From: a virus | Strand: one strand, 5' to 3' | IMG/VR virus record: IMGVR_UViG_3300050154_000158 | Length of the DNA stretch: 59,347 bases | Shown here: in pieces, positions 1 through 59,347 of the stretch | Numbering within the stretch: position 1 is the first letter of the stretch | Layout: every line of letters begins with the position of its first letter | The notes under the pieces: generated by a model | Databases searched by the model: none | The model's input: the letters and a program-made list of their open reading frames with translations, nothing else | What the model was told of the DNA's origin: nothing | Program-made: the position numbers and the translations under genes

Positions 1-127
1 AAAACTGGTTTATAAAGGGGTTGCTACATGCACAACAAATTAAACGACACCGATGTATCTGCTTTAGTTTCAGCTATCGACACGATCTGGTTGTTAACGA
101 ATTTCATTATCTTATCAATGCCACGGG
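1..127. repeat. 127-bp end duplication identical to 59221..59347 (circular-closure overlap or terminal redundancy)
   Basis: Direct reading: both ends read aaaactggtttataaaggggttgctacatgcacaac...cttatcaatgccacggg with no mismatch. Confidence 0.95.
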
Positions 128-219
128 ACCCAAGACTTCAACTTTTGGAGTCTGCGGTAACGCGAATAAACAGTACGTGCGAATCGCTGGAGCCGATCAT
201 GTCAAAGTTTGATGCGTGA
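28..219 (+). CDS. hypothetical protein, 63 aa; paralog of 58458..58670
   Basis: ORF followed by terminator at 322-348. Aligns by eye with the 70-aa ORF (SALVSAIDTI/AAMVSAIDSI, INSTCESLEPIMSKF/INQTCEALEPIMQKF). Confidence 0.55.
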   Translation: MHNKLNDTDVSALVSAIDTIWLLTNFIILSMPRDPRLQLLESAVTRINSTCESLEPIMSKFDA

Positions 220-321
220 CACTGGTGTAGATGGAAAAATAAAAGCGTGGCTAATCTGACAGCTCCGCGTTCACGCCATCACTGATATGCTGATGTTGTT
301 TTATACCGTTGCTTTATTATT

Positions 322-348
322 AACCCGCCGAGTGCGGGTTCTTTTTTT
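322..348 (+). terminator. Rho-independent terminator
   Basis: AACCCGC-cgagt-GCGGGTT hairpin followed by cTTTTTTT. Confidence 0.75.
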
Positions 349-559
349 GGGGGGAGATTAGATGAAATTTGAGAAATAGAAAATAGTTGTCAGGTGAGAC
401 AGGGATTAGTTTGGAGCGATAAAAATGGTTGAATTGGACTGAAAAGAATGGGTGATATAATGAGTAAAATATGGATTTTTTGGAGGGAGTGTTATACTTG
501 CCGTTCTCTAAGCTAATTCCCCGCCAGTTCCCCAGCGAGGTTTTGCTTTGAACGATTTC

Positions 560-712
560 AAGCTAAGTGCTTGATAATAATGGTGCCGATGGCCGGAGTC
601 GAACCGGCACGCTGTAACCAGCGAGGGATTTTAAATCTCTCGTCAAAATCACAAAAATCAAGCACTTACATCAAAAACAGGGAATACCACAACCCAGTAA
701 GTGCTTGAATTG
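560..712. other. attP-like attachment region (tRNA-derived core plus three arm-type repeats)
   Basis: The 11-12 bp motif (g)taagtgcttga occurs at 564-574 (+), 658-669 (inverted) and 697-708 (+). These flank the tRNA fragment, and the integrase gene is adjacent. Confidence 0.6.
581..640 (-). tRNA. partial tRNA-Leu(UAA), 3' portion only (anticodon loop to CCA); not a complete gene
   Basis: The minus strand reads AGAGA-TTTAAAA-TCCCT (anticodon UAA). Next come a long variable arm CGCTG-gtta-CAGCG, a T arm GCCGG-TTCGACT-CCGGC and the acceptor 3' strand CATCGGCACCA. No matching 5' acceptor or D arm lies upstream. Confidence 0.8.
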
Positions 713-755
713 TAACACAGAGAATTCAGCTATTCCCCATAAATTAACCATCAAC

Positions 756-1769
756 TCATGGATTTTCCTTCACTGAATCAACTGCTGGCACTCGTTTTAT
801 TGATCGATCATAAGTAGACACTTGAGACTCTGTTTTGTGCCCACTTATTTTTTGCTTATCTTTGCTTGTACCGCCAATGTCGCTGATCGCCTTCGCTTTG
901 ATGTCGTGAAATGTAAAGTTAAGCGGCCATTTCGTTTCTTCTCTTGCTCGTTTCATTAGGTCTTGCCAAGCCGAATCAAAACCATTGCTGGTGTATGGGT
1001 GGCCATCTGACTTAACAACAATGAAAGGGCGGTGGGCATTACAGTCGAGAGTTTTAGCAAGTTGAATAGCTTTGGTTAGGCGAGGTGACCACATCTTGAT
1101 TTGCCTTACACCAGTTTTACCCTGCTGAATGAAGATCCCGTCCGCCATTACCTGATCCCACCGCATTGTAAGAACGTCACCCTTACGGGCTGCGCACAGA
1201 TAACTTAACTCCATAGCAACCTTGATGGTTGGTGATGCGAGTGCATAAACAGCATCATATTCTGGGTCGGTAATGTATTTATCTCTTGCGCGTTCGGTGA
1301 ATTGTTTAACGCCTTTGCAGGGGTTGATTTTCACTTTACCTCGCTCATATGCCCAACGATAAGCGCGAGAGAAGAACGCCTTTTCTCGATTGGCTTGAAC
1401 CCGAGAGCTGATCCCGCGTTTATCCATGTAGGCGCGAACGTGCTTTGGTTCAACACGATTAGCCTCCATTTCGCCAAACACCAACAATATGTTTCGGCTG
1501 TTTTTCCGGTAATCGGCCTTTGTTGAATTCGCTAAATCTTTGTAGTCGGCAGATTCAAAAAACTCAGCAATTAGCTTTTTGACGGTGTACGTAAGTAGAT
1601 CTTCATTAATCAACTTTTCATATTCAAACCAGACGGTTGAATTTGATTCTTTGGCGCCGCATAACCTGATTGATCCGCCCCCTCTGGGTCGGAAGACATA
1701 AGATGGACCTTTTAAATATACGCGCGGAGGCATCCAGTTATCATCTGAGTTTTTTCTTGCTCTTTTCAT
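756..1769 (-). CDS. int: tyrosine recombinase / phage integrase
   Basis: 337 aa with catalytic-region motifs by eye (AARKGDVLTMRW, FTFHDIKAKAISD, GHKTESQVSTYDR). It lies adjacent to the tRNA-derived att core. Confidence 0.9.
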   Translation of the reverse strand: MKRARKNSDDNWMPPRVYLKGPSYVFRPRGGGSIRLCGAKESNSTVWFEYEKLINEDLLTYTVKKLIAEFFESADYKDLANSTKADYRKNSRNILLVFGEMEANRVEPKHVRAYMDKRGISSRVQANREKAFFSRAYRWAYERGKVKINPCKGVKQFTERARDKYITDPEYDAVYALASPTIKVAMELSYLCAARKGDVLTMRWDQVMADGIFIQQGKTGVRQIKMWSPRLTKAIQLAKTLDCNAHRPFIVVKSDGHPYTSNGFDSAWQDLMKRAREETKWPLNFTFHDIKAKAISDIGGTSKDKQKISGHKTESQVSTYDRSIKRVPAVDSVKENP

Positions 1770-1990
1770 CCTAAAGCCTCCAAGTTAAAACCGATATCTT
1801 CCTGAACAGGCTTTGCTTGAACCATTGAAAGCCAAGGGCGGGTAGTGCGGATATGCCCATCTTTTCGAACGCTATATCTGATCCCCATTCTATCGAGCAC
1901 CATGCGCTGTTTTGACGGTAACACGTAGCCAGTCAGTTCAACCAACTCGGCTTCGGTGACAATTAAGTTAGTATCCATGACGGACTCCAT
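1766..1990 (-). CDS. putative excisionase / small DNA-binding protein
   Basis: 74-aa ORF overlapping the int start by 4 nt (coupled). Size and position are typical of Xis. The family call is weak. Confidence 0.45.
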   Translation of the reverse strand: MESVMDTNLIVTEAELVELTGYVLPSKQRMVLDRMGIRYSVRKDGHIRTTRPWLSMVQAKPVQEDIGFNLEALG

Positions 1991-2069
1991 AGAGATATCT
2001 CGGAAAACAATGATCCGATTGTTTGCTGCTGACAGATTTAAAGTGGAGGGTGGATATTTGGTGGGAGGG

Positions 2070-2296
2070 TTACTTAACCGTTATTCCAGCCTGAATTAGT
2101 TTATCCTCAACAAGCTCTTTATATTTAAAAAGGATTTCCTCATCTCCAAAATCATCAGTATTTGGCAATTCAACAACTAGACTGGTACAAGCCTTATTCC
2201 AAAACTCTTCCGCCACATCTTTAATTGACACGGTTTGGCCGAAAAAAATTTCCGCTCAGCCCATGCCTTTTCGAATTGCTCTTTTGATTTATCCAT
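2070..2296 (-). pseudogene. 75-codon gene interrupted at a T7 homopolymer (frameshift, sequencing error or slippage site)
   Basis: ATG at 2296 with a GGTGA RBS opens 18 codons up to the T7 run (plus-strand A7 at 2242-2248). The -1 frame then stays open for 56 codons to TAA at 2070-2072. Confidence 0.45.
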
Positions 2297-2371
2297 ATTT
2301 ATTCACCATTAAACAAGTTATTAAAAACCATCCAGCGCACCATGCAATATATAGCTCAACTGCGTGATTGG

Positions 2372-2953
2372 TCATTTGCTTGGTTCTGGCGTTTTTAATT
2401 CACGGTATGCTGTTCGCACGCCAAGCTCAAAAAGCGCAACCTTGTCTATTAAGCATGTTTCTGTATCAATTCCCCATTTGTTTTTTACTCCAGTATAAAA
2501 CTCATCCTCTTCACGCTTTGCGCGCTCTTCTGGTGTTTCGATTGGTTTGATGTTTTTCGGTATAAAGCTATATACCTCATTTGTTTTTGAATACCCCCAC
2601 ACGCAGCTATCGCCATCAACAAAAAGACAAGTTAATTCTATTGGTGTACAATTTTTATTTTGACCAACGTATTCAGAGCCAACATCCGGCAACCGCCCCG
2701 CCTGCTGATCTTCCACAGTCCAGCGGTTGGGCTCAGCAACATCTTCGATGCGGCGCATTGCGGCCCGATGAAAAACAACACCACGTGGCGGGAAATCAAC
2801 AACATAATTAAATGCTTCTACTAGTGATGGGTAGAATGAAACTTTAGTTTTTTGTCCAACTGAATGTTGCACTGCAACCAAATACCCATCGCAATTTGTC
2901 GCTCCATCAAACAAATCTTGCGGCCCAAAAACAGGGGTTATTTTCTTCATCAT
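2372..2953 (-). CDS. hypothetical protein, 193 aa
   Basis: Long ORF in the early-left operon. Its start overlaps the upstream gene's stop by 4 nt. Confidence 0.6.
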   Translation of the reverse strand: MMKKITPVFGPQDLFDGATNCDGYLVAVQHSVGQKTKVSFYPSLVEAFNYVVDFPPRGVVFHRAAMRRIEDVAEPNRWTVEDQQAGRLPDVGSEYVGQNKNCTPIELTCLFVDGDSCVWGYSKTNEVYSFIPKNIKPIETPEERAKREEDEFYTGVKNKWGIDTETCLIDKVALFELGVRTAYRELKTPEPSK

Positions 2954-3390
2954 GCACCAGCCTTATTTGTACGCAGCTGTTTGTTATGTTCTTCGCAGCA
3001 TGAAACCCCATGGGATGCCGAGGTATTTGAAGGTTTCCCACAGATTCCGCATGGGCCGAATGGTTCAGATATATTTGCTGAATAATAAAGTTGGGCTGAT
3101 TCATACCATTCTTCATCTGGTTCAGGAATTAATCCGGGGCCACAAAGAGTGTTCCATATCCACGAATAACCAGCTTCATGACCGTTGTGCTCAGTTTCAA
3201 TAACACACGCCTGCATTGCAACAAGATTGTTATTAAGCAAGTCATACGCTGATTTTATTTCTTTGCGCAGAAGGTTGTTTTCATTTTCCCTTGCTTTAAC
3301 AAACTCCAAAATCTTTGCTGGATACGCCCCAGTGTGAGTTTTAAGCCACGCCAGCGCATCGGGTAATGTTACTTCTGGTTCAGTTGTCAT
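2950..3390 (-). CDS. hypothetical protein, 146 aa, Cys-rich C-terminus
   Basis: Long ORF, tightly packed with its neighbours. Contains CGICGK...CCEEH. Confidence 0.6.
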   Translation of the reverse strand: MTTEPEVTLPDALAWLKTHTGAYPAKILEFVKARENENNLLRKEIKSAYDLLNNNLVAMQACVIETEHNGHEAGYSWIWNTLCGPGLIPEPDEEWYESAQLYYSANISEPFGPCGICGKPSNTSASHGVSCCEEHNKQLRTNKAGA

Positions 3391-3391
3391 A

Positions 3392-3628
3392 TTAATCTCT
3401 CTCCTGAAATTGGCCGTTTATCTGACCAATCTTGTGAACGAATTTGAAATAAGACACATCAGGCAATATGAGCTTTAATTGCGCATACTCCCGATGAAAT
3501 ATCTCAGTTAATTTTTCGGTATCCCTGCGATCAACTGTTTCGCATTTTTTATTTACGGTGCGGCATATTTGAAGCAGGGCATTTTCGGCGGCGTAGTTCA
3601 TTGGCGGCCCCAAAATAGAAACAAACAC
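3392..3628 (-). CDS. hypothetical protein (78 aa; may start at internal Met, 3601)
   Basis: ORF ends 2 nt before the next gene starts. Start is uncertain. Confidence 0.5.
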   Translation of the reverse strand: MFVSILGPPMNYAAENALLQICRTVNKKCETVDRRDTEKLTEIFHREYAQLKLILPDVSYFKFVHKIGQINGQFQERD

Positions 3629-3705
3629 ACCGATAATTAAATCGGCATGTAGTTATGTTGAGTTTGGAAAGCTGACTTACATGGCGTAAGCCAGCATGGT
3701 TATGA

Positions 3706-4557
3706 TTAGTGTTTTGACCAGCGGGACAACATAAAGGCGGCGCTTTGTATTCTGAACAGTGATTCGTTTATTTCGGTGAACCCTGACACCAATACTCGCT
3801 CAAGTTTGTCGCACTCGGTCATCATTATTCTTTGCTCTGGGCCGGACAAGTAAGCCTCTGCCAACTGGCGGATCTCGTTAACAATGGCGCGGCCAGATGC
3901 GTAACTGAGTTCATTTTCTTTTTCGATGGATACGCCAGCCGGAATATATTCACCTTCCAGCGTCAGGCGCGAAAGCAACGAAACGGCATCAGTGAAATGT
4001 TCGGGGGAGATCTCTTTGTAGGTAACGCCGAATTTCGATTTTAGTGCTGACCAGCAAGTAATGGTGGCTTTGGCGCGTTGGTTCGATGGCAGAGAATCGG
4101 CTTTATCTTTGACGATCTTCTTGATCGCTTCCTGTTGTTCGATGGTTAACCCATTCGGCAGGGCCTTGCGTGTTTTCTCTGGTCGGCTGCGCGGGTTAAC
4201 TGCTTCGCCCTGTGACCAATATTGCCACAGCGCATTATCGCATTCGTTCTGGTAGGTGACGACACGTTCGCGCACGGCCAGATCTTTGATCTTGTTCGGG
4301 TGGATGGTCATCAGCCAGCCGGGGAGTTTGCGCAGTGGCAAGCATGATGTTTGCTGATCGCCGCTTTTAGAGGGTATTGTCATTTCGACAACACCCCATC
4401 TTGATTCGTTTCCAGTTAACTTTTTGAATTGAGTCGCCCAGTTAAGCCCCATACCTTCAACGATAGGTTTCATGGCTGCGAATGGCTGACCTTCGTGTTG
4501 CAGGGTGATGAGTTGATGACCGTGAAATTCGACTGTAGCAATAGATTGGGTAGTCAT
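3706..4557 (-). CDS. antirepressor-type protein (P22 AR N-terminal-like domain)
   Basis: The N-terminus VEFHGHQLITLQHEGQPFAAMKPIVEGMGLNWATQFKKL resembles phage antirepressor N-terminal domains by eye. Confidence 0.6.
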   Translation of the reverse strand: MTTQSIATVEFHGHQLITLQHEGQPFAAMKPIVEGMGLNWATQFKKLTGNESRWGVVEMTIPSKSGDQQTSCLPLRKLPGWLMTIHPNKIKDLAVRERVVTYQNECDNALWQYWSQGEAVNPRSRPEKTRKALPNGLTIEQQEAIKKIVKDKADSLPSNQRAKATITCWSALKSKFGVTYKEISPEHFTDAVSLLSRLTLEGEYIPAGVSIEKENELSYASGRAIVNEIRQLAEAYLSGPEQRIMMTECDKLERVLVSGFTEINESLFRIQSAAFMLSRWSKH

Positions 4558-4720
4558 AATAATTGACCTTGCTTTGATGATTTTGTTATCACCACCACCG
4601 ATGCCAATCTAATGGTGATGAACCGTACAGGGTTGGCATACCGGCCACAAAGCAATCCGGCGCTTCCGAAGAAGCCCCTGCACGGCCCATCATTACTGAA
4701 ATGAGCTGTGCAGCGCGCAT

Positions 4721-4740
4721 AAAAAAACCGCTAACGCGGT
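4721..4740 (-). terminator. Rho-independent terminator (minus strand)
   Basis: Minus strand: ACCGC-gtta-GCGGT followed by T7. The hairpin is nested inside an outer GCGCAT/ATGCGC pairing (4715-4746). Confidence 0.7.
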
Positions 4741-4847
4741 ATGCGCTACTTTGTAGGTTCAGGATGCCAATCCCGACAGCAGATTTTGCTGCTGTAAGGT
4801 AAAGTTAGCGTTTTCATGCGGTGTTGTCAATTTTTCATCCTGATAGG

Positions 4848-5603
4848 TTATTGCAACTGAGCGCCAGCAGCCTGACTGGCAATCAAATCGCACATAGCAT
4901 CGAAGCCTTTCTGGTTATATTGGAAGGTTTTCACCTGTTTGGCGTGGCCTTTGGCTTTGTCGAGCACCCAAATACCGAAATCTTCCTGTTTCATGTTGTG
5001 CTGATTAGCGATGCGCCCAACCATGTTGGCGCTAATTCCGGCAGCTTCTGCAATTTCAGAGGCAGTGTAGAATTTGCTTTCAATGCGAGGCATTGGGATC
5101 ACTTCAAAGCCAGCAAGTGGGTTGATCAGGCTAGCCGCGAGACATTGCTTTGACTCTTTGCCGAGATCGGGTAGCAACTTGGTGAGGCGTTCGATTGAGT
5201 TGATCCGGCTTTCAATTGATTTTGATATGCGCATTTCATCGAGTGCTGATTTCGCCTTTTCACTTCCAGATAATTCAACAGCTTTTTCAATGTCGCCGTG
5301 CTTGAGTGCCTGAACTGCTTTGTAGAGTTGAACTTCGTAAGATGGGTCGATCCAGCCTGCAAACTTCATGGCGATAATTTCTGATGCGTAGGTAGCGGCA
5401 TTCTTTCCTCGAACACTTATGATTTCCTCAGAAGCCTTTATACAGGCTTCTAAAAATTCATGCTGTGAATCCTTAAACTTGGACGGGCGATGATTATCTT
5501 CATCAGCCATGCCTGCCGCTACAGCTGCTTTGTGTAAATCGTTCAGGCAATACAGGCCGCTTTTGTTGATAGTGACTTCGGTGTTCATGATTTGAAGCTT
5601 CAT
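4848..5603 (-). CDS. KilA-N domain protein
   Basis: Start chosen at the Met with a GGAGA RBS. TINKSGLYCLNDLHKAA...HRPSKF matches the KilA-N pattern by eye. Confidence 0.65.
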   Translation of the reverse strand: MKLQIMNTEVTINKSGLYCLNDLHKAAVAAGMADEDNHRPSKFKDSQHEFLEACIKASEEIISVRGKNAATYASEIIAMKFAGWIDPSYEVQLYKAVQALKHGDIEKAVELSGSEKAKSALDEMRISKSIESRINSIERLTKLLPDLGKESKQCLAASLINPLAGFEVIPMPRIESKFYTASEIAEAAGISANMVGRIANQHNMKQEDFGIWVLDKAKGHAKQVKTFQYNQKGFDAMCDLIASQAAGAQLQ

Positions 5604-5682
5604 TACTTTCTCCAGACAATAGAAATCCGCTGCTGATTGAGTTATCAACAGTTTCGGTGGATAAGAACGGGGTAAGTGGTGG

Positions 5683-6192
5683 TTAAGCGGCTTTCTTTGA
5701 GCCTATCCCGCGAGTAAACGGAACGGTAATTGAGTCACCGATATGCATAGCAGGAAAACACACAAGAGCGGAACCGAAGTTAACGCCTGATTTCTTGGTT
5801 ACGCCATCACGCTCAAGGAAGTTGTAGCGACCGTCAGGCTCATAGATGATACAGCCTTTGCTTACACCTCTACGCCACCAATCAGTCTGGCGTTCATATG
5901 GGAGAAGCATCATTCCTGCGCGACCTTTTGCGCGTTGCTGCTTGGCGTGGTGAATGAATTGCGTTTTCAGGTCGAAGGGTGGATTTAGAAACCAGCTGTC
6001 TGGCCAGTCCAGCGACAAAGCATCATCATCACGAGTGAAAAACAGCTTACATTTAGCCGTGAGCTGTTCCGCTGCTACATCGATGATGAACTTTCTGCCA
6101 AATAGGCGCTCTGCATCAGCAAAACACTCCCACGTTGTAGCCCAGAAATTCTTATCGCTATCGGCAGTTTTTGATTTAACCAGGTGAGCCAT
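5683..6192 (-). CDS. phage Dam-type DNA N6-adenine methyltransferase
   Basis: 169 aa with an NPPF catalytic motif (WFLNPPFD). Size and layout match small phage Dam-family enzymes. Confidence 0.75.
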   Translation of the reverse strand: MAHLVKSKTADSDKNFWATTWECFADAERLFGRKFIIDVAAEQLTAKCKLFFTRDDDALSLDWPDSWFLNPPFDLKTQFIHHAKQQRAKGRAGMMLLPYERQTDWWRRGVSKGCIIYEPDGRYNFLERDGVTKKSGVNFGSALVCFPAMHIGDSITVPFTRGIGSKKAA

Positions 6193-6220
6193 TACACTGC
6201 TGCTCCTCTTCTTACGTGAC

Positions 6221-6448
6221 TTAGAACTTGGCAGGTGTGAATACGATTTTTAATATACGAGTAATACCATTCCTGCTTTTTCGACTCTGGAATAAGGTTT
6301 GTGCTTCACACCACAACTCCTCGGCTTTGACGTATCGACCTGCCTGTTCCGCTTCCGATGCCTGACGGAAAATAGTTTTGAACTTTCCGGTTCCCATGTA
6401 AAAGTCGCGGCCACCACGTTCACGGCGGCGCTGCCAGAAAACACTCAT
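6221..6448 (-). CDS. hypothetical small protein (75 aa)
   Basis: ORF overlaps the upstream gene's stop by 4 nt. Function unknown. Confidence 0.45.
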   Translation of the reverse strand: MSVFWQRRRERGGRDFYMGTGKFKTIFRQASEAEQAGRYVKAEELWCEAQTLFQSRKSRNGITRILKIVFTPAKF

Positions 6449-7479
6449 GCTGCCCTCCGTTTCTGTTTGTTGGTGTTAACTCGACTGGCTGTGATGACTT
6501 TGTTAGTGATGAGCTGATGGGTCATTCCACTTTTCAGTGCTTCTAACGCCGGAAGTGTCTTGGTTATCTCATCCAGCCGTTTGGTTAGAGCATCCGATCG
6601 CATGACTATCTTGTCAGCGTCATAGAGGGTTTCTTGCTCAAACAGCGACTTGATGTATTTTTTTAGTTCAGCTGGAACGCCTTTAACCAAGCTGGTTACA
6701 GCAACTTCACCGGAGGCCAGCGGCATTACATCAAAGTGAACACCATCATGCGTTTCAACGCGAAAGTAATACATGTGATCGCGAGATACATCATCAACGT
6801 TATCGCTGGAATGGTAAGCATCTTTGATGTTGCCGGGGCGTCGGTAGATGTGGAATGTACGGCCTTTTATGTCGAGGCTTTCTTCTGCTGATAAACCCTC
6901 AAACAGCAGTGCGTTTCTGACATACCGCATCAAATCAACGCAGCCGATTACCGCCTCATGCGTTGGCAGCATCTTGCTGCGAAGACTACTTAGCTGTGCT
7001 TCCAAGCGTGATGATTTGGATGTTTCCTTTTCGGCGGTTTCTTTATTTCGCTCTACCTGATTTTTTAGTCGCTTCACTTCAGCGCGGAGACTTCCCAGTT
7101 CTTTCGAGTCCGCTTGGTAATTATCTCGCTGGCGAATGACTTGCTTGTATTTGTCCTCAATGGACTTAACTTTGCTTTCATCGTCACGCCGGGCAGAAAT
7201 CATTTGCCGAACATCAGCCTGAGATCTTGATAGGCTTATTTTCAGCTCATCAATTTCCTTATCTCTAGCTTCAAGCAAGTCAATCAGGCTGTTATTTTCA
7301 TCAATCTGGTTGTTTGCAGCCTCGATGATCACACCCATATTTGAATTGAGCATTGATTGAAGGCTTTCGATTTGCGCCTTTGCTGAACCAGATGTGATAC
7401 TGAGTAGGGCGGTTATTTGAGACGAAAGCGTATTATGAGCGAGGCTTGTGGCCTCACTCGCGTTGAGTTGTGGTTCCAT
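6445..7479 (-). CDS. hypothetical coiled-coil protein, 344 aa
   Basis: Long ORF. The N-terminal half has heptad-like, charged low-complexity sequence. The C-terminal domain is not recognised. Confidence 0.7.
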   Translation of the reverse strand: MEPQLNASEATSLAHNTLSSQITALLSITSGSAKAQIESLQSMLNSNMGVIIEAANNQIDENNSLIDLLEARDKEIDELKISLSRSQADVRQMISARRDDESKVKSIEDKYKQVIRQRDNYQADSKELGSLRAEVKRLKNQVERNKETAEKETSKSSRLEAQLSSLRSKMLPTHEAVIGCVDLMRYVRNALLFEGLSAEESLDIKGRTFHIYRRPGNIKDAYHSSDNVDDVSRDHMYYFRVETHDGVHFDVMPLASGEVAVTSLVKGVPAELKKYIKSLFEQETLYDADKIVMRSDALTKRLDEITKTLPALEALKSGMTHQLITNKVITASRVNTNKQKRRAA

Positions 7480-7492
7480 AGTGGTGTCCTGA

Positions 7493-8647
7493 TTAATACT
7501 GAACTTGTGTATGACGAACCTTGCCGAAGACCACGCCGCTTAGTATTGCGACAGCCATTTCGCGTGATAGTTGAAATCCTTTCGCTGCGGCTGCGGCCTG
7601 CATGTCATCCAGAATTTCGTTATTGATCAGCTTTTGGTGTTCGATGTTAGCGGCCTTTGCTGCGACTTCTGCTTTGCGCTGTTCCTCTTCCTGAGCAATG
7701 CGATTCTGCTCATCGATTTGGCGCTGGCGTTCGGCTTCCTGAGCCTGAATTACGGCCAGACGTTCGCGTTCTTCTGCTTGTGCTGCCGCAATGCGCGCTT
7801 GTTCTTCTGCATCAATGCGTTGTTGTTCGAGCCGTTGCTGTGCGTCTTTAGCATCCTGTTCAGCTTTTAACTTGGCATCTCTTGCGTCTTGCTCTGCTTT
7901 TGCTTGAGCTTCTTCCGCTTCACGCTTTTGGCGCTCAAGCTCAAGCTGTTTACGCATGGATTCGCGTTCTGCTTCGAGCTTTGCTTCTTCTTTGATGCGG
8001 GCTTCACGGGCGAGGCGTTCTTGTTCCTCCCGTTCCTCTTTCAGCCGGGCAATTTCCGCCTGTTGCGCTTCCCATTGGAGACGAGTTTGCAGAAAGGCTT
8101 CCAGCTTCACTTTCGCTGCTTCTTTGGCTACCTGGGCGCGGTCTTGGTATTCGTCCCAAGTGCCATCGATGGCGATAGCTGCCAGCTCACTAACCCACAG
8201 CTGAATTTCAGCAGATGGTGATTCAGCGGTTGCCTTGGCGCCTAACTCTTGAATGGCTGCAATGCGTTGATCGAGTGCTGCAACTCGTGATTTTTCAGCG
8301 TTTTCGTAGTCAGTTAATGGCTTACGCACTCTGGCTTGCAGTTCATCGCAGAAGTCGCGAACCCGCTTTCTGGTTGCATCGATGCGCTTTGGGATTTCCT
8401 TCTCTGCATCGACCAGTTCTTTGCCAAGACCATCAATAAACGTTTTTGTTCTGGCTACTGCATAGGCTTGTGAGCCAATCAACTTGCGGCCTTTCAGTGT
8501 TGTGACGTCTGGCGTGAAGTCATTGGCCAGCGTTTCAATTTCGGTAAGAATTGAGTCAATATTTTTACTTTCAACGAAAAAAGCGCGTACATCAGTGGGC
8601 TGAATGACAACCAGCGAGGTTGATTCAGTCTTTGCTTGTTCTGTCAT
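7493..8647 (-). CDS. hypothetical protein with long E/A/K/Q-rich coiled coil (possibly DUF1351-like)
   Basis: 384-aa ORF directly upstream of recT. The N-terminal 130 aa resemble DUF1351-type proteins found next to RecT. The central region has a REAEEAQAKAEQDARDAKLKAEQDAKDAQ repeat. Confidence 0.6.
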   Translation of the reverse strand: MTEQAKTESTSLVVIQPTDVRAFFVESKNIDSILTEIETLANDFTPDVTTLKGRKLIGSQAYAVARTKTFIDGLGKELVDAEKEIPKRIDATRKRVRDFCDELQARVRKPLTDYENAEKSRVAALDQRIAAIQELGAKATAESPSAEIQLWVSELAAIAIDGTWDEYQDRAQVAKEAAKVKLEAFLQTRLQWEAQQAEIARLKEEREEQERLAREARIKEEAKLEAERESMRKQLELERQKREAEEAQAKAEQDARDAKLKAEQDAKDAQQRLEQQRIDAEEQARIAAAQAEERERLAVIQAQEAERQRQIDEQNRIAQEEEQRKAEVAAKAANIEHQKLINNEILDDMQAAAAAKGFQLSREMAVAILSGVVFGKVRHTQVQY

Positions 8648-8683
8648 GGCGTGGTGTCCGATTAAAGCCCCGAAGGGCTAGGG

Positions 8684-9673
8684 CTAGACTGGGATGTCGT
8701 TTGTTTTGCGAGAGTTAACAAGGTTTTCAATAACCAATTTATCTTCTGGTGATAAGCTTCTCGCGATATCGAGTGCCGCATCAAAATTACCGTTCGATGC
8801 AAAATTAATGGCTTCTTGCAGCATGGGATCAACCTGAGATGCTTGTTGTTCTTGCTGCTGCTCGATAACTTGCCCCTCTTGTTGAAGACCGTCATCGACT
8901 ACATCAAACTCACCAGTTACAACAAAAGAATTATCTTGAGTAACTCCAGCGTCTGCTCTCTCATCAAGCGTCACAGCGGTTTGCATTTCGATGGATACTG
9001 GCAAGTATTTGAATAGGCGGCGGATTACGGTTTTCTTTGCCATCTCTTCAAAGTGGGTCATCCATGGGCCGCTATTTCCCGCTTTGCTTTGGGCTTTAAC
9101 TGCCATGACCTGCTCAAAGCTCATTACGTCAAACTGTACGCCACCATCTTTTAACTTTGCCACCGCGTAAACATGCGTCAACTTACCGGGATCGCTTCCT
9201 TCACATGGCTTGTGCTTCATGGTTTCATCAAGACCGTACTCATAACTGAATTCATCATTCTCGTGCACGGTTCTTGCTGAAAGACTGACGATCTGTCCAG
9301 AGCGGCGGGCTAAATCAATCATCCCGCGATAACCAACAATGAACTGAACTTCTACCGTGCCATTTTTACGATTGTTGAATGGCAACAAGTAGGCGTGGCC
9401 AAGTGCGCCGCCCGGTTCCAAGCCTAACTGAGCGCATTGCATGATCGCGCCAAGAAATGATTGCTGCTCACATCGGGCAAGCAGTGGGTTTTTACGTATC
9501 TCTGTTGTTGCAATACGAGCAAGGCGATCGGCTGTCATGTGCTTTGGAAGTGCCAGCGCCATTTGCTGTTTGATTTTTGGGTCACTCATCAACCCTGCGA
9601 TAGTTTGTGGTCGCTGCTGCTGCGCTGGCTGATTTCCAGTCGCAGTTCTCAGCGTATTGTTAGCCGATGCCAT
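8684..9673 (-). CDS. recT: RecT-family single-strand annealing protein
   Basis: FLGAIMQCAQLGLEPGGALGHAYLLPF is typical of RecT. It is paired with the exonuclease gene downstream. Confidence 0.85.
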   Translation of the reverse strand: MASANNTLRTATGNQPAQQQRPQTIAGLMSDPKIKQQMALALPKHMTADRLARIATTEIRKNPLLARCEQQSFLGAIMQCAQLGLEPGGALGHAYLLPFNNRKNGTVEVQFIVGYRGMIDLARRSGQIVSLSARTVHENDEFSYEYGLDETMKHKPCEGSDPGKLTHVYAVAKLKDGGVQFDVMSFEQVMAVKAQSKAGNSGPWMTHFEEMAKKTVIRRLFKYLPVSIEMQTAVTLDERADAGVTQDNSFVVTGEFDVVDDGLQQEGQVIEQQQEQQASQVDPMLQEAINFASNGNFDAALDIARSLSPEDKLVIENLVNSRKTNDIPV

Positions 9674-9700
9674 AGTGGTGTCCTTAAGGTATTCGTAATG

Positions 9701-10615
9701 TTATTTCAGGCGCAGAACGCGGGATTCAGACTGGCGCTTGAATTGTTCAAACAGTGCAGGGTGAGATTCCTGAAACTCTTTCTGGTTGAACCGATTGGTT
9801 ACTTGGCATTTCCATGTCGCAAGCGGATTGCCTGACATCGTGATAATGGAGGCATCTTTCATGGCGATCTTGAGCTTTGCCTCTTCGCCATCGATCGCGG
9901 CATCCAATTCTTTCTTTTTGGCTTTTAGCTCTTTCAGATTAAAGATGGCTTCAATGGCGCTTTCATCTGCTTCCACTGCTGAGCCATTGTCTTTTTTGAA
10001 TAACCGCTCGGCATCGCTGATTGTTTGTGGATCTGGTGGAGTGCGGTTCTGCACCATATTCCAGAAATTTATTTCCTTCTGGAGTAGGCTGGCGATCACG
10101 TCTTCATCACGATCTACTCGGTATGTTCTGAAATCATCCATTCCGATCATTGCACCAAAGATGCAAACTTGTTTGCCTGTAACCATTAGGCCGTGCATTG
10201 CCTGTGCAGCGTAATAGACGGGGATTTCATCGGTATCCATCACACCCCAATCTTTGGAAGCAAATGGATGAACTGTTTTGATTTCGATGTTCTCGCCTGA
10301 TTCGGCTTCCGCATCAATTTCAGCGCAAAGGAACGGGTATTCAGGATGTTGATAGCGACAACCACGGCGAGCAATTACCAAACCGGTTTCTTCTGCAAAC
10401 AGGTCGATAATGTAGGGCTCCATGCGTTTCCCGCGGGCAAAGATTTTTGCTTTACTGGCGTCTACTTCTTCGTTTTTGCCAACAACTTTATCCAGATAAA
10501 CATCTAGCGTGGTTTTCCAAGGAGATAATCCAAGAATTGCCGCGGCATCTGAACCACCGATATACAGTGAGCGATCTAACTCACCAACCTGACTTAATTC
10601 CACTTGTGCATTCAT
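9701..10615 (-). CDS. YqaJ-type viral recombinase exonuclease
   Basis: N-terminal YIGGSDAAAILGLSPWKT motif. 304 aa, in synteny with recT. Confidence 0.8.
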   Translation of the reverse strand: MNAQVELSQVGELDRSLYIGGSDAAAILGLSPWKTTLDVYLDKVVGKNEEVDASKAKIFARGKRMEPYIIDLFAEETGLVIARRGCRYQHPEYPFLCAEIDAEAESGENIEIKTVHPFASKDWGVMDTDEIPVYYAAQAMHGLMVTGKQVCIFGAMIGMDDFRTYRVDRDEDVIASLLQKEINFWNMVQNRTPPDPQTISDAERLFKKDNGSAVEADESAIEAIFNLKELKAKKKELDAAIDGEEAKLKIAMKDASIITMSGNPLATWKCQVTNRFNQKEFQESHPALFEQFKRQSESRVLRLK

Positions 10616-11007
10616 GATGCCTCCATCATATCTATCAGCGTGTCTGAGTTGCGGCGATCTGCTTCCGATGGAGCCAAATCGAGTGCAATTGATTTTGTTA
10701 TTTCCAGTTTTGTGCTCATCAGGACTTTTAACAGCACAAGCAGCACATCTGGTGATGCGTTATTGAAATAGGCTTCACTGAGAGACATCCATTGATTTGT
10801 AAGCAGGTCGGAGTCAACTTCGCGCTCAAGGATTGCTTGGCGATCAATGACGGAGTAATCGCCTTTAAGTGCTTCAAGTGCTAAGGAATCTGAAAACCGC
10901 TCCATGCTTTCGCGCATTTCTTCGCGACGCTCTTCTGGTGTGATGTGATAAACCGGAGAAAACGTTTTATTGAAATTGTCATTGAGGTGATTCATTACTG
11001 CTTGCAT
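10612..11007 (-). CDS. hypothetical protein (131 aa from the Met with GGAGG RBS)
   Basis: ORF with a strong RBS at the internal start. Its stop overlaps the exonuclease start by 4 nt. Confidence 0.55.
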   Translation of the reverse strand: MQAVMNHLNDNFNKTFSPVYHITPEERREEMRESMERFSDSLALEALKGDYSVIDRQAILEREVDSDLLTNQWMSLSEAYFNNASPDVLLVLLKVLMSTKLEITKSIALDLAPSEADRRNSDTLIDMMEAS

Positions 11008-11230
11008 CACGCACCTCCAGTGCAGCAAGAAGCGCATCAGCGTGTGCAACAGCGTGTCCTGCCGCTTGTTCATATGTGTATCTGTCGCTTGAATTAGCAC
11101 AAATACCCTGCATCGCAGCCATGGCAAACAATTCGCGCTTGGTTAGACCATGTGCAGCCGGATACCAACCAGGGTTATATCCATCTTGTTGCGCTCCGCA
11201 TGGCATTGCTGGCATATCACCGTTTTTCAT
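10979..11230 (-). CDS. hypothetical protein (83 aa)
   Basis: ATGA start/stop coupling with the upstream gene. GLTKRELFAMAAMQG is a motif seen in many small phage proteins. Confidence 0.55.
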   Translation of the reverse strand: MKNGDMPAMPCGAQQDGYNPGWYPAAHGLTKRELFAMAAMQGICANSSDRYTYEQAAGHAVAHADALLAALEVRDASSNESPQ

Positions 11231-11466
11231 AACACACCGTCCTTGCGCCATTGCTCTAACTGAATTTCCAAGTAACGCGCTTTATGAATTTGCGATACCA
11301 AGCTGCCTGGGTTAACGCGAATTTCAGATGATGACTTACGTATGTTTTGAACACGTTTTACGCGCTTACGGCGCTCATGCCATGACTGCATAGTGTTTAC
11401 GGCATTGGCTGATTTCAGCTTTAGCAATGCTGCAATTGAAGCTATTGATTCAATATGTTGTTTCAT
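11227..11466 (-). CDS. hypothetical basic protein (79 aa)
   Basis: ORF with a GGAGG RBS (ctGGAGGttatATG). Confidence 0.55.
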   Translation of the reverse strand: MKQHIESIASIAALLKLKSANAVNTMQSWHERRKRVKRVQNIRKSSSEIRVNPGSLVSQIHKARYLEIQLEQWRKDGVL

Positions 11467-11518
11467 ATAACCTCCAGAAAGTTTTGAAAGATGTGGTGTC
11501 TTTGAAGCTACTAAGCTC

Positions 11519-11540
11519 GCCCGGCATGGCGGGCTTTTTT
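11519..11540 (+). terminator. hairpin plus T6, oriented for plus-strand transcription inside a minus-strand operon
   Basis: GCCCG-gcatgg-CGGGC followed by TTTTTT on the plus strand. On the minus strand the hairpin has no U tract after it. Confidence 0.5.
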
Positions 11541-11610
11541 ATTGGTAAATCAGGGGTAGGGCGATTGTTGCGATGAACACTACAGCGATGAATAGAGCCG
11601 CGAACTTCAT
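11539..11610 (-). CDS. possible 23-aa hydrophobic peptide MKFAALFIAVVFIATIALPLIYQ
   Basis: Its ATG overlaps the upstream stop (ctATGA). The peptide is entirely hydrophobic. It is too short for the ORF track. Confidence 0.35.
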   Translation of the reverse strand: MKFAALFIAVVFIATIALPLIYQ

Positions 11611-11804
11611 AGTGCAAACTCCGCTTCAATACGCCGTCTTTCTTGCAGATCGTAAATCGCATCCCGTGCAGCTTTGGTGCGTAAATCAGCTTTAGTTGGT
11701 ACAGACTTAACTCGCACATCATCATTTTTACGAGGTGGAAGCACTGCAATGGTGTGCCACACGTTTCGGTTTTTCAGAACATCCGTTCTGGTCATTTGCG
11801 GCAT
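11607..11804 (-). CDS. hypothetical protein (65 aa from Met with GGAGG RBS)
   Basis: GGAGGaaacggaATG. The upstream extension in the ORF track has no RBS. Confidence 0.5.
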   Translation of the reverse strand: MPQMTRTDVLKNRNVWHTIAVLPPRKNDDVRVKSVPTKADLRTKAARDAIYDLQERRRIEAEFAL

Positions 11805-12478
11805 TCCGTTTCCTCCAAAAAAGAACCCTCCGAAGAGGGCAAAACACATGGGATAAAACTGGTTTACTGATAGGTACGAGCTATCTGGGAGCGCACTAAT
11901 CACCGGCTTCGATCGGCTTAAAATCAACCACTGGATAATGTCAGTGCGCTTTCAGATAAGGCCCATCACTGAGCCTTTTCGTATAACCATTTTCTAACCA
12001 CTAAAGAGCCTTAGGCAGAGCCTCACTGCCGCAGTATTTTCTATTTCGCCCCCTCTGGCCGAGGGAGTGTTGTGCTACGAACACAACGGTGGATTGCCAT
12101 CACTTGAAGCGTTGCAGGCATTCGAACTATTCGGTAATCCCTAATAGTTGCAATGACAATCCCCGTTACATTCATTACTCCGCTTGTCTCACCATAACCT
12201 CGGCGTCTCGTTTTCTTGTCTCGGCATGTGCTACAGGTCGGTTAGTAGGCCATGGCAGTTTTTCTGCTGACGGTTGGCTATGACTTAACAAGCGGCATTA
12301 CCCAAATTCTTAAAGAACAGCGATTTCAGGTTGAGTTTTCCCGCGTCAAGAAATCCGAAGATTTGACGGAAGGTTTCAATCTGTCGCGGGGTAAGGGAAA
12401 GCTCTCTGATCCAGCTTTGCATTACATCGCGTGTCGCTTGCGTGTCACGGTCGCCACCGTTTTGTGCGCCGGCTTTAT

Positions 12479-12506
12479 TTAGACACGTCCGGCTCCGTGT
12501 TATGCT
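12479..12506 (+). promoter_or_regulatory. candidate sigma70 promoter for the small plus-strand gene
   Basis: TTAGAC-N16-TATGCT, about 30 nt upstream of the ATG at 12539. Confidence 0.35.
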
Positions 12507-12538
12507 CCGAGATTCCACAACCAACGGAGTAAATCTGT

Positions 12539-12712
12539 ATGTCTTTAACACTTGATCAGCGCATTGCAGTTACACAAATTGCTGTTACTTATATGGCTGC
12601 TTTTACACCAACAACTAACGAGCAGGTTTTTCTCGAAAACCTCAAAAAGTACAGCGATCTAATCGAAAAACACATAAAGCCAAACCAACTAGACCACGGT
12701 GATATCAAGTAA
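12539..12712 (+). CDS. hypothetical 57-aa protein, convergent with the early-left operon
   Basis: ATG preceded by GGAG (9-nt spacing). Below the ORF-track cutoff. Ends 16 bp from the stop of 12729..12929. Confidence 0.4.
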   Translation: MSLTLDQRIAVTQIAVTYMAAFTPTTNEQVFLENLKKYSDLIEKHIKPNQLDHGDIK

Positions 12713-12728
12713 CCATCAGCCACAGCCG

Positions 12729-12929
12729 TCAGCAATACTTTAAGTAGGTGTTGACGGCTGAGTTAAAGGCATCTCTTGCCAGCTCAAGCGCTACATCATT
12801 TCTATTTAGCTCGTTAATCAGTTCGGCCGCCGCCGCATTCCCAGCAATAACTGCATCAACGCGGAACGCCGCTTTGCCCAATTCTTTTTCCGCTTCCGGC
12901 GCGCCTAACTTAGCTGGCTGATTACTCAT
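12729..12929 (-). CDS. first gene of the early-left operon, hypothetical 66 aa
   Basis: ATG with GGAG 7 nt upstream, about 75 nt downstream of the predicted leftward promoter. Confidence 0.55.
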   Translation of the reverse strand: MSNQPAKLGAPEAEKELGKAAFRVDAVIAGNAAAAELINELNRNDVALELARDAFNSAVNTYLKYC

Positions 12930-13004
12930 CACTCATCTCCATCAGTTCACACCTTGACGCGGTGACTTCGAGTTTGTTCTCTCGCCGCACTCTGTGCTGC
13001 TGAT

Positions 13005-13040
13005 GTGTTTAATTAAACACGCATCATGTTTATCTGTCAA
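13005..13040 (-). promoter_or_regulatory. early-left promoter (pL analog) with overlapping operators
   Basis: Minus strand: TTGACA (13035-13040)-N17-TTTAAT (13012-13017). The perfect palindrome GTGTTTAATTAAACAC (13005-13020) covers the -10. ATGTTTATCT motifs lie at 13026-13035 and 13063-13072. Confidence 0.65.
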
Positions 13041-13103
13041 CATGTGTTGTGTTTATTTTTTCATGTTTATCTGTGTTTTTTTGTGTTTATGGATTTCAGG
13101 CAA

Positions 13104-13126
13104 CAAAAAACCCGCCGAAGCGGGTT
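13104..13126 (-). terminator. Rho-independent terminator (minus strand) ending the YafO-like operon
   Basis: Minus strand: AACCCGC-ttcg-GCGGGTT followed by TTTTTT. Confidence 0.75.
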
Positions 13127-13145
13127 GGGTGGTTAGTTATTTTGC

Positions 13146-13553
13146 TTAGTACCAGGCTAGCATTTCAATATCAGATCGACTTAATGCGTGAAATGATTCC
13201 GCTTGGATCACCAGCCTAGGTAGCGCTCGGTCTATTGTCTTGTGCGCGTCTGGTGCGAGTATTGCCAACAACTGATAATGACTTGGGCAGACAATGTGCT
13301 CAACATACACAAGATAATTGTCGCTCTTTCTGTATTGCTGATAGACATTGGGGCCCCAGCTATCCGGCGGCAGCATTATGTGTATTTTTTTAATTCTAGA
13401 TAGTTGTGACTGTGGATTTCTTTCAAATTGAGAGTCAGCACCAAAGAATTTTGGCAGGCCAAGGTTGTTTTTGTATTGAGATAGGAGGCGTGAAAATCCA
13501 ATAGCAATATCATTGCCATAAAGTGATGGCGCAATACATGTCTTTGCGGTCAT
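13146..13553 (-). CDS. YafO-family toxin-like protein (135 aa)
   Basis: Aligns by eye with my recollection of E. coli YafO: FGAD/FGRD, KIHIML/VAHIHL, YLVY..QLLAILAPDAHK/HLVY..WLLIAILKPEPHK, QAESF/MAEAF. Confidence 0.65.
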   Translation of the reverse strand: MTAKTCIAPSLYGNDIAIGFSRLLSQYKNNLGLPKFFGADSQFERNPQSQLSRIKKIHIMLPPDSWGPNVYQQYRKSDNYLVYVEHIVCPSHYQLLAILAPDAHKTIDRALPRLVIQAESFHALSRSDIEMLAWY

Positions 13554-14131
13554 TACGAAGCCTTGCGTGGGGGCTCTATACCAAGAAACGCGTGAGATAT
13601 TTCCGCTGCCGCGTAAAACTGTTCTGCTGTGAATTCGAAATCAACGTCAATCTCAGCTTGAGACATGGTTTGCCTAATTGCGTCATTTAAATCAAGAAGC
13701 GCATTTCTTACCTTGTTGAGTCTGTACACAAAGTTTTTCCCAATCAAATCAATGGAGTCATTTTGGGTTTCTAATTCTTTTGATAGCTTTGCGCTATCAA
13801 GCATGCACTTGATTATGTTTATATTTTCGTTATAGATTTTTATACAACTATCAACCACATGCATTAGATCTGGAGTTAAATCGTCAGTTTGCTCTGCATC
13901 TTTAATCTGCAAAACATACCCTCGGATTTTATTTTCTATTAAATCCAAATCTGAGAATGCCTTCATTATTTGAGCTATAACTTCATGAACCTTAAAGACA
14001 GAAACATTGCCAGTCATGTTCAATGATATTGTACTAAATGGCTTCAATAGCTCGACCGCAGATAACTGCGAATCCAGTATCTCATTAATGAGCGCAGGAC
14101 TGCCTTTTGCAACATCAGCACTGAAACCCAT
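13553..14131 (-). CDS. hypothetical helical protein (192 aa), putative partner of the YafO-like toxin
   Basis: Its stop TAA overlaps the toxin ATG (TAATG). ATG with a GAGG RBS. It does not resemble YafN/Phd-type antitoxins. Confidence 0.6.
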   Translation of the reverse strand: MGFSADVAKGSPALINEILDSQLSAVELLKPFSTISLNMTGNVSVFKVHEVIAQIMKAFSDLDLIENKIRGYVLQIKDAEQTDDLTPDLMHVVDSCIKIYNENINIIKCMLDSAKLSKELETQNDSIDLIGKNFVYRLNKVRNALLDLNDAIRQTMSQAEIDVDFEFTAEQFYAAAEISHAFLGIEPPRKAS

Positions 14132-14179
14132 ATACACCTCAACAGAACTTAGTACAACGAAAGTAACTTAATTCTATGT

Positions 14180-14197
14180 GTAAACCATTCGGTTTAC
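14180..14197. promoter_or_regulatory. palindromic operator candidate upstream of the YafO-like operon
   Basis: GTAAACC-attc-GGTTTAC. On the minus strand it is followed by a TAGAAT -10-like hexamer. Confidence 0.4.
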
Positions 14198-14232
14198 CAC
14201 CTTAAACCACGGATCGTGCAAATCAGATCGCC

Positions 14233-14260
14233 ACAAAAAGAAAACCCGCACTTAGCGGGC
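14233..14260 (-). terminator. Rho-independent terminator (minus strand) ending the cI-linked gene block
   Basis: Minus strand: CCCGC-taagt-GCGGG followed by TTTTCTTTTT. Confidence 0.65.
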
Positions 14261-14280
14261 TTGATGTGACATGGGAGATA

Positions 14281-14487
14281 TTATTGTGAAGAGTCTTCGT
14301 AAGCTGACATGACCTTTTCCATGTCATTCCCAACTTTTTCCCAATCCTGCCTGAGGGACCGTGCCGCACTTGTCGATGTTGGGCGATTTTTCATTACAGC
14401 GGAAGACAAGGGACCGCAAAAATTCACTGGCATTAGCTCCAGCATTCTTGCCGCCGCAGATAGATATTGGTTTGCTTTTAACTTCAT
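14281..14487 (-). CDS. hypothetical protein (68 aa)
   Basis: ORF upstream of the terminator. Function unknown. Confidence 0.45.
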   Translation of the reverse strand: MKLKANQYLSAAARMLELMPVNFCGPLSSAVMKNRPTSTSAARSLRQDWEKVGNDMEKVMSAYEDSSQ

Positions 14488-14518
14488 GAGTGGCCAAATA
14501 CCAAGAGCGAGGAAAGAA

Positions 14519-15154
14519 TCATTTCTTCTGCTGATTCATTTCAGTCAGTAGGGTTTTAATGTCGGAAAGTGTTTCAGCTTTTTGCTTTTGAAGCTTTGCG
14601 TCAGTATCAGCATTTGATTTGTCAATCTTATCGTTCAACTGATCAATCTTTCCGCTAAGTTTTGACTCTAGTGTGGAGTTATTTGCTTTTACGACTTCCA
14701 TTGCATTATTGTTAGCCCATAAAGCAATTGGAGCATAAATAGCAACAATACCAACAACCACTGTTAGGGCGGCCCCAAGCATCCACACTTTAAGTGATTT
14801 ATTTTCAACGAGCCGATCTCTTTTGTCTTGATGAAACTCGTCCGCGATTTGTTTGTTTTGCTCTTTCATTTGCTCGGCGATAAGCTCTATTCTGCCGATC
14901 CTTGCGTCAATTTTCGACTCTATAAGCTCTAATCTGGCATCCAGCTCACCGCGAGAAACGTAGTCACTCATTTTTTCTTTCTCTTTTCGTTCACCTTCGC
15001 CTTTAATATAGACTTCATTTGTAGCGCTCACAACAGGGGGCTCCTCTATGCTGCTAGGCTCAACTGCATATTCTGGATATATTGATTGCTGATCATTGCT
15101 TATATTTTTTGCTGAAAAGAAATCAAACACGTTATTGTCAGAGTTATTATTCAT
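14519..15154 (-). CDS. membrane-anchored coiled-coil protein (211 aa; may start at internal MSDY)
   Basis: One clear TM segment (VWMLGAALTVVVGIVAIYAPIALW) flanked by coiled-coil-like charged repeats. Confidence 0.6.
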   Translation of the reverse strand: MNNNSDNNVFDFFSAKNISNDQQSIYPEYAVEPSSIEEPPVVSATNEVYIKGEGERKEKEKMSDYVSRGELDARLELIESKIDARIGRIELIAEQMKEQNKQIADEFHQDKRDRLVENKSLKVWMLGAALTVVVGIVAIYAPIALWANNNAMEVVKANNSTLESKLSGKIDQLNDKIDKSNADTDAKLQKQKAETLSDIKTLLTEMNQQKK

Positions 15155-15164
15155 AATCTATCCG

Positions 15165-15464
15165 TTAAATAACGTTGTGCTCTTTCAATAGACTTCCAAG
15201 GTGAGCGTGAAGATACTTTAGAGTATCAAGATCTGTTCTGGCGACAAATTCCACTCTTGGTTTTGTAGCTTGGGGCTGAAGTTCGCCCACATTTCCTGTT
15301 AATCCTGATATAGAAAATATCGCCATTTCAACAACTTTTCTTTTTGTCCCGCTAACCTCATATAGATTAACCGAAAATCCGTCTGCATTCCCCCGCGGCG
15401 CTCGGTCTAGGTCGTATAGCTCGGCCTTGTTGATTGCGTTCACAAGTTTGTTTTCATTATTCAT
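15165..15464 (-). CDS. hypothetical protein (99 aa)
   Basis: ORF 10 nt upstream of the membrane protein gene. No recognisable motif. Confidence 0.55.
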   Translation of the reverse strand: MNNENKLVNAINKAELYDLDRAPRGNADGFSVNLYEVSGTKRKVVEMAIFSISGLTGNVGELQPQATKPRVEFVARTDLDTLKYLHAHLGSLLKEHNVI

Positions 15465-15506
15465 TTTTTATCTCCGTTTTATAAATTAAAAAGATTTCTA
15501 TTCAGA

Positions 15507-15980
15507 TCATTTTTTATTCAGGGCTGATGTTGGTAACCAGAACTGAGCTTTGGTTTTGTTATCAGAAACCCAGGCTGAAAATTCATCTTTCTTGATATTC
15601 ATGATCGTCACCTTCACCTTATTTCTTCCTGTTGAACAAAGCGCCACTCCTTGATCGAGCGTGTCCACTTGCGCCGCGGTTCTTAAATTGTCAATCATTG
15701 CCTTCGTCTCTCCTTGAAACTCTGGCTCTCCGGTTTCTGGTGAAATGTTTGGCGTTGTACCAGTAAGCTGAATGGTGACCGCCGCTAAGGCAAATGTTTC
15801 ATTTACGTAATTTGATAATTCGCGTGTTGGACAGGCGTAGTACCAGTCTCGCTTGCTTGCAACGGTAATGGCCGTATCTCCAGCCATACAGCCAAGCTTG
15901 TCACATGATTTACTCATGTCCGATGCGGTTGCATTAAGGGCAACTGAAAGCAAGGCGGCTCCAATAGCTAATAGTTTCAT
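15507..15980 (-). CDS. secreted/periplasmic protein (157 aa) with signal peptide
   Basis: N-terminus MKLLAIGAALLSVALNATA, followed by a Cys-containing mature domain. Confidence 0.6.
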   Translation of the reverse strand: MKLLAIGAALLSVALNATASDMSKSCDKLGCMAGDTAITVASKRDWYYACPTRELSNYVNETFALAAVTIQLTGTTPNISPETGEPEFQGETKAMIDNLRTAAQVDTLDQGVALCSTGRNKVKVTIMNIKKDEFSAWVSDNKTKAQFWLPTSALNKK

Positions 15981-16027
15981 TCCGTGATCCCTATGATTAA
16001 TTATGTAAAAGGCCGCTCTATGGCGAC

Positions 16028-16792
16028 CTACAGTTTTTTTGATATCCAGGCTAATTTTACGCGACCAAGAACGCTGAATTTATCTCGTTCGCCATCTTCA
16101 ATAAGGTATGGCTCATATTGTTTATTATCTGAAATCATCAGAATTGAACCATCAGGCCGGCGCTGAAGTCTCTTTATATAAAGCTGATCATTGATGGTTA
16201 GAACATAAACCGCATCGGTAATGACATCCTTGATCCCTGAGTCAACGATCAAAACATCACCATCGTAGAACGTTGGCTGCATACTGTCACCAGAACCAGT
16301 AATCATCGCCAAGTTTGAAGTGTTTGTTATATTTAAATTTCTAGCGACCCAATCTTTTCTAAGAACAATCTCTTCTGCAACAACATCATAATCAGGAACT
16401 ATTGAACCAGGGCCCATTGAGGCAGAAACATCCAACCTTGGAACAGCAACGACTTCTGAATCGACTTTATTTGCCGCCGCCATTGAATTGTTGATTTCAT
16501 GCATAAAGGCAATGTTATCGGTTAATGCCTTATTTATTGCTGGATCAAACGGCATTTGAGTTGGTGCATCAACAAGCAATATCTCGGACTCGCTAACCCC
16601 AAGCGCAGCAGCAATAACAGCTACAGTTGGTCTATCCATGCCATTTCTGCCGGATTCGTAGTTACCAATCCTTGATTGAGACCATCCGCATTTTTCAGCC
16701 AAAAAAGCCTGAGACCAATCCTTAGACTCTCTGATTTCTTTAACTTTTAATCCCATCGCGTACTTAATCGGTCTTTTTTCTGGAGTTTTCAT
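16028..16792 (-). CDS. cI: CI-like repressor: XRE HTH plus LexA/S24 autopeptidase domain
   Basis: HTH (SQAFLAEKCGWSQSRIGNYESG) and C-terminal GSGDSMQPTFYDGDVLIVD...YIKRL (Ser/Lys dyad). Start set at MKTPEKR (alternative 16807). Confidence 0.85.
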   Translation of the reverse strand: MKTPEKRPIKYAMGLKVKEIRESKDWSQAFLAEKCGWSQSRIGNYESGRNGMDRPTVAVIAAALGVSESEILLVDAPTQMPFDPAINKALTDNIAFMHEINNSMAAANKVDSEVVAVPRLDVSASMGPGSIVPDYDVVAEEIVLRKDWVARNLNITNTSNLAMITGSGDSMQPTFYDGDVLIVDSGIKDVITDAVYVLTINDQLYIKRLQRRPDGSILMISDNKQYEPYLIEDGERDKFSVLGRVKLAWISKKL

Positions 16793-16858
16793 CTGACCAC
16801 CAATCATGTTTTTTGGTTTTATACCACATCCTGTGTTAATTAAATTACATGTATCGTG

Positions 16859-16887
16859 TTTACAAACTAACACATATCATGTTTAAT
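16859..16887 (+). promoter_or_regulatory. early-right promoter (pR analog) with overlapping operator
   Basis: TTTACA-N17-TTTAAT. The -10 is embedded in catGTTTAATTAAcgat (16878-16894). An inverted ATGTTTATCT motif lies at 16895-16904, and another TTAATTAA core at 16836-16843. Confidence 0.6.
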
Positions 16888-16916
16888 TAACGATAGATAA
16901 ACATAGGACGTATTAG

Positions 16917-17135
16917 ATGAACAAAATCGCCGAAAAACGAATCTCATTAAATCTATCTCAAGTGAAGTTCGCAGCTCACTGCGGCTGGAGGCAGTCTCGC
17001 TTAACAAACTATGAGCAAGGCAGAACACCATCCCTTCAAGACTGCCGATTAATCGTGTCAGTGCTGAACAAGCTTGGGTGCAAGTGCTCTCTTGATGATG
17101 TATTTCCACCATCAAATCAGCAACGCGCAGCATAA
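16917..17135 (+). CDS. cro: Cro-like HTH regulator (72 aa)
   Basis: XRE-type HTH (LSQVKFAAHCGWRQSRLTNYEQG), divergent from the repressor gene. Confidence 0.75.
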   Translation: MNKIAEKRISLNLSQVKFAAHCGWRQSRLTNYEQGRTPSLQDCRLIVSVLNKLGCKCSLDDVFPPSNQQRAA

Positions 17136-17189
17136 CTAAAAACGCTTGTCCACGAACGGACAGGCAAACAACCACCAAGTGAGGTACAT

Positions 17190-17435
17190 ATGCAAAAAGC
17201 CGAACTGATCCGAGGGCCAAGCATTCGCACCAATAAGCATTTAATTGTGATACTCGAGTATTGCTGTTTCTCGATGAATAAATCGCCGAATGCCGGTACG
17301 CCAGAAATATTACGTCTTGGCATTAAGAAGTTTGCAGAAGAAAAACCCGAGGAGTTTGAGTTTGCAGTTAAGAAAGGTGCAAAACATCTTGGTTTGAGCG
17401 TTGAGACACTAAAGCAATTGGCTTTTATGGAATAA
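17190..17435 (+). CDS. hypothetical protein (81 aa), cII-position gene
   Basis: ORF with a GAGG RBS, directly after cro and a 7-bp hairpin at about 17150-17169. Confidence 0.5.
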   Translation: MQKAELIRGPSIRTNKHLIVILEYCCFSMNKSPNAGTPEILRLGIKKFAEEKPEEFEFAVKKGAKHLGLSVETLKQLAFME

Positions 17436-17445
17436 GGGGTAGGGG

Positions 17446-17592
17446 ATGACTGGTTCATTAAAAAGCCTCATCGCAATTGATTGCTTTAAGACTAGTGCGG
17501 TGCAAATGGCGCATATGCCGCAAAAAGAATGCCCGGCAACCATAGCAGTGGTTCCGAGCAGCGAATCCCAAGAGGAATTAAATAAATGGTAG
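17446..17592 (+). CDS. hypothetical 48-aa protein
   Basis: aaGGGGtaGGGGATG RBS. Below the ORF-track cutoff. Confidence 0.4.
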   Translation: MTGSLKSLIAIDCFKTSAVQMAHMPQKECPATIAVVPSSESQEELNKW

Positions 17593-17765
17593 CAGTCGGA
17601 GATGTGATCGGCAAGTTCAGTTCGCTAAAAGCAGCTGAACAAGAGGCGGCTCGACTTGGTTATACAAAGACCAGAGCGGGCTGGATGGGTACAACGTCTG
17701 GCGCACAGATCATCTATCTGCCAGCAACTAATCGTTACCAAGTGCAGAAGGTGGTGCCAGCATGA
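17586..17765 (+). CDS. hypothetical 59-aa protein
   Basis: Overlaps the neighbours at both ends (7 nt with 17446..17592; ATGA with 17762). Below the cutoff. Confidence 0.4.
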   Translation: MVAVGDVIGKFSSLKAAEQEAARLGYTKTRAGWMGTTSGAQIIYLPATNRYQVQKVVPA

Positions 17766-18568
17766 ATATCATTCCGTTTAACTTTGATGCAAAGCAGATC
17801 CGTGTGGTCGAGATCAATGATGAGCCTTACTTCTTTGCTCGGGATTTGGCCTTAATGCTCGGTTATTCATCAACAAACGCAATGAATAAAATCATTGATG
17901 ATGAAGACAAAAAAATAGAAACATTCCTAGATGGAGCAACCTATAAAAAACAATCACTTATAACTGAATCTGGAATGTATCAGGCTATTTTCGGAAGCAC
18001 ACTGGAATCAGCTAAATCATTTAAGCGCTTCGTCACATCAGAAGTACTTCCATCAATCAGAAAAACTGGTGGATACATCCATTCAATTAGCAATGTTGAA
18101 CCAGCAAAATTGCAATGCGACCTGATGTTTCTAGAGACCGCCGCAAAAGTTCTTCGAGTATCAGAATCCGGAAAACTTGGAATGCTGCGGACGGTACAAA
18201 AACAACACAACATTCTGAATATGCTTCCAGCATATGCGGTAGACGCACCAAGCGATGCGGTTGATGGCAGTTCTCGCGTTACCTATTCACTGACGCATCT
18301 TTTGAAAACTCGTGGCATCTGCATGACTACGGCAGATTTCAATAAATTACTGCAAGCAAGGGGACTTATTGAGCAGTTAGAGCGCAAGAGCACCAAGAAG
18401 CCAGAACAACTCAAGAAGTTCTGGAGCATCACAAACAAAGGGCTTCTGTACGGCAAAAACGTAACCAGTGATGCCAATCAGCGTGAGACAGCTCCGCATT
18501 GGTTTGATTCTCGATTCAATCAGTTGCTATCCGATCTGAATATCAAGATCGCGGAGGTGGCAGCATGA
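17762..18568 (+). CDS. Bro-N domain protein (antirepressor-type)
   Basis: The N-terminus IIPFNFDAKQIRVVEINDEPYFFARDLALMLGY fits the Bro-N pattern. Confidence 0.7.
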   Translation: MNIIPFNFDAKQIRVVEINDEPYFFARDLALMLGYSSTNAMNKIIDDEDKKIETFLDGATYKKQSLITESGMYQAIFGSTLESAKSFKRFVTSEVLPSIRKTGGYIHSISNVEPAKLQCDLMFLETAAKVLRVSESGKLGMLRTVQKQHNILNMLPAYAVDAPSDAVDGSSRVTYSLTHLLKTRGICMTTADFNKLLQARGLIEQLERKSTKKPEQLKKFWSITNKGLLYGKNVTSDANQRETAPHWFDSRFNQLLSDLNIKIAEVAA

Positions 18569-18897
18569 GATATGTATCAAGAGAGGCGCAGATATTGGAT
18601 TTTGCGCAAGCATCTGCAAGCGTTATGCATTTAGAAAATATCGTCAAGGTTGTGAGAGATGAATACAGAAGCGCAGTTAGAGCCTATCTACGCGATGTAA
18701 ATGATTTATTGAATTTCAGTCGTAAAGACGTAATTGACGCACTTGATGACCCAGAATTTCAACTGGCTACTGGCAAGTTATACAGAGAGCTATTGGCTGC
18801 AAAAAAAGAACTTAAAAATGCCAAGAAACGCTTACAAACCAGATATCTAAGCCTTCCAGCAGGATTCAAAACTAGCCGCTTGCAGGAGGCTGTATGA
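18565..18897 (+). CDS. hypothetical protein (110 aa)
   Basis: ORF coupled at both ends by 4-nt overlaps. Confidence 0.55.
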   Translation: MRYVSREAQILDFAQASASVMHLENIVKVVRDEYRSAVRAYLRDVNDLLNFSRKDVIDALDDPEFQLATGKLYRELLAAKKELKNAKKRLQTRYLSLPAGFKTSRLQEAV

Positions 18898-19883
18898 ACA
18901 CAGCAGTCAACAACGTTATTCAATTCCGACCCAGCGAGGTCAGTAAAAGTATCGTGAGCAATAAAAAACGGGGTTTTACTCTTGTTTACAAGAGCCTTAA
19001 AGATGCGCCGTTTTATAAAAATCTTGAGCGTAAATCGTTGTGGCTGCACTTGCTGCTTCAGGCTGCCTACGAAGAATGCACGGATTCATTTAACGGCAAT
19101 GTAATCACCTTACAGCGAGGGCAGTTATTAGGGTCTGTGCAGGCATGGGCAAATGATTGCGGTGTCAGCTATGACTCAGCCAGACGCTCCATTGAGTATT
19201 TCGAATCTGAAGGCATGATCACCACTTGCACCAAGAAGGGAAAATCAGGTTTTACCGTTGTCACAATGGTTAATTTTGAGTCTTATCAGGACGCCAAAAA
19301 ACAGGAAAATTCTGCCGATTATAGCGCCAATTATGACGCCAATTATGACGCCGATTATAAACCCGCGCCGCACATGGGTTTGAGCGGTGTTGATGCCGAA
19401 TACAAAACCGAATTAAGCGCCGATTATCACGCCGAAGCTAGTAATAATATAAATAATTTAAAGATTATACAGGGGGCATCAGCTTGCGCTGAAACCCCAA
19501 TCACCGACCACCAAACTGAACAACAAAACCAAGAGCCAGATCTGGAATTTGCATCCACTGAAAAACCAAGAGCGACCAGAACATCAAAATACCAAAAGGT
19601 CGTAGATGCCTATCACCGGATAATTCCTGAAATGGCTCAAGTCACAGACTTGACTGCTGGCCGCAAAGAAAAAATTAAGAATTTCTTCTCGAAATACAAT
19701 TTAACGTTTGAAGACTGGGAAGGGTATTTGACCTACATCAGCCAGAACTGCCGCTGGATGATGGAAAGCCGACCTCGCAACTTCGGCTCTAACGACGAAA
19801 GCCGCTGGAAGAAAAAAAACTTCGATTTCCTGCTGACCGAAAGGTGCTACTTGGGAGTGAGAGAGGGCCGTTATGCTGAATAA
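18894..19883 (+). CDS. replication initiator/organiser (lambda O-like role)
   Basis: N-terminal winged-helix-like region, a central repeat linker that carries the iterons, and position immediately upstream of dnaB with overlap. Confidence 0.6.
   Translation: MNTAVNNVIQFRPSEVSKSIVSNKKRGFTLVYKSLKDAPFYKNLERKSLWLHLLLQAAYEECTDSFNGNVITLQRGQLLGSVQAWANDCGVSYDSARRSIEYFESEGMITTCTKKGKSGFTVVTMVNFESYQDAKKQENSADYSANYDANYDADYKPAPHMGLSGVDAEYKTELSADYHAEASNNINNLKIIQGASACAETPITDHQTEQQNQEPDLEFASTEKPRATRTSKYQKVVDAYHRIIPEMAQVTDLTAGRKEKIKNFFSKYNLTFEDWEGYLTYISQNCRWMMESRPRNFGSNDESRWKKKNFDFLLTERCYLGVREGRYAE
19314..19361. repeat. four tandem 12-bp iteron-like repeats GCC(G/A)ATTAT(A/G)(G/A/C)(C/A) inside the initiator gene
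   Basis: gccgattatagc gccaattatgac gccaattatgac gccgattataaa. A fifth copy (gccgattatcac) lies at 19419-19430, followed by an AT-rich stretch at 19438-19472. Confidence 0.6.
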
Positions 19884-21288
19884 CACACCAGTAAGCATCG
19901 ACTCGGCCGAGTTTGAATATGCCTTGGTTGGTTGCGCGGTTTTTGAATACAACCTCGCCTGCCAGTCAGCGCTGAACATCCTGACCAATGACATGATCCA
20001 GAACCAAGAAAGCCGAACAATCGTGAAGGCTATTCGCAGCCTTGAACAGAACGGCGATCCCGTTGATTTAACAACCGTCAGCGAAGAGTTGGATCGTGTT
20101 GGCGCAAATATTCCATTTCAACGTATCGCCGAACTATGCAAAACACACTTACGCCCGCACAACGCAATGGCGTATGCAATGCGCATTCGCAACGTATGGC
20201 AGCTTAATAGCGCCCTAGTTAAATTGGATGAGCTAAAACACTCAATCACTAGTGAGCGAGATATAAAACGCGCACTGGAGTTATTGCAGGGTATTGGTAA
20301 TGAAATAAAACTGGATTCTGGCATCAGAGAGCCCGTTCGGCTAGATAAGGCCGCCGATGAGTTATTGGCCCACTACATGGGCGTAATGGACGGGCAAATC
20401 ATTTCTGGCGAGCTAACAGGCGTGCAGGGGATTGATGATGCATTTGGTGTTATCAACCCGACTGATCTGGTCGTGCTATCGGCCAGACCAGGGCAGGGGA
20501 AAACGGAGCTTGCTTTGGCGATTCAAACTGAGTTTGCAGTGCGGAAGAATAAACCAACCCTGTTTATCTCGCTGGAAGTAGAAATCAGCCAGTTGGCGCA
20601 GCGCGTCATGACTGCTGAAGCAGGGATCAGCGGGGAGATTGTGTCTAGTTGCCAAGCTTTCGAGGAAGAAGCCTACACAGGGATGCTTGAAAATGCGCTG
20701 GGAAGACTAAAAAACAAGCCAATGTTTTTGCATGAAATGAGCTCACCCACCATGCAGCAAATAGCTGAGGTGTGTCGCCGATTTTGCACGAAACATGCAA
20801 ATGTTGGTCTTATAGCGATTGACTATCTTGGGTTGATAAATCACGGAAAGGCAGACCGAAACGATATATCAATCGGTAATACAACCCGCGCGCTAAAGGG
20901 TCTGGCTATGGAGCTTAAGACGCCAGTATTACTGCTTGTTCAACCAAGTCGTGAGCTGGAAAAGCGAGGTGGAAGACCAAAAATGTCCGATCTGCGCGAC
21001 TCTGGAGCTATCGAGCAGGACGCTGACAAGATTGTATTTATCCACCGAGATTGCACCGTTGATCCGAATACTCCATGGAAGAATATTGCAGAAATTATCA
21101 ATGTTAAGCGAAGACAAGGGCAACCAAAAGACGGCTATCTGGCATTCAATAATGGGCATTTTGTTGAATGCACCAGCGATGAAATGAACAGCGTTATGTT
21201 AATAAAAGGCAATCAAGCATCAAAAGCTAAAGCAGAAAGCGCAGTTGAATTTCAGCCAAAGGGATGGTCAAAAAATGGGGGCAGATAA
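19873..21288 (+). CDS. dnaB: DnaB-family replicative helicase
   Basis: Walker A in ARPGQGKTELALAI, IAIDYLGLI, and MSDLRDSGAIEQDADKIVFIHRD are typical DnaB C-terminal motifs. Confidence 0.85.
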   Translation: MLNNTPVSIDSAEFEYALVGCAVFEYNLACQSALNILTNDMIQNQESRTIVKAIRSLEQNGDPVDLTTVSEELDRVGANIPFQRIAELCKTHLRPHNAMAYAMRIRNVWQLNSALVKLDELKHSITSERDIKRALELLQGIGNEIKLDSGIREPVRLDKAADELLAHYMGVMDGQIISGELTGVQGIDDAFGVINPTDLVVLSARPGQGKTELALAIQTEFAVRKNKPTLFISLEVEISQLAQRVMTAEAGISGEIVSSCQAFEEEAYTGMLENALGRLKNKPMFLHEMSSPTMQQIAEVCRRFCTKHANVGLIAIDYLGLINHGKADRNDISIGNTTRALKGLAMELKTPVLLLVQPSRELEKRGGRPKMSDLRDSGAIEQDADKIVFIHRDCTVDPNTPWKNIAEIINVKRRQGQPKDGYLAFNNGHFVECTSDEMNSVMLIKGNQASKAKAESAVEFQPKGWSKNGGR

Positions 21289-21535
21289 AGCGTACGCAAA
21301 AGAGCTGGCAATTTGTTTTATCTATCAACTTCCAGTTGCGTGGATGGGTATGCCTCCAGACAAAGACATGATCTCAAGAACGATTGATCGGCAGCAGGAT
21401 GAGGTGAGAGAGGAATTTAGATCTCTGATTAATCAATACACCAGAGAGATAAAGCAGTCTCTTGAGAATCCATCATCAAGAGCCGCAGCACTTGAAGAGT
21501 TGACGGCAATGCAATCAAGACAATACAGATATTGA
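21275..21535 (+). CDS. hypothetical protein (86 aa)
   Basis: ORF overlapping the dnaB 3' end. Start chosen at the internal ATG. Confidence 0.45.
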   Translation: MGADKAYAKELAICFIYQLPVAWMGMPPDKDMISRTIDRQQDEVREEFRSLINQYTREIKQSLENPSSRAAALEELTAMQSRQYRY

Positions 21536-21552
21536 GCGCGAGGACTACTAGC

Positions 21553-21693
21553 ATGAACTTCTCAAAACTATCCAGCGACGATCTGCAAGACATACTGGCC
21601 GCCAAGGCCGTGTACGCAGCACAAATTGAAGCGGAGCTGTCGGTTCTGACTGACGAGATGGTGGAAATCGACATGGTGCTGAGTGATCGGTAG
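21553..21693 (+). CDS. hypothetical 46-aa protein
   Basis: Short ORF filling the gap. Weak RBS (gagga). Confidence 0.3.
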   Translation: MNFSKLSSDDLQDILAAKAVYAAQIEAELSVLTDEMVEIDMVLSDR

Positions 21694-21713
21694 TTGGTGC
21701 AGGAGAAGGCGGC

Positions 21714-22100
21714 ATGAGCAATCACACACCTGAGCCTTGGTATATTGCCAATTACGATGCAACGATGATTTATGGAGAAAAGCTCCCGCCTGAGGTAAGC
21801 AAGTGGATTTGCCAGACAAACACTACAACTTTTTCTGCGAGGAACCTTGCAGGAGAAAACGCCAGACGTATTGTTGCCAGCGTGAATGCCTGTGCACTCT
21901 TTGAGACCAAAGATCTTGAAGATGGGATCATAAATCGAACATTTGGTCAAAACCATACTTTTGATTACGAACGTCAGTTATTTGCCAGTCAGCGCGATGA
22001 GCTAAAGGCAATCATCGAAAAACAAAAGCAATTCGTACTTGAGTCATTTCCAGAAGCTTACGCTGAGTTTTGTCTGATATCGGAAGGCGGTGCCGTATGA
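21714..22100 (+). CDS. hypothetical protein (128 aa)
   Basis: ORF with the N-terminal HTPEPW motif common in small phage early proteins. Confidence 0.55.
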   Translation: MSNHTPEPWYIANYDATMIYGEKLPPEVSKWICQTNTTTFSARNLAGENARRIVASVNACALFETKDLEDGIINRTFGQNHTFDYERQLFASQRDELKAIIEKQKQFVLESFPEAYAEFCLISEGGAV

Positions 22101-22417
22101 CCGCCAGAATCGACATATCTCCAGTTGATGTAGAACGCCTTATTGCTCGGCAAGTAACAGGGAAGATGCTTGCTGTGAAATACCGGTGCAATGCCAAGAC
22201 TATTTGCCGGAAGCTGAAAGACACTGGCGATCAGAGAATTATCGAGGCGCTGAGAAAAAACTCTATTGGTCGTAAATTCAAAAAGAACCAATCCGGATGT
22301 CGCAAGGCCGCTGAAATGGTTCTGATGGGTGAGAAGATAGCGGTTATTGAGCTGGTAACTGGTTGCTCGACACAGACTATTTCAAGACTCAGGAGTGAGT
22401 TGGCGGAGTTGGTGTGA
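22097..22417 (+). CDS. hypothetical protein, possible HTH (106 aa)
   Basis: ATGA coupling with the upstream gene, followed by a terminator. Confidence 0.5.
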   Translation: MTARIDISPVDVERLIARQVTGKMLAVKYRCNAKTICRKLKDTGDQRIIEALRKNSIGRKFKKNQSGCRKAAEMVLMGEKIAVIELVTGCSTQTISRLRSELAELV

Positions 22418-22433
22418 GCCAGAAAAAGCAAAG

Positions 22434-22457
22434 CCCCACCAGGTGGGGTTTATTTTT
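22434..22457 (+). terminator. Rho-independent terminator
   Basis: CCCCAC-cag-GTGGGG followed by TTTATTTTT. Confidence 0.65.
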
Positions 22458-22485
22458 AAAAATAACAACCAAACATTATTTTTTA

Positions 22486-22577
22486 TTGACAGCGTGAGCG
22501 CTCACGTCTAATATTAACACATCAGGTAGCTGATGACGGCGCACCGCGTAACAGGTGCAGGAGATAAAAAATGAATA
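22486..22577 (+). promoter_or_regulatory. promoter-operator-leader unit, copy 1 of a 92-bp direct repeat
   Basis: TTGACA-N17-TAATAT with the palindrome cGTGAGCGCTCACg filling the spacer. Leader hairpins at 22520-22535 and 22541-22558 abut the GGAG RBS. Differs at 2 positions from 25819..25910. Confidence 0.75.
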
Positions 22578-23062
22578 ACTTACAATACTGGTTGGAACAT
22601 GTAGCTGATATGCCAGAGCGTGATAGTCGTGGCTGGTATGATATGGAAAGCGGCCTGCGGTATGATGCATCTGTAAAATACAATCCAGTAAAAACCACAG
22701 TTAATAAACTGAGCGCAAAAGCTCAGGCAGCGCGAGGTACCGCTAAATTCTTTGGTGGTAAAGCGCTGAAAGGCACAGCAAAGCAAAAAGAATGGGCTGA
22801 AAAAATCCGCGCTGAAAAATTATCTAGCATGACGGAAGATCAGGCGGAAATGGTTTGTGACCCTGCCGGAATTCTTACCAACTCAAAATTCTGGATTGAA
22901 AACCGCACAGCATTAGGAAAAGACATTGGTTTGTTCATTGAAGAGCAAAAAGCAGCGTTGAAACAATATCGCGCAGCAGCTGCAAAAGAAGATCGTGAAG
23001 CAATAAAAACACTGGCTGAACGATACAACTCGCTGACTGAGAAATGGGGTTTCGTTGAATGA
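22571..23062 (+). CDS. hypothetical protein (163 aa), first gene of the helicase/MTase operon
   Basis: ORF starts inside the repeated leader unit and is ATGA-coupled to the helicase gene. Confidence 0.6.
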   Translation: MNNLQYWLEHVADMPERDSRGWYDMESGLRYDASVKYNPVKTTVNKLSAKAQAARGTAKFFGGKALKGTAKQKEWAEKIRAEKLSSMTEDQAEMVCDPAGILTNSKFWIENRTALGKDIGLFIEEQKAALKQYRAAAAKEDREAIKTLAERYNSLTEKWGFVE

Positions 23063-24609
23063 AACTTTATGATTATCAGCAAAATATCTTTGACGAAGTC
23101 GTCAGCGCGCCAACCGATGATCTTGTTCAGTTAGATACCGGAGCAGGGAAAACCCCAATAGAAGCTGCACTGTGCAAGCATTATGAAAACGTAATTTTGA
23201 TTGCACACAGAAATATTCTGATAACTCAATGCAGCGAAAAGCTTGCAGCATTCAGTGTTTATCATTCCACACTTAGCTCTGAATATACCCGCCGCCGCTG
23301 TATGTTGTCCCACAAGCGGCATGGGCGGAACTATATCAAGAGAGCGGGCTGCTCCCGCTTCGTTGCCAGCATCGACACGCTTTATTCTCACCATAAGCGC
23401 GGAAATATCACGCTCGACACAAGCAAGGAGTGGTTGATCATCATTGATGAGGCGCATCATGTTATTGCTGATAATAAGTGGGGCGTACTAAAACATATAT
23501 TTCCCTATTCACGCGTTATTGGGTTCACTGCAACACCAAGCCGCATGGATGGTGAGCCGCTAGCGAAAACCAAAGGCGGTATGTTTGATCGTCTTGTTCA
23601 AGCAAAAGGATTGGAAAGCGATAGCATTAAAACTCTGATTACAACCTGCGTACTGAGTGGATTTAAGTTTTATACACCGCCGGTTGGAATAAGTAATAAT
23701 GATAAATCAGTGCTTAATATTTCTGATTCACCGGTAAATACTTACAAAACACTAATGATGGACAAACAGACCATTGTCATGTGTCCGTCAATTAAAAACG
23801 CAGAAGAATTAGCAGATGAATTTAAAGCTGAAAATATCTCTGCGGCATGCATAAGCTCTGCGATGTCTGCAACGGATGTTTCCAGAGTTATTGATTTTTT
23901 CGCAAATGGTAAAATAAAAGTCCTTTGCAATGTGGATATGGTCGGTGAGGGGTTTGATGTTCCGGCTGTTGAGGGGCTTATTCTCGCCAGAAAAACAAAG
24001 TCGTTTACTATGTATCGGCAGTGGATCGGTCGGGCTTTACGCCAAAGCGAAGGCAAGAGTTTCGCTATCATTGCTGATCTGTGTGGAAATTATGAGCACG
24101 GAATTCCAGACGATAACATTATTTGGGATTTGGAATCTCCACCGAAAACTCCAGATTCAATAAAAACATATCCATGCAAAAAATGCGGATTTTGGTATCC
24201 AATCAAGCAAAAAGAGTGTCCGGAGTGTGGTTATGAAAATAAACTATTAATAAGATCATCAGTTGGTGGTCATTATGTAAATATAAACAGATTGGATACC
24301 GGGCTTATTGAAAAAGCACGAAGAGAGCAGGATGCGGAATCTCGCGAAGAAAAATTGAGTAATGAAATAATCATTCCATATTCTGGATTTGATGGCTCTG
24401 GCGTGATTGGGCGAACAGCTGAAAAAATCAGAATTTCATTTGTAAATAAGCTGTATGAGAGTGGAATAAATATCAGAAAGATAAATTATTTTTTAATGAC
24501 AGAGAGAAATATTAATTTTTATATAAATAATTTCAAAGCAAAAGACGCAAAATCACTGTCAGCAGAAAAAGCAAATAAGGTATTTGAAAGATGGCAAAGA
24601 TCAAACTAA
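23059..24609 (+). CDS. SF2 (DEAH-box, ResIII-like) helicase with C-terminal zinc ribbon
   Basis: Motif I LDTGAGKTP, motif II IIIDEAHH, motif III TATP, and motif VI QWIGRALR. Also CKKCG...CPECG. The C-terminal tail is very AT-rich. Confidence 0.8.
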   Translation: MKLYDYQQNIFDEVVSAPTDDLVQLDTGAGKTPIEAALCKHYENVILIAHRNILITQCSEKLAAFSVYHSTLSSEYTRRRCMLSHKRHGRNYIKRAGCSRFVASIDTLYSHHKRGNITLDTSKEWLIIIDEAHHVIADNKWGVLKHIFPYSRVIGFTATPSRMDGEPLAKTKGGMFDRLVQAKGLESDSIKTLITTCVLSGFKFYTPPVGISNNDKSVLNISDSPVNTYKTLMMDKQTIVMCPSIKNAEELADEFKAENISAACISSAMSATDVSRVIDFFANGKIKVLCNVDMVGEGFDVPAVEGLILARKTKSFTMYRQWIGRALRQSEGKSFAIIADLCGNYEHGIPDDNIIWDLESPPKTPDSIKTYPCKKCGFWYPIKQKECPECGYENKLLIRSSVGGHYVNINRLDTGLIEKARREQDAESREEKLSNEIIIPYSGFDGSGVIGRTAEKIRISFVNKLYESGINIRKINYFLMTERNINFYINNFKAKDAKSLSAEKANKVFERWQRSN

Positions 24610-25214
24610 TTTGTGGGGACGCTAAAGTGCAGCGTATATCCTGCGATCTTATTGTTACCGATCCGCCGTTTGATATGCCAGGGGATCAGCTTGCTGAGAT
24701 TATAAAAAAACAGGATTGCGCTCATCTTCTTTTGATAGCGACAATGCGGCAGATCTTGGAGTTTGTTCCGCTAATGAATTGGAAGTTCGGTTTTGACTTC
24801 GTTCTTGATGCCATCACGCCGAAGAAATCAAAAAGTATTCATCAACCGAATTACACGCACCACAGCGGAATTTATCTCCACAAGGACGGCGAAAGGTCAC
24901 TATTCAACAGAAAAAGGCGACAGCGGTCTGATGTATTTGAAGGAAATGGATACTGGCCGACAATCTTTTATGCGCCGAAAGAGCGTGTTCAGCAGCATTC
25001 ACTGGCAAAAAATGCAGATGCAATTACTGACTTGATCGGAAGCTTTGATGTTTCATCTGTTGCAGATCTGTTTGCTGGGAGCGGAACCGTAGGTATGTCT
25101 GCATTTGAGCTTAATTTAGATTGCACGCTTGTGGAGCATGATAAAGAAAACTGCAAGAACATAGCAAATTATTTTAAATTCATGGGCGCTAACTTCAATA
25201 AAGAGGGGTTTTAA
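24591..25214 (+). CDS. small beta-class DNA methyltransferase (probably N6-adenine)
   Basis: The catalytic TDPPFD motif near the N-terminus precedes the AdoMet motif FAGSGTVG near the C-terminus. Overlaps the helicase gene by 19 nt. Confidence 0.75.
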   Translation: MAKIKLICGDAKVQRISCDLIVTDPPFDMPGDQLAEIIKKQDCAHLLLIATMRQILEFVPLMNWKFGFDFVLDAITPKKSKSIHQPNYTHHSGIYLHKDGERSLFNRKRRQRSDVFEGNGYWPTIFYAPKERVQQHSLAKNADAITDLIGSFDVSSVADLFAGSGTVGMSAFELNLDCTLVEHDKENCKNIANYFKFMGANFNKEGF

Positions 25215-25661
25215 ATGTATATACGATATGTTTCTTTAAATGATGGTTATGCGGAAAATTGCGAAAAAGAAGAGGTCGAGCCAATTGATCTCGGTAAAGT
25301 ATTTGAAAATGTTTTAATGCCTATATATTCGGGGAATGTCGGAGTTAAATTTAAGTATGAATATTCTGTTATTGGCGAAATGACAAAGAAAAAAGCAAGA
25401 ATATCACTATTAAAAAATGGAGACGAAATCGCTGTTGTCGCAATCTGCTTGCATAGCCGCCAAGCAAAGAAAACCTGGAATGACTTGATCTCATCTGCAC
25501 AAATTGAATTGCCTGATTTTGGTGATGAGCCGCCGCAGGCTCCATGGTGTGCAATGAGATATGACACTTACGAATCAGGGTTACCTGTGTGGCTTGATTA
25601 CTGGTGCAAATCAGTGGCCTGGTCGATGATAATTCACGCCGAGCACTTTACTGATGAATAA
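25215..25661 (+). CDS. hypothetical protein (148 aa)
   Basis: Starts on the base after the MTase stop. No recognisable motif. Confidence 0.55.
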   Translation: MYIRYVSLNDGYAENCEKEEVEPIDLGKVFENVLMPIYSGNVGVKFKYEYSVIGEMTKKKARISLLKNGDEIAVVAICLHSRQAKKTWNDLISSAQIELPDFGDEPPQAPWCAMRYDTYESGLPVWLDYWCKSVAWSMIIHAEHFTDE

Positions 25662-25830
25662 GCCAATAGCAAAAACTGCAGCACAGCGTAAAGCAGCAGA
25701 AGCAGATCGGAAAAAAGCAATTGGTCTTGTCCGGCGTGGAGTCTGGGCTCACCCTGATGATTGGGGTGAAATAACTAAACTTGTGGAAGAGCTAACAAAA
25801 AAAAGACTAACGAATAGCTTGACAACGTGA
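25654..25830 (+). CDS. hypothetical basic 58-aa protein, candidate regulator
   Basis: MNKPIAKTAAQRKAAEADRKKAIGLVRRGVWAHPDDW... Overlaps the upstream gene by 8 nt. Its last codons run into the -35 and operator of repeat copy 2. Confidence 0.45.
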   Translation: MNKPIAKTAAQRKAAEADRKKAIGLVRRGVWAHPDDWGEITKLVEELTKKRLTNSLTT

Positions 25831-25910
25831 GCGCTCACGTCTAATATTAACACATCAGGTAGCTGATGACGGCGCATCGCGTAACAGGTGCAGGAGATAA
25901 AAAATGAATA
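25819..25910 (+). promoter_or_regulatory. promoter-operator-leader unit, copy 2 of the 92-bp direct repeat
   Basis: TTGACA-N17-TAATAT with the perfect 16-bp palindrome ACGTGAGCGCTCACGT in the spacer. Lies exactly 3,333 bp from copy 1. Confidence 0.75.
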
Positions 25911-26224
25911 CACAGTCATTGTTTAAAATGGATTCAGTATCAGAAATGATCGTTGCTGCTGGTGAACAAGATAGAGATTTCAATCTTGCCTACCCTAACA
26001 AATATGTTGGTTATAGCCTGGAGAGAATGAAATTATTGGTTGCTGAGTACAATGCAAACCGTCTAACTAGTTGCCGTATTGCAAAAGGGTCTCAGGTAGT
26101 TGGATTCTGTACAGTAGAAGATGAAAGCGAGGCTGAAGCAATCATCAACTCAAGAATGGAAGAAGTTACCGCAGTTGCTGAAAAAATTATGCGCTGCATA
26201 GCATTAGGAATGGATTTGGTTTGA
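25904..26224 (+). CDS. hypothetical protein (106 aa) driven by repeat copy 2
   Basis: ORF starts in the repeat (ATGAAT) and is followed by a terminator. Confidence 0.55.
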   Translation: MNTQSLFKMDSVSEMIVAAGEQDRDFNLAYPNKYVGYSLERMKLLVAEYNANRLTSCRIAKGSQVVGFCTVEDESEAEAIINSRMEEVTAVAEKIMRCIALGMDLV

Positions 26225-26255
26225 TAGTGACTTAAAAGGAAGGCTATTCGAAATG

Positions 26256-26277
26256 ACCCGCTTCGGTGGGTTTTTTA
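26256..26277 (+). terminator. Rho-independent terminator
   Basis: ACCCGC-ttcg-GTGGGT (one G-U pair) followed by TTTTTT. Confidence 0.7.
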
Positions 26278-26505
26278 TTGCACATTGACTTTCGCAAAAT
26301 GCAAATAAACCACTGTATATCCGATCACCCAGTGATATACTATTGTCTCGGGGTGGTTCCCGTCTCGCTACACACTGTGCTCGCGCGTGATGCGTCAGTA
26401 CGGATGATTCAAACAATCTGCACTAATTGACGTATCTGAGCATTCAGATATTTGTCATATCCGCTTCACGCCGCTGATTCCCTAACAAGAATCAGGAGAA
26501 CGGCG

Positions 26506-26724
26506 ATGCACAATGGTTTACCTAAAAAATCAGACGCTGAAATTGCAGCAGAAATTCGTTCACTTCCTGACGAAACGGTTCTTGCCATGGCTCAGATTGC
26601 CGCGCCGTTCGTTATCGCAATCAGTGCTGCAATATCGTCAGTTTCTATCCAGCAGCCAGAATTCATTGAAGTATCAGCAGAGCAATTCCTTGCTGTAGCA
26701 CCATGTGTTGGTGGTGTTCAGTAA
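26506..26724 (+). CDS. hypothetical protein (72 aa)
   Basis: ATG with an AGGAG RBS that is partly buried in the CTGATTC/GAATCAG hairpin (26477-26499). Confidence 0.5.
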   Translation: MHNGLPKKSDAEIAAEIRSLPDETVLAMAQIAAPFVIAISAAISSVSIQQPEFIEVSAEQFLAVAPCVGGVQ

Positions 26725-27158
26725 TGGCTGTTACAAGATTTTTCCTTCGTGACGCAGGTGTTGTTCTCAACGCCTGTAAGTTCATATCTGCATTGCTAGT
26801 AAACAGTGAGCGTCCTTGGGTTATCGAAATTAAGGAGATGACTCGCTCGCTCGAGCAGAACGCAAAAATGTGGTGCGTCCTCACTGACATCTCTAAGCAA
26901 GTTAAATGGTATGGCGAATGGCTATCACCAGAAGACTGGAAGCACGTTCTAACCGCCGCGCTCAGAAAACAACGCTCTGTACCTGGTATTGGCGGCGGAT
27001 TTGTTGTGCTCGGCCTGTCCACTTCAAAAATGTCTATCCGCGAAATGAGTGATGTAATTGAGTTGGCTCATGCCTTTGGTGCTGAACATGGCGTGAAGTG
27101 GGGCGTCAAGGCGATGGATGGACTCCGCTGGTCTGAAGAGTGGAGGGATGCCGCATGA
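26724..27158 (+). CDS. ninB: NinB-family recombination protein
   Basis: Strong by-eye match to lambda NinB (RSLEQNAKMW.., WYGEWLSPEDWKHVLTAAL, GFVVLGLSTSKM, AFGAEHGVKW). Confidence 0.85.
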   Translation: MAVTRFFLRDAGVVLNACKFISALLVNSERPWVIEIKEMTRSLEQNAKMWCVLTDISKQVKWYGEWLSPEDWKHVLTAALRKQRSVPGIGGGFVVLGLSTSKMSIREMSDVIELAHAFGAEHGVKWGVKAMDGLRWSEEWRDAA

Positions 27159-27367
27159 CATCATTCAATCTCGCAACCAAGACAACCAGAGAACGCATTG
27201 AGGTTGAGTTAGATAAGGCCGCTTCACTGGCTATCTACAAATTGCGTCACGCCAAAACCATCACCCAGCAAGACATAGCAAAGCAGATCGCTGCATTACC
27301 AGCCGATCAGCAGGGCTACTTCTGTCAGCGATTAAATCATCACGAACTACCGAGGTACAAAGCATGA
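27155..27367 (+). CDS. hypothetical protein (70 aa)
   Basis: ATGA-coupled to ninB. Confidence 0.5.
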   Translation: MTSFNLATKTTRERIEVELDKAASLAIYKLRHAKTITQQDIAKQIAALPADQQGYFCQRLNHHELPRYKA

Positions 27368-27543
27368 GCGCACTTAAATTCTTCATCAACGCATTGGCCG
27401 CTTTTGGTGGTCAGTTTTGGTCAGCACCAATGTTTCGAGCAATTGGGTATCACGGATTTGTTCCACCATCACAGCGCAGCAGATTTTCAGGTGTAGCTCG
27501 AGCCAAGCGCGCAGCCCGCAAAGCACGGAGAAGCCGCAAATGA
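27364..27543 (+). CDS. hypothetical 59-aa protein with basic tail
   Basis: ATGA coupling at both ends. Below the ORF-track cutoff. Confidence 0.4.
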   Translation: MSALKFFINALAAFGGQFWSAPMFRAIGYHGFVPPSQRSRFSGVARAKRAARKARRSRK

Positions 27544-27695
27544 GAAATGCTTACAAAGAGCACCGCGAAGCAGAGCAGGCTGGACGCAGTGAAATAGACG
27601 AACAGTTGATGCAGTGGGCCAAAGACAAAGAAATCGAATTGCCAGATGACATCAAAACGCCTGAGCAGTTTGCAGATCGGGTGATGCGCAAATGA
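27540..27695 (+). CDS. hypothetical 51-aa protein
   Basis: ATGA coupling at both ends. This is the C-terminal part of track ORF 27417..27695. Confidence 0.4.
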   Translation: MRNAYKEHREAEQAGRSEIDEQLMQWAKDKEIELPDDIKTPEQFADRVMRK

Positions 27696-28018
27696 TCAAA
27701 CCAAAAACTAAGGCAGAAAAACTATGGCTTTCAGATGTTGCCAGTCTTGGTTGTGCGGTGTGCAGAAATTCAGGGTTTGGTGAATCTCCGGCAGAAGTTC
27801 ACCACGTTCGCAATGGTGTAGGAAAGGGGCAAAGGGCAAGTCATTTCGACACAATTCCGTTATGCCCAACACATCATAGAACTGGTGGCCATGGTCTTGC
27901 CTTGCATGCTGGAAGGCGAACGTTTGAGCAGAACTATGGCACTGAATTGGCGCTCATGTGGCAAACAAAACGGGAAGTAACCGAAATGCGTAAAAACCGG
28001 ATCGGAGGTGCTGAGTGA
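27692..28018 (+). CDS. HNH-type nuclease (Ref / recombination-enhancement-like)
   Basis: CAVCR...EVHHV...CPTHHRTGGHGLALH fits small HNH proteins found in lambdoid nin regions. Confidence 0.55.
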   Translation: MIKPKTKAEKLWLSDVASLGCAVCRNSGFGESPAEVHHVRNGVGKGQRASHFDTIPLCPTHHRTGGHGLALHAGRRTFEQNYGTELALMWQTKREVTEMRKNRIGGAE

Positions 28019-28371
28019 TAACTATCAATCTCCCATGGCCACCAAGCGTGAACCGCATCTGGCGCCGTGTTGGCAATAAAACAATTCTCAGTGCAGAGGG
28101 GCGTGAGTTTCGGAAAACGGTACAGGGTATTTGCGCTATCAATGGAATATCAGGCAAGAGAATGGCCGGCAGATTATCAGTCTGCATTACTGCAAACCCA
28201 CCAGATCGACGCAAACGAGATATCGATAACCTGCAAAAAGCCCCACTGGACGCATTAACGCATGCAGCTGTGTGGGAAGACGATAGCCAGATAGATGAGT
28301 TGTTAATTCGCCGCGACAGTATTGTTTCTGGCGGATCAATCAAAATTACAATTAACGAGATTTCGGGGTAG
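28015..28371 (+). CDS. rusA: RusA Holliday-junction resolvase
   Basis: LPWPPSVNRIW and DRRKRDIDNLQKAPLDALT match E. coli RusA closely by eye. Confidence 0.85.
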   Translation: MITINLPWPPSVNRIWRRVGNKTILSAEGREFRKTVQGICAINGISGKRMAGRLSVCITANPPDRRKRDIDNLQKAPLDALTHAAVWEDDSQIDELLIRRDSIVSGGSIKITINEISG

Positions 28372-28374
28372 GCA

Positions 28375-28809
28375 ATGTCTGATTACGTTGAAGTGGCAGG
28401 ACAAAACAAATACCAAGACACCATGAGTACGGTTAGTGATATCGCAGAGGCCGCTAGATATTCAGGTATCAGAGAGATTCTAATTCGCTGGGGTAATTGG
28501 GCAAGAGAGCAACCACACACAGGATACCCGATTAAATCAGCCGGAATGGGGCAAAATCCAACCGCTGGTAAATGTGAATTGTGCAGCGATGAAGAGGGGC
28601 TGATTGTCGATAAGGCTGTATTGGCTCTGAATGTTGTCGATGAAGAATATTACAAGGTGATCTTCGCTCGGTACGTTATTAACTGCACCAACAAAGAGGG
28701 CGCTGATTACATGGGGATCCCCGTTCGCCGGTATTACGAGAACCTAGCATCAGCTGAGAAGTCACTATCAGTAGCGTTGCTGTCTATAACATCAATTTTT
28801 GAAGCATAA
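28375..28809 (+). CDS. Q-like late-gene antiterminator
   Basis: ILIRWGNWARE...C.LCSDEEG...YYKVIFARYV pattern resembles phage 21/82-type Q. It sits directly upstream of a strong promoter followed by a terminator. Confidence 0.7.
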   Translation: MSDYVEVAGQNKYQDTMSTVSDIAEAARYSGIREILIRWGNWAREQPHTGYPIKSAGMGQNPTAGKCELCSDEEGLIVDKAVLALNVVDEEYYKVIFARYVINCTNKEGADYMGIPVRRYYENLASAEKSLSVALLSITSIFEA

Positions 28810-28835
28810 TTAACACTAAATGATAATTAAATGTG

Positions 28836-28864
28836 TTGACTGTGCGCATAGCGCGCAGTATATT
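28836..28864 (+). promoter_or_regulatory. late promoter (PR' analog)
   Basis: TTGACT-N17-TATATT, 27 bp after the Q-like gene. Confidence 0.7.
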
Positions 28865-28911
28865 CCGTGTTAATGTGCTGTAGTTGTATCTGATAGCATT
28901 TACAGTAAAAG

Positions 28912-28935
28912 AGCCTCGCCTAGTGCGGGGCTTTT
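28912..28935 (+). terminator. Rho-independent terminator about 45-65 nt downstream of the late promoter (tR' analog)
   Basis: AGCCTCGC-ctagt-GCGGGGCT followed by TTT. Confidence 0.65.
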
Positions 28936-28960
28936 GCGTTTCTACTCCAGGAGAAAAGTC

Positions 28961-29236
28961 ATGACCGATACAATTCAAGAGGCCGCAAAGTCCGTAGGTG
29001 ATTTAGCTGGCGAAATCCAAACTGCCGCCGCTGTGGTGGGTACTGTAGTTCCGCAAGCCGAAGAAGTAGTTGCACTGGCTACCGCAGTTAAGTCTGTAGC
29101 TGCTCTGGCATCTGGCGTTGCTGATACCGTTGAAGCCGCTGCACCGCAAATCAAAGCACAGCTGGAACCGGCTCACGGTATTCTGGCTGAAATTGAAGCG
29201 TTATTTGCGAAGCTGAAAGCGCATCTGCATTTGTAA
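28961..29236 (+). CDS. hypothetical Ala/Val-rich helical protein (91 aa)
   Basis: ATG with an AGGAG RBS. First late ORF. Confidence 0.55.
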   Translation: MTDTIQEAAKSVGDLAGEIQTAAAVVGTVVPQAEEVVALATAVKSVAALASGVADTVEAAAPQIKAQLEPAHGILAEIEALFAKLKAHLHL

Positions 29237-29265
29237 TGACGAAGGGGTGATCCTCAAGTCTCCGG

Positions 29266-29381
29266 CTGGTGCGGAAATACCAGAATCACAGTAGAGATAC
29301 TGCAAATCCAATGACCCACCCACGGTTCCCATTTCTCACATGCTAGTCCGACTTGGGTGTCATCTGCCGTGTGAGTGGGTC
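29266..29381 (+). other. structured non-coding segment in the late leader (possible cis-regulatory RNA)
   Basis: Hairpins CTGGT/ACCAG (29266-29283) and CAGTA-gaga-TACTG (29289-29302). A long-range helix pairs GACCCAC.CACGG (29313-29325) with CCGTG...GTGGGTC (29367-29381). Confidence 0.3.
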
Positions 29382-29478
29382 GCCAATTCGTCCTGCGCCG
29401 CTTGGTTTATTGACCTACGCGTGGGATATCAATTTAACGCTCACCAAAACCGGTGTCCGTTTAAAAATTAGGCATTAT

Positions 29479-29685
29479 ATGTTCATCAAAGTAGACCGAT
29501 CACTAATGCGGTCTCAGGACTATGACGCCGCACTCCGAAAAGCCTGTGACATTTTGTCAGCGCAAGGCGCAAAGAATTTCCTGCATTACACAGAGCCAAG
29601 AGTTGTCGAGCTAACTGAGGCCAATGAAAAGTTGGTAGTCAGGGCCGATCAAGTTCATGGCGGTATCTGGCTGGTAAGGGGGTAG
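29479..29685 (+). CDS. hypothetical protein (68 aa)
   Basis: ATG start. The TTG-initiated extension in the ORF track covers the structured region and is unlikely to be coding. Confidence 0.45.
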   Translation: MFIKVDRSLMRSQDYDAALRKACDILSAQGAKNFLHYTEPRVVELTEANEKLVVRADQVHGGIWLVRG

Positions 29686-29687
29686 GA

Positions 29688-29894
29688 ATGGAAATCATCT
29701 ACGCCATGCTGGCTGTATCGGTACTACTGATAATTCAAAACATTGTCACTGGTGAGTTACAGCGACGAGAAGACAAAAAGAAATTCACCATCGCGCATCC
29801 CATCGATTCGCTTTTAGCCGGGATAGCCGAGGCGTTCTTTGCCTGTGCATTAATTCTGGCGATTTTCTACATCCAATATCTACAAAACAACTAA
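29688..29894 (+). CDS. small membrane protein, two TM segments (68 aa)
   Basis: Hydrophobic segments IIYAMLAVSVLLIIQNIV and AEAFFACALILAIFYIQYL. Confidence 0.55.
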   Translation: MEIIYAMLAVSVLLIIQNIVTGELQRREDKKKFTIAHPIDSLLAGIAEAFFACALILAIFYIQYLQNN

Positions 29895-29904
29895 GGCGGT
29901 AAAC

Positions 29905-30150
29905 ATGAAACGCATAGCGGCATCCGTGAACGTCAGAGATGTTTATTACTCACTTAGTTGGAATACACCAACCAATCAGCTTGAAGAAAGTGTAATTCAC
30001 GAAATCAAGCGCCGGTTCGAGCGGCAAGGCATTGTATTCGAAACCCGCCAAGGGTTATTCCCAATCCCACCCTACAAACTCAAAAACGAAATACTTCCTG
30101 ATGGTTTCCGCATTATCCAGATAACCCAAGACCAGGAAGAAGAATTTTAA
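29905..30150 (+). CDS. hypothetical protein (81 aa)
   Basis: ORF with upstream aaGGcGG. Confidence 0.5.
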   Translation: MKRIAASVNVRDVYYSLSWNTPTNQLEESVIHEIKRRFERQGIVFETRQGLFPIPPYKLKNEILPDGFRIIQITQDQEEEF

Positions 30151-30410
30151 CGATTTCCTTCTCGGGCTGTGGCTTGTGGTCTGAAAGTGGGCTGCGTTAG
30201 CTGAGGTTACCTCTTCCTCTGTTGTAGCGCGCAGAACAACCCATGAACAAGCAAGGCATAGGTTTGTATCTCGCATATGACGCGAATCGAGAGAGTTGAC
30301 CTTCATAGGCCAGTTCTGGGCTGGCGCCGACATACCAGTGATTATCTGTAACCGGGTAATCAAGAGTGCATTTGCGAGTGTGCTGCTGATTATCAATTGG
30401 AGTAAACGCT

Positions 30411-30992
30411 ATGGGCAGAAAATCAAAGCTATCAGATGCCCAGTGGAAGCGTATTGAAGAGCGACTGCTAAATGGTGAAGCTGGTAATGCGCTCGCAAAG
30501 GAATTTGGTATAGCACCAAGCACTTTGAGAGAGAAAACCGCTCACCTTAAAATCATTAAAGAATCTGTAAATCAGATAGTTACTGCAGAGTCAAAAATTC
30601 AAGCATTACCGATTTCCGCTCAAATAACCGCTCACTCATATGCCGCGCGGTTACGGCAAATCTCATCGGGGATATTAGAGACTGCCGCCAATGGTGTGAG
30701 AACATCAACAAAGTTATCAAGGTTAGCTGCTGATGCCGCGGAAGAGATGGAATCGTTTAATCCAGATATTGAAGCTGATGTTACTCGAGTAAAGACCATA
30801 TCAGCCCTAACCCGATTATCAAATGAAGCAGCTTCGGTTGGCATGGACTTAATGAAAGCCAATAAAGAGTCAATGTCAGACCCTGACGAATCAAATAACA
30901 AACAACCAGAGATGATCCTGTTAGTAGCGCCGGAGGCAAACGATGACCACGGCGAGGATAGAGCTACCACCGAAGCTGATACCGGTATTTAG
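30411..30992 (+). CDS. terminase small subunit (HTH N-terminus)
   Basis: MGRKSKLSDAQWKRIEERLLNGEAGNALAKEFGIAPSTLREK. Overlaps and precedes the terminase large subunit gene. Confidence 0.7.
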   Translation: MGRKSKLSDAQWKRIEERLLNGEAGNALAKEFGIAPSTLREKTAHLKIIKESVNQIVTAESKIQALPISAQITAHSYAARLRQISSGILETAANGVRTSTKLSRLAADAAEEMESFNPDIEADVTRVKTISALTRLSNEAASVGMDLMKANKESMSDPDESNNKQPEMILLVAPEANDDHGEDRATTEADTGI

Positions 30993-32187
30993 TGGACCTG
31001 CTCGTTATCGTGGTGCATATGGGGGCCGAGGCTCAGCAAAAACCAGAACATTCGCGCTGATGACGGCTGTTCGCGCTTACATGGCAGCAAAGGCAGGCAC
31101 TTCGGGTGTCATCCTGTGTGGTCGAGAGTTTATGAACTCGCTTGAAGACTCTTCAATGGAAGAGGTCAAGCAGGCGATACGCTCCGTTGATTGGCTGAAT
31201 GACTTTTTTGAAATTGGTGAGAAGTTCATTCGCACTAGAGATCGTCGAGTCAGCTACATATTCACTGGACTAAGAACAAACCTTGATAGCGTTAAGTCAA
31301 AGGCCCGCGTTTTGATTTGCTGGGTTGATGAAGCCGAATCCGTGTCTGAAAAGGCATGGATGAAATTGACGCCAACCATTCGTGAAAACGACTCTGAGAT
31401 CTGGATAACGTGGAACCCTGAACGCGACGGTTCTGCAACTGACAAGCGATTCAGAAAAGCACTTCCAGCTGACGCAAAAATTGTTGAGATTAACTACAAC
31501 GATAACCCATGGTTTCCGGACGTACTTGAACGAGAGCGGCTTAACGACCTTACTCGTCTGGATTACGAAACTTACGCGTGGATCTGGGAAGGCGCTTACC
31601 TCGAAAACTCTGACAAGCAAGTTCTGTCGGGTAGATATTGTGTCAAAGAGTTTACTCCGGGTGACGATTGGGATGGTCCTTACTTTGGCGCTGACTGGGG
31701 TTTTGCGAAAGACCCAAGCGCACTTGTTAAGTGCTGGGTATATAAACAATGCCTATATGTTGAATATGAAGCCTACCAAACGGCCGTAGAGCTTGATGAC
31801 CTGCCTTGTTTTTTCAGGACAATTCCCGATTCAGACAAATACGTTATACGTGCAGACAACTCTCGGCCAGAAACGATTAGCTACATGCAGAGGCATGGAT
31901 TCCCTCGCATAACCGCATGCAGCAAATGGCCTGGCTCTGTAGAGGATGGAATTGCTCACCTTAGAGGGTATGAGCAAATAATTATCCATCCGCGCTGCAA
32001 AAATGTAGCAACCGAAGCCAGAACGTATAGCTACAAAATTGATCGCATAACCGGCGATATTCTTCCAATCGTTAAAGACGCAAACAACCATGCTATCGAT
32101 GCCATTCGATATGCAATAGAAAAAATCATCAAACGAATGCAGCTAGGCATGCTCGACTACTACGCAAACAAGGCGAACACATCATGA
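30943..32187 (+). CDS. terminase large subunit (PBSX/Terminase_3-like)
   Basis: Walker A YGGRGSAKTRTFA. 414 aa, GGAGG RBS, nuclease-domain acidic residues near the C-terminus. Confidence 0.85.
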   Translation: MTTARIELPPKLIPVFSGPARYRGAYGGRGSAKTRTFALMTAVRAYMAAKAGTSGVILCGREFMNSLEDSSMEEVKQAIRSVDWLNDFFEIGEKFIRTRDRRVSYIFTGLRTNLDSVKSKARVLICWVDEAESVSEKAWMKLTPTIRENDSEIWITWNPERDGSATDKRFRKALPADAKIVEINYNDNPWFPDVLERERLNDLTRLDYETYAWIWEGAYLENSDKQVLSGRYCVKEFTPGDDWDGPYFGADWGFAKDPSALVKCWVYKQCLYVEYEAYQTAVELDDLPCFFRTIPDSDKYVIRADNSRPETISYMQRHGFPRITACSKWPGSVEDGIAHLRGYEQIIIHPRCKNVATEARTYSYKIDRITGDILPIVKDANNHAIDAIRYAIEKIIKRMQLGMLDYYANKANTS

Positions 32188-32483
32188 CAGTAAGACTACA
32201 CCCACCATCAGATGCAAAATCACCAATCACGGTTTTTGGTCGTTCATACAACCCTGCGGTCGGCGTTCAGGATGTTCCAGACCATGATGCTCCAGTTCTA
32301 CAGGCTAATGGTTGGATCAACGCAGCATCTGGAAATGGCAGCACATTGTCCAATTCCGGAACAACAACAGTAAGACCGGCGAACCCACAGAAAGGCCAGC
32401 CATATCTCGATACCACGCTGGGGATCACTATTATTTTCGACGGCAAGGTATGGCGTAACTCCATTACTGGCGCAGCTGTGTGA
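32184..32483 (+). CDS. hypothetical protein (99 aa) with fibre-like C-terminal motif
   Basis: ATGA-coupled to terL. The C-terminus reads RPANPQKGQPYLDTTLGITIIFDGKVWRN. Confidence 0.5.
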   Translation: MTVRLHPPSDAKSPITVFGRSYNPAVGVQDVPDHDAPVLQANGWINAASGNGSTLSNSGTTTVRPANPQKGQPYLDTTLGITIIFDGKVWRNSITGAAV

Positions 32484-32492
32484 GGATTTTAA

Positions 32493-33833
32493 ATGGAAGG
32501 GCAAAAGGTTCCGATTTCTGATGGTCTGATTGCCCGGGTGTCTGGTGCAGTAAAAGCCTTTTTTGGCGTCAACCAGACGGCAGGTGGTAGCGCATCAACT
32601 ACATTTTTTGGCCCCGGCGAATCAATTGCACCGGTTGTTAACAATCCAGAGGGATCTGGCGTAATCGGACGTCAGTTTGATTACCAAACCGGATACAACA
32701 AGGTCTATCGACCAAGAAGCACTGAACGAACTACATTTGAGCAGTTGCGGGCGTTGGCTGATAACTGCGATGTTTTGCGACTCGCCATTGAAACCAGAAA
32801 AGACGCAATCGACGGTTTCACGTATGAAGTAAAGCCGCGGGATGGGTCAAAGCAAACCAGAAAATGCAAAGCAATTCAGGATTTCTTGCGATTCCCTGAT
32901 GGTGAGCATGATTTTTCCACATGGTGCCGCGCGATAGTTGAGGACATGCTTGTCATTGATGCTGCCACTATCTATCCGTGGAAAACAATGGGTGGAGACC
33001 TGTATCGCCTTGAGTTGATGGATGGCGCAACCATTAAGCGACTGATTGACCCAACCGGCAGAACGCCAATGATAGGCCCTGCTTATCAACAGGTGATCAA
33101 GGGTGTGCCCGTTGTTAACTACGAATGGGCTGAGCTTATCTACCAACCGAGAAACATAAGAACAAACAAAATTTACGGGTTTTCCGTAGTCGAGCAGATC
33201 GTGATCACGGTTAACACCGCAATACGGCGCTCACTGCATCAGCTGCAATTCTACACAGAAGGTTCGACGCCTGACTTAATTCTAACTCTTCCTGCGGCAT
33301 GGGAAATAGCGCAGATAAAGGAGTTCGAAACCTACTGGAATGACCTTTTATCTGGTGACACTGCTACACGGCGTGGAACGAAATTTGTTCCTGATGGTGT
33401 GAAGGCTGTAAATACCAAAGAGGGTGCGCTCCAAGACTCTTTCGATGAGTGGCTGGCGCGAGTGATCTGCTATGCGATGAACGTCCCTAACCAATGGGCG
33501 ATCAAGCAGCAGACAAGAGCTGGTCAGGATGTAGAGCAGTCATCCGCTGACAAGCGCGGTGATGAGATCACTAAGTCATTTCTTAAGGCTGTAATGGATA
33601 GAGTGATAGCTCAGCATTTCAATGCGCCTGAACTGTCGTTTGAGTGGACTTCTGAGCAAGAAATCGACCCAGAAACAAGGGCTCGCATCTTCGATATTAA
33701 AATCAAGAATAAGTCACTTTCTATTAATGAGGCTAGAGATGCAGATAATCTTGAGCCTGTTGAGCATGGTGACTTTTCACCGCCAACCGACACGCCAACC
33801 ATGGACAATGACAATCAACAAGAGCCCCAATAG
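32493..33833 (+). CDS. portal protein
   Basis: 446-aa ORF following the terminase genes. Size and position are typical. The family was not verified. Confidence 0.7.
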   Translation: MEGQKVPISDGLIARVSGAVKAFFGVNQTAGGSASTTFFGPGESIAPVVNNPEGSGVIGRQFDYQTGYNKVYRPRSTERTTFEQLRALADNCDVLRLAIETRKDAIDGFTYEVKPRDGSKQTRKCKAIQDFLRFPDGEHDFSTWCRAIVEDMLVIDAATIYPWKTMGGDLYRLELMDGATIKRLIDPTGRTPMIGPAYQQVIKGVPVVNYEWAELIYQPRNIRTNKIYGFSVVEQIVITVNTAIRRSLHQLQFYTEGSTPDLILTLPAAWEIAQIKEFETYWNDLLSGDTATRRGTKFVPDGVKAVNTKEGALQDSFDEWLARVICYAMNVPNQWAIKQQTRAGQDVEQSSADKRGDEITKSFLKAVMDRVIAQHFNAPELSFEWTSEQEIDPETRARIFDIKIKNKSLSINEARDADNLEPVEHGDFSPPTDTPTMDNDNQQEPQ

Positions 33834-33846
33834 CGGGCTCTTTTTA
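33821..33846 (+). terminator. hairpin plus U tract overlapping the portal stop codon
   Basis: AGAGCCC-caatagc-GGGCTCT followed by TTTT. Confidence 0.55.
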
Positions 33847-33859
33847 TTTGGGTGATGAA

Positions 33860-35086
33860 ATGAAAAAGATCTGCCAGTTCGCTTCTATCCAAAAGGTAGA
33901 GAGTAACGATGACGGAACAATCACTGTAATTGGCATTGCCTCTGATATGTCCACTGATGCAGATGGCGAAGTTATTACTGCTGATGCAATGAAGGCGGCC
34001 ATCCCTGATTACATGGCGTTAGGAACTGGTGCGCTACGAGAAATGCATCAGTTAAGCGCTGCCGGCAAAGTGAATAAGGCTGAGGTTAATGACTTAGGCC
34101 AAACCATCATTGAAGCAACTGTTGTTGATCCTGTTGCCATTCTCAAGGTTCAACAGGGCGTTTATAAAGGTTTTTCTGTTGGCGGAAGCTCCACAGCAAA
34201 ACTGGGCAAGATGATCACTGGATTGCGCCTCACCGAGATCAGTTTGGTTGATAAGCCAAACAACCCTAATGCAATTATCCATATGTGGAAGTGCGAAGAT
34301 TTTAACAAGCCCGGGGAAGACCCGGATCAACCCCCGGAGAACAACATGAGCCAAAACGAAAACCGACCGGTTGTTAAAGCCGAAACAGTTGGTGATGTAG
34401 CCAAAGGCATGTATGCAGTCAGCGACTTTGCCTGCTTCCTGCGTGAAATAGCTTGGATGGTTGACGATGCCAAGTGGGAGTCTGAAAGCGAAGGGGATAA
34501 CAGCCCCGTGCCTGGTCAGTTAAAAACATGGCTTGAGCTTGGCGTGGAAATCTTCCAAGACATGGCAAAAGAAGAAACGTCAGAACTGATCGCGTCATTG
34601 CAAAAAGCTCACGCTGCAAATGATATTGCCAAGGCGGATATGGCAGTTGTAGTGACAGCTGAAGTTAAACCGGTAGAAGCGATAGTTGCCGCTGTCGTTG
34701 AGAAAGCAGAAGTTGCTGCTGATAAACAGGTAGTTCAACCAGTCATCGAAGAGCAGATCCAAAAAGTTGAACCTGCGCAGGACATTACCAAGGCTTTAGC
34801 GCCGGTAATGGATGTGATTAAAGCGCTACAGGCTCAAAACGAACAGCTGATCAAGGCGCAAACTGATTTATCTACTCGTTTAAATTCGCTACCTGCGCAA
34901 CCTAAAGGCGTGCTGATCGAGAAAGCGGCTGATGCAAGCAGCATTGCGCTTAGCCCAGATACATCAACGACCGTTGAGCCAGTTCGCAAAGCTGATGGCT
35001 CAGTCGATACCGAAGCCACTTTAATGAAAAACTTTTACGCCAACGCACGGCCAGTATCTCTGGCGGCACATCAAGTTAATCGTTGA
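33860..35086 (+). CDS. putative prohead protease/scaffold protein
   Basis: Sits between portal and capsid genes. The N-terminal domain (ITVIGIASDMSTDADGEVIT...REMHQ...YKGFSVGG) resembles prohead protease/XkdF-like proteins. The C-terminal half is acidic and helical. Confidence 0.45.
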   Translation: MKKICQFASIQKVESNDDGTITVIGIASDMSTDADGEVITADAMKAAIPDYMALGTGALREMHQLSAAGKVNKAEVNDLGQTIIEATVVDPVAILKVQQGVYKGFSVGGSSTAKLGKMITGLRLTEISLVDKPNNPNAIIHMWKCEDFNKPGEDPDQPPENNMSQNENRPVVKAETVGDVAKGMYAVSDFACFLREIAWMVDDAKWESESEGDNSPVPGQLKTWLELGVEIFQDMAKEETSELIASLQKAHAANDIAKADMAVVVTAEVKPVEAIVAAVVEKAEVAADKQVVQPVIEEQIQKVEPAQDITKALAPVMDVIKALQAQNEQLIKAQTDLSTRLNSLPAQPKGVLIEKAADASSIALSPDTSTTVEPVRKADGSVDTEATLMKNFYANARPVSLAAHQVNR

Positions 35087-35109
35087 GTGATACTCACTTA
35101 ACAACCCAT

Positions 35110-35132
35110 ACCACCAAGCGGTGGTTTTTTTA
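35110..35132 (+). terminator. Rho-independent terminator
   Basis: ACCACC-aagc-GGTGGT followed by TTTTTTT. Confidence 0.65.
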
Positions 35133-35148
35133 TGTCTGAAAAATCACT

Positions 35149-35170
35149 GCCGCCATAGAGCGGCTTTTTT
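35149..35170 (+). terminator. second tandem terminator upstream of the capsid gene
   Basis: GCCGC-cataga-GCGGC followed by TTTTTT. Confidence 0.6.
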
Positions 35171-35185
35171 ATTTGGAGAAACACA

Positions 35186-36679
35186 ATGAGTATCACTGAG
35201 CAGACCCTCAATGACGTAAAAAAAGCGCAACAGGATATTAATAAGACTGTTAGCGTTTCAACCGGTCTGACTGGTTATGATCTGCAAGCTCCCGCCAAAA
35301 ATCTGTACCCAGTTTTAACGCCACTGCGTAACAAATTGCCGCGTGTTCCTGGTAATGGTGGACTGGCTACCAACTGGAAATCGGTCAAGGGTTTAACTGG
35401 TTCTGGCATTTCTTCCATGCCATGGGTTCCTGAAGGTCAACGCTCAGGCCGCATGAGCTACCAAACCGAGTTGAAAGCAGCAAACTACGCGACTTTCGGT
35501 GAAGAAGATGCAGTAACCTTCGAAGCGGAAAGCGCTGGTCGCACATTCGAAGATATCCGCGCAACTGCTGCTGTGCGCTTACTACAGCAAACCATGATCA
35601 AAGAAGAAAAAGCCATTCTGGCTGGTAACGCTTCGTTGGTTTTGGCGCAACCTACAGCTCCGACTCTGGCTGCTACTGGTTCCGGTGCTACTTTGCCAGC
35701 GTTGACCTACTCGGTAATCGTTGCTGCATTAACACTGGAAGGTTACCTGGCTAATGGCGGCGCATCTGCAACACAGTTGATCACAACCAAATCAATCACT
35801 GGCGCCGATGGCAATAGCTACTCGCTGAATGGTGGTGTATCTAAAAAATCAGCTAATACCACTCAAGCGGTTACGCTGGGCCAGATCTTATCTGCAACCA
35901 CCCCAGTCGTTAATGGTGCGGTTGCTTACGCGTGGTTTGTTGGTGCCGCTGGCGCTGAAACACTGCAATGCATTACCTCAATCAACTCGGCCACATTCTC
36001 AGCTCCATTAAGCTCTGGCAACATGGCTGCAACTTCACTGAGCACCTCAGTGGATTATTCAGCTAACTCCGGCATGGCATTTGATGGATTCATCACATCC
36101 GCCTTCTTGCCATCAAACTCAGCTTACGTAGTGAGTCAGGCAACGGGTACTGCTGGCGTTGGTACACCGTTGACATCAGGTGGTCGCGGTAACGTGGTTG
36201 AAATCGATACAATGCTGCGAACCATGTGGGAAAACTTCCGCTTGGGCGTTACGGTGATCTATTGCAACAGCCAAGAGTTAACCAACATCACGAACAAAGT
36301 AATGACTACCGCCAGCGGCACATTACTGCGTTACAACAGTGATAACGGTAGCGGCAGCGACCCATACAAGATCAATGCAAATGGTGTTGTAACTAACTAC
36401 TACAACCCATACCTGCCAGGTGGCGGTCGCATGATCCCAATCGTAATTCATCCAAACCTGCCGGCAGGTACTATGTTTGGTTATTGCGAAGATCTGCCGC
36501 TGCACTACCAAAACAACAACGTTCAAAACGTTGCAGAAATGCATATGCGCCGCGATTACTACCAGTTGGATTGGCCTCTGCGTTCACGCCAGTACGAAAT
36601 GGGCGTTTATGCGGAAGGCGTATTGGCTAACTACTTCCCCGCGGCCATGGCAATTATCACCAACATTGCCAACGGTTAA
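35186..36679 (+). CDS. major capsid protein
   Basis: 497-aa ORF after the scaffold gene. N-terminal LYPVLTPLRNKLPRVPG...NWKSV resembles N4-gp56-type capsid proteins by eye. Flanked by strong hairpin/RBS units. Confidence 0.65.
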   Translation: MSITEQTLNDVKKAQQDINKTVSVSTGLTGYDLQAPAKNLYPVLTPLRNKLPRVPGNGGLATNWKSVKGLTGSGISSMPWVPEGQRSGRMSYQTELKAANYATFGEEDAVTFEAESAGRTFEDIRATAAVRLLQQTMIKEEKAILAGNASLVLAQPTAPTLAATGSGATLPALTYSVIVAALTLEGYLANGGASATQLITTKSITGADGNSYSLNGGVSKKSANTTQAVTLGQILSATTPVVNGAVAYAWFVGAAGAETLQCITSINSATFSAPLSSGNMAATSLSTSVDYSANSGMAFDGFITSAFLPSNSAYVVSQATGTAGVGTPLTSGGRGNVVEIDTMLRTMWENFRLGVTVIYCNSQELTNITNKVMTTASGTLLRYNSDNGSGSDPYKINANGVVTNYYNPYLPGGGRMIPIVIHPNLPAGTMFGYCEDLPLHYQNNNVQNVAEMHMRRDYYQLDWPLRSRQYEMGVYAEGVLANYFPAAMAIITNIANG

Positions 36680-36688
36680 TGACTTCAA

Positions 36689-36718
36689 GCCCTGCTTCGG
36701 CGGGGCCTTCTTGTTTTT
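36689..36718 (+). terminator. hairpin (UUCG loop) plus U-rich tract
   Basis: GCCCTGC-ttcg-GCGGGGC followed by cttcttgttttt. Confidence 0.55.
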
Positions 36719-36728
36719 GGAGTAAATA

Positions 36729-36920
36729 ATGGAATTAAGTGGCTCAACGGTCGTTGTGCAGTCTCAAACCGCAGGCGACTCTTTCACATTCAATGATACG
36801 CAGTACACAGCCAATCAAGATGGCTTGGTTGAAGTTCCTGTTGAGTGTGTTTCTGAAATATTGCCATTTGCTTTTGTGCCAACTGACAAAACAATCACTA
36901 CCAAATCAAAATCCAAATAA
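36729..36920 (+). CDS. hypothetical protein (63 aa), head module
   Basis: ORF with a GGAG RBS after the capsid gene. Confidence 0.5.
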   Translation: MELSGSTVVVQSQTAGDSFTFNDTQYTANQDGLVEVPVECVSEILPFAFVPTDKTITTKSKSK

Positions 36921-36929
36921 GGTGATCCT

Positions 36930-37700
36930 ATGGGTTACGTTACTATCGCAGAGGCACCAAATTACGGAGCATCAACTGACGTAACTCAAAATCAGTTAGA
37001 TCAGGCAGCAGTGGTTGTTAATTCATTTTGCGGGAAGCCTGACGGGTTTCTTGTTGAGATGAATAACGGTGATCCGGTTTGCATGGCTCATGCTTCACCT
37101 TCATTTTCGTATCAATCATTATCACCTTTGTCGGCGGGAGCTAATGTTCAGGCTTCACTTCCTCAATGGATCCCGATAACCATCGGCGATGCACTGATCA
37201 TAGATAGAGGTACAGCGACAGCCGAATGCGTAATCGTTACCACCATTAATGCAAATGGTTCCGTTGTCTTCGCCAGTGTGAAATACAATCACGCAACACC
37301 GTTGTGTGTTGGCGGGCTGGTTATCACAGAAGAAAAGCGGGTTTCTGCCAAAGGCATTTATCCGTTAAGACGATCACCACTGGTAAGTTTGTTTTCGCTC
37401 TGTGCAAATTCACTTCAAATCCAGCGACCAAAATGGATTGATGGCACCCGCTTAGATTTGACGATGCTGTCAGGCGAAATGGTTAAAGCTTGTTATTTGG
37501 CCGGATACACCAAGGCACCAGAAGCTATTAAATCAGCAACTGTCCTTGTTGCTAATCAAATGGCTGAGTTGGTCACGACAGGGGCAACAAACTTTAAATC
37601 CGAAGAGTACGGCGGCCGTAAATACGAGCGATTTGCTGGAGTCGGCTTCATTGATTCTCGCATTGCTCAGTTACTCGCGCCGTATAAGGCTGTCGTATGA
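36930..37700 (+). CDS. hypothetical morphogenesis-module protein (256 aa)
   Basis: Long ORF, coupled to the next gene by a 4-nt overlap. Confidence 0.6.
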   Translation: MGYVTIAEAPNYGASTDVTQNQLDQAAVVVNSFCGKPDGFLVEMNNGDPVCMAHASPSFSYQSLSPLSAGANVQASLPQWIPITIGDALIIDRGTATAECVIVTTINANGSVVFASVKYNHATPLCVGGLVITEEKRVSAKGIYPLRRSPLVSLFSLCANSLQIQRPKWIDGTRLDLTMLSGEMVKACYLAGYTKAPEAIKSATVLVANQMAELVTTGATNFKSEEYGGRKYERFAGVGFIDSRIAQLLAPYKAVV

Positions 37701-38323
37701 ATCAACAGCAACTGTTTTGGCGGCAATACGGCTATATAGCCAAGCGGACAGGACAACCTCACGCATTCACCAGACCAAATTCGGCAATATCGAACGCGCA
37801 GTCGCCATATTTGACTCAGTACGCCAGCTTTAATCAGGATTTTGGCTATTCAAAGCCCAATAAATACGGCGTGGCCACTTGGTGTGGGGTGTTTGACGGC
37901 ACTCAATGCAATGTCGGTGATGTAATTTCTGGTCCTGCTGGCGTTTATTTCATCGCTGCAATGCAGTACACGCTGCCGATCTACTGCGTTCAGTGCAATA
38001 GAACTATCTCAGTGCTGCGCGTTACTCCTGATTCAGGTGTCGGCATTGGTAGCTATGGTGGCAATACAGCAGAGAATGAAGTGGTGCTTATGTCTGGTTG
38101 TCCTGCGTCAATATTGCAAGGCACGAAAGGCGAGGCGAATGATGCCAAGTTACCTGGTGATGTAAGAACGCCATGGTGGGCTATCTTGTTTCCTACCTTT
38201 GATGGTGTTGTTCTGCGAACCAGCGACATTATCACTGACGACATTGGGCGGCGCTACATTATATCGAGTGCTGAATTGACTGATATGGGATGGCGAATTA
38301 CCGCCATGCAAGCGCAGGTGTGA
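37697..38323 (+). CDS. hypothetical morphogenesis-module protein (208 aa)
   Basis: Long ORF in the head-tail joining region. Confidence 0.6.
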   Translation: MNQQQLFWRQYGYIAKRTGQPHAFTRPNSAISNAQSPYLTQYASFNQDFGYSKPNKYGVATWCGVFDGTQCNVGDVISGPAGVYFIAAMQYTLPIYCVQCNRTISVLRVTPDSGVGIGSYGGNTAENEVVLMSGCPASILQGTKGEANDAKLPGDVRTPWWAILFPTFDGVVLRTSDIITDDIGRRYIISSAELTDMGWRITAMQAQV

Positions 38324-38324
38324 T

Positions 38325-38573
38325 ATGAGACTTAGTGAGATTGTTGCATTGGTTTCAGGTTCGGAATCAATTACATGCGCTCGTAGTTTTTGGTGTGGAA
38401 AGGCGTTATTGGTCATTCAAAACGGAAGAATGCAAATCAGATGTCGTGGTGAAAGTATTTTCTTTAACTACTCACCATCATTTGGGGATGTGAATGCCGA
38501 TGATTGGAAGATAGTTAAATCGTTGTTAGCGCACTCAATAGATGGCTCTATTGAGGAGGTGTTAATTGCCTGA
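38325..38573 (+). CDS. DUF2829-like small protein (Tad2 family candidate), 82 aa
   Basis: The pattern SEIVALVSGSESITCARSFW.GK...YSPSFGDVNADDWKIV fits my recollection of the DUF2829 consensus (f.eAl.al..G..i.R..W.g ... p..s..DllAdDW.iv). Confidence 0.4.
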   Translation: MRLSEIVALVSGSESITCARSFWCGKALLVIQNGRMQIRCRGESIFFNYSPSFGDVNADDWKIVKSLLAHSIDGSIEEVLIA

Positions 38574-39393
38574 TTTATCAGAAGTTGCCGATACACTAGT
38601 GAGTAAGGCATGTGCTGCGGTTTATCCAAGCGGCACATCACAGCCAAGTGTTTGCGGTGCAGCGGTTAAGCTCTTTCAAGGCTGGCCAGTGCCTAATGAC
38701 CTTGAGGCATCACTAAAGGCAGGAAAGGTTCAGGTGTCAGTCTATCCACTGCCAACCGAGCGCAAAACAAACCGGAATATCAGCCGGCAGTGGAATGTTA
38801 TCGACCCTGGCAGCCCAACGATAACCACAACAGTATCTGGCTCAACCATCACATTTGCAGGAACGGTATCGACACCTCAGAACGTTTATATTTTGGTGAA
38901 CGGGAAGGGTTATCAATACTCGGTACAGGCAAATGACACGCTGACCAGTATTGCTACATCACTGACTGCCCTGATTAAAGTAAACATTCCGGCTGCAAGC
39001 AGCTCTGGTGCCGCAATCACCGTTCCTTCCGCATATTCGTTGATCGCCCGCACCGGTGGTATCGGTTCAGCGGTTCTTGAGTTAAAGCGACAGGAAAAAG
39101 AGTTTCAAATTACCGTGTGGGCGCCAACGCCGACTAAACGGAATCAAGTGGCCGAGGCTATTGATGTCGCGCTGTGTGAATTCACGGACATCATTTTCGC
39201 CGATCAATCACACGGGATAATGCGCTACTGCCGCACATTTCAATCAGACCAAACTGAGAAGTCAGGCCTGTACCGGCGCGATCTGGTTTATTCCATTGAT
39301 TACGCCACTACGAAAACCGCAGATGGTGGTGCTCCGCAAATTCTTGCAGTTTCAACCAGCCTTACTACTCCACAAACAATTACATCCGACTAG
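38566..39393 (+). CDS. hypothetical morphogenesis-module protein (275 aa)
   Basis: Long ORF overlapping the previous gene by 8 nt. Confidence 0.6.
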   Translation: MPDLSEVADTLVSKACAAVYPSGTSQPSVCGAAVKLFQGWPVPNDLEASLKAGKVQVSVYPLPTERKTNRNISRQWNVIDPGSPTITTTVSGSTITFAGTVSTPQNVYILVNGKGYQYSVQANDTLTSIATSLTALIKVNIPAASSSGAAITVPSAYSLIARTGGIGSAVLELKRQEKEFQITVWAPTPTKRNQVAEAIDVALCEFTDIIFADQSHGIMRYCRTFQSDQTEKSGLYRRDLVYSIDYATTKTADGGAPQILAVSTSLTTPQTITSD

Positions 39394-39401
39394 GAGACTC
39401 C

Positions 39402-39554
39402 ATGTCAGAACCACAAAACGACCTTGGTTACGAGTTGGTCGTCGTACATGCCTTTGCTGATTACCAGCGTGGCGATGTCATTGCCGATGCAAAAAACATT
39501 ACTGAAATTCTGGAAGGCGAGTGCGCTGCCTATGTGAATAAACGCGCCATTTAA
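39402..39554 (+). CDS. hypothetical 50-aa protein
   Basis: tAGGAGactccATG RBS. Below the ORF-track cutoff. Followed by a terminator. Confidence 0.45.
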   Translation: MSEPQNDLGYELVVVHAFADYQRGDVIADAKNITEILEGECAAYVNKRAI

Positions 39555-39573
39555 GCTTAACCAAATCATCACG

Positions 39574-39599
39574 AACCCAGCCATTGCGCTGGGTTTTTT
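39574..39599 (+). terminator. Rho-independent terminator upstream of the sheath gene
   Basis: AACCCAGC-cattgc-GCTGGGTT followed by TTTT. Confidence 0.7.
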
Positions 39600-39617
39600 C
39601 GTTTATAGGAGATAGCA

Positions 39618-41171
39618 ATGCCAATTTATCAGGCAGGTAGCTTAAATACGGCGGCATTGTCTGCGCCTGACTTGTATGTGCAGATCATTGCACCGAAAAC
39701 CCGCTATATCAACGGCGTGGCTACTGACGGCCTCGGTATTGTTGGTGTTGCGTCATGGGGTCCAGTTAATAGCCCATTCTTAATCGGTTCACCAAACGAT
39801 CAAGCTCTGTATCTCGGCGCACCTCAGGTTCGTAAGTACGACTTATCTACTGCGGTTTCGGTGGCCTTACAATTAGGTGCAGCGAATATCAAAGCGGTGC
39901 GTATCACTGACGGCACTGATGTGGCTGCATCGATTGCGCTGAAAGATACCTTCACTACACCAGCAACCGGCGCAACATTGACGGCGTTCTATACCGGTAC
40001 GTTGGGTAACACCATTACCGCGGCGATCACCGCTGGTACTGCAAACAACACCTTCAAGCTGACGATTTACTTCCCGGGCGCGAATCCAGAAGTGTTCGAT
40101 AACATTGCTGGCACCGGTGCGACATTCTGGGCGAATCTGGTTTCAGCGGTTAACAATGGTCAATCAGGCGTTCGTGGCGCATCTCAGTTGGTTGTTGCCA
40201 CTATCGGTACAGGCACGGCAACGCCCAATATCGTTACTACCTACACGCTGACCGGCGGCACGGATGGTGCAACCACTATCACTGATTCGCTGTTAGTTGG
40301 TACTGATGGTACCAGCACAACTCGCAAAGGTATGTACGCACTGCGCGGCGCCGGTACGCAAGTGTTCAACCTCGTCGATTTAACTGATTCAACTCAGTGG
40401 CCTACGATGCTGACCTTTGCCAATCAGGAAGGTTCATGGGCTATCACTCAGGGGCCAGCAGGTGCCACATACAGTACGGTTGCCACATCACTGAATACTG
40501 TTGGTGCTGATGATTGGCACATTAAAGTGCTGATTGGAGATTGGCCTTACTGGAATGACACGGTCAACAACCAAGTGCGCATGCTTTCACCTGCTACCTT
40601 TATTGCTGCGCTTTACGCCGCTCAATCGCCTCATATTTCTGGCTTGAATAAGGCGATCAAAAATATTGTCGCAACTCAGCGACAGAAAGCGAATCAACCG
40701 TACAGTCTTGCCGAAATTGGCGCAATCAACTCGGCTCGTCTGGATGTGATCACCAATCCTGCACCAGGCGGAAACTACTTTGCACTCCGTTCTGGTCGCA
40801 ATGCCAGCTCAACGCAGTCGCAAAATGATGACACCTACACGCGAATGACCAACTTCATTTCGCTGACGATTGCCTCGGCATTTGGTTATGTCATCGGTCA
40901 AAACCACACGTTAGACCTGCGTCGAGAAACGAAATCAACGATTGAAGCGTTTCTAGCGAACCTGCAACAGCAAGGCATGATCGGAGACCCTAACGGCGGC
41001 CCATGTTTCTCTGTGCAGATCGACAAAACCAATAACCCTGATTCCCGCGTTGCGCTCGGCTACATGCAGTGCGATGTGCAGGTGAAATTTTGGAATACCG
41101 TTCGTTACTTCCTGGTGAATCTGGAGGCTGGCGGCTCTGTCAGCGTCACTGTTTCAGCTAACCCGCGCTAA
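39618..41171 (+). CDS. contractile tail sheath protein
   Basis: 517-aa ORF immediately upstream of a 143-aa tube-sized gene. Strong RBS. The order sheath-tube-chaperone-tape measure matches myoviruses. Confidence 0.75.
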   Translation: MPIYQAGSLNTAALSAPDLYVQIIAPKTRYINGVATDGLGIVGVASWGPVNSPFLIGSPNDQALYLGAPQVRKYDLSTAVSVALQLGAANIKAVRITDGTDVAASIALKDTFTTPATGATLTAFYTGTLGNTITAAITAGTANNTFKLTIYFPGANPEVFDNIAGTGATFWANLVSAVNNGQSGVRGASQLVVATIGTGTATPNIVTTYTLTGGTDGATTITDSLLVGTDGTSTTRKGMYALRGAGTQVFNLVDLTDSTQWPTMLTFANQEGSWAITQGPAGATYSTVATSLNTVGADDWHIKVLIGDWPYWNDTVNNQVRMLSPATFIAALYAAQSPHISGLNKAIKNIVATQRQKANQPYSLAEIGAINSARLDVITNPAPGGNYFALRSGRNASSTQSQNDDTYTRMTNFISLTIASAFGYVIGQNHTLDLRRETKSTIEAFLANLQQQGMIGDPNGGPCFSVQIDKTNNPDSRVALGYMQCDVQVKFWNTVRYFLVNLEAGGSVSVTVSANPR

Positions 41172-41191
41172 TCACACCTCAATCAATAACT

Positions 41192-41214
41192 AACCCGCTT
41201 CGGCGGGTTTTTTC
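41192..41214 (+). terminator. Rho-independent terminator
   Basis: AACCCGC-ttcg-GCGGGTT followed by TTTTT. Confidence 0.7.
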
Positions 41215-41231
41215 GTTTATGGAGAAAAACC

Positions 41232-41663
41232 ATGCCACAAGCAGGCTACACGATTGGGCGTGATATAGCGTTCGACGTGATGACATCCTACGGGCCACTT
41301 CGCATTCCGAAGGTGACTAAGTTCACTAAAAAGCCCGGTATTAACCAGATCAAGATCGTCCTGTTAACCGGCAACGTTGACACACTGCAAGTTCCTGATG
41401 GTTGGAGCGGCACGATTGAGTGCGAACGTGCAGGCGCAACACTGGATAACTTCTGGGCCCAATGGGAAGACGACTACTACAACGGCATCGACCAAGGTAA
41501 GGCAACCATTACGGAAACCATTACCGAGCCAGATGGCAGCGTTTCAGTGTTCCGTTACGAACAGGTTCAGTTGCACTTAACAGATGCCGGTGATGCGGAA
41601 GGTGACAAGAACGTTAAGCAGTCACTTGCGTGGACATCGCGACGCCGGAAAAAGGTCGGTTAA
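41232..41663 (+). CDS. tail tube protein
   Basis: 143 aa, directly after the sheath gene. Confidence 0.65.
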   Translation: MPQAGYTIGRDIAFDVMTSYGPLRIPKVTKFTKKPGINQIKIVLLTGNVDTLQVPDGWSGTIECERAGATLDNFWAQWEDDYYNGIDQGKATITETITEPDGSVSVFRYEQVQLHLTDAGDAEGDKNVKQSLAWTSRRRKKVG

Positions 41664-41732
41664 TCAAATCAGAGCCTCAGCAGAAATGCCGGGGCTTTTT
41701 CTTTATCAATTAATCACTATGTGAGACCTAAA

Positions 41733-42254
41733 ATGAATGATCTTATTTTTGAAAATAGCCGATTATCACTAATCGAGTTTAACGGCTCGGTATGGCTTAA
41801 ATCATCCGATATAGCAAAAGCACTCGGATATAAAAACATCGGCAAAATGAGCCGGATTTACAACCTACATAAAGACGAATTTTCAGCATCAATGAGCGTT
41901 GTCATCGAGATGCCCGTTTCGGGCATGTCGAATCTAGTGACAGAAACTAGACTGTTTAGTCTTCGCGGTGCTCATTTGCTTGGCATGTTTGCCAGAACAT
42001 CAAAAGGCGTTGCATTCAGAAAGTGGGTGTTAGATCAGCTCGATAGCATGGAGCAAAAAAACAAAGCAAATCATTCATTGATAGCTGAGTTTTACAGAGT
42101 TAGCGCGGACTTAGAAAGTCAAAATAAATTCGCCAGCATGTGTGGAAAAGGGTTAAGTGAACACAAAAAGAAAAAACCAGCGCTGGTGCAAAAGGTATTT
42201 GATGCAGCAAAAAGAGTACAGCAAGAACTACCACTGATTGCATGGGAGGCTTGA
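41733..42254 (+). CDS. Bro-N domain protein inserted in the tail module
   Basis: The N-terminus LIFENSRLSLIEFNGSVWLKSSDIAKALGYKN fits Bro-N. Confidence 0.65.
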   Translation: MNDLIFENSRLSLIEFNGSVWLKSSDIAKALGYKNIGKMSRIYNLHKDEFSASMSVVIEMPVSGMSNLVTETRLFSLRGAHLLGMFARTSKGVAFRKWVLDQLDSMEQKNKANHSLIAEFYRVSADLESQNKFASMCGKGLSEHKKKKPALVQKVFDAAKRVQQELPLIAWEA

Positions 42255-42255
42255 T

Positions 42256-42627
42256 ATGACCGCATCAGAATACATTGCAAAAATGAACGAATTGATAATT
42301 GAAGGTTATCTTGTCGCTAGCGTAAAAAGATTTGGAGAGCCATCCGCTGTTTACGACAAGGATCACAAGCTTCCTCTATCACTTAGTTTCTTACGTGGGT
42401 TTATGTTGACCGGATTTGTCGAATCCTATGGTGAAGAGCATGCAACACCTGTGATTCATCGCGCCATGCTCCAACCAGAAGTTAAGCGGGGAATGATAAT
42501 TGATGGAAATGACAAGCCAATTCCAGTTTTAACTGATCTTGGGCTGGAGATGATGGACGTTGCGCTAATGGAATATACAGAAAAGCTAATAGAACAAAAA
42601 AGCCCACTCATTCAACCATCTCAATAG
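42256..42627 (+). CDS. hypothetical protein (123 aa)
   Basis: GGAGG RBS. Starts 2 nt after the Bro-N gene stop. Confidence 0.55.
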   Translation: MTASEYIAKMNELIIEGYLVASVKRFGEPSAVYDKDHKLPLSLSFLRGFMLTGFVESYGEEHATPVIHRAMLQPEVKRGMIIDGNDKPIPVLTDLGLEMMDVALMEYTEKLIEQKSPLIQPSQ

Positions 42628-42655
42628 ATCGTTAATCTCAAAATAACCAAAATCT

Positions 42656-42685
42656 ACCTCGCATTTGCGGGGTTTCGTTTTTTAT
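42656..42685 (+). terminator. hairpin plus U-rich tract
   Basis: ACCTCGC-attt-GCGGGGT followed by ttcgtttttt. Confidence 0.55.
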
Positions 42686-42697
42686 AAGGACTCCAAA

Positions 42698-43072
42698 ATG
42701 GCAAACGTTAAAATCCGCGAATCAGCAGTAGCAGAAGTTAAACCAGCCGCACCAGTTAAAGACACCGTCACCGACTCGAAAGGGCGGGTTATTAAGTTGC
42801 GTGAACTGGATCCACTGCAACAATCACGGCTAACTCTTGCTGTTGGCAGTGAAGCGGCAATGAATCAGGCGTACATGGGTGCATTTGTGTATCCAGTGGC
42901 AATGGTTGAATACATTGACGAAGATTTTTATGGCTTCCCAGCAAGTATTGCGCAGATTGAATCTGTGTTGAAAGTGTTGGGCAGTGAAGGTACGGCTGCG
43001 GTTATCAAATATTTGTCTGAGAAGGCGGAAGCAGCAAGCGCGGAAGCGGAGAAACAAGCAGCAAAAAACTAG
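42698..43072 (+). CDS. tail assembly chaperone, zero-frame product (124 aa)
   Basis: Sits between tube and tape measure genes. Ends just after the slippery heptamer A AAA AAC (43063-43069). Confidence 0.65.
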   Translation: MANVKIRESAVAEVKPAAPVKDTVTDSKGRVIKLRELDPLQQSRLTLAVGSEAAMNQAYMGAFVYPVAMVEYIDEDFYGFPASIAQIESVLKVLGSEGTAAVIKYLSEKAEAASAEAEKQAAKN

Positions 43073-43251
43073 TAAAGAACCCAAATTTCAGAAGTCGATG
43101 CTGGCTTGTCAGAAATGGGGTTCCCTTCGAGCGAGTTTTTAATTGCGACGAACTGTTATCACATGAGCGCATGGCTATGTCGATCACCTTCTCTGAGTTT
43201 GAGGGAAATGAATTTGATTGGCGGAACATGTGCTTTAAGGAGCGCGAGTAA
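42698..43251 (+). CDS. tail assembly chaperone, predicted -1 frameshift product (about 183 aa)
   Basis: After a -1 slip at 43063-43069 the frame stays open for 60 codons. It stops at TAA 43249-43251, which overlaps the ATG of the next gene. Confidence 0.55.
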
Positions 43252-43736
43252 TGGAGTTTGGCAGCCTTGGTGGTCTTGCTGCATATCTTGCAACATTACC
43301 AACGCAGCATGCTCATGCCTTGCAGGAAGGGCTTGAGCAATGCGCTGTATCAATTGAGAAAACAGCAAAGGAAGAGTTTGGGCATTATCAACCCGAGGCC
43401 GGACCATTTAATGCTTGGGATCCACTAGCGGAAAGTACAAAGGCAGATCGGTTATCAAAAGGATTTAGCGAAGACGAACCACTACTTAGAACTGGGGTGA
43501 TGCGAGATAGCATTACACATGAAGTGGATGGGTTGGAGGCTGTTATTGGCGCTAAAGATCAAAAGATGGTTTGGCATGAGTTTGGAACTAACCGCATACC
43601 GCCAAGACCAGTTCTTGGCCCCGCACTTGTAAGAAACAAAGCCAAAATACTGAAAATTATTGGCCACACAGCAGTTTCAGGCTTGTTTGGTGGTCATCAT
43701 ATCCATGAATCGCTTGGGTATGATGACCATGTTTAG
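43251..43736 (+). CDS. HK97 gp10-like tail/neck component
   Basis: VWHEFGTNRIPPRPVLGPAL matches the gp10-family vEfGT...p.rPFl.pA motif by eye. Confidence 0.55.
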   Translation: MEFGSLGGLAAYLATLPTQHAHALQEGLEQCAVSIEKTAKEEFGHYQPEAGPFNAWDPLAESTKADRLSKGFSEDEPLLRTGVMRDSITHEVDGLEAVIGAKDQKMVWHEFGTNRIPPRPVLGPALVRNKAKILKIIGHTAVSGLFGGHHIHESLGYDDHV

Positions 43737-44024
43737 TTACAGCCAACTAGCAACACCGCTATGACGAGAGCAGGTACCTCTGTGATGCGTGCTAAAACTG
43801 AACGAACCATCTCGGCATTTCGCTGTAGCGCCAGTAGGGGCTTTGCCTGATTTGGTGTGAGCGGGGCGGTGAACTTCTTTTCCGTCTACATTTGTGTAAC
43901 TGCCTTGCTCAAGCAGTTCATCTGCCTGTTGCTGAGTTTGTGTTGGAGCAGATGGTGGAGTTACTTTTGCAAATACAGGCTGAAATAGTAAAGCTGCCAA
44001 TAAAGCCAATAATGGTAAGCGCAT
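43737..44024 (-). CDS. secreted DUF3761-like protein (95 aa), reverse-strand moron
   Basis: Signal peptide MRLPLLALLAALLFQPVFA. The C-terminus CRDGSFSFSTHHRGTCSRHSGVASWL matches the DUF3761 motif. AAGGA RBS. Confidence 0.65.
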   Translation of the reverse strand: MRLPLLALLAALLFQPVFAKVTPPSAPTQTQQQADELLEQGSYTNVDGKEVHRPAHTKSGKAPTGATAKCRDGSFSFSTHHRGTCSRHSGVASWL

Positions 44025-44089
44025 GGTGATGTCCTTATCTATAAAGGGTCAAATCATGCGCCAAAAGGATCTGCTTGTTTTGTTATCGA

Positions 44090-44320
44090 TCAATTACTGC
44101 CGATATATATAACTAGTAACACCAAAAGAACAAATAAAACCGGCGCAAAAACCCACCACATAGCGAATCCGAACAGCATCCATTTAAACAACACGCTTAT
44201 CCAATCAGTTTTCTCTTTTGCGATTGCACCTTTAGGTATGAATTGTTGATTTGGGTATTGCACCCACGATATGCGCCCAGCAAACCATTCTTGGATCCGA
44301 TAACGTAAGGAGTGTTTCAT
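44090..44320 (-). CDS. possible small membrane protein (76 aa)
   Basis: Strongly hydrophobic C-terminal half (FKWMLFGFAMWWVFAPVLFVLLVLLVIYIG). No clear RBS. Its start codon shares bases with the tape-measure ATG. Confidence 0.4.
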   Translation of the reverse strand: MKHSLRYRIQEWFAGRISWVQYPNQQFIPKGAIAKEKTDWISVLFKWMLFGFAMWWVFAPVLFVLLVLLVIYIGSN

Positions 44321-46262
44321 GTCATTCGAGGCCTATAGCGTTGCGATCAAGTTAAGTCTAACAAACCAAGTTAGTTCTGGCCTCGCTTTGCTTGCAAAAG
44401 ATTTAACTGGGCTAGAAAAGAAAGTAGTAAATCTGCAGGACAAGTTTGCAGCGCTGAAAATGATCGGTGTTGGCTGGGGTATGTCAAAGATTGGCTCTGG
44501 CATGCTTGGCTTTCTGGAAAAGTCAGTTGATGTCAGCAAAGAATATACCCACCAAGTATCGCAGATGAATATTCTCGGCATGAAGCAGGCCGACATTGCC
44601 AATGTTATTTCTGCATCATGGAAGACCTCACGTGATGTTATTACGACTAGTGCCGCAGACAATATTGAGGCGTACAGGGAATTGCGTGCTGTATTCGGTT
44701 CGGGCCACGAGCATGAAGCGATTGCAATAATGCCAATTGCTCAGCGTGCCAGCGCGATATTGTCATCATTAACAGGAAAAATGAACACTGTAAAAGATGT
44801 TGGCTATGACATCGCTAAAGCCGCTGAACTAAGCACAAAAGGCGGCATGACAGACGCGCAAATGCAAAAGCGAGCAGAGCAATTCATGCAGGCCTCTATC
44901 GCATTTGGCGGCAAAGTAAATATGCAGGATTTTCATAGCGCTCTTAAAATGACGCGAGGATCCTCGCTTAGCTATAACGACGATTTCATTTCGCATTACT
45001 TGCCAACACTTATTCAAGAGATGAAGAGCGGTAACGGTGGTGGGCAACAAGCTGGCACGCTGTTAAGAAACTTTGATCGAGCGGTTGTTCAGCAAGTAAT
45101 ACCTCTTAATAAGTTGGCTAACTGGGAAGACGCTGGGCTTATAAAAAAAGGTCATGTGGTATGGAATGCGCACCATACAGGTATGAAAAAAATAACGCCT
45201 GGTGGTGTCGAAGGTCAGGATCTGGCAAGCGAAAGCCCGTATGAGTGGTGGCAGAAGTTCGGTGAGCCAGCAGTACAAACACTGATGAAGAAAAATGGAT
45301 TAACTGATATTCAAGCCATCAGCGCCCTATCAACCAACCAAATGACGGCTGATTTGTTCAAGAAGTTTCACTTCCAGCACGCTCAGTTCGAGCGTGATAA
45401 GAAAATGATTGAAGAAGTCACAGCAGGTGGTGGCAGTAAACAAAAATACGATCAACTACTGAAAACTGATCCGCTGCTAGCTCAGCAGGCAATGCATAAG
45501 CAGTGGGAGAATGTTCAGGCCAGAATTGGTTATGAAATTCTGCCAAGACTAATCCCATATATGATCAAGTTTGCAGATGGGTTGGGTAAGGTTGCGCAAT
45601 GGATGCAGGCAAACCCAGAAAAAATGAAATCACTGGTTTTTGGGCTTGCAGGATTGGCGGTTAGTTTCGATGCTATTGGTAAAATTCTTATGGCTGCAGG
45701 TTTCATAAAACTGTTTGGTATAGGAAAGAGTCTAAGTGCTCTTGCCGGAGGTGTAAGCGAAGTTGGCGCTGCAACTGGTGGTGGCGTTGCATCAAGGTTG
45801 TTTAGTGTCGGTAGTGCGCTGAAGTTTATTAACTCAATTGCAGTGGCTTTTATGGCTTGGCAGGCGGGGACCATTGCTGGTGACTGGATAAATAGCAAAC
45901 TAAGCAAAGAAACCAAGGATACGATTGGCGAGTACGTTACAAAAGCTGTTGCGCTGGTTGGGTCTGATGATGCTCTCGATGCTGTTCGTAAGACAGAAGG
46001 TCGTGACAGCTGGTTTATGAGAATGATGGATGCCCGCGGATACCATGAGCAACAACAAAAAACTGCAGCTCCAGTTCCGACATCAAACCAAAAGCCAATT
46101 GAAATTAGAAACTATGTAATGCTGGATGGTAAACAGGTTGCTGAATCAGTAACAAAACACCAAGCCAAGCAGGCGGCAAGACCGCAAACCGGAACAAGTG
46201 CATTTGATAGCTCCATGTTCCCGCCAATGCCTGGCACTAGCAGTTTTCTCATCTCACCGTAA
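44319..46262 (+). CDS. tail tape measure protein
   Basis: 647 aa, helical, with Gly/Ala-rich hydrophobic segments. Lies between the chaperone and baseplate genes. AAGGAG RBS. Confidence 0.75.
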   Translation: MSFEAYSVAIKLSLTNQVSSGLALLAKDLTGLEKKVVNLQDKFAALKMIGVGWGMSKIGSGMLGFLEKSVDVSKEYTHQVSQMNILGMKQADIANVISASWKTSRDVITTSAADNIEAYRELRAVFGSGHEHEAIAIMPIAQRASAILSSLTGKMNTVKDVGYDIAKAAELSTKGGMTDAQMQKRAEQFMQASIAFGGKVNMQDFHSALKMTRGSSLSYNDDFISHYLPTLIQEMKSGNGGGQQAGTLLRNFDRAVVQQVIPLNKLANWEDAGLIKKGHVVWNAHHTGMKKITPGGVEGQDLASESPYEWWQKFGEPAVQTLMKKNGLTDIQAISALSTNQMTADLFKKFHFQHAQFERDKKMIEEVTAGGGSKQKYDQLLKTDPLLAQQAMHKQWENVQARIGYEILPRLIPYMIKFADGLGKVAQWMQANPEKMKSLVFGLAGLAVSFDAIGKILMAAGFIKLFGIGKSLSALAGGVSEVGAATGGGVASRLFSVGSALKFINSIAVAFMAWQAGTIAGDWINSKLSKETKDTIGEYVTKAVALVGSDDALDAVRKTEGRDSWFMRMMDARGYHEQQQKTAAPVPTSNQKPIEIRNYVMLDGKQVAESVTKHQAKQAARPQTGTSAFDSSMFPPMPGTSSFLISP

Positions 46263-46348
46263 ACAAATCACATCAAACATAACCCGCTCCAGTGATGGAC
46301 AAAAGAACAGTATTTGCTAGGTGGTTATAATTTCTTCAAGGAAATACA

Positions 46349-47173
46349 ATGATGATGATTGAAGATGACTTGAACACACAAGGAAAGCAAATGCCTGTTG
46401 CGGTGCCTAAGACGGCAGAGATAAAGCACGCGCTAACCGATGCTATAGACTCAGATACCCCGCTTGGGGAGTTTGAGTTTGCTCGGTTCAAGCGGGATAT
46501 CGAAAGGCTTCCTGAAGGGAATGCTAGGGATTCCATGATGGCATATGCCTTTGCAGCTAATGGTCAAAAAGATAAAGCCATTCAGCAGTTTGAATATGCC
46601 ATTTCAGCACATGGCGATGTCGTGACAATGCATGACTATTGCTTATATTGTAAGAAAATATTCAGAAATGCCTTGGCATATAAGAATGCTATAAAATTTG
46701 CATCGCATATGGATAATCCATTGCTTGTCGCAGACGCATTAACCTTGTCATTCATGTTTTATGATTATGAAACATCAGAATTTTTTAGAAATAAACTTGA
46801 TAAATATCACGTAGAGGGCGGTGCGTTTACCAATGGCGCTTATGCTGAATTCGATGATAAGCGAGACAACCTGAAACGCATGATCCAACAATTTCCGTTT
46901 GATGGCTCACTAATCGCTAAATTGGCAATGGCATTATTCTGTGTAGCAGAAAAGCACTCCCTTCCAATTAATGAAATGCTGTTAATGAAAAATGAAAACA
47001 GGTGTGTGCTTGAGGGGATTGTTGCCTGCAATAAACCAAGCCTTTTGGCAGAAATAAACTTTGACGTATGTATGTGGCTGGCTGAAATCCCAAATCTACT
47101 TGAGTGTGGAATAACCGGGTATTTTATCGCCGCACCCGAAGTTGATGGAGTGGAGTTAATTCATGCCTGTTAA
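46349..47173 (+). CDS. hypothetical protein (274 aa), partner of the HEPN-like gene
   Basis: AT-rich ORF with an AAGGA RBS. A TATAAT hexamer lies at 46326-46331. No nucleotidyltransferase or other motif recognised. Confidence 0.6.
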   Translation: MMMIEDDLNTQGKQMPVAVPKTAEIKHALTDAIDSDTPLGEFEFARFKRDIERLPEGNARDSMMAYAFAANGQKDKAIQQFEYAISAHGDVVTMHDYCLYCKKIFRNALAYKNAIKFASHMDNPLLVADALTLSFMFYDYETSEFFRNKLDKYHVEGGAFTNGAYAEFDDKRDNLKRMIQQFPFDGSLIAKLAMALFCVAEKHSLPINEMLLMKNENRCVLEGIVACNKPSLLAEINFDVCMWLAEIPNLLECGITGYFIAAPEVDGVELIHAC

Positions 47174-47564
47174 CGCGAATGATTTTTTGGATATAGCAAG
47201 CGATGCGCTTTCATTAAATACCGAAATCGGATTCAGAAATGCAATTTCAAGATCGTATTACAGCATGTTTCATCGGGCTAAATCCTCCCTCAGGAATCAC
47301 CCGCAGGATATTCGCTCAGCCCATCAAAAGCTGATCGATTACCTGCTCTCTCCAGAAGCAGCAAGAATGGAGGGGGTAGATGCGGTGGTGTTAAGACAAA
47401 TGGCCTCTTGCTTACATCAGCGGCGTGAGTTGCGGGTTCTTGCTGATTACAATCTTAATTGTGTGATAACCAAGGACACCGCTAAAGAGGGAATTAATAT
47501 GGCCACCTTATTTTTCAAGTATTGCGAATCCATTTACCAAAATAAAAACGCAAATGGTGATTGA
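47163..47564 (+). CDS. HEPN-like domain protein (133 aa)
   Basis: Helix pattern FLDIASDAL..., AISRSYYSMFHRAKSSL, SAHQKLIDYL, LHQRRELRVLADYN...TKDTAKEGI resembles COG2250-type HEPN proteins (YYa.fHa...H..l...R..aDY). Overlaps the upstream gene by 11 nt. Confidence 0.45.
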   Translation: MPVNANDFLDIASDALSLNTEIGFRNAISRSYYSMFHRAKSSLRNHPQDIRSAHQKLIDYLLSPEAARMEGVDAVVLRQMASCLHQRRELRVLADYNLNCVITKDTAKEGINMATLFFKYCESIYQNKNANGD

Positions 47565-47781
47565 TCCAATCTTATCTATGCAAGACCCGCTATGGTTGGA
47601 ATACATGAAATTTACTGGTTTAAGCGAGCAAGCTCTACAGCAAGACTTGGAGCGTGACATCCTGAATACGTCAGACGACTGGGATGATGGCAAGCTTGGT
47701 GCTGATGAACAATTTGTTGTCAAATCCACACACTCTTCAGACGAAGACATTATCGCTGCTACCATCTCAACTCTGCGATGA
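47554..47781 (+). CDS. hypothetical acidic protein (75 aa)
   Basis: Overlaps the HEPN-like gene by 11 nt. No SD sequence. Followed by two terminators. Confidence 0.4.
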   Translation: MVIDPILSMQDPLWLEYMKFTGLSEQALQQDLERDILNTSDDWDDGKLGADEQFVVKSTHSSDEDIIAATISTLR

Positions 47782-47843
47782 GAGTTGAATTAGATTCGCA
47801 GCAAGATCAGAGAAAAATCGCATAGATTTAAATAAAGATAACT

Positions 47844-47866
47844 AACCCGCTTCGGCGGGTTTTTTG
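47844..47866 (+). terminator. Rho-independent terminator
   Basis: AACCCGC-ttcg-GCGGGTT followed by TTTT. Confidence 0.75.
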
Positions 47867-47887
47867 TTTTCTAAATCCCAAATACAC

Positions 47888-47922
47888 GAAAGCCCGAGTT
47901 GTTACCAGCATCTCGGGCTTTC
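47888..47922 (+). terminator. second hairpin (11-bp stem) with weak U tract
   Basis: GAAAGCCCGAG-13 nt-CTCGGGCTTTC followed by tcgtttct. Confidence 0.5.
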
Positions 47923-47997
47923 TCGTTTCTGCACCTTGATGAAGGCAAGGGAGAACTTGTGGTAAATCTTAGCAAGATATTAAAGGAGTTTCGACTA

Positions 47998-48114
47998 ATG
48001 GGTGAAAAATTATCCAACTGGAAGTTCCTGTTGATTTGGCTTCTGGCGCTAGTGGCCTCATCAGCGCCATTTCTGTACGGCGTAGCCAGATTAATAGAGG
48101 CGATAAAGCAATGA
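47998..48114 (+). CDS. 38-aa single-TM peptide
   Basis: AGGAG RBS. MGEKLSNWKFLLIWLLALVASSAPFLYGVARLIEAIKQ. Confidence 0.45.
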   Translation: MGEKLSNWKFLLIWLLALVASSAPFLYGVARLIEAIKQ

Positions 48115-48239
48115 TCGCATCGCTGCTGGAATCATCCCCATGGTTAAGGTTCTGCACTGGCATTGCCATTATTTTGATTGCCCTCGGTGTCGCAGGTTTG
48201 GTGATCACTCCACTAATTCACGCCATTCGTTGGTGGTGA
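48111..48239 (+). CDS. 42-aa single-TM peptide
   Basis: ATGA-coupled to the previous peptide. MIASLLESSPWLRFCTGIAIILIALGVAGLVITPLIHAIRWW. Confidence 0.45.
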   Translation: MIASLLESSPWLRFCTGIAIILIALGVAGLVITPLIHAIRWW

Positions 48240-48255
48240 TCTCAAACACCAAGTT

Positions 48256-48278
48256 AACTCGCTAAATGCGGGTTTTTT
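48256..48278 (+). terminator. Rho-independent terminator
   Basis: AACTCGC-taaat-GCGGGTT followed by TTTT. Confidence 0.65.
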
Positions 48279-48302
48279 ATTGCCTGAAATATGGGGTAAG
48301 CA

Positions 48303-49304
48303 ATGTCACTTCTTAGCATGATTGATACTTATATCGACGGTATTGATGTGACCTCGGTAAAGTTAACGCTTGGCAAATTCACGTTTAAAGATTTCGAGAT
48401 CCCGGCTCACATTGCGTTTCCAGCCAAACAGCAGACGGTTATTCATAAGTTGGTTGGCGGTAAGCGCGTTATTGATGTGTTGGGCGTGGATTATGATCCG
48501 ATCACATGGTCTGGGATTATTACCGGCAAGAAGGCGGGCGACCGAGTTCGAATGCTGGAAACCATGCGTGACACCGGTGCAATTGTGACAATGACGCTGG
48601 ATAGCTACAGCTTTGATGTTGTGGTGACTTCATTTGTGCCGACGTTTGAGTTTATCTACCGCCGCCCGTACACCATTGAGCTGGCAGTAGTTAAGCGCAA
48701 TGACGCACCGGTGCAGGTTGATGCGTTAACAGGTGCATTGAATGCCTTGATCAACAGCGATATTGGTAAGTCGCTTGGCTTGGCCGGCGTCATTAATGTG
48801 TCGTCCATAACCGATGCGGTAACCACGGTACAGGCTGCTGTTGCCAAGATCCAAAGCTTCGCCAGTGCGACATCATCGGCTGTTCAGTCGGTAATGGCGC
48901 CGATTGCCGCGGCTAAATCTATTATTCACTCGGTGATCCGTGAAACCGAACAAGCACTGAATGAAATTACAACGCTGGGCGGCATGGTGCCGGGTAATCC
49001 GGTATCCAAAACCATTAATAACGTGCTCACACAGGCCGATGGATTAACCAGTTTGACGGCGTTGTATAACCTGCACAATACACTTACTCGCACTGAAAAG
49101 AATGTCAGTGCAGGTCAGGCGGCTGATGGTTTGCGCACGGTAACCATTACCGGCGGTACCTTGTATCAGGTGGCCAGCCAGCAATACGGCGACCCAACAC
49201 TGTGGACGAGTATCGCCAGTGCAAACAACCTGACAGATCCGCAACTGACCGGCATCAATACGTTGATCATCCCCGCTAATCCAGCCGGAGATGACTTCGA
49301 ATGA
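48303..49304 (+). CDS. tail/baseplate protein with C-terminal LysM-like segment (Mu gp43 / P2 gpX position)
   Basis: 333 aa. The C-terminus YQVASQQYGDPTLWTSIASANNLTDPQLTGINTLIIP is LysM-like. It is first in a baseplate gene run. Confidence 0.55.
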   Translation: MSLLSMIDTYIDGIDVTSVKLTLGKFTFKDFEIPAHIAFPAKQQTVIHKLVGGKRVIDVLGVDYDPITWSGIITGKKAGDRVRMLETMRDTGAIVTMTLDSYSFDVVVTSFVPTFEFIYRRPYTIELAVVKRNDAPVQVDALTGALNALINSDIGKSLGLAGVINVSSITDAVTTVQAAVAKIQSFASATSSAVQSVMAPIAAAKSIIHSVIRETEQALNEITTLGGMVPGNPVSKTINNVLTQADGLTSLTALYNLHNTLTRTEKNVSAGQAADGLRTVTITGGTLYQVASQQYGDPTLWTSIASANNLTDPQLTGINTLIIPANPAGDDFE

Positions 49305-50419
49305 AAGACGTAAATAATCCAATAGTGACCTCTAGCGCTCGGCATGTAACCGGGCGTTGTTTTTTGGCTGGCGTAGAAGTCCCATTCGTCTCGTTTGATG
49401 TGGACAGCAACGCCTTTGCGAGCGCTGATACATTCAGTGTGACGTTCGCGGCCTCTGCTTTACCAAAGAGCTTTGGCCTTCTGAATTGGTGGGCAACACA
49501 GACTGGCATATTGATAGAGCTTCACGCCGTTATTATTTCTCAGTCTGGCATGGATGATAAAAAGCTGATCGTCGGGAATGTTGATACATGGCATTACGAC
49601 CCAGCGCGATTTGAGATTGTCTGCGAAGGCCGCGATTTTACAGCGTTGTTTATCGATACCAAAACAGCGGGCGAAAGCTTCAAAAACCAGACGTCGAGCC
49701 AGATCGCGGAAGACTTAGCGAAACGGCACAGCCTGACACCAGTAGTGACCGCAACAACAACCAAGTTTGGTGAGTTTTATCAAATCGACTCAGCTCACTT
49801 ATCCGGTGAGCAAACGGAATGGGACATTCTCACATCACTGGCGGCGATTGAAAATTATCAGGTGTACGTGAAAGGTTATGAGCTTCATTTCGAACCATTA
49901 GCCAGCATTCGCACTGCTGACAATTACGTGATCCGCTGGCAACCGATTGGCACTTTGAAATATCCGCAAGCCAATGTGAGTGAAGATCTGCAATTCAGTC
50001 GCGCCATGACCATCATGAAGGGCGTGACCGTCGAGGTTCTGTCTTGGTCATCGAAAAAGAAAAACAAACAGTTCATCGCAGCTTACCCAAAGAATGCGAA
50101 ATCGACCGCAGTGGGTGGCTCAACACCAAAAACACAGGCATTTCGCATTATTCGTGATGGACTAACGCCTGAAACGGCGATGCAATTAGCTCAGTCAACC
50201 TATAACCAGATCGTGAAGCACGCCATGAAGCTCTCCGGCTCAATGCCCGGCGACAATATTCTTATGCCTGCCGACATGATCCGCGTTGAAGGGACGCAGA
50301 GCCCATTTGACCAACTTTATTACTGTGACTCAGTGAAACGCACCGTCAGCTTCGAAGGCGGGTATGTCATGAGTTTCACCGGTAAAAACCAATCACCAAA
50401 CTTGGAGGCATCCGGCTAA
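49301..50419 (+). CDS. baseplate hub protein (P2 gpD / Mu gp44-like)
   Basis: 372 aa. Call rests on position and size within the Mu/P2-type baseplate order. Confidence 0.55.
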   Translation: MKDVNNPIVTSSARHVTGRCFLAGVEVPFVSFDVDSNAFASADTFSVTFAASALPKSFGLLNWWATQTGILIELHAVIISQSGMDDKKLIVGNVDTWHYDPARFEIVCEGRDFTALFIDTKTAGESFKNQTSSQIAEDLAKRHSLTPVVTATTTKFGEFYQIDSAHLSGEQTEWDILTSLAAIENYQVYVKGYELHFEPLASIRTADNYVIRWQPIGTLKYPQANVSEDLQFSRAMTIMKGVTVEVLSWSSKKKNKQFIAAYPKNAKSTAVGGSTPKTQAFRIIRDGLTPETAMQLAQSTYNQIVKHAMKLSGSMPGDNILMPADMIRVEGTQSPFDQLYYCDSVKRTVSFEGGYVMSFTGKNQSPNLEASG

Positions 50420-51045
50420 TGAATCAACTCATTAATGCAATGAAGATGCATGCCATGCAAGGAATGTCAGGGTTCACTGGCACTCGACAGGGGGTAATTA
50501 CGGCATATGACCCCAATGCATATGCGGTGAAGGTTCAAATACAGCCAACCGGCGAGGAAACGGGGTGGATACCACTCTCTACGCCTTGGGTTGGTAATGG
50601 ATGGGGATTAGCCGCCGGCCCAATGATAGACGCCGTAGTTGAGATCAATTTTGACTCTGGAACCATTGGTGTTGGCATGGTGTCAGGGCAGTTTTACAAC
50701 GATGTTGACCGCTGCCCGGGTCCGCCTTCGGGTGAGTTCTGGTTGGTTCACAAGTCAGGTTCGCTGCTGAAATTCACAAATGACGGCAATGTTCTTGTAG
50801 TTGCGGCCGGAACAGCACACTACACGGCACAGCAGCATGTATTTGATGGGCCGGTACAAATGAATGACACGTTAAATGCGGAAAAGCAGATAACAAGTCA
50901 GGCGGATATTACTGATAACGCTGGTTCAAATGCCCATTCAATGGCTGGGATGCGTCAGATTTACAACGGCCATGATCATCCAGTTAAAAACGTTCAGGGC
51001 GGCTCATCAACCATCATTTCAGACAAGCCGGAACAGCAGACATGA
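50419..51045 (+). CDS. baseplate spike/assembly protein V-like (Mu gp45-like)
   Basis: GVITAYDPNAYAVKVQIQPTGEETGWIPLSTPWVG...EINFDSG fits the gpV OB-fold region by eye. Confidence 0.65.
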   Translation: MNQLINAMKMHAMQGMSGFTGTRQGVITAYDPNAYAVKVQIQPTGEETGWIPLSTPWVGNGWGLAAGPMIDAVVEINFDSGTIGVGMVSGQFYNDVDRCPGPPSGEFWLVHKSGSLLKFTNDGNVLVVAAGTAHYTAQQHVFDGPVQMNDTLNAEKQITSQADITDNAGSNAHSMAGMRQIYNGHDHPVKNVQGGSSTIISDKPEQQT

Positions 51046-51443
51046 TAGACCTTTATCACTACATCGGTGGCGACCTGAGTTTGTCACCGACAGGCGATCT
51101 CACGCCTGTTTCTGACACTGAAAAGGGCAAGCAGCGCGTGTTACGGCGCCTACTGACCAATCCGCAACTCGAAGATGCTGACGGGAACATCATTTCAGCC
51201 GGCGACTATGTTTTTCACCCTGATTACGGCGCTGGTCTTGCTCGTAAAGTCGGTGACATCGTGAATATCAACGAATGGACAGCACTTATCCGGGGGCAAA
51301 TGCTGCTGGAAGATTGTGTTGCTCGGTCACCAGAACCGGTTATCACGGTGTCAGTGATAGACCAAGGTGCCAGCGTTGATATCCAGTACACCGACGCAGT
51401 TTCTGGCCTTCCAACCACACTCAGCTTTGACGTGACGAGGTAA
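51042..51443 (+). CDS. baseplate wedge protein (gpW/gp25-like, Mu gp46 position)
   Basis: 133 aa. QRVLRRLLTNP...HPDYGAGL pattern and synteny. Confidence 0.55.
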   Translation: MIDLYHYIGGDLSLSPTGDLTPVSDTEKGKQRVLRRLLTNPQLEDADGNIISAGDYVFHPDYGAGLARKVGDIVNINEWTALIRGQMLLEDCVARSPEPVITVSVIDQGASVDIQYTDAVSGLPTTLSFDVTR

Positions 51444-51445
51444 TA

Positions 51446-52564
51446 ATGGCGTTAAGCACAAAGAGTTTTAACACGCTGGTTAGTGACCAAGTTACGGCCA
51501 TTCAAGCACTGGCAACCAGTCTTGTTGATTTAACGATCGGCAGCTTGCTGCGTTCTGTCGCTGAGTCTAACGCTGGTGTTTTGCAGTGGTTGCAATCGCT
51601 GATCGTTCAATTGTTGGTAACCACTCGCGCTGCGACTTGTTCGGGTGATGATCTCGTTAGTTGGATGGCCGATTATGGCTTTACTAAGCTATCAGCTGTG
51701 CAATCAACTGGGCAGGCCACTTTTTCTCGGTACACATCAACCTATCAAGCGCTGATACCAATCGGAACGGTGGTGCAAACTACTGACGGCACACAGCAGT
51801 TTACCGTTATAACTGACACCACCAATGCCGCATACAGCGCGACACTTGGGGGTTATGTCATTGTAGCAGGCGTTTCAGGCATACAAGTGCCAATCCAAGC
51901 CAGCACGGCTGGTGCTGCTGGTAATGTTTTAGCTGGTACTATTTCAGTGATCGTCGGTGGTATTCAGTATGTGGATACCGTCACAAACGCTTCCGCCTTG
52001 GCGAATGGCTCAGACGAAGAGACGGATGCGGCGTTTCGTGCACGGTTTGTTCTCTGGGTGGCCTCGCTATCAAAGGGCACTAAAGCGGCGATCGGCTATG
52101 CGTTATCGAGCATGCAAACTGGCGTAACGTACTCGCTTGTTGAAAACCAGAACTACAACGGCACCACAAACTACGGGTACTTTTATGCCGTGGTGGATGA
52201 TGGTTCCGGTTCGCCGTCCAGTACATTCCTGTCATCTGCTGCCAACGCTATTGAGTCGGCGAGGGGGTTCACCATTAATTACGGTGTTTTCGCTCCGACT
52301 TTGTTAGCTGCTAACGTCAGCATGACCATTACAACGACCTCTGATCATGCGTCAGCGGTTGCCTTGGTTAGCACAGCAGTTCAGGAATACATCGCAGCAT
52401 TAAGCCTTGGTCAGTTACTTCCATATACGCAGCTGGCAACCATTGCTTACGGTGCAAGCCCGCTCATTACTAACGTGTCATCAGTTTTGTTAAATGGCGG
52501 TACATCAGACCTCGCAGCAACGGCAAAGCAAGTTATCCGTGCTGGAACAATCGCAATTTCCTAA
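51446..52564 (+). CDS. baseplate J-like protein (Mu gp47-like)
   Basis: 372 aa. The GSDEETDAAFRARF motif is typical of Baseplate_J proteins. Confidence 0.7.
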   Translation: MALSTKSFNTLVSDQVTAIQALATSLVDLTIGSLLRSVAESNAGVLQWLQSLIVQLLVTTRAATCSGDDLVSWMADYGFTKLSAVQSTGQATFSRYTSTYQALIPIGTVVQTTDGTQQFTVITDTTNAAYSATLGGYVIVAGVSGIQVPIQASTAGAAGNVLAGTISVIVGGIQYVDTVTNASALANGSDEETDAAFRARFVLWVASLSKGTKAAIGYALSSMQTGVTYSLVENQNYNGTTNYGYFYAVVDDGSGSPSSTFLSSAANAIESARGFTINYGVFAPTLLAANVSMTITTTSDHASAVALVSTAVQEYIAALSLGQLLPYTQLATIAYGASPLITNVSSVLLNGGTSDLAATAKQVIRAGTIAIS

Positions 52565-52574
52565 GAGGTGATAC

Positions 52575-53234
52575 ATGGCTACTGGCGACCAAAGCGACAT
52601 GCTTGCGCGAATGCAGGCGCTATTGCCTCGCGGATGGTTTGGCGATTCAAATCCGATCTTGAATGCACTACTAACAGCTTGTGCGAATGCATTGGCGTGG
52701 GGTTATACGCTGTATCTCTATGCTCAACTGCAAACCCGAATCTTATGGGCTACCGATGGTTGGCTGGACATTATTGCGTATGACTTTTTTGGCGATTTGT
52801 TAAAGCGATCAACAGGTCAATCTGATTCCAGTTTTCGCAACCGCATCATCATTAACATGTTTCGTGAACGAGGAACGCGCAAAGCAATATCCAAGGTGCT
52901 TTACGACTTAACCGGTAGATATCCGGCTATTGTTGAGCCAAGTAGACCAGCTGATTGCGGAGGATATGGCGCCATGGGTGGTTACGGGGTGGCGGGAGCT
53001 TACGGTTCCATGTTGATGCCATATCAAGCCTTTGTTACTGCCTATCGGCCTACTAGCCAAGGTTATCCCTATTTATCAGGTTACTCAAAACCAGCAGGTG
53101 GCTATGGCGCAGCGTCCTATCTGGCGTATGCGTCAGCATCCCAAGCCATCGACGTTACTGATGATGACATTATTGCAGCGCTTAACTCAGTAAAACTGGA
53201 AGGCACCGCGATCTGGATGCGCATTTCCTCATAA
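52575..53234 (+). CDS. baseplate/tail protein (P2 gpI / Mu gp48 position)
   Basis: 219 aa. Synteny only. Confidence 0.5.
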   Translation: MATGDQSDMLARMQALLPRGWFGDSNPILNALLTACANALAWGYTLYLYAQLQTRILWATDGWLDIIAYDFFGDLLKRSTGQSDSSFRNRIIINMFRERGTRKAISKVLYDLTGRYPAIVEPSRPADCGGYGAMGGYGVAGAYGSMLMPYQAFVTAYRPTSQGYPYLSGYSKPAGGYGAASYLAYASASQAIDVTDDDIIAALNSVKLEGTAIWMRISS

Positions 53235-53263
53235 CAAAACCAATCCCATAAGTAACCAACCAT

Positions 53264-53287
53264 ACCCGCCATCGAGCGGGTTTTTTC
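53264..53287 (+). terminator. Rho-independent terminator upstream of the fibre gene
   Basis: ACCCGC-catcga-GCGGGT followed by TTTTTT. Confidence 0.7.
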
Positions 53288-53303
53288 ATTTCTGGAGATA
53301 CCA

Positions 53304-55049
53304 ATGGATCGCCAAATCGTTTATCCGGGCCAAATTCCGCTCGAAACGGATCTACTCAAAACCAACCAAAACACCATGATCGCAATCGCCAAGCTTGCAT
53401 CAGCCATGTTTGGTTCCAGCACCATCGTGAATGGTTTAACCGTTACCGCACAATCTCCAGCAGCAATGGCAGTAAACGTATCCGCAGGCGAGATTTATGA
53501 GTTAGCTAACTTAGAAGCTACCACGTACAGCTCTTTGGCGGCCGATACCACTCACAGCATCATGAAACAGGGTATTTCTTTAAACACTCAAGCTCTGGCA
53601 ATTACCGCTCCTGGTACAGCTGGCTATTCGATTAACTATCTGATCCAAGCCACCTATCAGGATTCAGATAGTAATGCGGCAACACTGCCATACTACAACA
53701 GCTCAAACCCCTCTCAGGCATGGAGTGGGCCAAATAACTCAGGAACACAGCAATACACGACAAGAAGTGGTGCGGTAGTTGTTTTAGCCAAAGCTGGTGT
53801 GGCGGCAACGACCGGATCGCAGGCTACACCATCACCGGATAGCGGTTATGTTGGGTTGTATGTTGTAACCGTAGCTTATGGCGCATCAACCATTACCAGC
53901 GCCAATATTTCACAATATTCTGGTGCTCCTTTGTTGCCATCGGGCTTACTGCAGAGCATCCAGAACGGGAATACATCATTTGCGACGGATACAGGTGCTG
54001 CGAATGCTTATGTCATTAGCTTAACACCAGCGCTGACAGCAAGAAGCGAAGGGCAAGTTATTCGGTTAAAAGTGGCAAATACAAATACCGGCGCATCAAC
54101 TATTAATGATGGTCTCGGTGTTGTCCCGCTTACGGGTGGTGCCCATTCCGCTCTGCAAGGTGGTGAGATGGTTGTCGGTGGTGATGCATTGGTACAGTGG
54201 AATAGTACAGTTGGCACGGGATCTTATGTGCTGTTGTCTTGTACTGGAGCGCCAGAGCAATTAGCGAACGGAGCTAAATCACAACATGCAGCTGCGTTAA
54301 ATCAGATAACATCTGTTGTTGGTTCTGCTCGTAACGTTGCAATGTCAGTTACATCGGCATCTTCTACAGCAACACTTTCCGCTGATGAAATTATTGTAGA
54401 GACAGCGTTAGGTGGGTTGAAATATCAATTAAGCAATTTTAGCAAAAGTGTAAATTTAGCTACCACTGGCGCTGGCGGCATGGATACAGGAACGGCTCCT
54501 GTGTCTGGCTATGTCGCCTTATATGCAATTTTCAATCCAACAACTAGTACTTCGGCATTATTGGCTACCAATGCCACATCAGCTAAAGCCACTGAGGTGT
54601 ACAGTGGCGCCAATATGCCATCTGGATACACAGCATCAGCATTGGTATTTGTTTGGCCTACAAATGCCAGTGGTCAACTTACAATCGGAGAGATGGTTGG
54701 ACGTAGAATTAGAGGTGTTCCTGTAAGTTTTTTATCTACATCTGGCAGTGGAACCTCAAACTCTTACGCTTCGTTATCTGTGGCTGGATGTGTGCCAAAA
54801 AATGCAAAGAAAATATTTGGGACTATCACTATAACTAACGGAACCGTATCTAGTTTTGGATCTGTAGGTGTTGCGCCAACAGCGTCGGTTGGTGCTCAGA
54901 CGGTTGGTGGATATGTAACAACGAACATCGGTCCATTTGCCACATTTGAAATTGATTTGGCAACGGCTCAAACACTTTATTATGTATGGTATGCGGCAGG
55001 CGGTGGCACTATCACATTTAGTGCAAATTGTTCTGGATATGAAATTTAA
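53304..55049 (+). CDS. tail fibre protein
   Basis: 581 aa, rich in Gly/Ser/Thr/Ala, after the baseplate genes. Confidence 0.6.
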   Translation: MDRQIVYPGQIPLETDLLKTNQNTMIAIAKLASAMFGSSTIVNGLTVTAQSPAAMAVNVSAGEIYELANLEATTYSSLAADTTHSIMKQGISLNTQALAITAPGTAGYSINYLIQATYQDSDSNAATLPYYNSSNPSQAWSGPNNSGTQQYTTRSGAVVVLAKAGVAATTGSQATPSPDSGYVGLYVVTVAYGASTITSANISQYSGAPLLPSGLLQSIQNGNTSFATDTGAANAYVISLTPALTARSEGQVIRLKVANTNTGASTINDGLGVVPLTGGAHSALQGGEMVVGGDALVQWNSTVGTGSYVLLSCTGAPEQLANGAKSQHAAALNQITSVVGSARNVAMSVTSASSTATLSADEIIVETALGGLKYQLSNFSKSVNLATTGAGGMDTGTAPVSGYVALYAIFNPTTSTSALLATNATSAKATEVYSGANMPSGYTASALVFVWPTNASGQLTIGEMVGRRIRGVPVSFLSTSGSGTSNSYASLSVAGCVPKNAKKIFGTITITNGTVSSFGSVGVAPTASVGAQTVGGYVTTNIGPFATFEIDLATAQTLYYVWYAAGGGTITFSANCSGYEI

Positions 55050-55059
55050 GGTGGCAACA

Positions 55060-55248
55060 ATGCTAGTTAATGTGCAATTTACTGACAGTAAAGAAACCAA
55101 GATCAAAGCCGTTTTCGGCTGTCCACAATCGAGTGGTACATATGAAAACCTTGGAACAGTAGAGACCAGTGATCCCAGGTGGGGTGATTACTTCTCAGGC
55201 GAACCCTTGCAATCTCAGTTATGGCTCCCTGAGCCAGTTAGCTCGTAA
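55060..55248 (+). CDS. hypothetical 62-aa protein (fibre-assembly position)
   Basis: GGTGG RBS, immediately after the fibre gene. Confidence 0.45.
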   Translation: MLVNVQFTDSKETKIKAVFGCPQSSGTYENLGTVETSDPRWGDYFSGEPLQSQLWLPEPVSS

Positions 55249-55258
55249 ATATTTAAAT

Positions 55259-55278
55259 GCCGCGTAAGCGGTTTTTTT
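55259..55278 (+). terminator. short hairpin (GTAA loop) plus T7
   Basis: (G)CCGC-gtaa-GCGG(T) followed by TTTTTT. Confidence 0.5.
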
Positions 55279-55300
55279 GTGCCTGAAATCCGGAGAGAGC

Positions 55301-55471
55301 ATGGGCGATCTGAGCGAAGAAGAAAAACGGAAACTGGAAGAAATGATTAGTACGTGGGATGACATTCATCGCGCTGCTAGATTTCTTAGTTGGATTGGGA
55401 AAAAGCTAGGTTGGATAGTGTCAATTGCCGGAGGGTTTGCGCTCTGCTGGTCGGCTTGGCATGGAAAATAA
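55301..55471 (+). CDS. small C-terminally membrane-anchored protein (56 aa), lysis-cassette position
   Basis: GGAGAG RBS. TM segment LGWIVSIAGGFALCWSAW. Confidence 0.5.
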   Translation: MGDLSEEEKRKLEEMISTWDDIHRAARFLSWIGKKLGWIVSIAGGFALCWSAWHGK

Positions 55472-55496
55472 CAGTTTTAATTTAACAAGACGATAG

Positions 55497-55517
55497 ACCC
55501 GCCATTGCGCGGGTTTT
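55497..55517 (+). terminator. hairpin plus short U tract
   Basis: ACCCGC-cattgc-GCGGGT followed by TTTgtc. Confidence 0.5.
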
Positions 55518-55538
55518 GTCATTTCTGGAGGGCTGAAA

Positions 55539-56036
55539 ATGCCAGTAGAGCAAGATCACGAACTGAAAGAAACATTAACGATTGATGTGATAACACCAGG
55601 CCATGCGCCACGCACAGAAACCAGTCTATTTAAAACCACCAAGCAAATGCTATTCAAGGCAACAGCTCCGGCATTACAGATCCCGCGTGATGAAATTGGC
55701 CGATGCTGGATTTGTGGGCAGACCGAAGCTGAATTGGGACACCCATTGGAGGCGCATCATTTCAGTATCGAGCGAAGCTTTGCCGAAGGGAAAATTGACT
55801 GGGAGAAAGTTAAGCACGATCACCCGCATTTCGATTGGTCAAAATTCAACGAATCAGACCCATACACCTTTGTTGATGACATGGAAGCGCAGGGTGTTTT
55901 GCTGTGCAAGCCTCATCACACAGGGAAGGGCACTGGCGCACATGATTTGCCATATGGTCTTTGGGTTATGCAGCGTTACTTAAAAGATGGTGCTCAATTC
56001 TCTCCAAACGAAGTCATTCATCACGATCAGGTTTAG
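55539..56036 (+). CDS. HNH-like protein (165 aa) embedded in the lysis cassette
   Basis: CWICGQ...LEAHHF...LCKPHHTGKGTGAH is a Cys/His pattern consistent with an HNH/beta-beta-alpha-metal fold. Confidence 0.45.
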   Translation: MPVEQDHELKETLTIDVITPGHAPRTETSLFKTTKQMLFKATAPALQIPRDEIGRCWICGQTEAELGHPLEAHHFSIERSFAEGKIDWEKVKHDHPHFDWSKFNESDPYTFVDDMEAQGVLLCKPHHTGKGTGAHDLPYGLWVMQRYLKDGAQFSPNEVIHHDQV

Positions 56037-56044
56037 GGGTGGCT

Positions 56045-56296
56045 ATGTCTATTTTGAAGGTACTAAAAGACTGCTCTACCGATGAATACGGGGCTGCGTA
56101 TGACTTGGTTGCGCTCTGTGCGCTGATTGGGTTCATGGCGTGGGTGATTTACGAGGGGATTTCCTTTTTCACCGGCAAAGCATTCAACGGCACTGAATAC
56201 GGGCTGGCGTTCGGCGGCGTGATGACGGTCGTTACGACTGCGCTTCGGTTTAAACCCAAAGCCATTCCGCCAACTGATTCCGGAGTCCAATCATGA
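56045..56296 (+). CDS. holin candidate (83 aa, two TM segments)
   Basis: TM segments LVALCALIGFMAWVIYEGISFF and GLAFGGVMTVVTTAL. Overlaps the endolysin start by 4 nt. Confidence 0.6.
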   Translation: MSILKVLKDCSTDEYGAAYDLVALCALIGFMAWVIYEGISFFTGKAFNGTEYGLAFGGVMTVVTTALRFKPKAIPPTDSGVQS

Positions 56297-56829
56297 TCAC
56301 GCTCAAGCAGCTTCAAACGCTATTTCCCCATTCAATTTCAAAGTGTTCCGTTTTTCTTGATCCGATTAATCAAACATTACAGAAATTTCTAATCAACACT
56401 CCAGCAAGACAGGCGGCATTCCTGGCACAGATCGGTCATGAGTCTGGCGGGTTGATTTACACCAAAGAAATCTGGGGCCCGACATCCGCGCAAATGAGTT
56501 ACGAAGGACGAAAGGACTTGGGTAATTCTCAGCCCGGTGATGGCAAGAAATACATGGGGCGGGGATTAATCCAGATAACCGGACGCACCAATTACGACAA
56601 GGTTGGTAAGGCGCTAGGTGTCGATTTAATCGCCAATCCGGCATTACTGGAGCAGCCATTAGCAGCTGCGTTGTCTGCTGGCTGGTTCTGGCAAGAACAC
56701 GGATTAAATGAATTGGCCGACAAAGGTGATTTCATTGGTATCACGAAGCGGATCAATGGCGGAACTAATGGACTTGCCGATCGGCAGGCTTTATATGCCA
56801 AAGCCAAGCAGATCTTGGGTGTGAAATAA
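56293..56829 (+). CDS. endolysin, glycoside hydrolase family 19 (chitinase-like lysozyme)
   Basis: AAFLAQIGHESGGL...YEGRKDLGNSQPGDGKKYMGRGLIQITGRTNY is a classic GH19 signature. Confidence 0.85.
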   Translation: MITLKQLQTLFPHSISKCSVFLDPINQTLQKFLINTPARQAAFLAQIGHESGGLIYTKEIWGPTSAQMSYEGRKDLGNSQPGDGKKYMGRGLIQITGRTNYDKVGKALGVDLIANPALLEQPLAAALSAGWFWQEHGLNELADKGDFIGITKRINGGTNGLADRQALYAKAKQILGVK

Positions 56830-56837
56830 CTAATCAG

Positions 56838-56858
56838 ACCCGCCACGGCGGGTTTTTT
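56838..56858 (+). terminator. Rho-independent terminator ending the late operon
   Basis: ACCCGC-cacg-GCGGGT followed by TTTTT. Confidence 0.7.
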
Positions 56859-56870
56859 GTTGGGTGAACT

Positions 56871-57299
56871 CTACAGGTCCGCTTCTTCTGGTGGAAAATG
56901 CTTTATATGTTCAAGTAGTGGGTCAGCATCGAACTCTTCATCTTCAATGCCGCCATTTTTGTTTTCTCGAATTTCACTTGCTGCAGACTCTGTTTTTTCT
57001 CTAATAACTCGAAATGTGTTTTGATACTGAATAATTGCCTTATGTTGGGCTTCCAAAATCTCCATCAAATCATCTTTTGAGAGGACGGATAATTTTGACG
57101 CCTCAATATCTTGAATTTCCGAGGTGTTTGCGACATCGCGCAGTTTTATTTCCTTTTGTGAGACCCAGTGCTCAATAGCTACCACCATTTCGGCGTTAGC
57201 TGATCGGCCATTTTTTTCAGCCAGCTTAGCAATCTGCTCTTTTAGTTCCTCAGGTAGGCGTAAGTTCACCTGTGGATGCCTATATTTTCGCTCAGCCAT
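56871..57299 (-). CDS. Arc/MetJ-type ribbon-helix-helix regulator (Mnt position), 142 aa
   Basis: The N-terminus MAERKYRHPQVNLRLPEELKEQIAKLAEKNGRSANAEMVVAIEHWV is an Arc-family RHH. It is divergent from the arc-like/ant-like genes. Confidence 0.65.
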   Translation of the reverse strand: MAERKYRHPQVNLRLPEELKEQIAKLAEKNGRSANAEMVVAIEHWVSQKEIKLRDVANTSEIQDIEASKLSVLSKDDLMEILEAQHKAIIQYQNTFRVIREKTESAASEIRENKNGGIEDEEFDADPLLEHIKHFPPEEADL

Positions 57300-57365
57300 G
57301 ATCACCCCAAGAAATGCTTGCATGTACCTATGTAAACAGTAGAACAAATATTAACTGCGTACCTA

Positions 57366-57394
57366 TTGACGGGCAATGCGTACCCAACTACTAT
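57366..57394 (+). promoter_or_regulatory. promoter for the arc-like/antirepressor operon (Pant analog) with repeated GTACC(T/C)A motifs
   Basis: TTGACG-N17-TACTAT. Motif copies (G/A)TACC(T/C)A lie near 57318, 57357, 57380 and 57401. Confidence 0.6.
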
Positions 57395-57429
57395 GTATGC
57401 ATACCTACTACATATAAGGATTGGTATAT

Positions 57430-57582
57430 ATGAAGACGGTTAGATCTGTCCGGTTCCCTGAGTGGATGGATGATGTATTAACGAGGAAGGCAAAAATAAA
57501 TGAACGGTCTTTCTCTATGATCGTAATCAGAATGATAAAGAAGCAATTGCAGGAGGAGGGGATTGAACAGCCACAGAAATGA
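57430..57582 (+). CDS. Arc-like small RHH repressor (50 aa)
   Basis: MKTVRSVRFPEWMDDVLTRKAKINERSFSMIVIRMIKKQL shows a beta-strand plus two helices, as in RHH proteins. Below the ORF-track cutoff. Confidence 0.55.
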   Translation: MKTVRSVRFPEWMDDVLTRKAKINERSFSMIVIRMIKKQLQEEGIEQPQK

Positions 57583-57655
57583 AAACGCCTCAGCTGCGTC
57601 AACAGCTAAGGCGTCAATTGTAAATACCCATCACTACCAAATGAAGGAAATTACA
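57577..57655 (-). ncRNA. predicted sar-like antisense RNA covering the antirepressor RBS
   Basis: Minus-strand promoter TTGAAT-N16-TATACT (57661-57688). Minus-strand terminator CGCCTtAGCTG-ttgacg-CAGCTgAGGCG followed by TTTTCATTT (57577-57613). Confidence 0.4.
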
Positions 57656-57657
57656 CT

Positions 57658-58461
57658 ATGAGTATATATCAAAGTGCTACCAATTCAACATCACTGCCTG
57701 TAATAGCAGGTGTTGAGATCACAACTGATGCGGAAGGTCGCTTTAATCTGAATGCGCTGCATAAAGCGAGTGGCGAAGGTGATCATAAAAAGCCTAGCGC
57801 TTGGCTAAGAGGAAAGCAGGCTCAAGAGCTAATTTCAGAACTTGAGATTCAATTAGACCAGAGTGCAAATTTACACTCTGGTCATAAATCACTCAATGTT
57901 GTGAATGGCGGAATTAATCCTGGCACATTCGCCCATGAACTAATCGCGCTGTCATATGCTGGCTGGATCAAGCCTGCATTCCAGTTGCAAGTTAACCAAG
58001 TCTTCCTCGACTACCGCACCGGAAAGTTGCAACCAATTCAACAACGCGATCCAATGGAAGTGTTAAATGATCCTGATGCTTTACGTGGCCTTCTTCTAAA
58101 TTACTCACAAGAGGTTAAATCGCTAAGAAGTGAAGTGGCAGAGGCCAAGCCAATGGTTGAGGCATTTGATAAGATCGCCGTTGCTGATGGTTCATTCAAT
58201 ATGACCGAATCAGCTAAGGTGCTCCAGGTTAAACCAAGCGTACTGCGCAAACATCTTCATGCTAACCGCTGGATCTACCGTCGTAACGGTTCAAAGAACT
58301 GGCTGGGCTATCAAGATCGCATTCAGTCTGGTGTGATTGAGCACAAGATCAATGTGTATGAAAAAGAAGATGGCTCACAGGGTGTATCTGAACAGGTGCG
58401 CATCACGCCGAAAGGCATCACTCGGTTAGCGATGGAACTGACACAAGGCGGTGCACTATGA
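57658..58461 (+). CDS. antirepressor (KilA-N N-terminal domain plus KilAC-type C-terminal domain)
   Basis: TTDAEGRFNLNALHKASGEGDHKKPSAWLR (KilA-N). C-terminal NMTESAKVLQVKPSVLRKHLHANRWIYRRNGSKNWLGYQ (KilAC-like). Confidence 0.7.
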   Translation: MSIYQSATNSTSLPVIAGVEITTDAEGRFNLNALHKASGEGDHKKPSAWLRGKQAQELISELEIQLDQSANLHSGHKSLNVVNGGINPGTFAHELIALSYAGWIKPAFQLQVNQVFLDYRTGKLQPIQQRDPMEVLNDPDALRGLLLNYSQEVKSLRSEVAEAKPMVEAFDKIAVADGSFNMTESAKVLQVKPSVLRKHLHANRWIYRRNGSKNWLGYQDRIQSGVIEHKINVYEKEDGSQGVSEQVRITPKGITRLAMELTQGGAL

Positions 58462-58670
58462 GCGCAGCCCTGCAACTCGTACCGACTCGACTGACAAACA
58501 GTGAAATAGCCGCGATGGTATCGGCAATTGATTCCATAAAAATGCTGACTGACTTCATGATCTTGTCAAAGCCGAGCAACCCAAGCCAGCAATTGGTTGA
58601 TGCGGCCATCTCTCGCATAAACCAAACCTGCGAAGCGCTTGAACCAATCATGCAGAAGTTTGAAGAGTAG
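58458..58670 (+). CDS. hypothetical protein (70 aa), paralog of 28..219
   Basis: ATGA-coupled to the antirepressor gene. See the paralog alignment under 28..219. Confidence 0.55.
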   Translation: MSAALQLVPTRLTNSEIAAMVSAIDSIKMLTDFMILSKPSNPSQQLVDAAISRINQTCEALEPIMQKFEE

Positions 58671-58700
58671 AAAAACGAAACCCCGTCGAATTGGCGGGGT
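58671..58700 (-). terminator. Rho-independent terminator (minus strand)
   Basis: Minus strand: ACCCCG-9 nt-CGGGGT followed by TTTCGTTTTT. Confidence 0.6.
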
Positions 58701-59092
58701 TAACTTGCTTTCTTAAGCAAATCTTTCAGATCGAGATAAAACTTAGTTACCAACTCAACAACTGCAATATCCTCTTCCATCCAGAGCCGGACGAATAAAA
58801 ACCGGTAACTGTCTATCTCAAGCCACATTGGATCAGCTAAAAGTTCCTGTGGTGCGATCCCCATTACTCTGCATATCAAGCACATTGCTGGCAACGACAT
58901 AAACTCAGGCCTATCAGTGTTAAGCCATCTGTTTATCGACTTGACTGATATTCCTGTAGCCAACGCCAGTGCTTCTTGCGTCCATCCAAGTTCTTTTAAA
59001 ATTCTTGCAAACTTCAACTTCGTGTTGATAACAAAGTCGCGTTCTACCTGCGTTAAATATTCTTTCATTGGGTCATGTCTCTCGATAGGCAT
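58700..59092 (-). CDS. XRE-type HTH protein (130 aa)
   Basis: HTH segment GWTQEALALATGISVKSINRWL. Convergent with the ant operon and divergent from the ORF at 28..219 across the circular junction. Confidence 0.6.
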   Translation of the reverse strand: MPIERHDPMKEYLTQVERDFVINTKLKFARILKELGWTQEALALATGISVKSINRWLNTDRPEFMSLPAMCLICRVMGIAPQELLADPMWLEIDSYRFLFVRLWMEEDIAVVELVTKFYLDLKDLLKKAS

Positions 59093-59220
59093 GGCCCGTG
59101 CTATTTATTTTGATGTAAACCGGATGTAATTTTTTGTTTAAACGGACATTTTTGAGGCTAAAAGTATGTTTCGAGTCTATTTGTGAGCCTTCATTGAGCC
59201 TACTTTTATGTGGGTCAATA

Positions 59221-59347
59221 AAAACTGGTTTATAAAGGGGTTGCTACATGCACAACAAATTAAACGACACCGATGTATCTGCTTTAGTTTCAGCTATCGA
59301 CACGATCTGGTTGTTAACGAATTTCATTATCTTATCAATGCCACGGG
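59221..59347. repeat. second copy of the 127-bp end duplication
   Basis: Identical to 1..127. Confidence 0.95.

What the first reader, a model, noticed from the sequence alone, without database searches (positions are those of the whole stretch)
13146..14200. YafO-like toxin translationally coupled to an atypical 192-aa partner, in its own insulated operon
The 135-aa product aligns by eye with E. coli YafO, a ribosome-dependent mRNA interferase, across its conserved blocks. The gene overlapping it upstream (TAATG junction) encodes a 192-aa all-helical protein. That is about twice the size of YafN-type antitoxins and shows no visible Phd/YefM, RHH or HTH signature. The pair has its own palindrome (GTAAACC-attc-GGTTTAC, 14180-14197) beside a TAGAAT -10, and its own terminator (13104-13126). 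It sits between the repressor-linked genes and pL, and the DNA is visibly AT-rich. This could be a YafO toxin recruited to a new antitoxin or sensor partner, acting as a prophage addiction or abortive-infection module.
Basis: partly seen in the sequence, partly recalled or inferred. Interest (0 to 1): 0.7.

Follow-up and report, generated by a model that had tools for sequence, protein, structure and literature searches.

The report
Prophage YafO toxin with unannotated partner
A prophage carries a self-contained two-gene cassette: a YafO-type RNA-cutting toxin and, upstream, a 192-residue helical protein that is a very divergent member of an unnamed family, which turns out to be the usual (not exceptional) partner of phage-borne YafO-like toxins.

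Summary
On the minus strand, a 192-aa ORF (14131-13553) overlaps by one base (TAATG) a 135-aa ORF (13553-13146). The pair lies between two intrinsic terminators and is preceded by a unique perfect palindrome.

The 135-aa protein is a clear but distant YafO-family member: Pfam PF13957 at 86 bits, but far below the NCBIfam E. coli YafO equivalog cutoff.

The 192-aa partner matches no Pfam, NCBIfam, PHROG or PADLOC model. It finds only itself in two billion-scale protein searches. It is still not a one-off recruitment:
- 76 of 77 viral loci and 17 of 17 bacterial loci with a related toxin have a 169-212-aa ORF directly upstream.
- A profile of the largest partner group, built without the window protein, matches it (22 bits against at most 11.6 in 5000 shuffles; hhalign 88.6%), including a protein-level S-H-x-x-L-G C-terminal motif.

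The predicted fold is a helical bundle with a tethered C-terminal helix and has no known structural relative.

The best reading is a type II-like toxin-antitoxin cassette carried as a moron in the immunity region of a lambdoid prophage. Its role (defence or stabilisation) is untested.

Verdict: a new variant of a known kind, of moderate interest.

The parts
14242..14262 (-). Intrinsic terminator ending the upstream cI-linked operon (after the 68-aa ORF). It insulates the pair from read-through.
   Evidence: Terminator scan: 8-bp stem, 5 G-C pairs, T-rich tail. Hairpin -15.0 kcal/mol; 0 of 200 shuffles fold as well.
14180..14197 (.). Perfect palindrome GTAAACC-N4-GGTTTAC overlapping the -35 and spacer of the putative promoter. 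Candidate operator for autoregulation (inferred).
   Evidence: The only match in the window even with up to 3 mismatches allowed. The TAAAC/GTTTA spacing (N6) differs from the pL operator-like sites (N9). Chance expectation about 0.13 per spacer, so suggestive only.
14171..14199 (-). Putative sigma-70 promoter: weak -35 TGGTAA (14199-14194), 17-nt spacer, -10 TAGAAT (14176-14171).
   Evidence: Read from the sequence. Not called by the consensus scan because the -35 matches only 3 of 6.
14137..14140 (-). Shine-Dalgarno GAGG, 5 nt upstream of the partner's ATG.
   Evidence: Sequence. It supports the 192-aa ATG start over the 194-aa GTG start listed.
13553..14131 (-). Partner gene. It encodes 192 aa, predicted as a soluble all-helical bundle with a linker and a C-terminal helix carrying S179-H180-x-x-L183-G184. 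Inferred cognate antitoxin.
   Evidence: No family hit. Only self in the 5.8e9 and 1.84e9 protein searches. Remote match to the partner family: 22.0 bits against at most 11.6 in 5000 shuffles; hhalign 88.6%, E 2.7e-6. AF2 pLDDT 74.5. No fold match.
13146..13553 (-). Toxin gene. It encodes a 135-aa YafO-family (PF13957) putative mRNA endoribonuclease. Its start overlaps the partner's stop (TAATG).
   Evidence: Pfam 86.4 bits, E 1.5e-24. phrog_1651, E 1.6e-24. 30% identity to K-12 YafO, E 2e-9. Residues invariant in the nine-sequence alignment (G38, H58, D78, L81, A97, P101, H104) are retained.
13100..13126 (-). Intrinsic terminator of the two-gene operon, 20 nt after the toxin stop.
   Evidence: Terminator scan: 7-bp stem, 5 G-C pairs, UUCG loop, T tract. 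Hairpin -11.9 kcal/mol.
13012..13055 (-). Context, not part of the cassette: pL-like promoter (TTGACA 13040-13035, 17 nt, TTTAAT 13017-13012) with two operator-like TAAAC-N9-GTTTA sites. It marks the left edge of the immunity region.
   Evidence: Sites at 13014-13032 and 13037-13055. Shared sequence with the region upstream of cI, 16847-16890 (I1, I8, D1).

Best explanation
This is a type II-like toxin-antitoxin cassette carried as an accessory gene pair (moron) inside the immunity region of a lambdoid prophage.

The downstream gene encodes a YafO-family endoribonuclease that, by analogy with E. coli YafO, would cleave mRNA and stop translation.

The upstream, translationally coupled gene encodes a 192-aa helical protein. 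It is a very divergent member of an unannotated family of about 190-200-aa proteins that always sit directly upstream of this branch of YafO-like toxins. It most likely neutralises the toxin by direct binding. The best candidate for the binding element is its tethered C-terminal helix and S-H-x-x-L-G tail. The variable helical bundle would provide stability control, DNA binding at the promoter palindrome, or sensing.

The pair has its own weak promoter and terminator between oL and oR, so it should be expressed in the lysogen. Loss of partner supply would free the toxin. That could follow shut-off of host transcription or translation by a superinfecting phage, or loss of the prophage. The outcome would be abortive infection/exclusion or prophage stabilisation.

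Shown: family membership of the toxin, operon anatomy, recurrence of the pairing, remote homology of the partner, and the helical fold prediction.

Inferred: toxicity, neutralisation by binding, the role of the C-terminal segment, autoregulation, and the biological role.
For: - Toxin: PF13957 at 86.4 bits against a cutoff of 25. The alignment-invariant residues shared with K-12 YafO are retained.
- Anatomy: one-base overlap, Shine-Dalgarno, flanking terminators.
- Recurrent pairing: an upstream ORF of 178-203 aa in 76 of 77 IMG/VR loci, at -38 to +82 nt from the toxin start. A 169-212-aa ORF in 17 of 17 species genomes. The same pair was read in annotated phages or genomes in four different contexts: tail module, immI region, next to cI, and a chromosomal islet.
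- Partner homology: BLASTP E 7e-5 to the Flyfo partner, 3.7e-6 to L047 over residues 50-189, and 9.8e-6 to the Pantoea partner. HMMs built without the window protein give 12.4 and then 22.0 bits, above all 2000 and 5000 shuffles. hhalign gives 88.6%. All alignments are collinear and end at the same C-terminal motif. That motif varies at third codon positions, so it is conserved at the protein level.
- Co-divergence: toxin and partner divergence correlate (rho 0.70 over 66 non-redundant pairs), and the partner evolves about twice as fast (19% against 37% identity), as expected for an antitoxin.
- Structure: a helical bundle, then a low-confidence linker (residues 160-164, pLDDT below 50), then helix 169-183.
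- Prophage context: cI-like S24 repressor, RecT/YqaJ recombination genes, and pL/oR operator sharing.
Against: - There is no experimental or co-folding evidence that the two proteins bind, or that the 135-aa protein is toxic.
- The partner homology is weak. It rests mainly on the C-terminal 90 residues.
- The window protein lacks two tryptophans that are invariant or nearly so in the family (W120-equivalent and the penultimate W). The terminal W may be constrained at the DNA level by the toxin start or Shine-Dalgarno.
- No DNA-binding domain is detectable, and the palindrome is not statistically compelling.
- Another partner group (G2; E. coli PhiR40_1, Pseudomonas YMC11/02/R656, Pasteurellaceae) has signal-peptide-like N-termini. 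That fits poorly with a simple cytoplasmic antitoxin and warns that 'upstream gene = antitoxin' may not hold for every such pair.
- Neither protein matches PADLOC defence models.
Confidence: 0.6

Rival explanations
1. The 192-aa protein is not an antitoxin. It is instead a sensor, activator, scaffold or other accessory factor of a two-gene defence system. In this reading the YafO-like nuclease is kept inactive by other means (for example intrinsically low activity until triggered) and the helical protein recognises a phage cue.
For: The partner is twice the size of YafN and has no antitoxin-type domain. Its fold has no known relative. The partner groups are extremely divergent, as expected for proteins in an arms race. 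Some related partners look exported, which is hard to reconcile with stoichiometric cytoplasmic neutralisation. The cassette sits in moron positions of prophages.
Against: The antitoxin-first order with 1-16-nt overlaps is the classical type II layout and is conserved. The only toxin loci without a detected partner ORF were those cut at a contig end. The window partner itself has no signal-peptide-like N-terminus; it has the lowest N-terminal hydrophobicity of all groups. There are no PADLOC hits.
Confidence: 0.17
2. The cassette is a bona fide toxin-antitoxin pair whose main role is selfish stabilisation. It would kill or arrest cells that lose or excise the prophage (addiction) and would not defend against other phages.
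For: This is the classical behaviour of type II TA modules on mobile elements (established knowledge). The same cassette also occurs as a stand-alone chromosomal islet between housekeeping operons in Pectobacterium, with no defence-island context. There are no PADLOC matches.
Against: In several phages the cassette sits in moron positions typical of lysogenic-conversion or exclusion genes. In the window it occupies a rexAB-like slot between oL and the cI operon. None of this discriminates decisively between the two roles, and they are not mutually exclusive.
Confidence: 0.2
3. The pair is an inactive remnant, or the upstream ORF is a fortuitous reading frame, so there is no functioning system.
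For: The partner finds no homologue in direct searches of billions of proteins. The promoter is weak.
Against: Both ORFs are intact, and the pair lies next to each other on all 10 of the 19 partner-carrying contigs that were inspected. The toxin keeps all alignment-invariant residues. The partner has a Shine-Dalgarno, a confident helical fold prediction and a collinear remote match to a family with the same gene position. The operon has a dedicated terminator.
Confidence: 0.04

Closest known systems
E. coli K-12 YafN-YafO (dinB-yafNOP operon) type II toxin-antitoxin system
   Same: The toxin is in the same Pfam family (PF13957) and shares the conserved G, H, D, L, A, P and H positions. Gene order is antitoxin-first with tight coupling. 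YafO is described as an mRNA-degrading BECR-fold toxin (PMC11980606).
   Different: The toxin reaches only 49 bits on the YafO equivalog model against a cutoff of 153. It has a C-terminal extension (F-x-x-L-S...L-x-x-Y) that K-12 YafO lacks. The partner is 192 aa and helical with no Phd/YefM domain, whereas YafN is 97 aa. No similarity to the YafN C-terminus was detectable. The window pair is prophage-borne and is not in an SOS operon.
Unannotated pair ECRS218_0007/0008 of phage CUS-3 (also in UTI89, IHE3034 and NU14: 44 of 5426 complete E. coli genomes), and the homologous pairs in Flyfo siphovirus Tbat2_3, Leclercia, Klebsiella and Pectobacterium
   Same: A partner of 190-199 aa lies directly upstream of a 138-139-aa PF13957 protein. 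The toxins are 31-34% identical to the window toxin and share its C-terminal extension. The partner shows collinear remote homology and the S-H-x-x-L-G motif.
   Different: The window partner is only about 14-20% identical. It is missed by the PHROG models for this family (phrog_35514, phrog_18235). It lacks the conserved tryptophans. The location differs: immunity region here, against tail module, immI region or chromosomal islet. None of these pairs has a described function in the literature I could search.
Lambda rexAB (positional and functional analogy only)
   Same: Accessory genes that lie between oL/pL and the repressor gene, are expressed in the lysogen, and in lambda cause abortive infection of superinfecting phages (established knowledge). 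The window cassette occupies the equivalent slot.
   Different: There is no sequence relationship. The window pair has its own promoter and terminator rather than being part of the cI transcript. The effector is a predicted RNase, not an ion channel.
Non-Phd 'guilt-by-association' partners of the YafO super-family noted by Leplae et al. 2011 (PMC3141249)
   Same: That survey recorded that YafO-family toxins are associated with Phd-type antitoxins and also with unclassified upstream partners.
   Different: The survey had 25 YafO sequences and found none on phages or plasmids. The long helical partner family and its dominance on phages were not described there.

Membership tests
YafO toxin family (Pfam PF13957) | Score above the Pfam gathering threshold over most of the model | tested here: met
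   86.4 bits against a cutoff of 25, E 1.5e-24, profile positions 2-100 of 101.
YafO toxin family (Pfam PF13957) | Conserved residues shared with E. coli K-12 YafO | tested here: met
   G38, H58, D78, L81, A97, P101 and H104 are invariant across 9 diverse members, including K-12 YafO. BLASTP gives 30% identity, E 2e-9.
YafO toxin family (Pfam PF13957) | Orthologue-level identity with E. coli YafO (NCBIfam equivalog NF007377) | tested here: not met
   49.2 bits against a cutoff of 153. It is a distant family member, not a YafO equivalog.
YafO toxin family (Pfam PF13957) | Growth inhibition through mRNA cleavage, and a BECR fold | not testable with these tools
   There is no assay here. No solved structure matches by sequence.
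YafN / Phd-YefM antitoxins | Phd/YefM N-terminal domain, about 80-100 aa | tested here: not met
   No Pfam or NCBIfam hit. The partner is 192 aa; YafN is 97 aa.
YafN / Phd-YefM antitoxins | YafN-like C-terminal toxin-binding segment | tested here: not met
   hhalign of YafN plus the short L090 partner against the long-partner profiles gives probabilities of at most 2.2%.
Unannotated long-partner family (CUS-3 / Flyfo type; phrog_35514, phrog_18235) | Sequence match to a family profile built without the window protein | tested here: met
   22.0 bits against a maximum of 11.6 in 5000 shuffles. hhalign 88.6%, E 2.7e-6, residues 100-189. The match is weak: nothing at database scale and no PHROG hit.
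Unannotated long-partner family (CUS-3 / Flyfo type; phrog_35514, phrog_18235) | Position directly upstream of, and coupled to, a PF13957 gene; length 190-200 aa | tested here: met
   192 aa with a one-base overlap. The same arrangement is seen.
Unannotated long-partner family (CUS-3 / Flyfo type; phrog_35514, phrog_18235) | Conserved motifs: central A-E-x-S-x-x-W and C-terminal S-H-x-x-L-G-x-E-P-P-x-W | tested here: inconclusive
   A114, S179, H180, L183, G184, E186 and P187-P188 are present. E115 and both tryptophans are absent.
Type II toxin-antitoxin systems (general) | Bicistronic operon, antitoxin first, own promoter with an operator-like palindrome | tested here: met
   The promoter and operator are inferred from sequence only.
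Type II toxin-antitoxin systems (general) | Toxin neutralised by direct binding of a labile protein antitoxin | not testable with these tools
   No complex prediction or assay was available.
Catalogued anti-phage defence systems (PADLOC-DB 2.0.0) | Match to a defence-system protein model | tested here: not met
   No significant hit for either window protein, for related pairs, or for K-12 YafO.

The most novel reading that the evidence does not exclude
The long helical proteins upstream of phage-borne YafO-like nucleases may form a previously unrecognised, fast-evolving class of toxin controllers. In this reading the variable helical bundle senses an invading-phage cue and the conserved C-terminal segment gates the nuclease. 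The window cassette, in the rexAB slot of the immunity region, would then be a prophage-encoded abortive-infection system of a new type, with the window partner as its most divergent known member. A further twist seen in related loci is that some partner groups appear to be exported. That would imply an antitoxin made labile by secretion rather than by proteolysis.
Probability: 0.2. Interest if true: 0.75.

Novelty: new variant of a known kind. Interest (0 to 1): 0.5.

Why it matters
YafO is one of the least understood RelE/ParE-superfamily toxins. No solved structure matched the window toxin by sequence, the family is small (about 1K Pfam entries), and the only characterised partner is YafN.

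This analysis shows that on phages the usual partner is a different, unnamed protein family of about 190 aa. That family is present even in model uropathogenic E. coli strains such as UTI89 and is annotated there only as 'hypothetical protein'.

Recognising the pairing would have three practical effects:
- Many 'orphan' prophage YafO toxins in the literature would be re-annotated as complete two-gene modules.
- It adds a new antitoxin or controller fold to the toxin-antitoxin repertoire.
- It gives a compact, testable candidate for prophage-encoded exclusion or stabilisation.

If the partner turns out to be a sensor rather than a plain antitoxin, the system would be a new defence architecture.

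Tried and rejected
- **Direct homologue searches for the partner.** The word-indexed search of 5.8e9 proteins and full phmmer against 1.84e9 representatives found only the protein itself. tblastn against phages found nothing. The family was reached only indirectly, through relatives of the toxin.
- **Nucleotide matches.** megablast of the locus against the phage and E. coli collections found nothing. The structural half of the phage gave only about 110-127-nt matches to Salmonella phages, so the host remains unidentified.
- **Structure-based annotation of the partner.** Foldseek against PDB and BFVD, with both the single-sequence model and the better family-alignment model, gave only generic helical-bundle hits with E of 0.06 or worse. 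A profile search of PDB sequences gave only weak, non-significant matches to unrelated proteins (best E about 0.01).
- **Hypothesis that the long partners keep the YafN C-terminal toxin-binding segment fused to a new N-terminal domain.** Rejected: hhalign probabilities were at most 2.2%.
- **Hypothesis that the palindrome is a cI operator.** Not supported. The half-sites resemble the pL sites (TAAAC/GTTTA), but the spacing is N6 rather than N9, and no other copy exists.
- **Conservation of a promoter palindrome across family loci.** Several loci have 6-7-bp inverted repeats, but at about the frequency expected by chance, and the sequences differ. This counts neither for nor against autoregulation.
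- **A type III (RNA) antitoxin or other non-coding element.** There are no relevant tandem repeats. The only Rfam hits are sub-threshold and lie on the terminators.
- **Homology between the signal-peptide-like partner group G2 and the window partner.** Not significant (6.2 bits, with 16 of 5000 shuffles as good; hhalign 2%).
- **First genome scan.** The scan with alignment A2 failed because no stretch was conserved enough. It succeeded with the closer alignment A7.
- **Literature.** Full-text searches on YafO combined with prophage, phage defence, PF13957, CUS-3, YafO-like and NetFlax found no description of this partner family.
Full report
**1. What is in the sequence**

The feature lies on the minus strand.
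- A 135-aa ORF runs 13553-13146. A longer ORF ends at 13553.
- The longer ORF can start at a GTG (14137, 194 aa) or at the ATG at 14131 (192 aa). The ATG is preceded by GAGG with a 5-nt spacer and matches the public gene call. I use 192 aa.
- The partner's TAA and the toxin's ATG overlap as TAATG and share base 13553.
- A terminator scan finds a hairpin plus T tract at 14262-14242. This lies after a 68-aa ORF that ends the operon led by the repressor gene.
- A second terminator lies at 13126-13109, 20 nt after the toxin stop. The hairpin energies are -15.0 and -11.9 kcal/mol.
- Between the upstream terminator and the partner gene lies the perfect palindrome GTAAACC-ATTC-GGTTTAC (14180-14197). 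It is the only match in the window even with three mismatches allowed.
- TAGAAT follows at 14176-14171. The best -35 at 17 nt is only TGGTAA, and the consensus promoter scan did not call this promoter.

The promoter and operator remain inferences.

**2. Context**

- The window is a lambdoid prophage or phage.
- The ORF at 16028-16873 (minus strand) is a cI-type HTH plus S24 peptidase repressor. ORFs at 9701-10615 and 8684-9673 are a YqaJ/RecE-like exonuclease and RecT.
- Leftward of cI lie four small genes with no significant match to any family of known function, then the terminator, then the pair.
- Next comes a pL-like promoter (TTGACA, 17 nt, TTTAAT; 13040-13012). It is flanked by two TAAAC-N9-GTTTA sites.
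- The sequence of that region recurs upstream of cI at 16847-16890 (I1, I8, D1).
- The pair therefore sits inside the immunity region, in the slot that rexAB occupies in lambda.
- Its GC content (40.2%) is below the window mean (45.8%). However, cI (40.0%) and the genes downstream of it (41.9%) are equally AT-rich, so low GC is not specific to the pair.
- The locus has no nucleotide match in the phage or E. coli collections.
- The 10 contigs inspected, of the 19 read that carry the partner, all show the same phage gene neighbourhood.

**3. The toxin**

- The 135-aa protein matches Pfam YafO_toxin (PF13957) at 86.4 bits (cutoff 25, E 1.5e-24) over 99 of 101 profile positions. It also matches phrog_1651, of unknown function.
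- It reaches only 49 bits on the NCBIfam equivalog of E. coli YafO, whose cutoff is 153.
- It is 30% identical to K-12 YafO over 83 residues (E 2e-9).
- An alignment of nine diverse members, including K-12 YafO, shows G38, H58, D78, L81, A97, P101 and H104 invariant. All are present in the window protein.
- The window toxin belongs to a sub-branch with a short deletion after the P-D-A-H motif and a C-terminal extension (F-x-x-L-S...L-x-x-Y) that K-12 YafO lacks.
- No solved structure matches by sequence.
- A 2025 review lists PF_YafO as a small BECR-fold family (about 1K entries) of mRNA-degrading toxins with antitoxin-toxin gene order (PMC11980606).

**4. The partner is an orphan only at first sight**

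- The 192-aa protein has no significant hit in Pfam, NCBIfam, PADLOC or PHROGs.
- It finds only itself in a word-indexed search of 5.8 billion proteins and in a full phmmer search of 1.84 billion cluster representatives.
- tblastn of the toxin against annotated phages found YafO-like genes in Flyfo siphovirus Tbat2_3, E. coli phage CUS-3, E. coli phage PhiR40_1 and several Pseudomonas phages. In each of the four that I inspected (one of them Pseudomonas phage YMC11/02/R656), a 179-199-aa 'hypothetical protein' lies immediately upstream.
- A profile made from the window, Flyfo and CUS-3 partners recovered 29 protein clusters of 190-200 aa, from Pectobacterium, Salmonella, Klebsiella and Leclercia among the sources that name an organism. 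None has a Pfam domain.
- The members I looked up are always followed by a PF13957 gene. In Pectobacterium the pair is a chromosomal two-gene islet between a sugar ABC operon and gcvP. In Leclercia and Flyfo it is a moron in the tail module. In CUS-3 it lies in the immI region.

**5. How general is the pairing?**

- A scan of IMG/VR with the toxin alignment found 126 viral contigs with a relative.
- Of the 79 loci kept, 77 had upstream DNA. In 76 of these the toxin is preceded by an ORF of 178-203 aa, at -38 to +82 nt from the toxin start. Only one locus (L090) has a short, 84-aa partner.
- A scan of one genome per species found 18 loci in Enterobacterales and Pasteurellales. All 17 with upstream DNA have a 169-212-aa upstream ORF.
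- These scans are biased toward relatives of the window toxin, so they do not describe the whole YafO family.
- They do show that the 'atypical' partner size is the norm for this branch.
- In complete E. coli RefSeq genomes the CUS-3-type pair occurs in 44 of 5426 genomes, including UTI89, IHE3034 and NU14. A second type occurs in 49. In every record listed, the partner is annotated 'hypothetical protein'.

**6. Is the window partner related to these partners?**

The partners fall into three sequence groups plus the single short (84-aa) partner of L090:
- G1: CUS-3, Flyfo, Photorhabdus, Pantoea and Rosenbergiella types.
- G3: Proteus and Providencia type.
- G2: PhiR40_1 and Pseudomonas type. 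The Pasteurellaceae genome partners matched no group profile but look alike at the N-terminus.

Evidence linking the window protein to G1 and G3:
- Pairwise BLASTP gives E 7e-5 to Flyfo, 3.7e-6 to L047 over residues 50-189 and 9.8e-6 to Pantoea rodasii.
- HMMs built without the window protein score it at 12.4 bits (best of 2000 shuffles 8.7).
- With a broader 48-sequence G1 profile the score is 22.0 bits (best of 5000 shuffles 11.6). The G3 profile gives 16.6 bits against 10.5.
- hhalign gives 88.6% probability (E 2.7e-6) for residues 100-189 against G1. G1 against G3 gives 68% over 174 columns.
- All alignments are collinear and end in the same C-terminal motif, S-H-x-x-(L/W)-G-x-(E/K)-P-P. 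Codon alignments show third-position variation in this motif, so it is conserved at the protein level.

Points against a close relationship:
- The window protein lacks the family's central W and its penultimate W.
- In the CUS-3 and Pectobacterium type, the penultimate W codon overlaps the toxin's ATG (AAATGG). In others it contributes to a Shine-Dalgarno-like GGAG. Part of that conservation may therefore act at the nucleotide level.
- G2 is not detectably related to the window partner.

I conclude that the window partner is a real but extreme member of the G1/G3 superfamily.

**7. Structure of the partner**

- Alone, the partner folds with low confidence (pLDDT 54.7).
- With the family alignment the model reaches pLDDT 74.5 and pTM 0.65.
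- It has helices at 10-28, 30-38, 45-78, 87-115 and 118-157, then a low-confidence linker, then helix 169-183 and an unstructured tail.
- Foldseek against PDB and BFVD gives only generic helical-bundle matches (E of 0.06 or worse).
- A profile search of PDB sequences gives only weak, non-significant matches to unrelated proteins.
- A tethered C-terminal helix carrying the only strongly conserved motif is what one expects for a toxin-binding segment of a type II antitoxin. This is inference.

**8. Mechanism**

The following features fit a type II-like toxin-antitoxin cassette with the 192-aa protein as the cognate antitoxin:
- The conserved antitoxin-first order and the tight coupling.
- The absence of solo toxins, except at contig ends.
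- The correlated divergence of the two proteins (Spearman 0.70 over 66 non-redundant pairs).
- The roughly two-fold faster evolution of the partner (19% against 37% identity).

There is no evidence for an RNA antitoxin. Placement between oL and the cI operon, with a private promoter and terminator, predicts expression in the lysogen. The cassette's appearance in at least four unrelated genomic contexts shows that it moves as a two-gene unit. Whether it excludes other phages, stabilises the prophage, or both cannot be decided here. Neither protein matches PADLOC models.

**9. Caveats and rivals**

- Toxicity and binding are untested.
- No DNA-binding domain is visible, and a 7-bp-arm inverted repeat in a 170-nt spacer is expected about 0.13 times by chance.
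- The G2 and Pasteurellaceae partners have N-termini that look like Sec signal peptides: a positively charged start, a hydrophobic core and an A-x-A-like site. I could not run a signal-peptide predictor. If they are exported, the simple cytoplasmic-antitoxin model fails for them, and the role of 'long partners' may be more unusual than assumed.
- The window partner has no such N-terminus.
- I also tested and rejected the idea that the long partners retain the YafN C-terminal segment.

**10. Comparison with what is known, and novelty**

- The toxin is a new, distant member of a known family.
- The partner family is absent from Pfam and NCBIfam, and no partner matched a PADLOC model significantly. 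In PHROGs it is split into several 'unknown function' families.
- Leplae et al. (2011) noted that YafO toxins are paired with Phd-type antitoxins or with unclassified neighbours. They found none on phages, among 25 sequences (PMC3141249).
- Papers on Pseudomonas prophages report YafO as a toxin without a partner (PMC10449497).
- One GenBank record labels a G2 partner 'YafM antitoxin'. No Pfam or NCBIfam model supports that label.
- NetFlax does not mention YafO.

I therefore rate this as a new variant of a known kind: a type II-like module with a known toxin family and an undescribed, recurrent partner family. The window copy is its most divergent member seen here. Interest is moderate (0.5). 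Partner swapping in toxin-antitoxin systems is well known. The new points are the dominance of an unnamed helical partner on phages, its presence in model E. coli strains, and the possible exported variants. All three are concrete and testable.

Noticed in passing
L013:222-758, L014:2366-2905, L074-L099 upstream ORFs; L115:3388-3918, L117:3402-3929, L118:3409-3918: A second group of about 170-200-aa partners lies upstream of YafO-like toxins in E. coli phage PhiR40_1, Pseudomonas phage YMC11/02/R656, many IMG/VR contigs and Pasteurellaceae genomes. Their N-termini look like Sec signal peptides (for example MKKTVISAALLATAVAGHSTA). An exported partner for a cytoplasmic RNase toxin would be unusual. 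They are not detectably homologous to the window partner.
   Followed up: partly
window 14281-15980 (minus strand): Four small genes lie downstream of the cI-like repressor in the same orientation. They encode 157 aa (with a signal-peptide-like start, MKLLAIGAALLSVALNATA), 99 aa, 211 aa (no Pfam hit, only weak unknown-function PHROG hits) and 68 aa. None matches a family of known function. Their position suggests lysogen-expressed conversion or exclusion genes.
   Followed up: partly
window 13005-13055 and 16847-16890: A pL-like promoter (TTGACA-17-TTTAAT) carries two TAAAC-N9-GTTTA operator-like sites. Its sequence recurs upstream of the cI gene (34 nt, 71% complementary; 16 nt, 81%). This defines oL and oR of the immunity region.
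   Followed up: partly
L012:3944-3959; L015:6585-6600: In the CUS-3 and Pectobacterium type, the toxin's ATG lies inside the partner's conserved Lys-Trp codons (AAATGG), giving a 16-nt overlap. Part of the partner's C-terminal conservation may therefore reflect the toxin's start site rather than protein function.
   Followed up: partly
L090:2699-3366: This is the only viral locus (1 of 77) where the YafO-like toxin has a short, 84-aa upstream partner. Its C-terminus weakly resembles that of YafN (NCBIfam NF007300, E 0.0044, residues 49-81).
   Followed up: partly
window 14142-14176 (minus strand): A second, imperfect inverted repeat (AGAATTAAGT...ACTAAGTTCT) spans the -10 and the 5' leader of the pair. 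It forms a hairpin in the predicted leader RNA fold and could be a further regulatory element.
   Followed up: no
L013:222-761 (GenBank PV340560.1): The record annotates the upstream partner as 'YafM antitoxin'. No Pfam or NCBIfam model supports this. RefSeq calls the same protein 'hypothetical protein' in all listed records among the 49 E. coli genomes that carry the pair.
   Followed up: yes
window 17762-18568 and 19873-21288 (plus strand): The rightward early operon contains a Bro-N domain protein and a DnaB-type helicase. Small ORFs lie between cI and Bro-N (17117-17458 on the minus strand by ORF listing, while the public gene calls place small genes on the strand opposite to cI). The cro/cII equivalents were not identified.
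   Followed up: no

Follow-up and report, generated by a model that had tools for sequence, protein, structure and literature searches.

The analysed window is a viral stretch of 59,347 nt (IMG/VR virus record IMGVR_UViG_3300050154_000158), and the block of interest, positions 14,281 to 15,980, lies directly behind a cI-type repressor gene on the minus strand (16028..16792). The repressor, which marks the upstream end of the unit, was recognised by HTH_3 (6e-12) and Peptidase_S24 (1.6e-21) matches and falls into PHROG 4 (transcriptional repressor). On the same strand follow a 157-aa gene with a predicted secreted product (15507..15980), a 99-aa gene for a soluble orphan with a good Shine-Dalgarno sequence (GGAG; 15165..15464), a gene for a predicted bitopic membrane protein of 211 aa (14519..15154), and a 68-aa orphan ORF (14281..14487), so that the coordinates and sizes given in an earlier note on this DNA are borne out by the ORF list. 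The unit is closed by a strong intrinsic terminator on the minus strand (14233..14262; hairpin at 14262-14242 plus a U-tract, -19.2 kcal/mol, z = -3.9), as that note had also claimed. Behind cI there is only a weak minus-strand hairpin followed by U4, just 3' of the stop codon (16004..16031; -11.2 kcal/mol, z -0.97), which may act as an attenuator and is absent from the terminator-scan list. Because no strong terminator separates cI from the block, I infer that the two are co-transcribed, the weak hairpin notwithstanding.

The motif YRTGTTTA occurs 13 times in the 59 kb and is concentrated in two operator clusters: an OL cluster at 13004..13090 with six copies, including the perfect palindrome TGTTTAATTAAACA, and an OR cluster with three copies in the cI-cro interval (16855..16905). 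These clusters bracket cI and the block, and with all four genes on the cI strand inside this interval, the block does occupy the rexAB-like position that had been proposed. A second minus-strand cargo unit shares the immunity region (13146..14137), consisting of a 194-aa unknown gene that overlaps a YafO-family toxin gene by 1 nt (YafO_toxin 1.5e-24; NCBIfam YafO also matches), with its own terminator at 13126-13109. Comparing the DNA from 13000 to 17200 with 50,697 phage records revealed no similarity. Across 4.4 kb, seven of the eight contig copies are identical, which made a selection analysis across contigs impossible. The interval behind a prophage repressor is a documented hotspot of defence cargo (PMC8585504).

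The earlier observation that none of the four genes carries a recognisable motif proved accurate, as Pfam, PADLOC, NCBIfam and PDB matches explain none of them. For all four proteins, scans against Pfam, PADLOC and NCBIfam stayed at noise level (best E-values of 0.03 or weaker in PADLOC-DB v2), the PHROG scan of the 211-aa protein gave only weak matches of unknown function, and PDB sequence and profile searches with the 157-, 99- and 211-aa proteins returned generic coiled coils only. Structures predicted by AlphaFold for the 99-aa and the 157-aa protein were unusable (pLDDT 43 each).

An exhaustive phmmer search with the 211-aa protein gave 47 matches at E<1e-3, the best of which was P0005 at 2e-20. 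Judged by its sequence, the protein belongs to an unnamed family that I define here as the 'ELDAKLE coiled-coil/TM' family: its members begin with a variable N-terminus, continue with a conserved coiled coil and a single TM helix, and end in a tail that is short or variable, with the motif RxELDAKLExIExRMDxRxxRIE placed about 35-50 residues ahead of the single TM helix and a conserved Met 5-8 residues ahead of the motif. The window protein has M62, the conserved coiled-coil motif SRGELDARLELIESKIDARIGRIE at about residues 67-90 (minus strand, 14885..14953, located from the family alignments and predicted to be cytoplasmic), and a single TM helix at about residues 124-147 (minus strand, 14714..14785; KD19 maximum 2.26). 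Invariant or near-invariant columns are R68, E70, L71, D72, A73, L75, E76, I78, E79, M82, D83, R85, and E90. Both flanks of the helix are heptad-like and charged, in agreement with the earlier description of one TM helix between coiled coils, and a K+R count of 4 on the N-side versus 1 on the C-side predicts an N-in/C-out topology. Residues 1-61 (minus strand, 14972..15154) form a variable N-terminal extension that is not conserved in the family alignment. No Pfam model matches typical family members, tblastn with the 211-aa protein and a typical family core found no match among the phage records, and a literature search found no named system that matches the two-gene arrangement described below.

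In ~19 independent prophage lineages, a family member sits just behind a repressor (repressor context at L015, L016, L019, L020, L022, L023, L024, L027 and L030, and further at L032, L033, L036, L037, L039, L042, L043 and L044), with Peptidase_S24 present in 8 of the 15 upstream regulators scanned and an HTH domain in several others. The order is repressor, optional genes, small protein, family member. A gene for a small soluble protein of highly variable sequence is found ahead of nearly every family member; the start and stop codons of the two genes often overlap, and in many lineages the pair shares the strand of the repressor gene. The order in the window (cI, 157 aa, 99 aa, 211 aa) fits this pattern, which places the 99-aa gene in the slot of the small upstream partner. 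The partner proteins comprise a Zn-ribbon class, a helical class and singletons; homology among them was rejected outside the two classes, and the 99-aa protein has no similarity to the partners at other family loci. Given this extreme diversity, the small 'partner' could be merely an adjacent gene. Not all members are linked to a repressor: two of them (L021, L046) are located in tail-gene clusters, and the neighbours of two or three (L028, L038) are chromosomal. One member in repressor context, behind a repressor annotated as cI, belongs to the Pseudomonas aeruginosa D3-like phage vB_PaeS-D14O, which makes the question of its function testable in a tractable host.

The conserved Met (M62 in the window, minus strand, 14969..14971) is a candidate start for a short isoform. 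It is a Met in 34 of 41 alignment rows, and in most relatives it is preceded by a -10 element at a spacing of exactly 6 nt. A promoter in this fixed register matching the consensus at 9/12 positions or better was found at 11 of 23 loci versus 0.16% of control ATGs, with homologous loci counted as independent. The nucleotides of the -35 element are kept where the overlying amino acids vary, and the frame of the N-terminal extension is kept open across the family (median of 65 codons in frame versus 9.5 off frame). These patterns suggest that many family members carry a sigma70-like promoter within the gene, in register for a putative leaderless short isoform. The window gene itself has no promoter in the leaderless register (6/12 with the -10 placed 6 nt before the ATG); a promoter-like site inside its N-terminal extension, TTGTGA-17-TATATT (minus strand, 15005..15033), lies ~33 nt upstream of M62 and, at 9/12, is not significant alone, but agrees with the embedded promoter of other family members. 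The closest relative (L041) likewise has a Shine-Dalgarno-led arrangement. A precedent is sieB of P22 and lambda, a prophage-expressed gene in which an in-frame internal start yields a shorter antagonist isoform (esc). The family described here shares with sieB/esc the conserved internal Met and adds a putative promoter of its own, but the genome position differs and a Pfam-A scan at E<=0.1 gave no SieB match.

The product of the 157-aa gene begins with a hydrophobic signal-like segment (with ...NATA/SD) and contains four Cys (26, 31, 50, and 115), all kept in homologues, which upholds its earlier description as a Cys-containing signal-peptide protein. A single homologue was found among 5.8 billion proteins; in Pseudomonas prophages it is encoded by a solitary gene on the opposite strand, immediately upstream of the tape-measure gene, and an IMG/VR contig has a homologue in the equivalent opposite-strand slot (loci upstream of tape-measure genes: L009-L012 and L014). 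On a Rhodospirillales contig, the homologue is flanked by an HTH gene on one side and an integrase gene on the other (integrase-adjacent: L013). At these other prophage sites the homologues are single genes and the other three genes of the block are missing; in the window, a DUF3761 gene occupies the corresponding tail slot. Differing sites, a separate transcription unit elsewhere, and presence or absence among phages are what is expected of a moron (PMC3594210), and on these grounds the gene is self-contained moron-type cargo with a predicted exported, disulfide-bonded product. Here it has neither a convincing promoter nor a flanking terminator and appears embedded in the cI-side unit.

Taken together, I favour the reading, at a probability of roughly 55%, that the block is mosaic passenger cargo in the repressor-to-OL interval, which includes the 99/211 pair as a widespread cassette and is not a four-part system. 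The 157-aa gene would move between prophages alone, in the manner of a moron, and the 99-aa and 211-aa genes would be this phage's version of a two-gene cassette that is widespread but unnamed, whose first gene would encode a small, soluble, and highly variable protein and whose second gene would encode a conserved inner-membrane protein. In a lysogen, the unit would be transcribed by read-through from the repressor promoter and from internal promoters. As an effector of either exclusion or abortive infection, the membrane protein would work from the cytoplasmic side of the inner membrane, specificity or control would come from the variable partner and the N-terminal extension, and a short isoform consisting of the coiled coil and TM helix only would modulate the full-length form. 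Such a lysogen-expressed exclusion or abortive-infection module at the inner membrane face is probably what the 211-aa protein represents, as far as sequence and position can indicate. The earlier note's repressor-linked exclusion reading therefore stands in so far as the 211-aa family recurs behind prophage repressors, and falls in so far as the four genes are not one system.

The closest positional parallel is lambda rexA-rexB, which also occupies the cI-OL interval on the cI strand, ends at a terminator, and pairs a soluble with a membrane protein. Lambda RexAB excludes T4 rII-type phages with loss of membrane potential, and an internal promoter, pLIT, expresses the membrane component alone. 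There is, however, no similarity in sequence or size: lambda RexA has ~279 aa (structure 8TWQ) and RexB four TM helices, as opposed to a 99-aa orphan and one TM helix here, and an unrelated secreted-protein gene comes first in the window. Defence genes directly downstream of the prophage repressor are also represented by BstA and by the RexAB-type system of P. putida prophage P1 (PMC8585504, PMC12894663), and in the latter the repressor is separated from RexAB-pp by two more genes that are uncharacterised, PP_3897 and PP_3898. Neither BstA, one large cytoplasmic protein, nor the RexA/RexB-like proteins of RexAB-pp resemble the proteins found here. Another known system for comparison is the moron product HK97 gp15 (YebO-like), a small, prophage-expressed inner-membrane protein whose gene is located between those of the tail chaperone and the tape measure (PMC3594210). 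One family member (L021) and 157-aa homologues (L009, L014) occupy that slot, but gp15 is unrelated in sequence and blocks DNA entry. A bolder version of the favoured reading is that the 99/211 pair belongs to a new and widespread class of repressor-linked prophage defence, distinct from RexAB, SieB, BstA, and every catalogued system, in which a tail-anchored coiled-coil effector with two isoforms (full-length by repressor read-through, and a short antagonist or co-factor by leaderless mRNA from a promoter within the gene) would be combined with a hypervariable small sensor; this is put forward tentatively and is more doubtful than not.

The interval behind a prophage repressor is among the few places where position alone predicts expression in the lysogen, and probably protection, and few of its occupants are understood (RexAB, BstA, and some others). 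The window shows that it is able to hold three stacked independent cargo units, and that an unnamed membrane-protein family with an unusual gene-within-a-gene expression signal is kept in the repressor slot by many unrelated proteobacterial prophages. If the family did turn out to be a defence system, it would be a common mechanism carried by prophages and overlooked by current defence-finding tools.

The alternative that survives best, while still being unlikely, is that the genes are lysogenic-conversion or host-fitness cargo with no anti-phage role, serving envelope remodelling, stress tolerance, or interaction with a eukaryotic host. Typical products of morons include secreted Cys-rich proteins and small membrane proteins, whose roles are diverse (PMC3594210), and none of the four genes is tied to a known defence family. 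Speaking against a purely host-directed role, the conserved part of the family is predicted to be cytoplasmic while the periplasmic tail is short or variable, the tight and recurrent repressor linkage is that of RexAB and BstA (PMC8585504), and the hypervariable partner and N-terminal extension resemble arms-race diversification.

A role in the phage's own cycle, as opposed to action against competing phages, is improbable: here, the 211-aa family would assist in timing lysis or remodelling the membrane, or would help in the transition from lysogeny to lysis, a role that has been proposed for lambda RexA/RexB. Among holins, membrane proteins with dual starts are classic, and the two members found among tail genes are on the late strand. 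In architecture, the family resembles XhlA (PF10779) of Bacillus PBSX-type prophages, in which the N-terminal part is a coiled coil and the C-terminal part a TM helix, and weak XhlA matches were obtained for 5 of 41 relatives (best 2.4e-8). However, the window protein, its short form, and nine typical relatives gave no XhlA match, and XhlA belongs to lysis cassettes with a holin and an endolysin, whereas the neighbours here are cI, orphan ORFs, and the YafO pair, with no adjacent holin or endolysin gene. Most members lie in the immunity region and are transcribed away from the lytic operons, in the window upstream of OL.

It is very unlikely that the 99/211 pair is a membrane-toxin/antitoxin-type addiction module which stabilises the prophage rather than defending against phages. 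The membrane-protein gene is tightly coupled to the small upstream gene, the YafO toxin pair next door indicates that the interval does collect toxin modules, and the few XhlA-like relatives recall a lysis-associated membrane protein. One contig (L001), however, is a natural variant in which a 5-bp deletion frameshifts the 99-aa gene but leaves the 211-aa gene intact, in a 4.4-kb region that is otherwise identical; moreover, the partners are non-homologous between loci, and no known toxin or antitoxin domain was found by Pfam, PHROG, PADLOC, and NCBIfam scans.

Equally improbable is the single envelope-level exclusion or sensing system with periplasmic, membrane, and cytoplasmic parts that the earlier note had envisaged: all four genes do follow cI closely spaced and share one terminator, and an exported or lipoprotein gene also separates repressor and pair at five other loci (L015, L019, L023, L039, L044), but the 157-aa homologues stand alone, the exported proteins of the five loci were rejected as homologues and are mutually unrelated, which is more in keeping with independent cargo than with a third component that is conserved, the exported gene is missing from most family loci, and the co-occurrence check suggested at the time showed that the four genes do not travel together, with no homologue of the 99- or 68-aa ORFs at any related locus.

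The two small ORFs are both orphans: no relatives were found for either, and IMG/VR single-sequence scans with the 99-, 68-, and 211-aa sequences were empty. Neither product has a hydrophobic segment, which for the 99-aa protein agrees with the cytoplasmic location proposed earlier. The 68-aa ORF is an uncertain orphan that has no Shine-Dalgarno sequence and is called inconsistently by gene callers on identical contigs. An Rfam search of 14150-14560 gave solely a sub-threshold Trp-leader match caused by the terminator, and the region is thus not a known RNA. Codon usage is gene-like throughout the block, with log-odds of 0.18, 0.16, 0.25, and 0.12 for the 157-, 99-, 211-, and 68-aa ORFs (real genes average 0.16-0.17, spurious ORFs -0.06); the value of the 68-aa ORF is matched by just 1% of spurious ORFs. 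An 80-aa ORF on the opposite strand (14309-14551) was rejected as spurious, with a codon score of -0.009. The block is AT-rich, as had been noted, although only mildly so: its GC content is 41.9% compared to 45.8% for the window, which is the 10th percentile of 1.7-kb windows, and cI itself has 40.8%.

Behind the cI repressor gene (16028-16792), which encodes HTH_3 and Peptidase_S24 domains, lie four minus-strand ORFs of 157 aa (15507-15980), 99 aa (15165-15464), 211 aa (14519-15154) and 68 aa (14281-14487), exactly as the earlier note had placed and sized them. Its reading that no strong terminator interrupts the block also held: only a weak hairpin with U4 (z = -0.97) follows the cI stop codon, while the terminator ending the block (14262-14242) has a fold of -19.2 kcal/mol that is far better than shuffled sequence (z = -3.9). 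The 157-aa protein carries a hydrophobic signal-like N-terminal segment (...LNATA/SD) and four cysteines. No hydrophobic segment occurs in the 99-aa protein, in agreement with its description as cytoplasmic, and a single TM helix spans about residues 124-147 of the 211-aa protein. Basic residues flanking this helix are commoner on its N-side than on its C-side (4 vs 1), so that an N-in/C-out topology is predicted. The AT-richness of the block is real but mild (GC 41.9% against 45.8% for the window) and is common to the entire immunity region. Scored by codon-usage log-odds with the phage's long genes as training set, all four ORFs were gene-like, including the 68-aa ORF, whose score of 0.12 is reached by just 1% of spurious ORFs. 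This ORF lacks a Shine-Dalgarno sequence and is called inconsistently by gene callers across identical contigs. An 80-aa ORF overlapping it on the opposite strand scored -0.009 and was rejected.

The proposed rexAB-like position was borne out by clusters of the motif YRTGTTTA on either side of cI and the block. The 59-kb window contains 13 copies, six of them at 13004-13090 and three, in the cI-cro spacer, at 16855-16905; a perfect palindrome, TGTTTAATTAAACA, lies at 13006-13019. These two clusters look like the operators OL and OR, respectively. The predicted OL is located just past a second terminator (13126-13109) and just ahead of the leftward early operon's first gene; the operon continues to the RecT and YqaJ genes. 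The positions of operators and terminators therefore give an immunity region in the order cI, the block with its terminator, and a 194-aa gene and YafO-family toxin gene with their terminator. The latter two genes (13146-14137, minus strand, 1-nt overlap; Pfam 1.5e-24 for the 135-aa YafO-family product) form a pair that likewise sits between OL and OR and ends in a terminator of its own; the product of the upstream 194-aa gene has no recognisable domain and stands in for the usual short YafN antitoxin. This repressor-side interval is documented as a mosaic hotspot carrying rexAB and bstA (PMC8585504).

A word-indexed search with the 211-aa protein matched nothing but itself, while exhaustive phmmer against 1.84 billion cluster representatives recovered 47 proteins at E<1e-3, the closest of which was 44% identical across residues 57-211 (E = 2e-20). 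Judged by these alignments, the protein is a member of a real, unnamed family, in which a non-conserved N-terminal extension is followed by a conserved Met, a coiled-coil motif (RxELDAKLExIExRMDxRxxRIE), further heptads and one TM helix, after which there is often SNMVASFESGKNT and then a tail of variable length. Invariant or near-invariant positions are R68, E70-A73, L75-E76, I78-E79, M82-D83, R85 and E90. Pfam XhlA matched weakly in just 5 of 41 members, and a Pfam scan of ten representative members gave no match. In the kind of remote-homology search that the earlier note had called for, the family profile matched nothing in the PDB but leucine zippers. Since it is the cytoplasmic portion that is conserved, with a periplasmic tail that is short or variable, the conserved function is probably exerted on the cytoplasmic side.

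Inspection by hand of ~28 loci drawn from IMG/VR, metagenomes, exact-protein look-ups and annotated phages revealed a recurrent order of a divergent early/replication operon, the repressor, 0-3 extra genes, a small soluble protein (73-130 aa) and the family member, and the stop and start codons of the last two genes often overlap. Product lengths, beginning with the repressor, were 241 (cI), 95 and 165 aa at L022, 245, 123 and 152 aa at L033, and 226, 58, 107 and 193 aa at L036; a lipoprotein gene was inserted at L039 (248, lipoprotein 137, 100, 144 aa), L019 (208, lipoprotein 208, 106-114, 179 aa) and L023 (238, lipoprotein 231, 79, 79, 170 aa). The arrangement recurs at L016, L027, L037, L030, L032 and L043, and at L044, where an S24 repressor, an exported 198-aa protein, a small ORF and the family member are followed by RecT, YqaJ and integrase genes. 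In Pseudomonas phage vB_PaeS-D14O (genus Detrevirus), annotated cI precedes a 94-aa Zn-ribbon protein, a 179-aa family member and terminators. This D3-like phage also carries, as a separate unit after the cassette (5837-6490), a gene whose 218-aa product combines an N-terminal zinc ribbon with a TM segment, another uncharacterised gene of the repressor-side interval. Peptidase_S24 was found in 8 of 15 upstream regulators scanned, and an HTH domain in several others. Exceptions to repressor linkage were L021, phage vB_PaeS-D14P, and L028 and L038, whose family members have chromosomal neighbours. In D14P the member (3195-3887) lies inside the tail cluster between tail genes I and J, and in L021 a longer 319-aa form (5629-6588) lies inside the tail-gene cluster just ahead of the tape-measure gene.

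The small partners sort into a Zn-ribbon class, one of short helical proteins, and singletons, none of which matched the window's 99-aa protein; even beside the 211-aa protein's closest relative, the partner is an unrelated 86-aa protein. Matches to the 99-aa protein comprised itself and one truncated variant, on a metagenomic contig (L001) carrying another copy of the phage. Along 4.4 kb this contig differs only in lacking 5 bp (CCAAG, ~8700-8710, equivalent to window ~15250); the deletion cuts the protein to 77 aa and reflects either natural loss of function or an error in assembly. A search for relatives of the 68-aa ORF returned none, and predicted structures of the 99-aa and 157-aa proteins were of too poor quality for use.

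The 157-aa gene is independent of the other genes in the block. Its product has one homologue among 5.8 billion proteins (Pseudomonas sp., 51% identity) and two further ones from scans of genome and viral contigs, all keeping the four cysteines and the signal segment. In related Pseudomonas prophages and in an IMG/VR contig the homologue stands alone on the opposite strand, immediately upstream of the tape-measure gene, in the slot classically occupied by the HK97 gene 15 moron (PMC3594210); in a Rhodospirillales contig it has an HTH gene on one side and an integrase gene on the other. Relatives of the 99-, 211- and 68-aa genes were looked for at these loci and none was there, and with no relatives recovered for the 99-aa and 68-aa ORFs, the suggestion that all four genes form one envelope-level system is not supported by this co-occurrence check. 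Exported or lipoprotein genes between repressor and pair occur at five other loci and are mutually unrelated. In the window, the slot before the tape-measure gene holds a different opposite-strand secreted-protein gene, DUF3761 (43737-44024, minus; E = 7e-31); a partial copy of it, 71% identical (L041, 349-690), adjoins the 211-aa gene's closest relative.

Within the family genes, a Met stands 5-8 residues ahead of the motif in 34 of 41 aligned members, and 11 of 23 distinct DNA loci contain, inside the N-extension, a sigma70-like promoter with at least 9/12 consensus matches. Its typical form is a TTGaca-like element, a 17-nt spacer and C/GATAAT, with the -10 element ending exactly 6 nt before the conserved-Met ATG, a leaderless-mRNA geometry. 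Just 0.16% of other ATGs in these loci score as well (nominal P ~1e-25, overstated since the loci are homologous). Amino acids across the -35 element vary (VD, VV, YD, DD, YA, IV) although its nucleotides stay the same, and His/Asp-Asn is always encoded by CAT/GAT-AAT, including at loci with 57-64% GC, which indicates that the DNA itself is constrained. The frame of the N-extension is nevertheless kept open (median 65 codons in frame vs 9.5 off frame, P = 4e-10), and a long product and a short one are therefore both likely, suggesting that family genes give two nested products. The leaderless register is absent from the window's 211-aa gene and from its closest relative; both have a promoter-like site ~30 nt farther upstream, followed by a purine-rich/SD-like tract (window 14969-15033). 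Nested products are known for P22 sieB/esc and lambda S107/S105, and lambda rexB is expressed alone from a promoter within rexA.

Among known systems, SieB, XhlA, YebO/gp15, toxin-antitoxin and PADLOC models gave no match to the block. RexAB and BstA share its genomic location, but the block departs from RexAB in every sequence and architecture feature compared. It is best filed under the known category of accessory modules linked to a prophage repressor. The block would be expressed in lysogens and may serve in protection, exclusion or abortive infection, acting at the membrane's inner face; the variable partner and N-extension could then act as specificity or control elements and the short isoform as a modulator. 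I give this overall reading a probability of roughly 0.55; its structural and evolutionary part can be held with good confidence, while an anti-phage function is a tentative proposal that falls somewhat short of even odds. In P. putida prophage P1, the repressor is separated from a RexAB-type system by the uncharacterised PP_3897 and PP_3898, whose deletion had no phenotype against two phages (PMC12894663).

Two further observations concern the phage as a whole. Its tail sheath shares no more than 49% identity with those of Ralstonia phages. On the minus strand, a P22_AR_N antirepressor gene (3706-4557) is closely preceded by a C4 antisense RNA (4611-4697) and an isrK RNA (4721-4795), and window 3706-4795 is a second immunity region of the P1/P7/P22 immI type.

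Follow-up and report, generated by a model that had tools for sequence, protein, structure and literature searches.

A probable self-repressed acr-aca-type anti-defence operon joining an AcrIF23-family gene to a helicase and a compact methyltransferase

We analysed a 59,347-nt stretch of viral DNA (IMG/VR record IMGVR_UViG_3300050154_000158; hereafter the window), whose host element is best read as a temperate lambdoid myovirus. Between its O/DnaB (18894-21288) and NinB/RusA/Q (26703-28809) genes lies a cassette of five plus-strand ORFs (22571-25830), set among the following features:

22431..22451, plus strand: terminator-like hairpin with T-run (9-bp stem, 5 GC pairs, tail ATTTTTAAAA)
22486..22577, plus strand: repeat copy 1 (promoter P1, operator, 5′UTR, SD, start)
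22571..23062, plus strand: AcrIF23-family protein, 163 aa; predicted inhibitor of the Cas2/3 helicase-nuclease
23059..24609, plus strand: SF2 DEAH helicase, 516 aa, RadD-like
24591..25214, plus strand: compact beta-class N6A/N4C DNA methyltransferase, 207 aa
25215..25661, plus strand: putative accessory protein, 148 aa, with homologues near methylase or AcrIF23-like genes
25654..25830, plus strand: basic protein, 58 aa, candidate autorepressor (Aca-like role)
25819..25910, plus strand: repeat copy 2 (promoter P2, operator, same 5′UTR, SD and start)
25904..26224, plus strand: 106-aa gene downstream of P2
26255..26272, plus strand: terminator-like hairpin with T-run, closing the unit

An earlier interpretation made from the letters alone (the sequence-only reading) had described five genes joined by overlaps, and this is what the ORFs show: all are co-directional, with successive overlaps of 4, 19, 0 and 8 nt. 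Its description of the cassette as an AT-rich island stands in part. The depletion is real and strongest at 24240-24560 (GC 31.5%, lowest 0.07% of windows), but for the cassette as a whole it is modest (41.1% versus 45.8% for the entire window; lowest 3.7% of equal-sized windows), and a second region at ~13.6-17 kb has comparably low GC. The separate phage methyltransferase noted at 5683-6192 was recovered as a match to phrog_111 (DNA methyltransferase, 2e-43). The two hairpins bracket the entire unit, and the first is predicted to insulate it from transcription of the upstream replication region. These hairpins, the second promoter copy and the AcrIF23 homologue were all absent from the sequence-only reading.

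P1 is a near-consensus sigma-70 promoter (-35 TTGACA at 22486-22491, -10 TAATAT at 22509-22514) whose 17-nt spacer contains the palindrome CGTGAGCGCTCACG (22493-22506); a 5′UTR hairpin, CATCAGGTAGCTGATG, follows at 22520-22535, then the SD AGGAGA and the start ATGAATA. At the far end of the cassette, P2 (-35 at 25819-25824, -10 at 25842-25847) encloses the perfect 16-bp palindrome ACGTGAGCGCTCACGT at 25825-25840. Promoter, operator and 5′UTR together form a 92-nt direct repeat that flanks the cassette, its copies being 98% identical and exactly two in the window versus 0.00 expected. An inverted repeat is thus present in the core promoter as a 14/16-bp perfect palindrome between -35 and -10; it is kept in relatives, and the operator core GTGAGCGCTCAC is retained even in diverged ones (L013, L016 and L017 among our numbered loci). 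The operator proposed earlier thus takes the form of a spacer palindrome in a promoter inside the repeat. Copy 2 overlaps the 3′ end of the 58-aa gene, whose stop codon falls within the operator. The 106-aa gene is apparently the sole gene transcribed from P2 and would hence belong to the operon's regulon; its product has no match in Pfam, PHROG or PDB.

The first gene, previously listed as encoding a 163-aa unknown, turned out to specify a homologue of AcrIF23, a validated anti-CRISPR that binds Cas2/3 and blocks cleavage (PMC9270243). A phmmer comparison with PDB 7FIA aligned residues 1-161 on 3-161 (E 5.1e-46, 48-50% identity). In the AF2 model (pLDDT 93), helices and hairpin are placed as in AcrIF23, whose all-alpha, non-enzymatic fold comprises seven helices and a long loop with a beta-hairpin; a Foldseek search with this model returned 7FIA (E 4e-12, 48% identity) as the sole PDB match below 1e-3. 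With the D. carbinolicus protein that led to the discovery of AcrIF23 it shares 57% identity, and the AcrIF23-like family as a whole (170 proteins) carries no Pfam domain. In the tested Cas2/3-binding loop, L24/E25/T26/I28 correspond to M/E/S/L, a conservative change, while Q17/N18/Q20 (3/7) are not retained. By homology and fold, gene 1 is a close AcrIF23 relative with predicted inhibitor activity. AcrIF23 itself binds Cas2/3 weakly (KD 1-3 uM) and raises rather than blocks Cas2/3 DNA binding (PMC9270243).

The 516-aa product matches Pfam ResIII (9.8e-23) and Helicase_C (1e-15) as well as phrog_16 (1.2e-67), and its architecture consists of a RecA1/RecA2 core, a Cys4 zinc ribbon (373-390) and a C-terminal domain encoded by AT-rich DNA. 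All expected SF2 features (motifs I, II DEAH, III and VI, and a zinc ribbon after RecA2) are present. Residues of motif I (G28/G30/K31/T32), II (D130/E131/H133/H134), III (T157/T159) and VI (Q321/G324/R325/R328) are invariant across orthologues, and the zinc ribbon cysteines C373/C376/C387/C390 across 36 helicase homologues. The 207-aa methyltransferase scores 31 bits against PF01555 (cut-off 26.7) and carries DPPF at residues 24-27 and FAGSGT at 161-166, motifs IV and I being conserved in 13 orthologues. Both identifications offered by the sequence-only reading, a DEAH ResIII-like helicase with a zinc ribbon and a beta-class DPPF methyltransferase, are confirmed by these matches and conserved residues. 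The 19-nt overlap couples the start of the methylase gene to the stop of the helicase gene, and in the called orthologous loci the two genes again overlap or abut.

Helicase-anchored orthologous loci, defined by at least 40% identity (L007, L008, L010, L011, L012 and L062), all place an AcrIF23-like gene upstream and a methylase downstream of the helicase, and their stop and start codons usually overlap or abut. They include a Photorhabdus prophage remnant (L007; AcrIF23-like match weak/partial, 38% over 123 aa), an Azorhizophilus prophage (L012; likewise weak/partial, 42% over 64 aa), a Brenneria conjugative element (L010) and a Pectobacterium plasmid-like contig (L008) with ParA, StbA and UmuDC followed by ArdA, DUF1380 and orphan MTases. 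Because ArdA and orphan methylases adjoin the module on this contig, its setting there appears to be one of counter-defence. A probable relative of M.EcoGIX/M.BceJIII lies 1.1 kb downstream in L008, only 23% identical to the window methylase.

Overall, the AcrIF23-like, helicase and methylase genes are the only ones conserved together, across a plasmid-like contig, a conjugative element, prophages and metagenomic viruses; in some elements four genes are. The claim that the five genes form one unit therefore holds for this trio, or for four genes in some elements, but not for the 58-aa gene, which is swapped for HTH proteins elsewhere. Such proteins stand at or near the operon end in L008 (74 aa), L011 (64 aa) and L062 (71 aa, HTH-like), where the promoters carry different palindromes, which together make an acr-aca layout. 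The 148-aa protein has homologues encoded downstream of the methylase in L038 and L062; in L031/L032, which have no helicase, a homologue is found close to an AcrIF23-like gene.

This distribution bears on whether the two enzymes might be ordinary replication or recombination accessories of a nin-like region, a RadD-type repair helicase with a regulatory methylase. The unit's place between O/DnaB and NinB/RusA/Q would fit, RadD is the helicase's best NCBIfam match, and replication modules of cultured phages carry ~30% identical helicases. The NCBIfam RadD score is 89.6 bits versus a cut-off of 720, and the match to RadD structure 6jde (2.5e-14) is aligned over residues 236-378 only, so that by these comparisons the helicase is no RadD equivalog. 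We consider the idea very improbable. In the phages with ~30% identical helicases both partners are missing; plasmid-like, ICE and prophage elements carry the trio in settings unconnected with replication modules; and the unit, which begins with a member of an anti-CRISPR family, is served by a promoter, operator and terminators of its own.

A different role was assigned in a 2026 NAR paper (PMC13551039), whose Fig. 3E shows a distant AcrIF23 homologue encoded in 'acr-RM-aca' operons, e.g. JBHSGG010000036.1 c331..4231. This published locus is our L062; it is drawn as 'RM embedded in an acr-aca operon', with the pair labelled REase + MTase. Following that proposal, the helicase-methylase pair would be a prophage-borne defence (type III-, ISP- or BREX-like R-M) inside an acr-aca operon. 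Besides the published legend, the Pfam name 'Type III restriction enzyme, res subunit', the best PADLOC matches (PbeA and type IV/type I REases) and the commonness of defence morons on temperate phages speak for this, and a cognate methyltransferase, as R-M would call for, is present (PF01555, above threshold). Yet profile searches of all five products (Pfam, NCBIfam, PHROGs, PADLOC) revealed no endonuclease domain (PD-(D/E)XK, HNH, PLD, GIY-YIG or other), in agreement with the sequence-only reading, and the genes inserted in relatives show none either.

That reading had suggested looking for hidden nucleases in the 163-aa and 148-aa proteins. The former has the all-alpha, non-enzymatic AcrIF23 fold; the latter shows no nuclease in profile searches, its AF2 model (pLDDT 48) being unusable. 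The REase models match the helicase in motor regions only, and its C-terminal 120 aa contain no invariant acidic or lysine set of catalytic type in the homologue alignment. PADLOC yielded only generic helicase/MTase matches (PbeA 7e-25 over residues 236-341, mad2 2.4e-5), none to the other three proteins, and no component set of DISARM, BREX, MADS, Dpd, Pbe and the like. Together with the ArdA/orphan-methylase neighbourhood on the plasmid-like contig, these results make a defence system improbable, and the compact-defence or type III R-M-like option raised earlier is not upheld.

Another possibility is that one physical machine, built from the helicase, the methylase and the AcrIF23-like protein and joined in some elements by the 148-aa protein, methylates or remodels incoming DNA in an ATP-dependent manner. 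The AcrIF23 fold would then serve as a subunit for helicase binding or loading, and stand-alone AcrIF23 would be a derived off-shoot retargeted to Cas2/3. The AcrIF23-like gene is present in all helicase-anchored loci, its stop-start overlaps with the helicase gene recur in distant taxa, and the weak SF2 helicase-nuclease binding of AcrIF23 with raised DNA binding looks cofactor-like. MANTIS offers a precedent for ATPase-dependent methylase loading, and M.EcoGIX and M.BceJIII, single-strand-specific plasmid methylases that protect entering DNA, need a partner enzyme (PMC7736820). Against this, about half of AcrIF23-family loci lack a helicase or methylase, which argues that the AcrIF23-like protein does not need the helicase; an extra gene is inserted between the two in L024, L036, L038 and L062; and no natural fusion was seen. 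We judge a single machine rather unlikely.

The 58-aa protein closes the operon. Its best profile match is NCBIfam UrfF, 'plasmid repression protein F' (4.6e-6; 26.6 bits versus a curated cut-off of 100), and among its 70 family representatives UrfF matches 18/45 and BacA 12/45, all sub-threshold. Pfam finds no HTH or RHH domain, and hhalign against Aca14 (probability 0.3%) lends no support for membership. In two unrelated IMG/VR contigs (L056 and L059), a 58-aa homologue likewise ends an operon whose promoter holds GTGACCGGTCAC in its -35/-10 spacer. By homology and gene context, the family belongs with small repressor-like proteins and is tied to GTGA-N4-TCAC promoters. The L056 and L059 operons support, by analogy, a view of the 58-aa protein as a functional analogue of an Aca regulator; its gene is an exchangeable putative regulator, given its replacement by HTH proteins elsewhere. 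Some other regulator might occupy the operator in place of the 58-aa protein, one candidate being the HTH-like 115-aa protein encoded at 22070-22417.

Taken together, we think the region is probably an insulated, self-repressed acr-aca-type anti-defence operon in which the helicase-methylase role is inferred. Among the options of the sequence-only reading, self-protection or anti-restriction is thus favoured, sharpened by AcrIF23 family membership and by the occurrence of the trio beside ArdA and orphan methylases and in conjugative and prophage elements. From the computed features we infer all biochemical activities, the timing of expression and the operator binder, as follows. P1 would fire on entry or induction. 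The AcrIF23-like protein would bind a host Cas3-type helicase-nuclease and stop DNA cleavage, while the translationally coupled helicase and methyltransferase may jointly modify the element's own DNA and blunt restriction, most likely with a low-specificity methylase being fed or loaded by ATP-driven unwinding or translocation. An accessory or further anti-defence role may fall to the 148-aa protein. As the 58-aa protein builds up, it would bind the spacer palindrome at P1 and the identical P2 and so silence the operon together with the 106-aa gene that follows it.

If this is true, a module drawn as R-M inside an anti-CRISPR operon would be a counter-defence device without detectable nuclease, and defence and anti-defence finders should annotate such loci differently. 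The tight cross-phylum coupling of the AcrIF23 fold to an SF2 helicase would provide a testable explanation of AcrIF23's weak Cas2/3 binding and DNA-binding stimulation. A helicase-dependent methylase would give phages and plasmids a new quick route to dsDNA modification, paralleling the single-strand methylases that depend on Pol I in plasmid leading regions. With its GTGA-N4-TCAC operator, the 58-aa family would be a compact addition to the Aca repertoire and could mark new anti-defence genes, such as those of the 148-aa and 106-aa products. More speculatively, and in our view with the odds against it, AcrIF23-fold proteins would be, in the first place, partner subunits of a widespread nuclease-free helicase-methyltransferase machine of mobile elements, which would methylate or clear the element's DNA at entry by ATP-driven unwinding or translocation. 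AcrIF23 would be its exapted stand-alone form, with the helicase-binding surface turned towards Cas2/3, and the 58-aa UrfF/BacA-like proteins would separately be a new non-HTH Aca class for GTGA-N4-TCAC.

Like type III R-M, the operon sets a ResIII-type motor beside an adenine/cytosine-N methylase. In type III systems, however, Res has a C-terminal PD-(D/E)XK nuclease and Mod, a far larger protein, includes a target-recognition domain; the window proteins show neither. Phage P1 DarB is one very large protein that is packaged in the virion. DarB and polyvalent proteins share with the window a methyltransferase and SF2 helicase without nuclease, a location on mobile elements and a link to anti-restriction, whereas in the window separate 516- and 207-aa genes lie behind an early-type promoter with no fusion, the DarB comparison being by description only. 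Such 'polyvalent proteins', which combine MTase and helicase and are carried by phages and conjugative elements, are mentioned in PMC11541004 and PMC13551039.

AcrIF23 of a P. aeruginosa prophage (7FIA; PMC7648647, PMC9270243) resembles the first gene product in full-length homology, fold, size (159 versus 163 aa) and a common W-x-D-[LM]-E-[TS]-G loop, which has been linked to Cas2/3 binding. The two differ in Q17/N18/Q20 and in context, since AcrIF24 follows the P. aeruginosa gene and the helicase and methylase follow that of the window. Aca14, an RHH protein, represses its own and the next operon via shared inverted repeats (PMC13551039), and Aca-controlled acr operons, those of Aca14 above all, share with ours a strong promoter, a core-promoter inverted repeat, a small last-gene regulator and a repeat at the next promoter. 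The window operator, by contrast, is GC-rich and in the spacer whereas that of Aca14 is AT-rich over the -10, and the 58-aa protein lacks an HTH and any hhalign relationship of note.

The closest counterpart is L062, with an AcrIF23-like protein (43%), helicase (43%), methylase (53%) and 148-aa homologue (34% identical) in the same order and a small regulator at the operon end. It differs in that this regulator is a 71-aa HTH-like protein ('MGLSQRAAAEALGMS' motif) rather than a 58-aa non-HTH one, in an extra 104-aa gene, in the duplicated promoter/operator found in the window only, and in the REase label (PMC13551039), given that a nuclease is not detectable in the window pair. Finally, M.EcoGIX and M.BceJIII (PMC7736820) are, like the window enzyme, compact beta-class methylases (~210-230 aa) carried by mobile elements; their partner is Pol I, whereas that of the window methylase would be a helicase.

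All five open reading frames that the sequence-only reading had listed are present, with overlaps of 4, 19, 0 and 8 nt between successive genes, and they lie between two copies of a promoter-bearing repeat.

Features of the cassette and its flanks
22070-22417: 115-aa product encoded immediately 5' of the unit
22431-22451: terminator-like hairpin ahead of repeat copy 1
22486-22577: direct repeat, copy 1, with promoter P1
22493-22506: operator palindrome in the P1 spacer
22571-23062, + strand: AcrIF23-like protein, 163 aa
23059-24609, + strand: helicase, 516 aa
24591-25214, + strand: methylase, 207 aa
25215-25661, + strand: accessory protein, 148 aa
25654-25830, + strand: small basic protein, 58 aa
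25819-25910: direct repeat, copy 2, with promoter P2
25825-25840: operator palindrome (16 bp) in the P2 spacer
25904-26224: 106-aa ORF, the single gene driven by copy 2 and apparently the sole cargo of P2
26255-26272: terminator-like hairpin after the 106-aa ORF

The surrounding predicted gene complement is that of a temperate lambdoid-type myovirus (integrase, CI-like repressor, O-like and DnaB replication proteins, NinB, RusA, Q, TerL and tail sheath), whose cluster has metagenomic members only, the longest of 59,463 nt. Megablast against INPHARED phages, PLSDB plasmids and complete E. coli genomes returned no match for the cassette and almost no nucleotide-level relatives for the remainder of the window. 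The AT-rich island described earlier is real, though only modest: the cassette has 41.1% GC where the window as a whole has 45.8%, which ranks it in the bottom 3.7% of equal-sized windows, and GC falls to 31.5% at 24240-24560, toward the 3' end in the last third of the helicase gene. Another region, 13600-17000, is equally poor (GC about 40%); it is the immunity region, in the neighbourhood of the CI-like repressor.

No Pfam domain is recognised in the 163-aa product of the first gene, for which there are 170 homologues. Its AlphaFold2 model, built from 43 of these homologues, reached a pLDDT of 93 and had 7FIA ('AcrIF23') as its sole significant match among PDB folds (E 4e-12, 48% identity), while a BFVD fold search gave no match; a sequence search matched 7FIA over the full length (E 5.1e-46). 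Sequence and model together identify gene 1 as a predicted AcrIF23 homologue. AcrIF23 was discovered as the P. aeruginosa homologue of a Desulfovibrio carbinolicus aca9 neighbour (PMC7648647), and that D. carbinolicus protein (P0138 in our homologue set) is 57% identical to the window's. AcrIF23 binds the Cas2/3 helicase-nuclease with a KD of 1-3 uM, blocks cleavage but not recruitment and raises Cas2/3 binding to DNA, and its loop residues 17-28 are needed for these effects (PMC9270243). Residues L24/E25/T26/I28 appear conservatively as M/E/S/L in the window protein, and Q17/N18/Q20 are not kept.

The 516-aa product matches Pfam ResIII (9.8e-23) and Helicase_C (1e-15), phrog_16 'DNA helicase' (1.2e-67) and, partially, RadD; across 36 homologues the ATPase motifs and four zinc-ribbon cysteines are invariant, and N476 and F492 are the only invariant residues of the last 120 aa. 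The unusually compact 207-aa product matches Pfam N6_N4_Mtase (31 bits, threshold 26.7) and carries DPPF before FAGSGT, the beta-class order. No nuclease family in Pfam, NCBIfam, PHROGs or PADLOC was matched by any of the five proteins, nor by products of the genes that separate AcrIF23-like gene and helicase in some relatives, and the restriction-enzyme matches in PADLOC and PDB (PbeA, type IV and type I REases, 7clg) were confined to motor domains. The hidden nuclease fold for which a search had been proposed thus failed to appear in profile searches of all five products; the 163-aa fold is the all-alpha AcrIF23 fold, and the model of the 148-aa protein reached a pLDDT of 48, too low for use. 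With no nuclease detected, a true R-M-like defence system, which the helicase-methylase pairing and the restriction-enzyme matches bring to mind, is improbable, and of the interpretations offered by the sequence-only reading the anti-defence module is best supported. Among 13 methylase orthologues, the sole motif break is in a Photorhabdus prophage remnant (L007 9548-10177), where DPQF replaces DPPF/Y; this break suggests that the prophage is decaying and its enzyme inactive.

Many full-length relatives of the helicase (40-57% identity) were found, and every context fetched has an AcrIF23-like gene upstream and a methylase downstream (49-64% identical to the window's), with stop and start codons mostly overlapping or abutting. 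These contexts are the Photorhabdus remnant (L007; upstream match partial, 38% over 123 aa), a Pectobacterium carotovorum plasmid-like contig (L008/L009; ParA, StbA/ParM, UmuDC and Hha upstream, and a second orphan methylase, DUF1380, ArdA and N6_Mtase downstream), a Brenneria alni conjugative element (L010; between TraC and TraU/TraG), an integrase-bearing element (L011), an Azorhizophilus prophage (L012; adjoining KorA, upstream match partial, 42% over 64 aa) and a Coralloluteibacterium locus (L062). A helicase orthologue was not found by tblastn in PLSDB, cultured phages gave only relatives of about 30% identity, and a scan of GTDB genomes gave one distant match only. The distant phage helicases (about 30% identical) have neither an AcrIF23-like nor a methylase partner. 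That the module is a replication or repair accessory, as the partial RadD match might suggest, appears very remote beside this recurrent linkage.

Viewed from the AcrIF23 family (IMG/VR and metagenomes), a helicase is present in about half of the loci whose contigs run on sufficiently past the AcrIF23-like gene, and the methylase accompanies it wherever the contig extends far enough. Such linkage could reflect one AcrIF23-helicase-methylase machine with the Acr fold as a helicase cofactor; we consider this unlikely, and the AcrIF23 loci lacking helicase and methylase include P. aeruginosa acrIF23-acrIF24, D. carbinolicus and several plasmids. The five genes had been taken as one functional unit. 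The linked trio does recur, and the conserved unit is three genes, or four in some elements: the 148-aa gene occurs in some loci, and the 58-aa gene, within the module, is restricted to the window's lineage.

Cooperation between helicase and methylase is favoured: wherever genes were called in orthologous loci, the stop codon of the one overlaps or abuts the start codon of the other, and the methylase is compact to an unusual degree. A partner enzyme is also required by compact plasmid methylases that act on single strands, such as M.EcoGIX (PMC7736820), which again argues for cooperation, and MANTIS, in which a methylase is loaded ATPase-dependently, offers a precedent for the proposed pair. 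Identity with MANTIS/Gao_RL itself was rejected, as its four-protein composition differs.

The 148-aa protein has only three close homologues in a word-indexed search and an empty PDB profile search. Its homologues (32-34% identity) lie immediately 3' of the methylase in L062 and in a further homologous locus, L038. A more distant relative (HMM E 3e-8; L031 4842-6346, also L032) is found some 430 nt 3' of an AcrIF23-like gene on a GC-rich viral contig without helicase or methylase, so the two families are linked in more than one architecture. The 'CLHSR' motif of the 148-aa protein is absent from the L031 relative, which argues against a catalytic role.

The cassette is bracketed by a 92-nt direct repeat in exactly two copies (98% identical; chance expectation 0.00). 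Each copy comprises a promoter (TTGACA, 17-nt spacer, TAATAT; 10/12 consensus positions), an operator that is a perfect palindrome within the spacer, CGTGAGCGCTCACG, a small 5' hairpin, then AGGAGA and ATGAATA. The 58-aa gene ends within copy 2, with its TGA stop inside the operator. Terminator-like hairpins at both ends therefore insulate the unit on each side, leaving two transcription units that share one operator. The 106-aa product matches nothing in Pfam, PHROG or PDB; it may be another anti-defence protein of the same regulon. An Rfam scan of 22000-26500 gave no match, and the 5'UTR fold z-score was only -1.8.

Two diverged relatives carry the same five genes as stand-alone contigs of 3,339 nt (L013) and 3,323 nt (L016), lengths that match the window's repeat spacing of 3,333 nt and are consistent with assembly breaks at flanking repeats. 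At those contig ends that extend to this position, the operator core GTGAGCGCTCAC stands at the L013 tail, the half-site GCTCAC at the L016 head, and the full core closes L017, a shorter contig of the L016 lineage; promoters are otherwise diverged. Flanking repeat and operator are therefore both conserved, and the palindrome in both spacers and its retained core agree with the operator control proposed earlier. Recombination between repeats would excise the cassette precisely, and could add or remove it. The core matches exactly the middle 12 bp of the artificial symmetric lac operator AATTGTGAGCGCTCACAATT, so that a host LacI-type repressor might bind P1 and P2.

The sequence immediately upstream of and running into P1 (22457-22497) is 76% identical over 41 nt to 24467-24507 in the AT-rich helicase 3' end (TTATTTTTTA[TA]TGACAG...), a likeness that may mark a former promoter or have arisen by chance between AT-rich sequences. 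A near-identical 5'UTR precedes the AcrIF23-like gene in L062 (4085-4185, AACAGGGGCAGGAGA) and the window (22545-22575, AACAGGTGCAGGAGA) despite different promoters and operators; L062 is from Coralloluteibacterium, and the window's closest named relatives are Enterobacterales.

For the 58-aa protein, 70 representative relatives were found, about 50-65 aa long and with the consensus KTxAxRKAxERxRxRxxGLVxRxVWxHPDDWPxI. Of 45 members scanned against NCBIfam, 18 matched UrfF ('plasmid repression protein F') and 12 BacA, all below curated cut-offs; the protein had no Pfam match even at E<=10 and no meaningful PDB match. Literature on UrfF or plasmid repression protein yielded nothing informative, and a term search of the BacA paper turned up no DNA-binding data. 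An hhalign comparison did not favour an assignment to Aca14. In each of two independent IMG/VR contigs, a homologue (identity across the aligned segment 54% in L056 and 47% in L059) closes an operon whose small proteins have no Pfam match. Both promoter spacers hold GTGACCGGTCAC (in L059, TTGTAT-TGTGACCGGTCACGAA-TATAAT), with the same spacer position and GTGA-N4-TCAC half-sites as in the window. Because these homologues end operons with the same spacer half-sites, the 58-aa protein is the leading candidate for the operator-binding autorepressor, with ACGTGAGCGCTCACGT as its candidate operator sequence. The alternative putative binder is the upstream 115-aa product, with two HTH-like segments and a weak HTH_29 match (E 0.059).

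Elsewhere, HTH proteins follow the methylase in L008 (74 aa) and L011 (64 aa), by Pfam, and a 71-aa protein in L062 is HTH-like as judged by eye from its 'MGLSQRAAAEALGMS' motif; promoter palindromes of all three loci differ from the window's. Upstream of the L008 module, 6995-7032 is a 38-nt near-perfect palindrome with 17-bp arms (CAATTGACTATACGCAC..., containing TTGACT) that may serve as an operator or, single-stranded, form a promoter-like hairpin. An ORF of the same length, 107 aa, lies at or soon after the methylase in L007 (10192-10515), L008 (10397-10720; the 74-aa HTH gene in between) and L010 (10403-10726).

Fig. 3E of PMC13551039 includes the locus NZ_JBHSGG010000036.1 c331..4231, and this record is the contig of helicase homologue P0048 (L062). 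The interval covers exactly the AcrIF23-like gene (173 aa), a 104-aa gene, the helicase (562 aa), the methylase (207 aa), the 148-aa homologue (150 aa) and the 71-aa HTH-like protein. The module has therefore already been pictured in print, with a legend that names the pair REase plus MTase. We infer that this 'REase' is the ResIII helicase, without detectable nuclease domain; if so, the helicase-methylase core would be mislabelled there as R-M.

We consider it probable that the cassette is an acr-aca-type anti-defence unit. Entry or induction would trigger a burst from P1 and P2; the AcrIF23-like protein would inhibit Cas3, the helicase-methylase pair would protect the element's own DNA, and the 58-aa protein would then turn off both promoters. 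The known kind to which the cassette compares is the Aca-regulated anti-defence operon, of which it is a variant with a helicase-methylase core lacking any detectable nuclease, a small repressor from a family not recognised before, and a promoter/operator repeat on both sides of the cassette.
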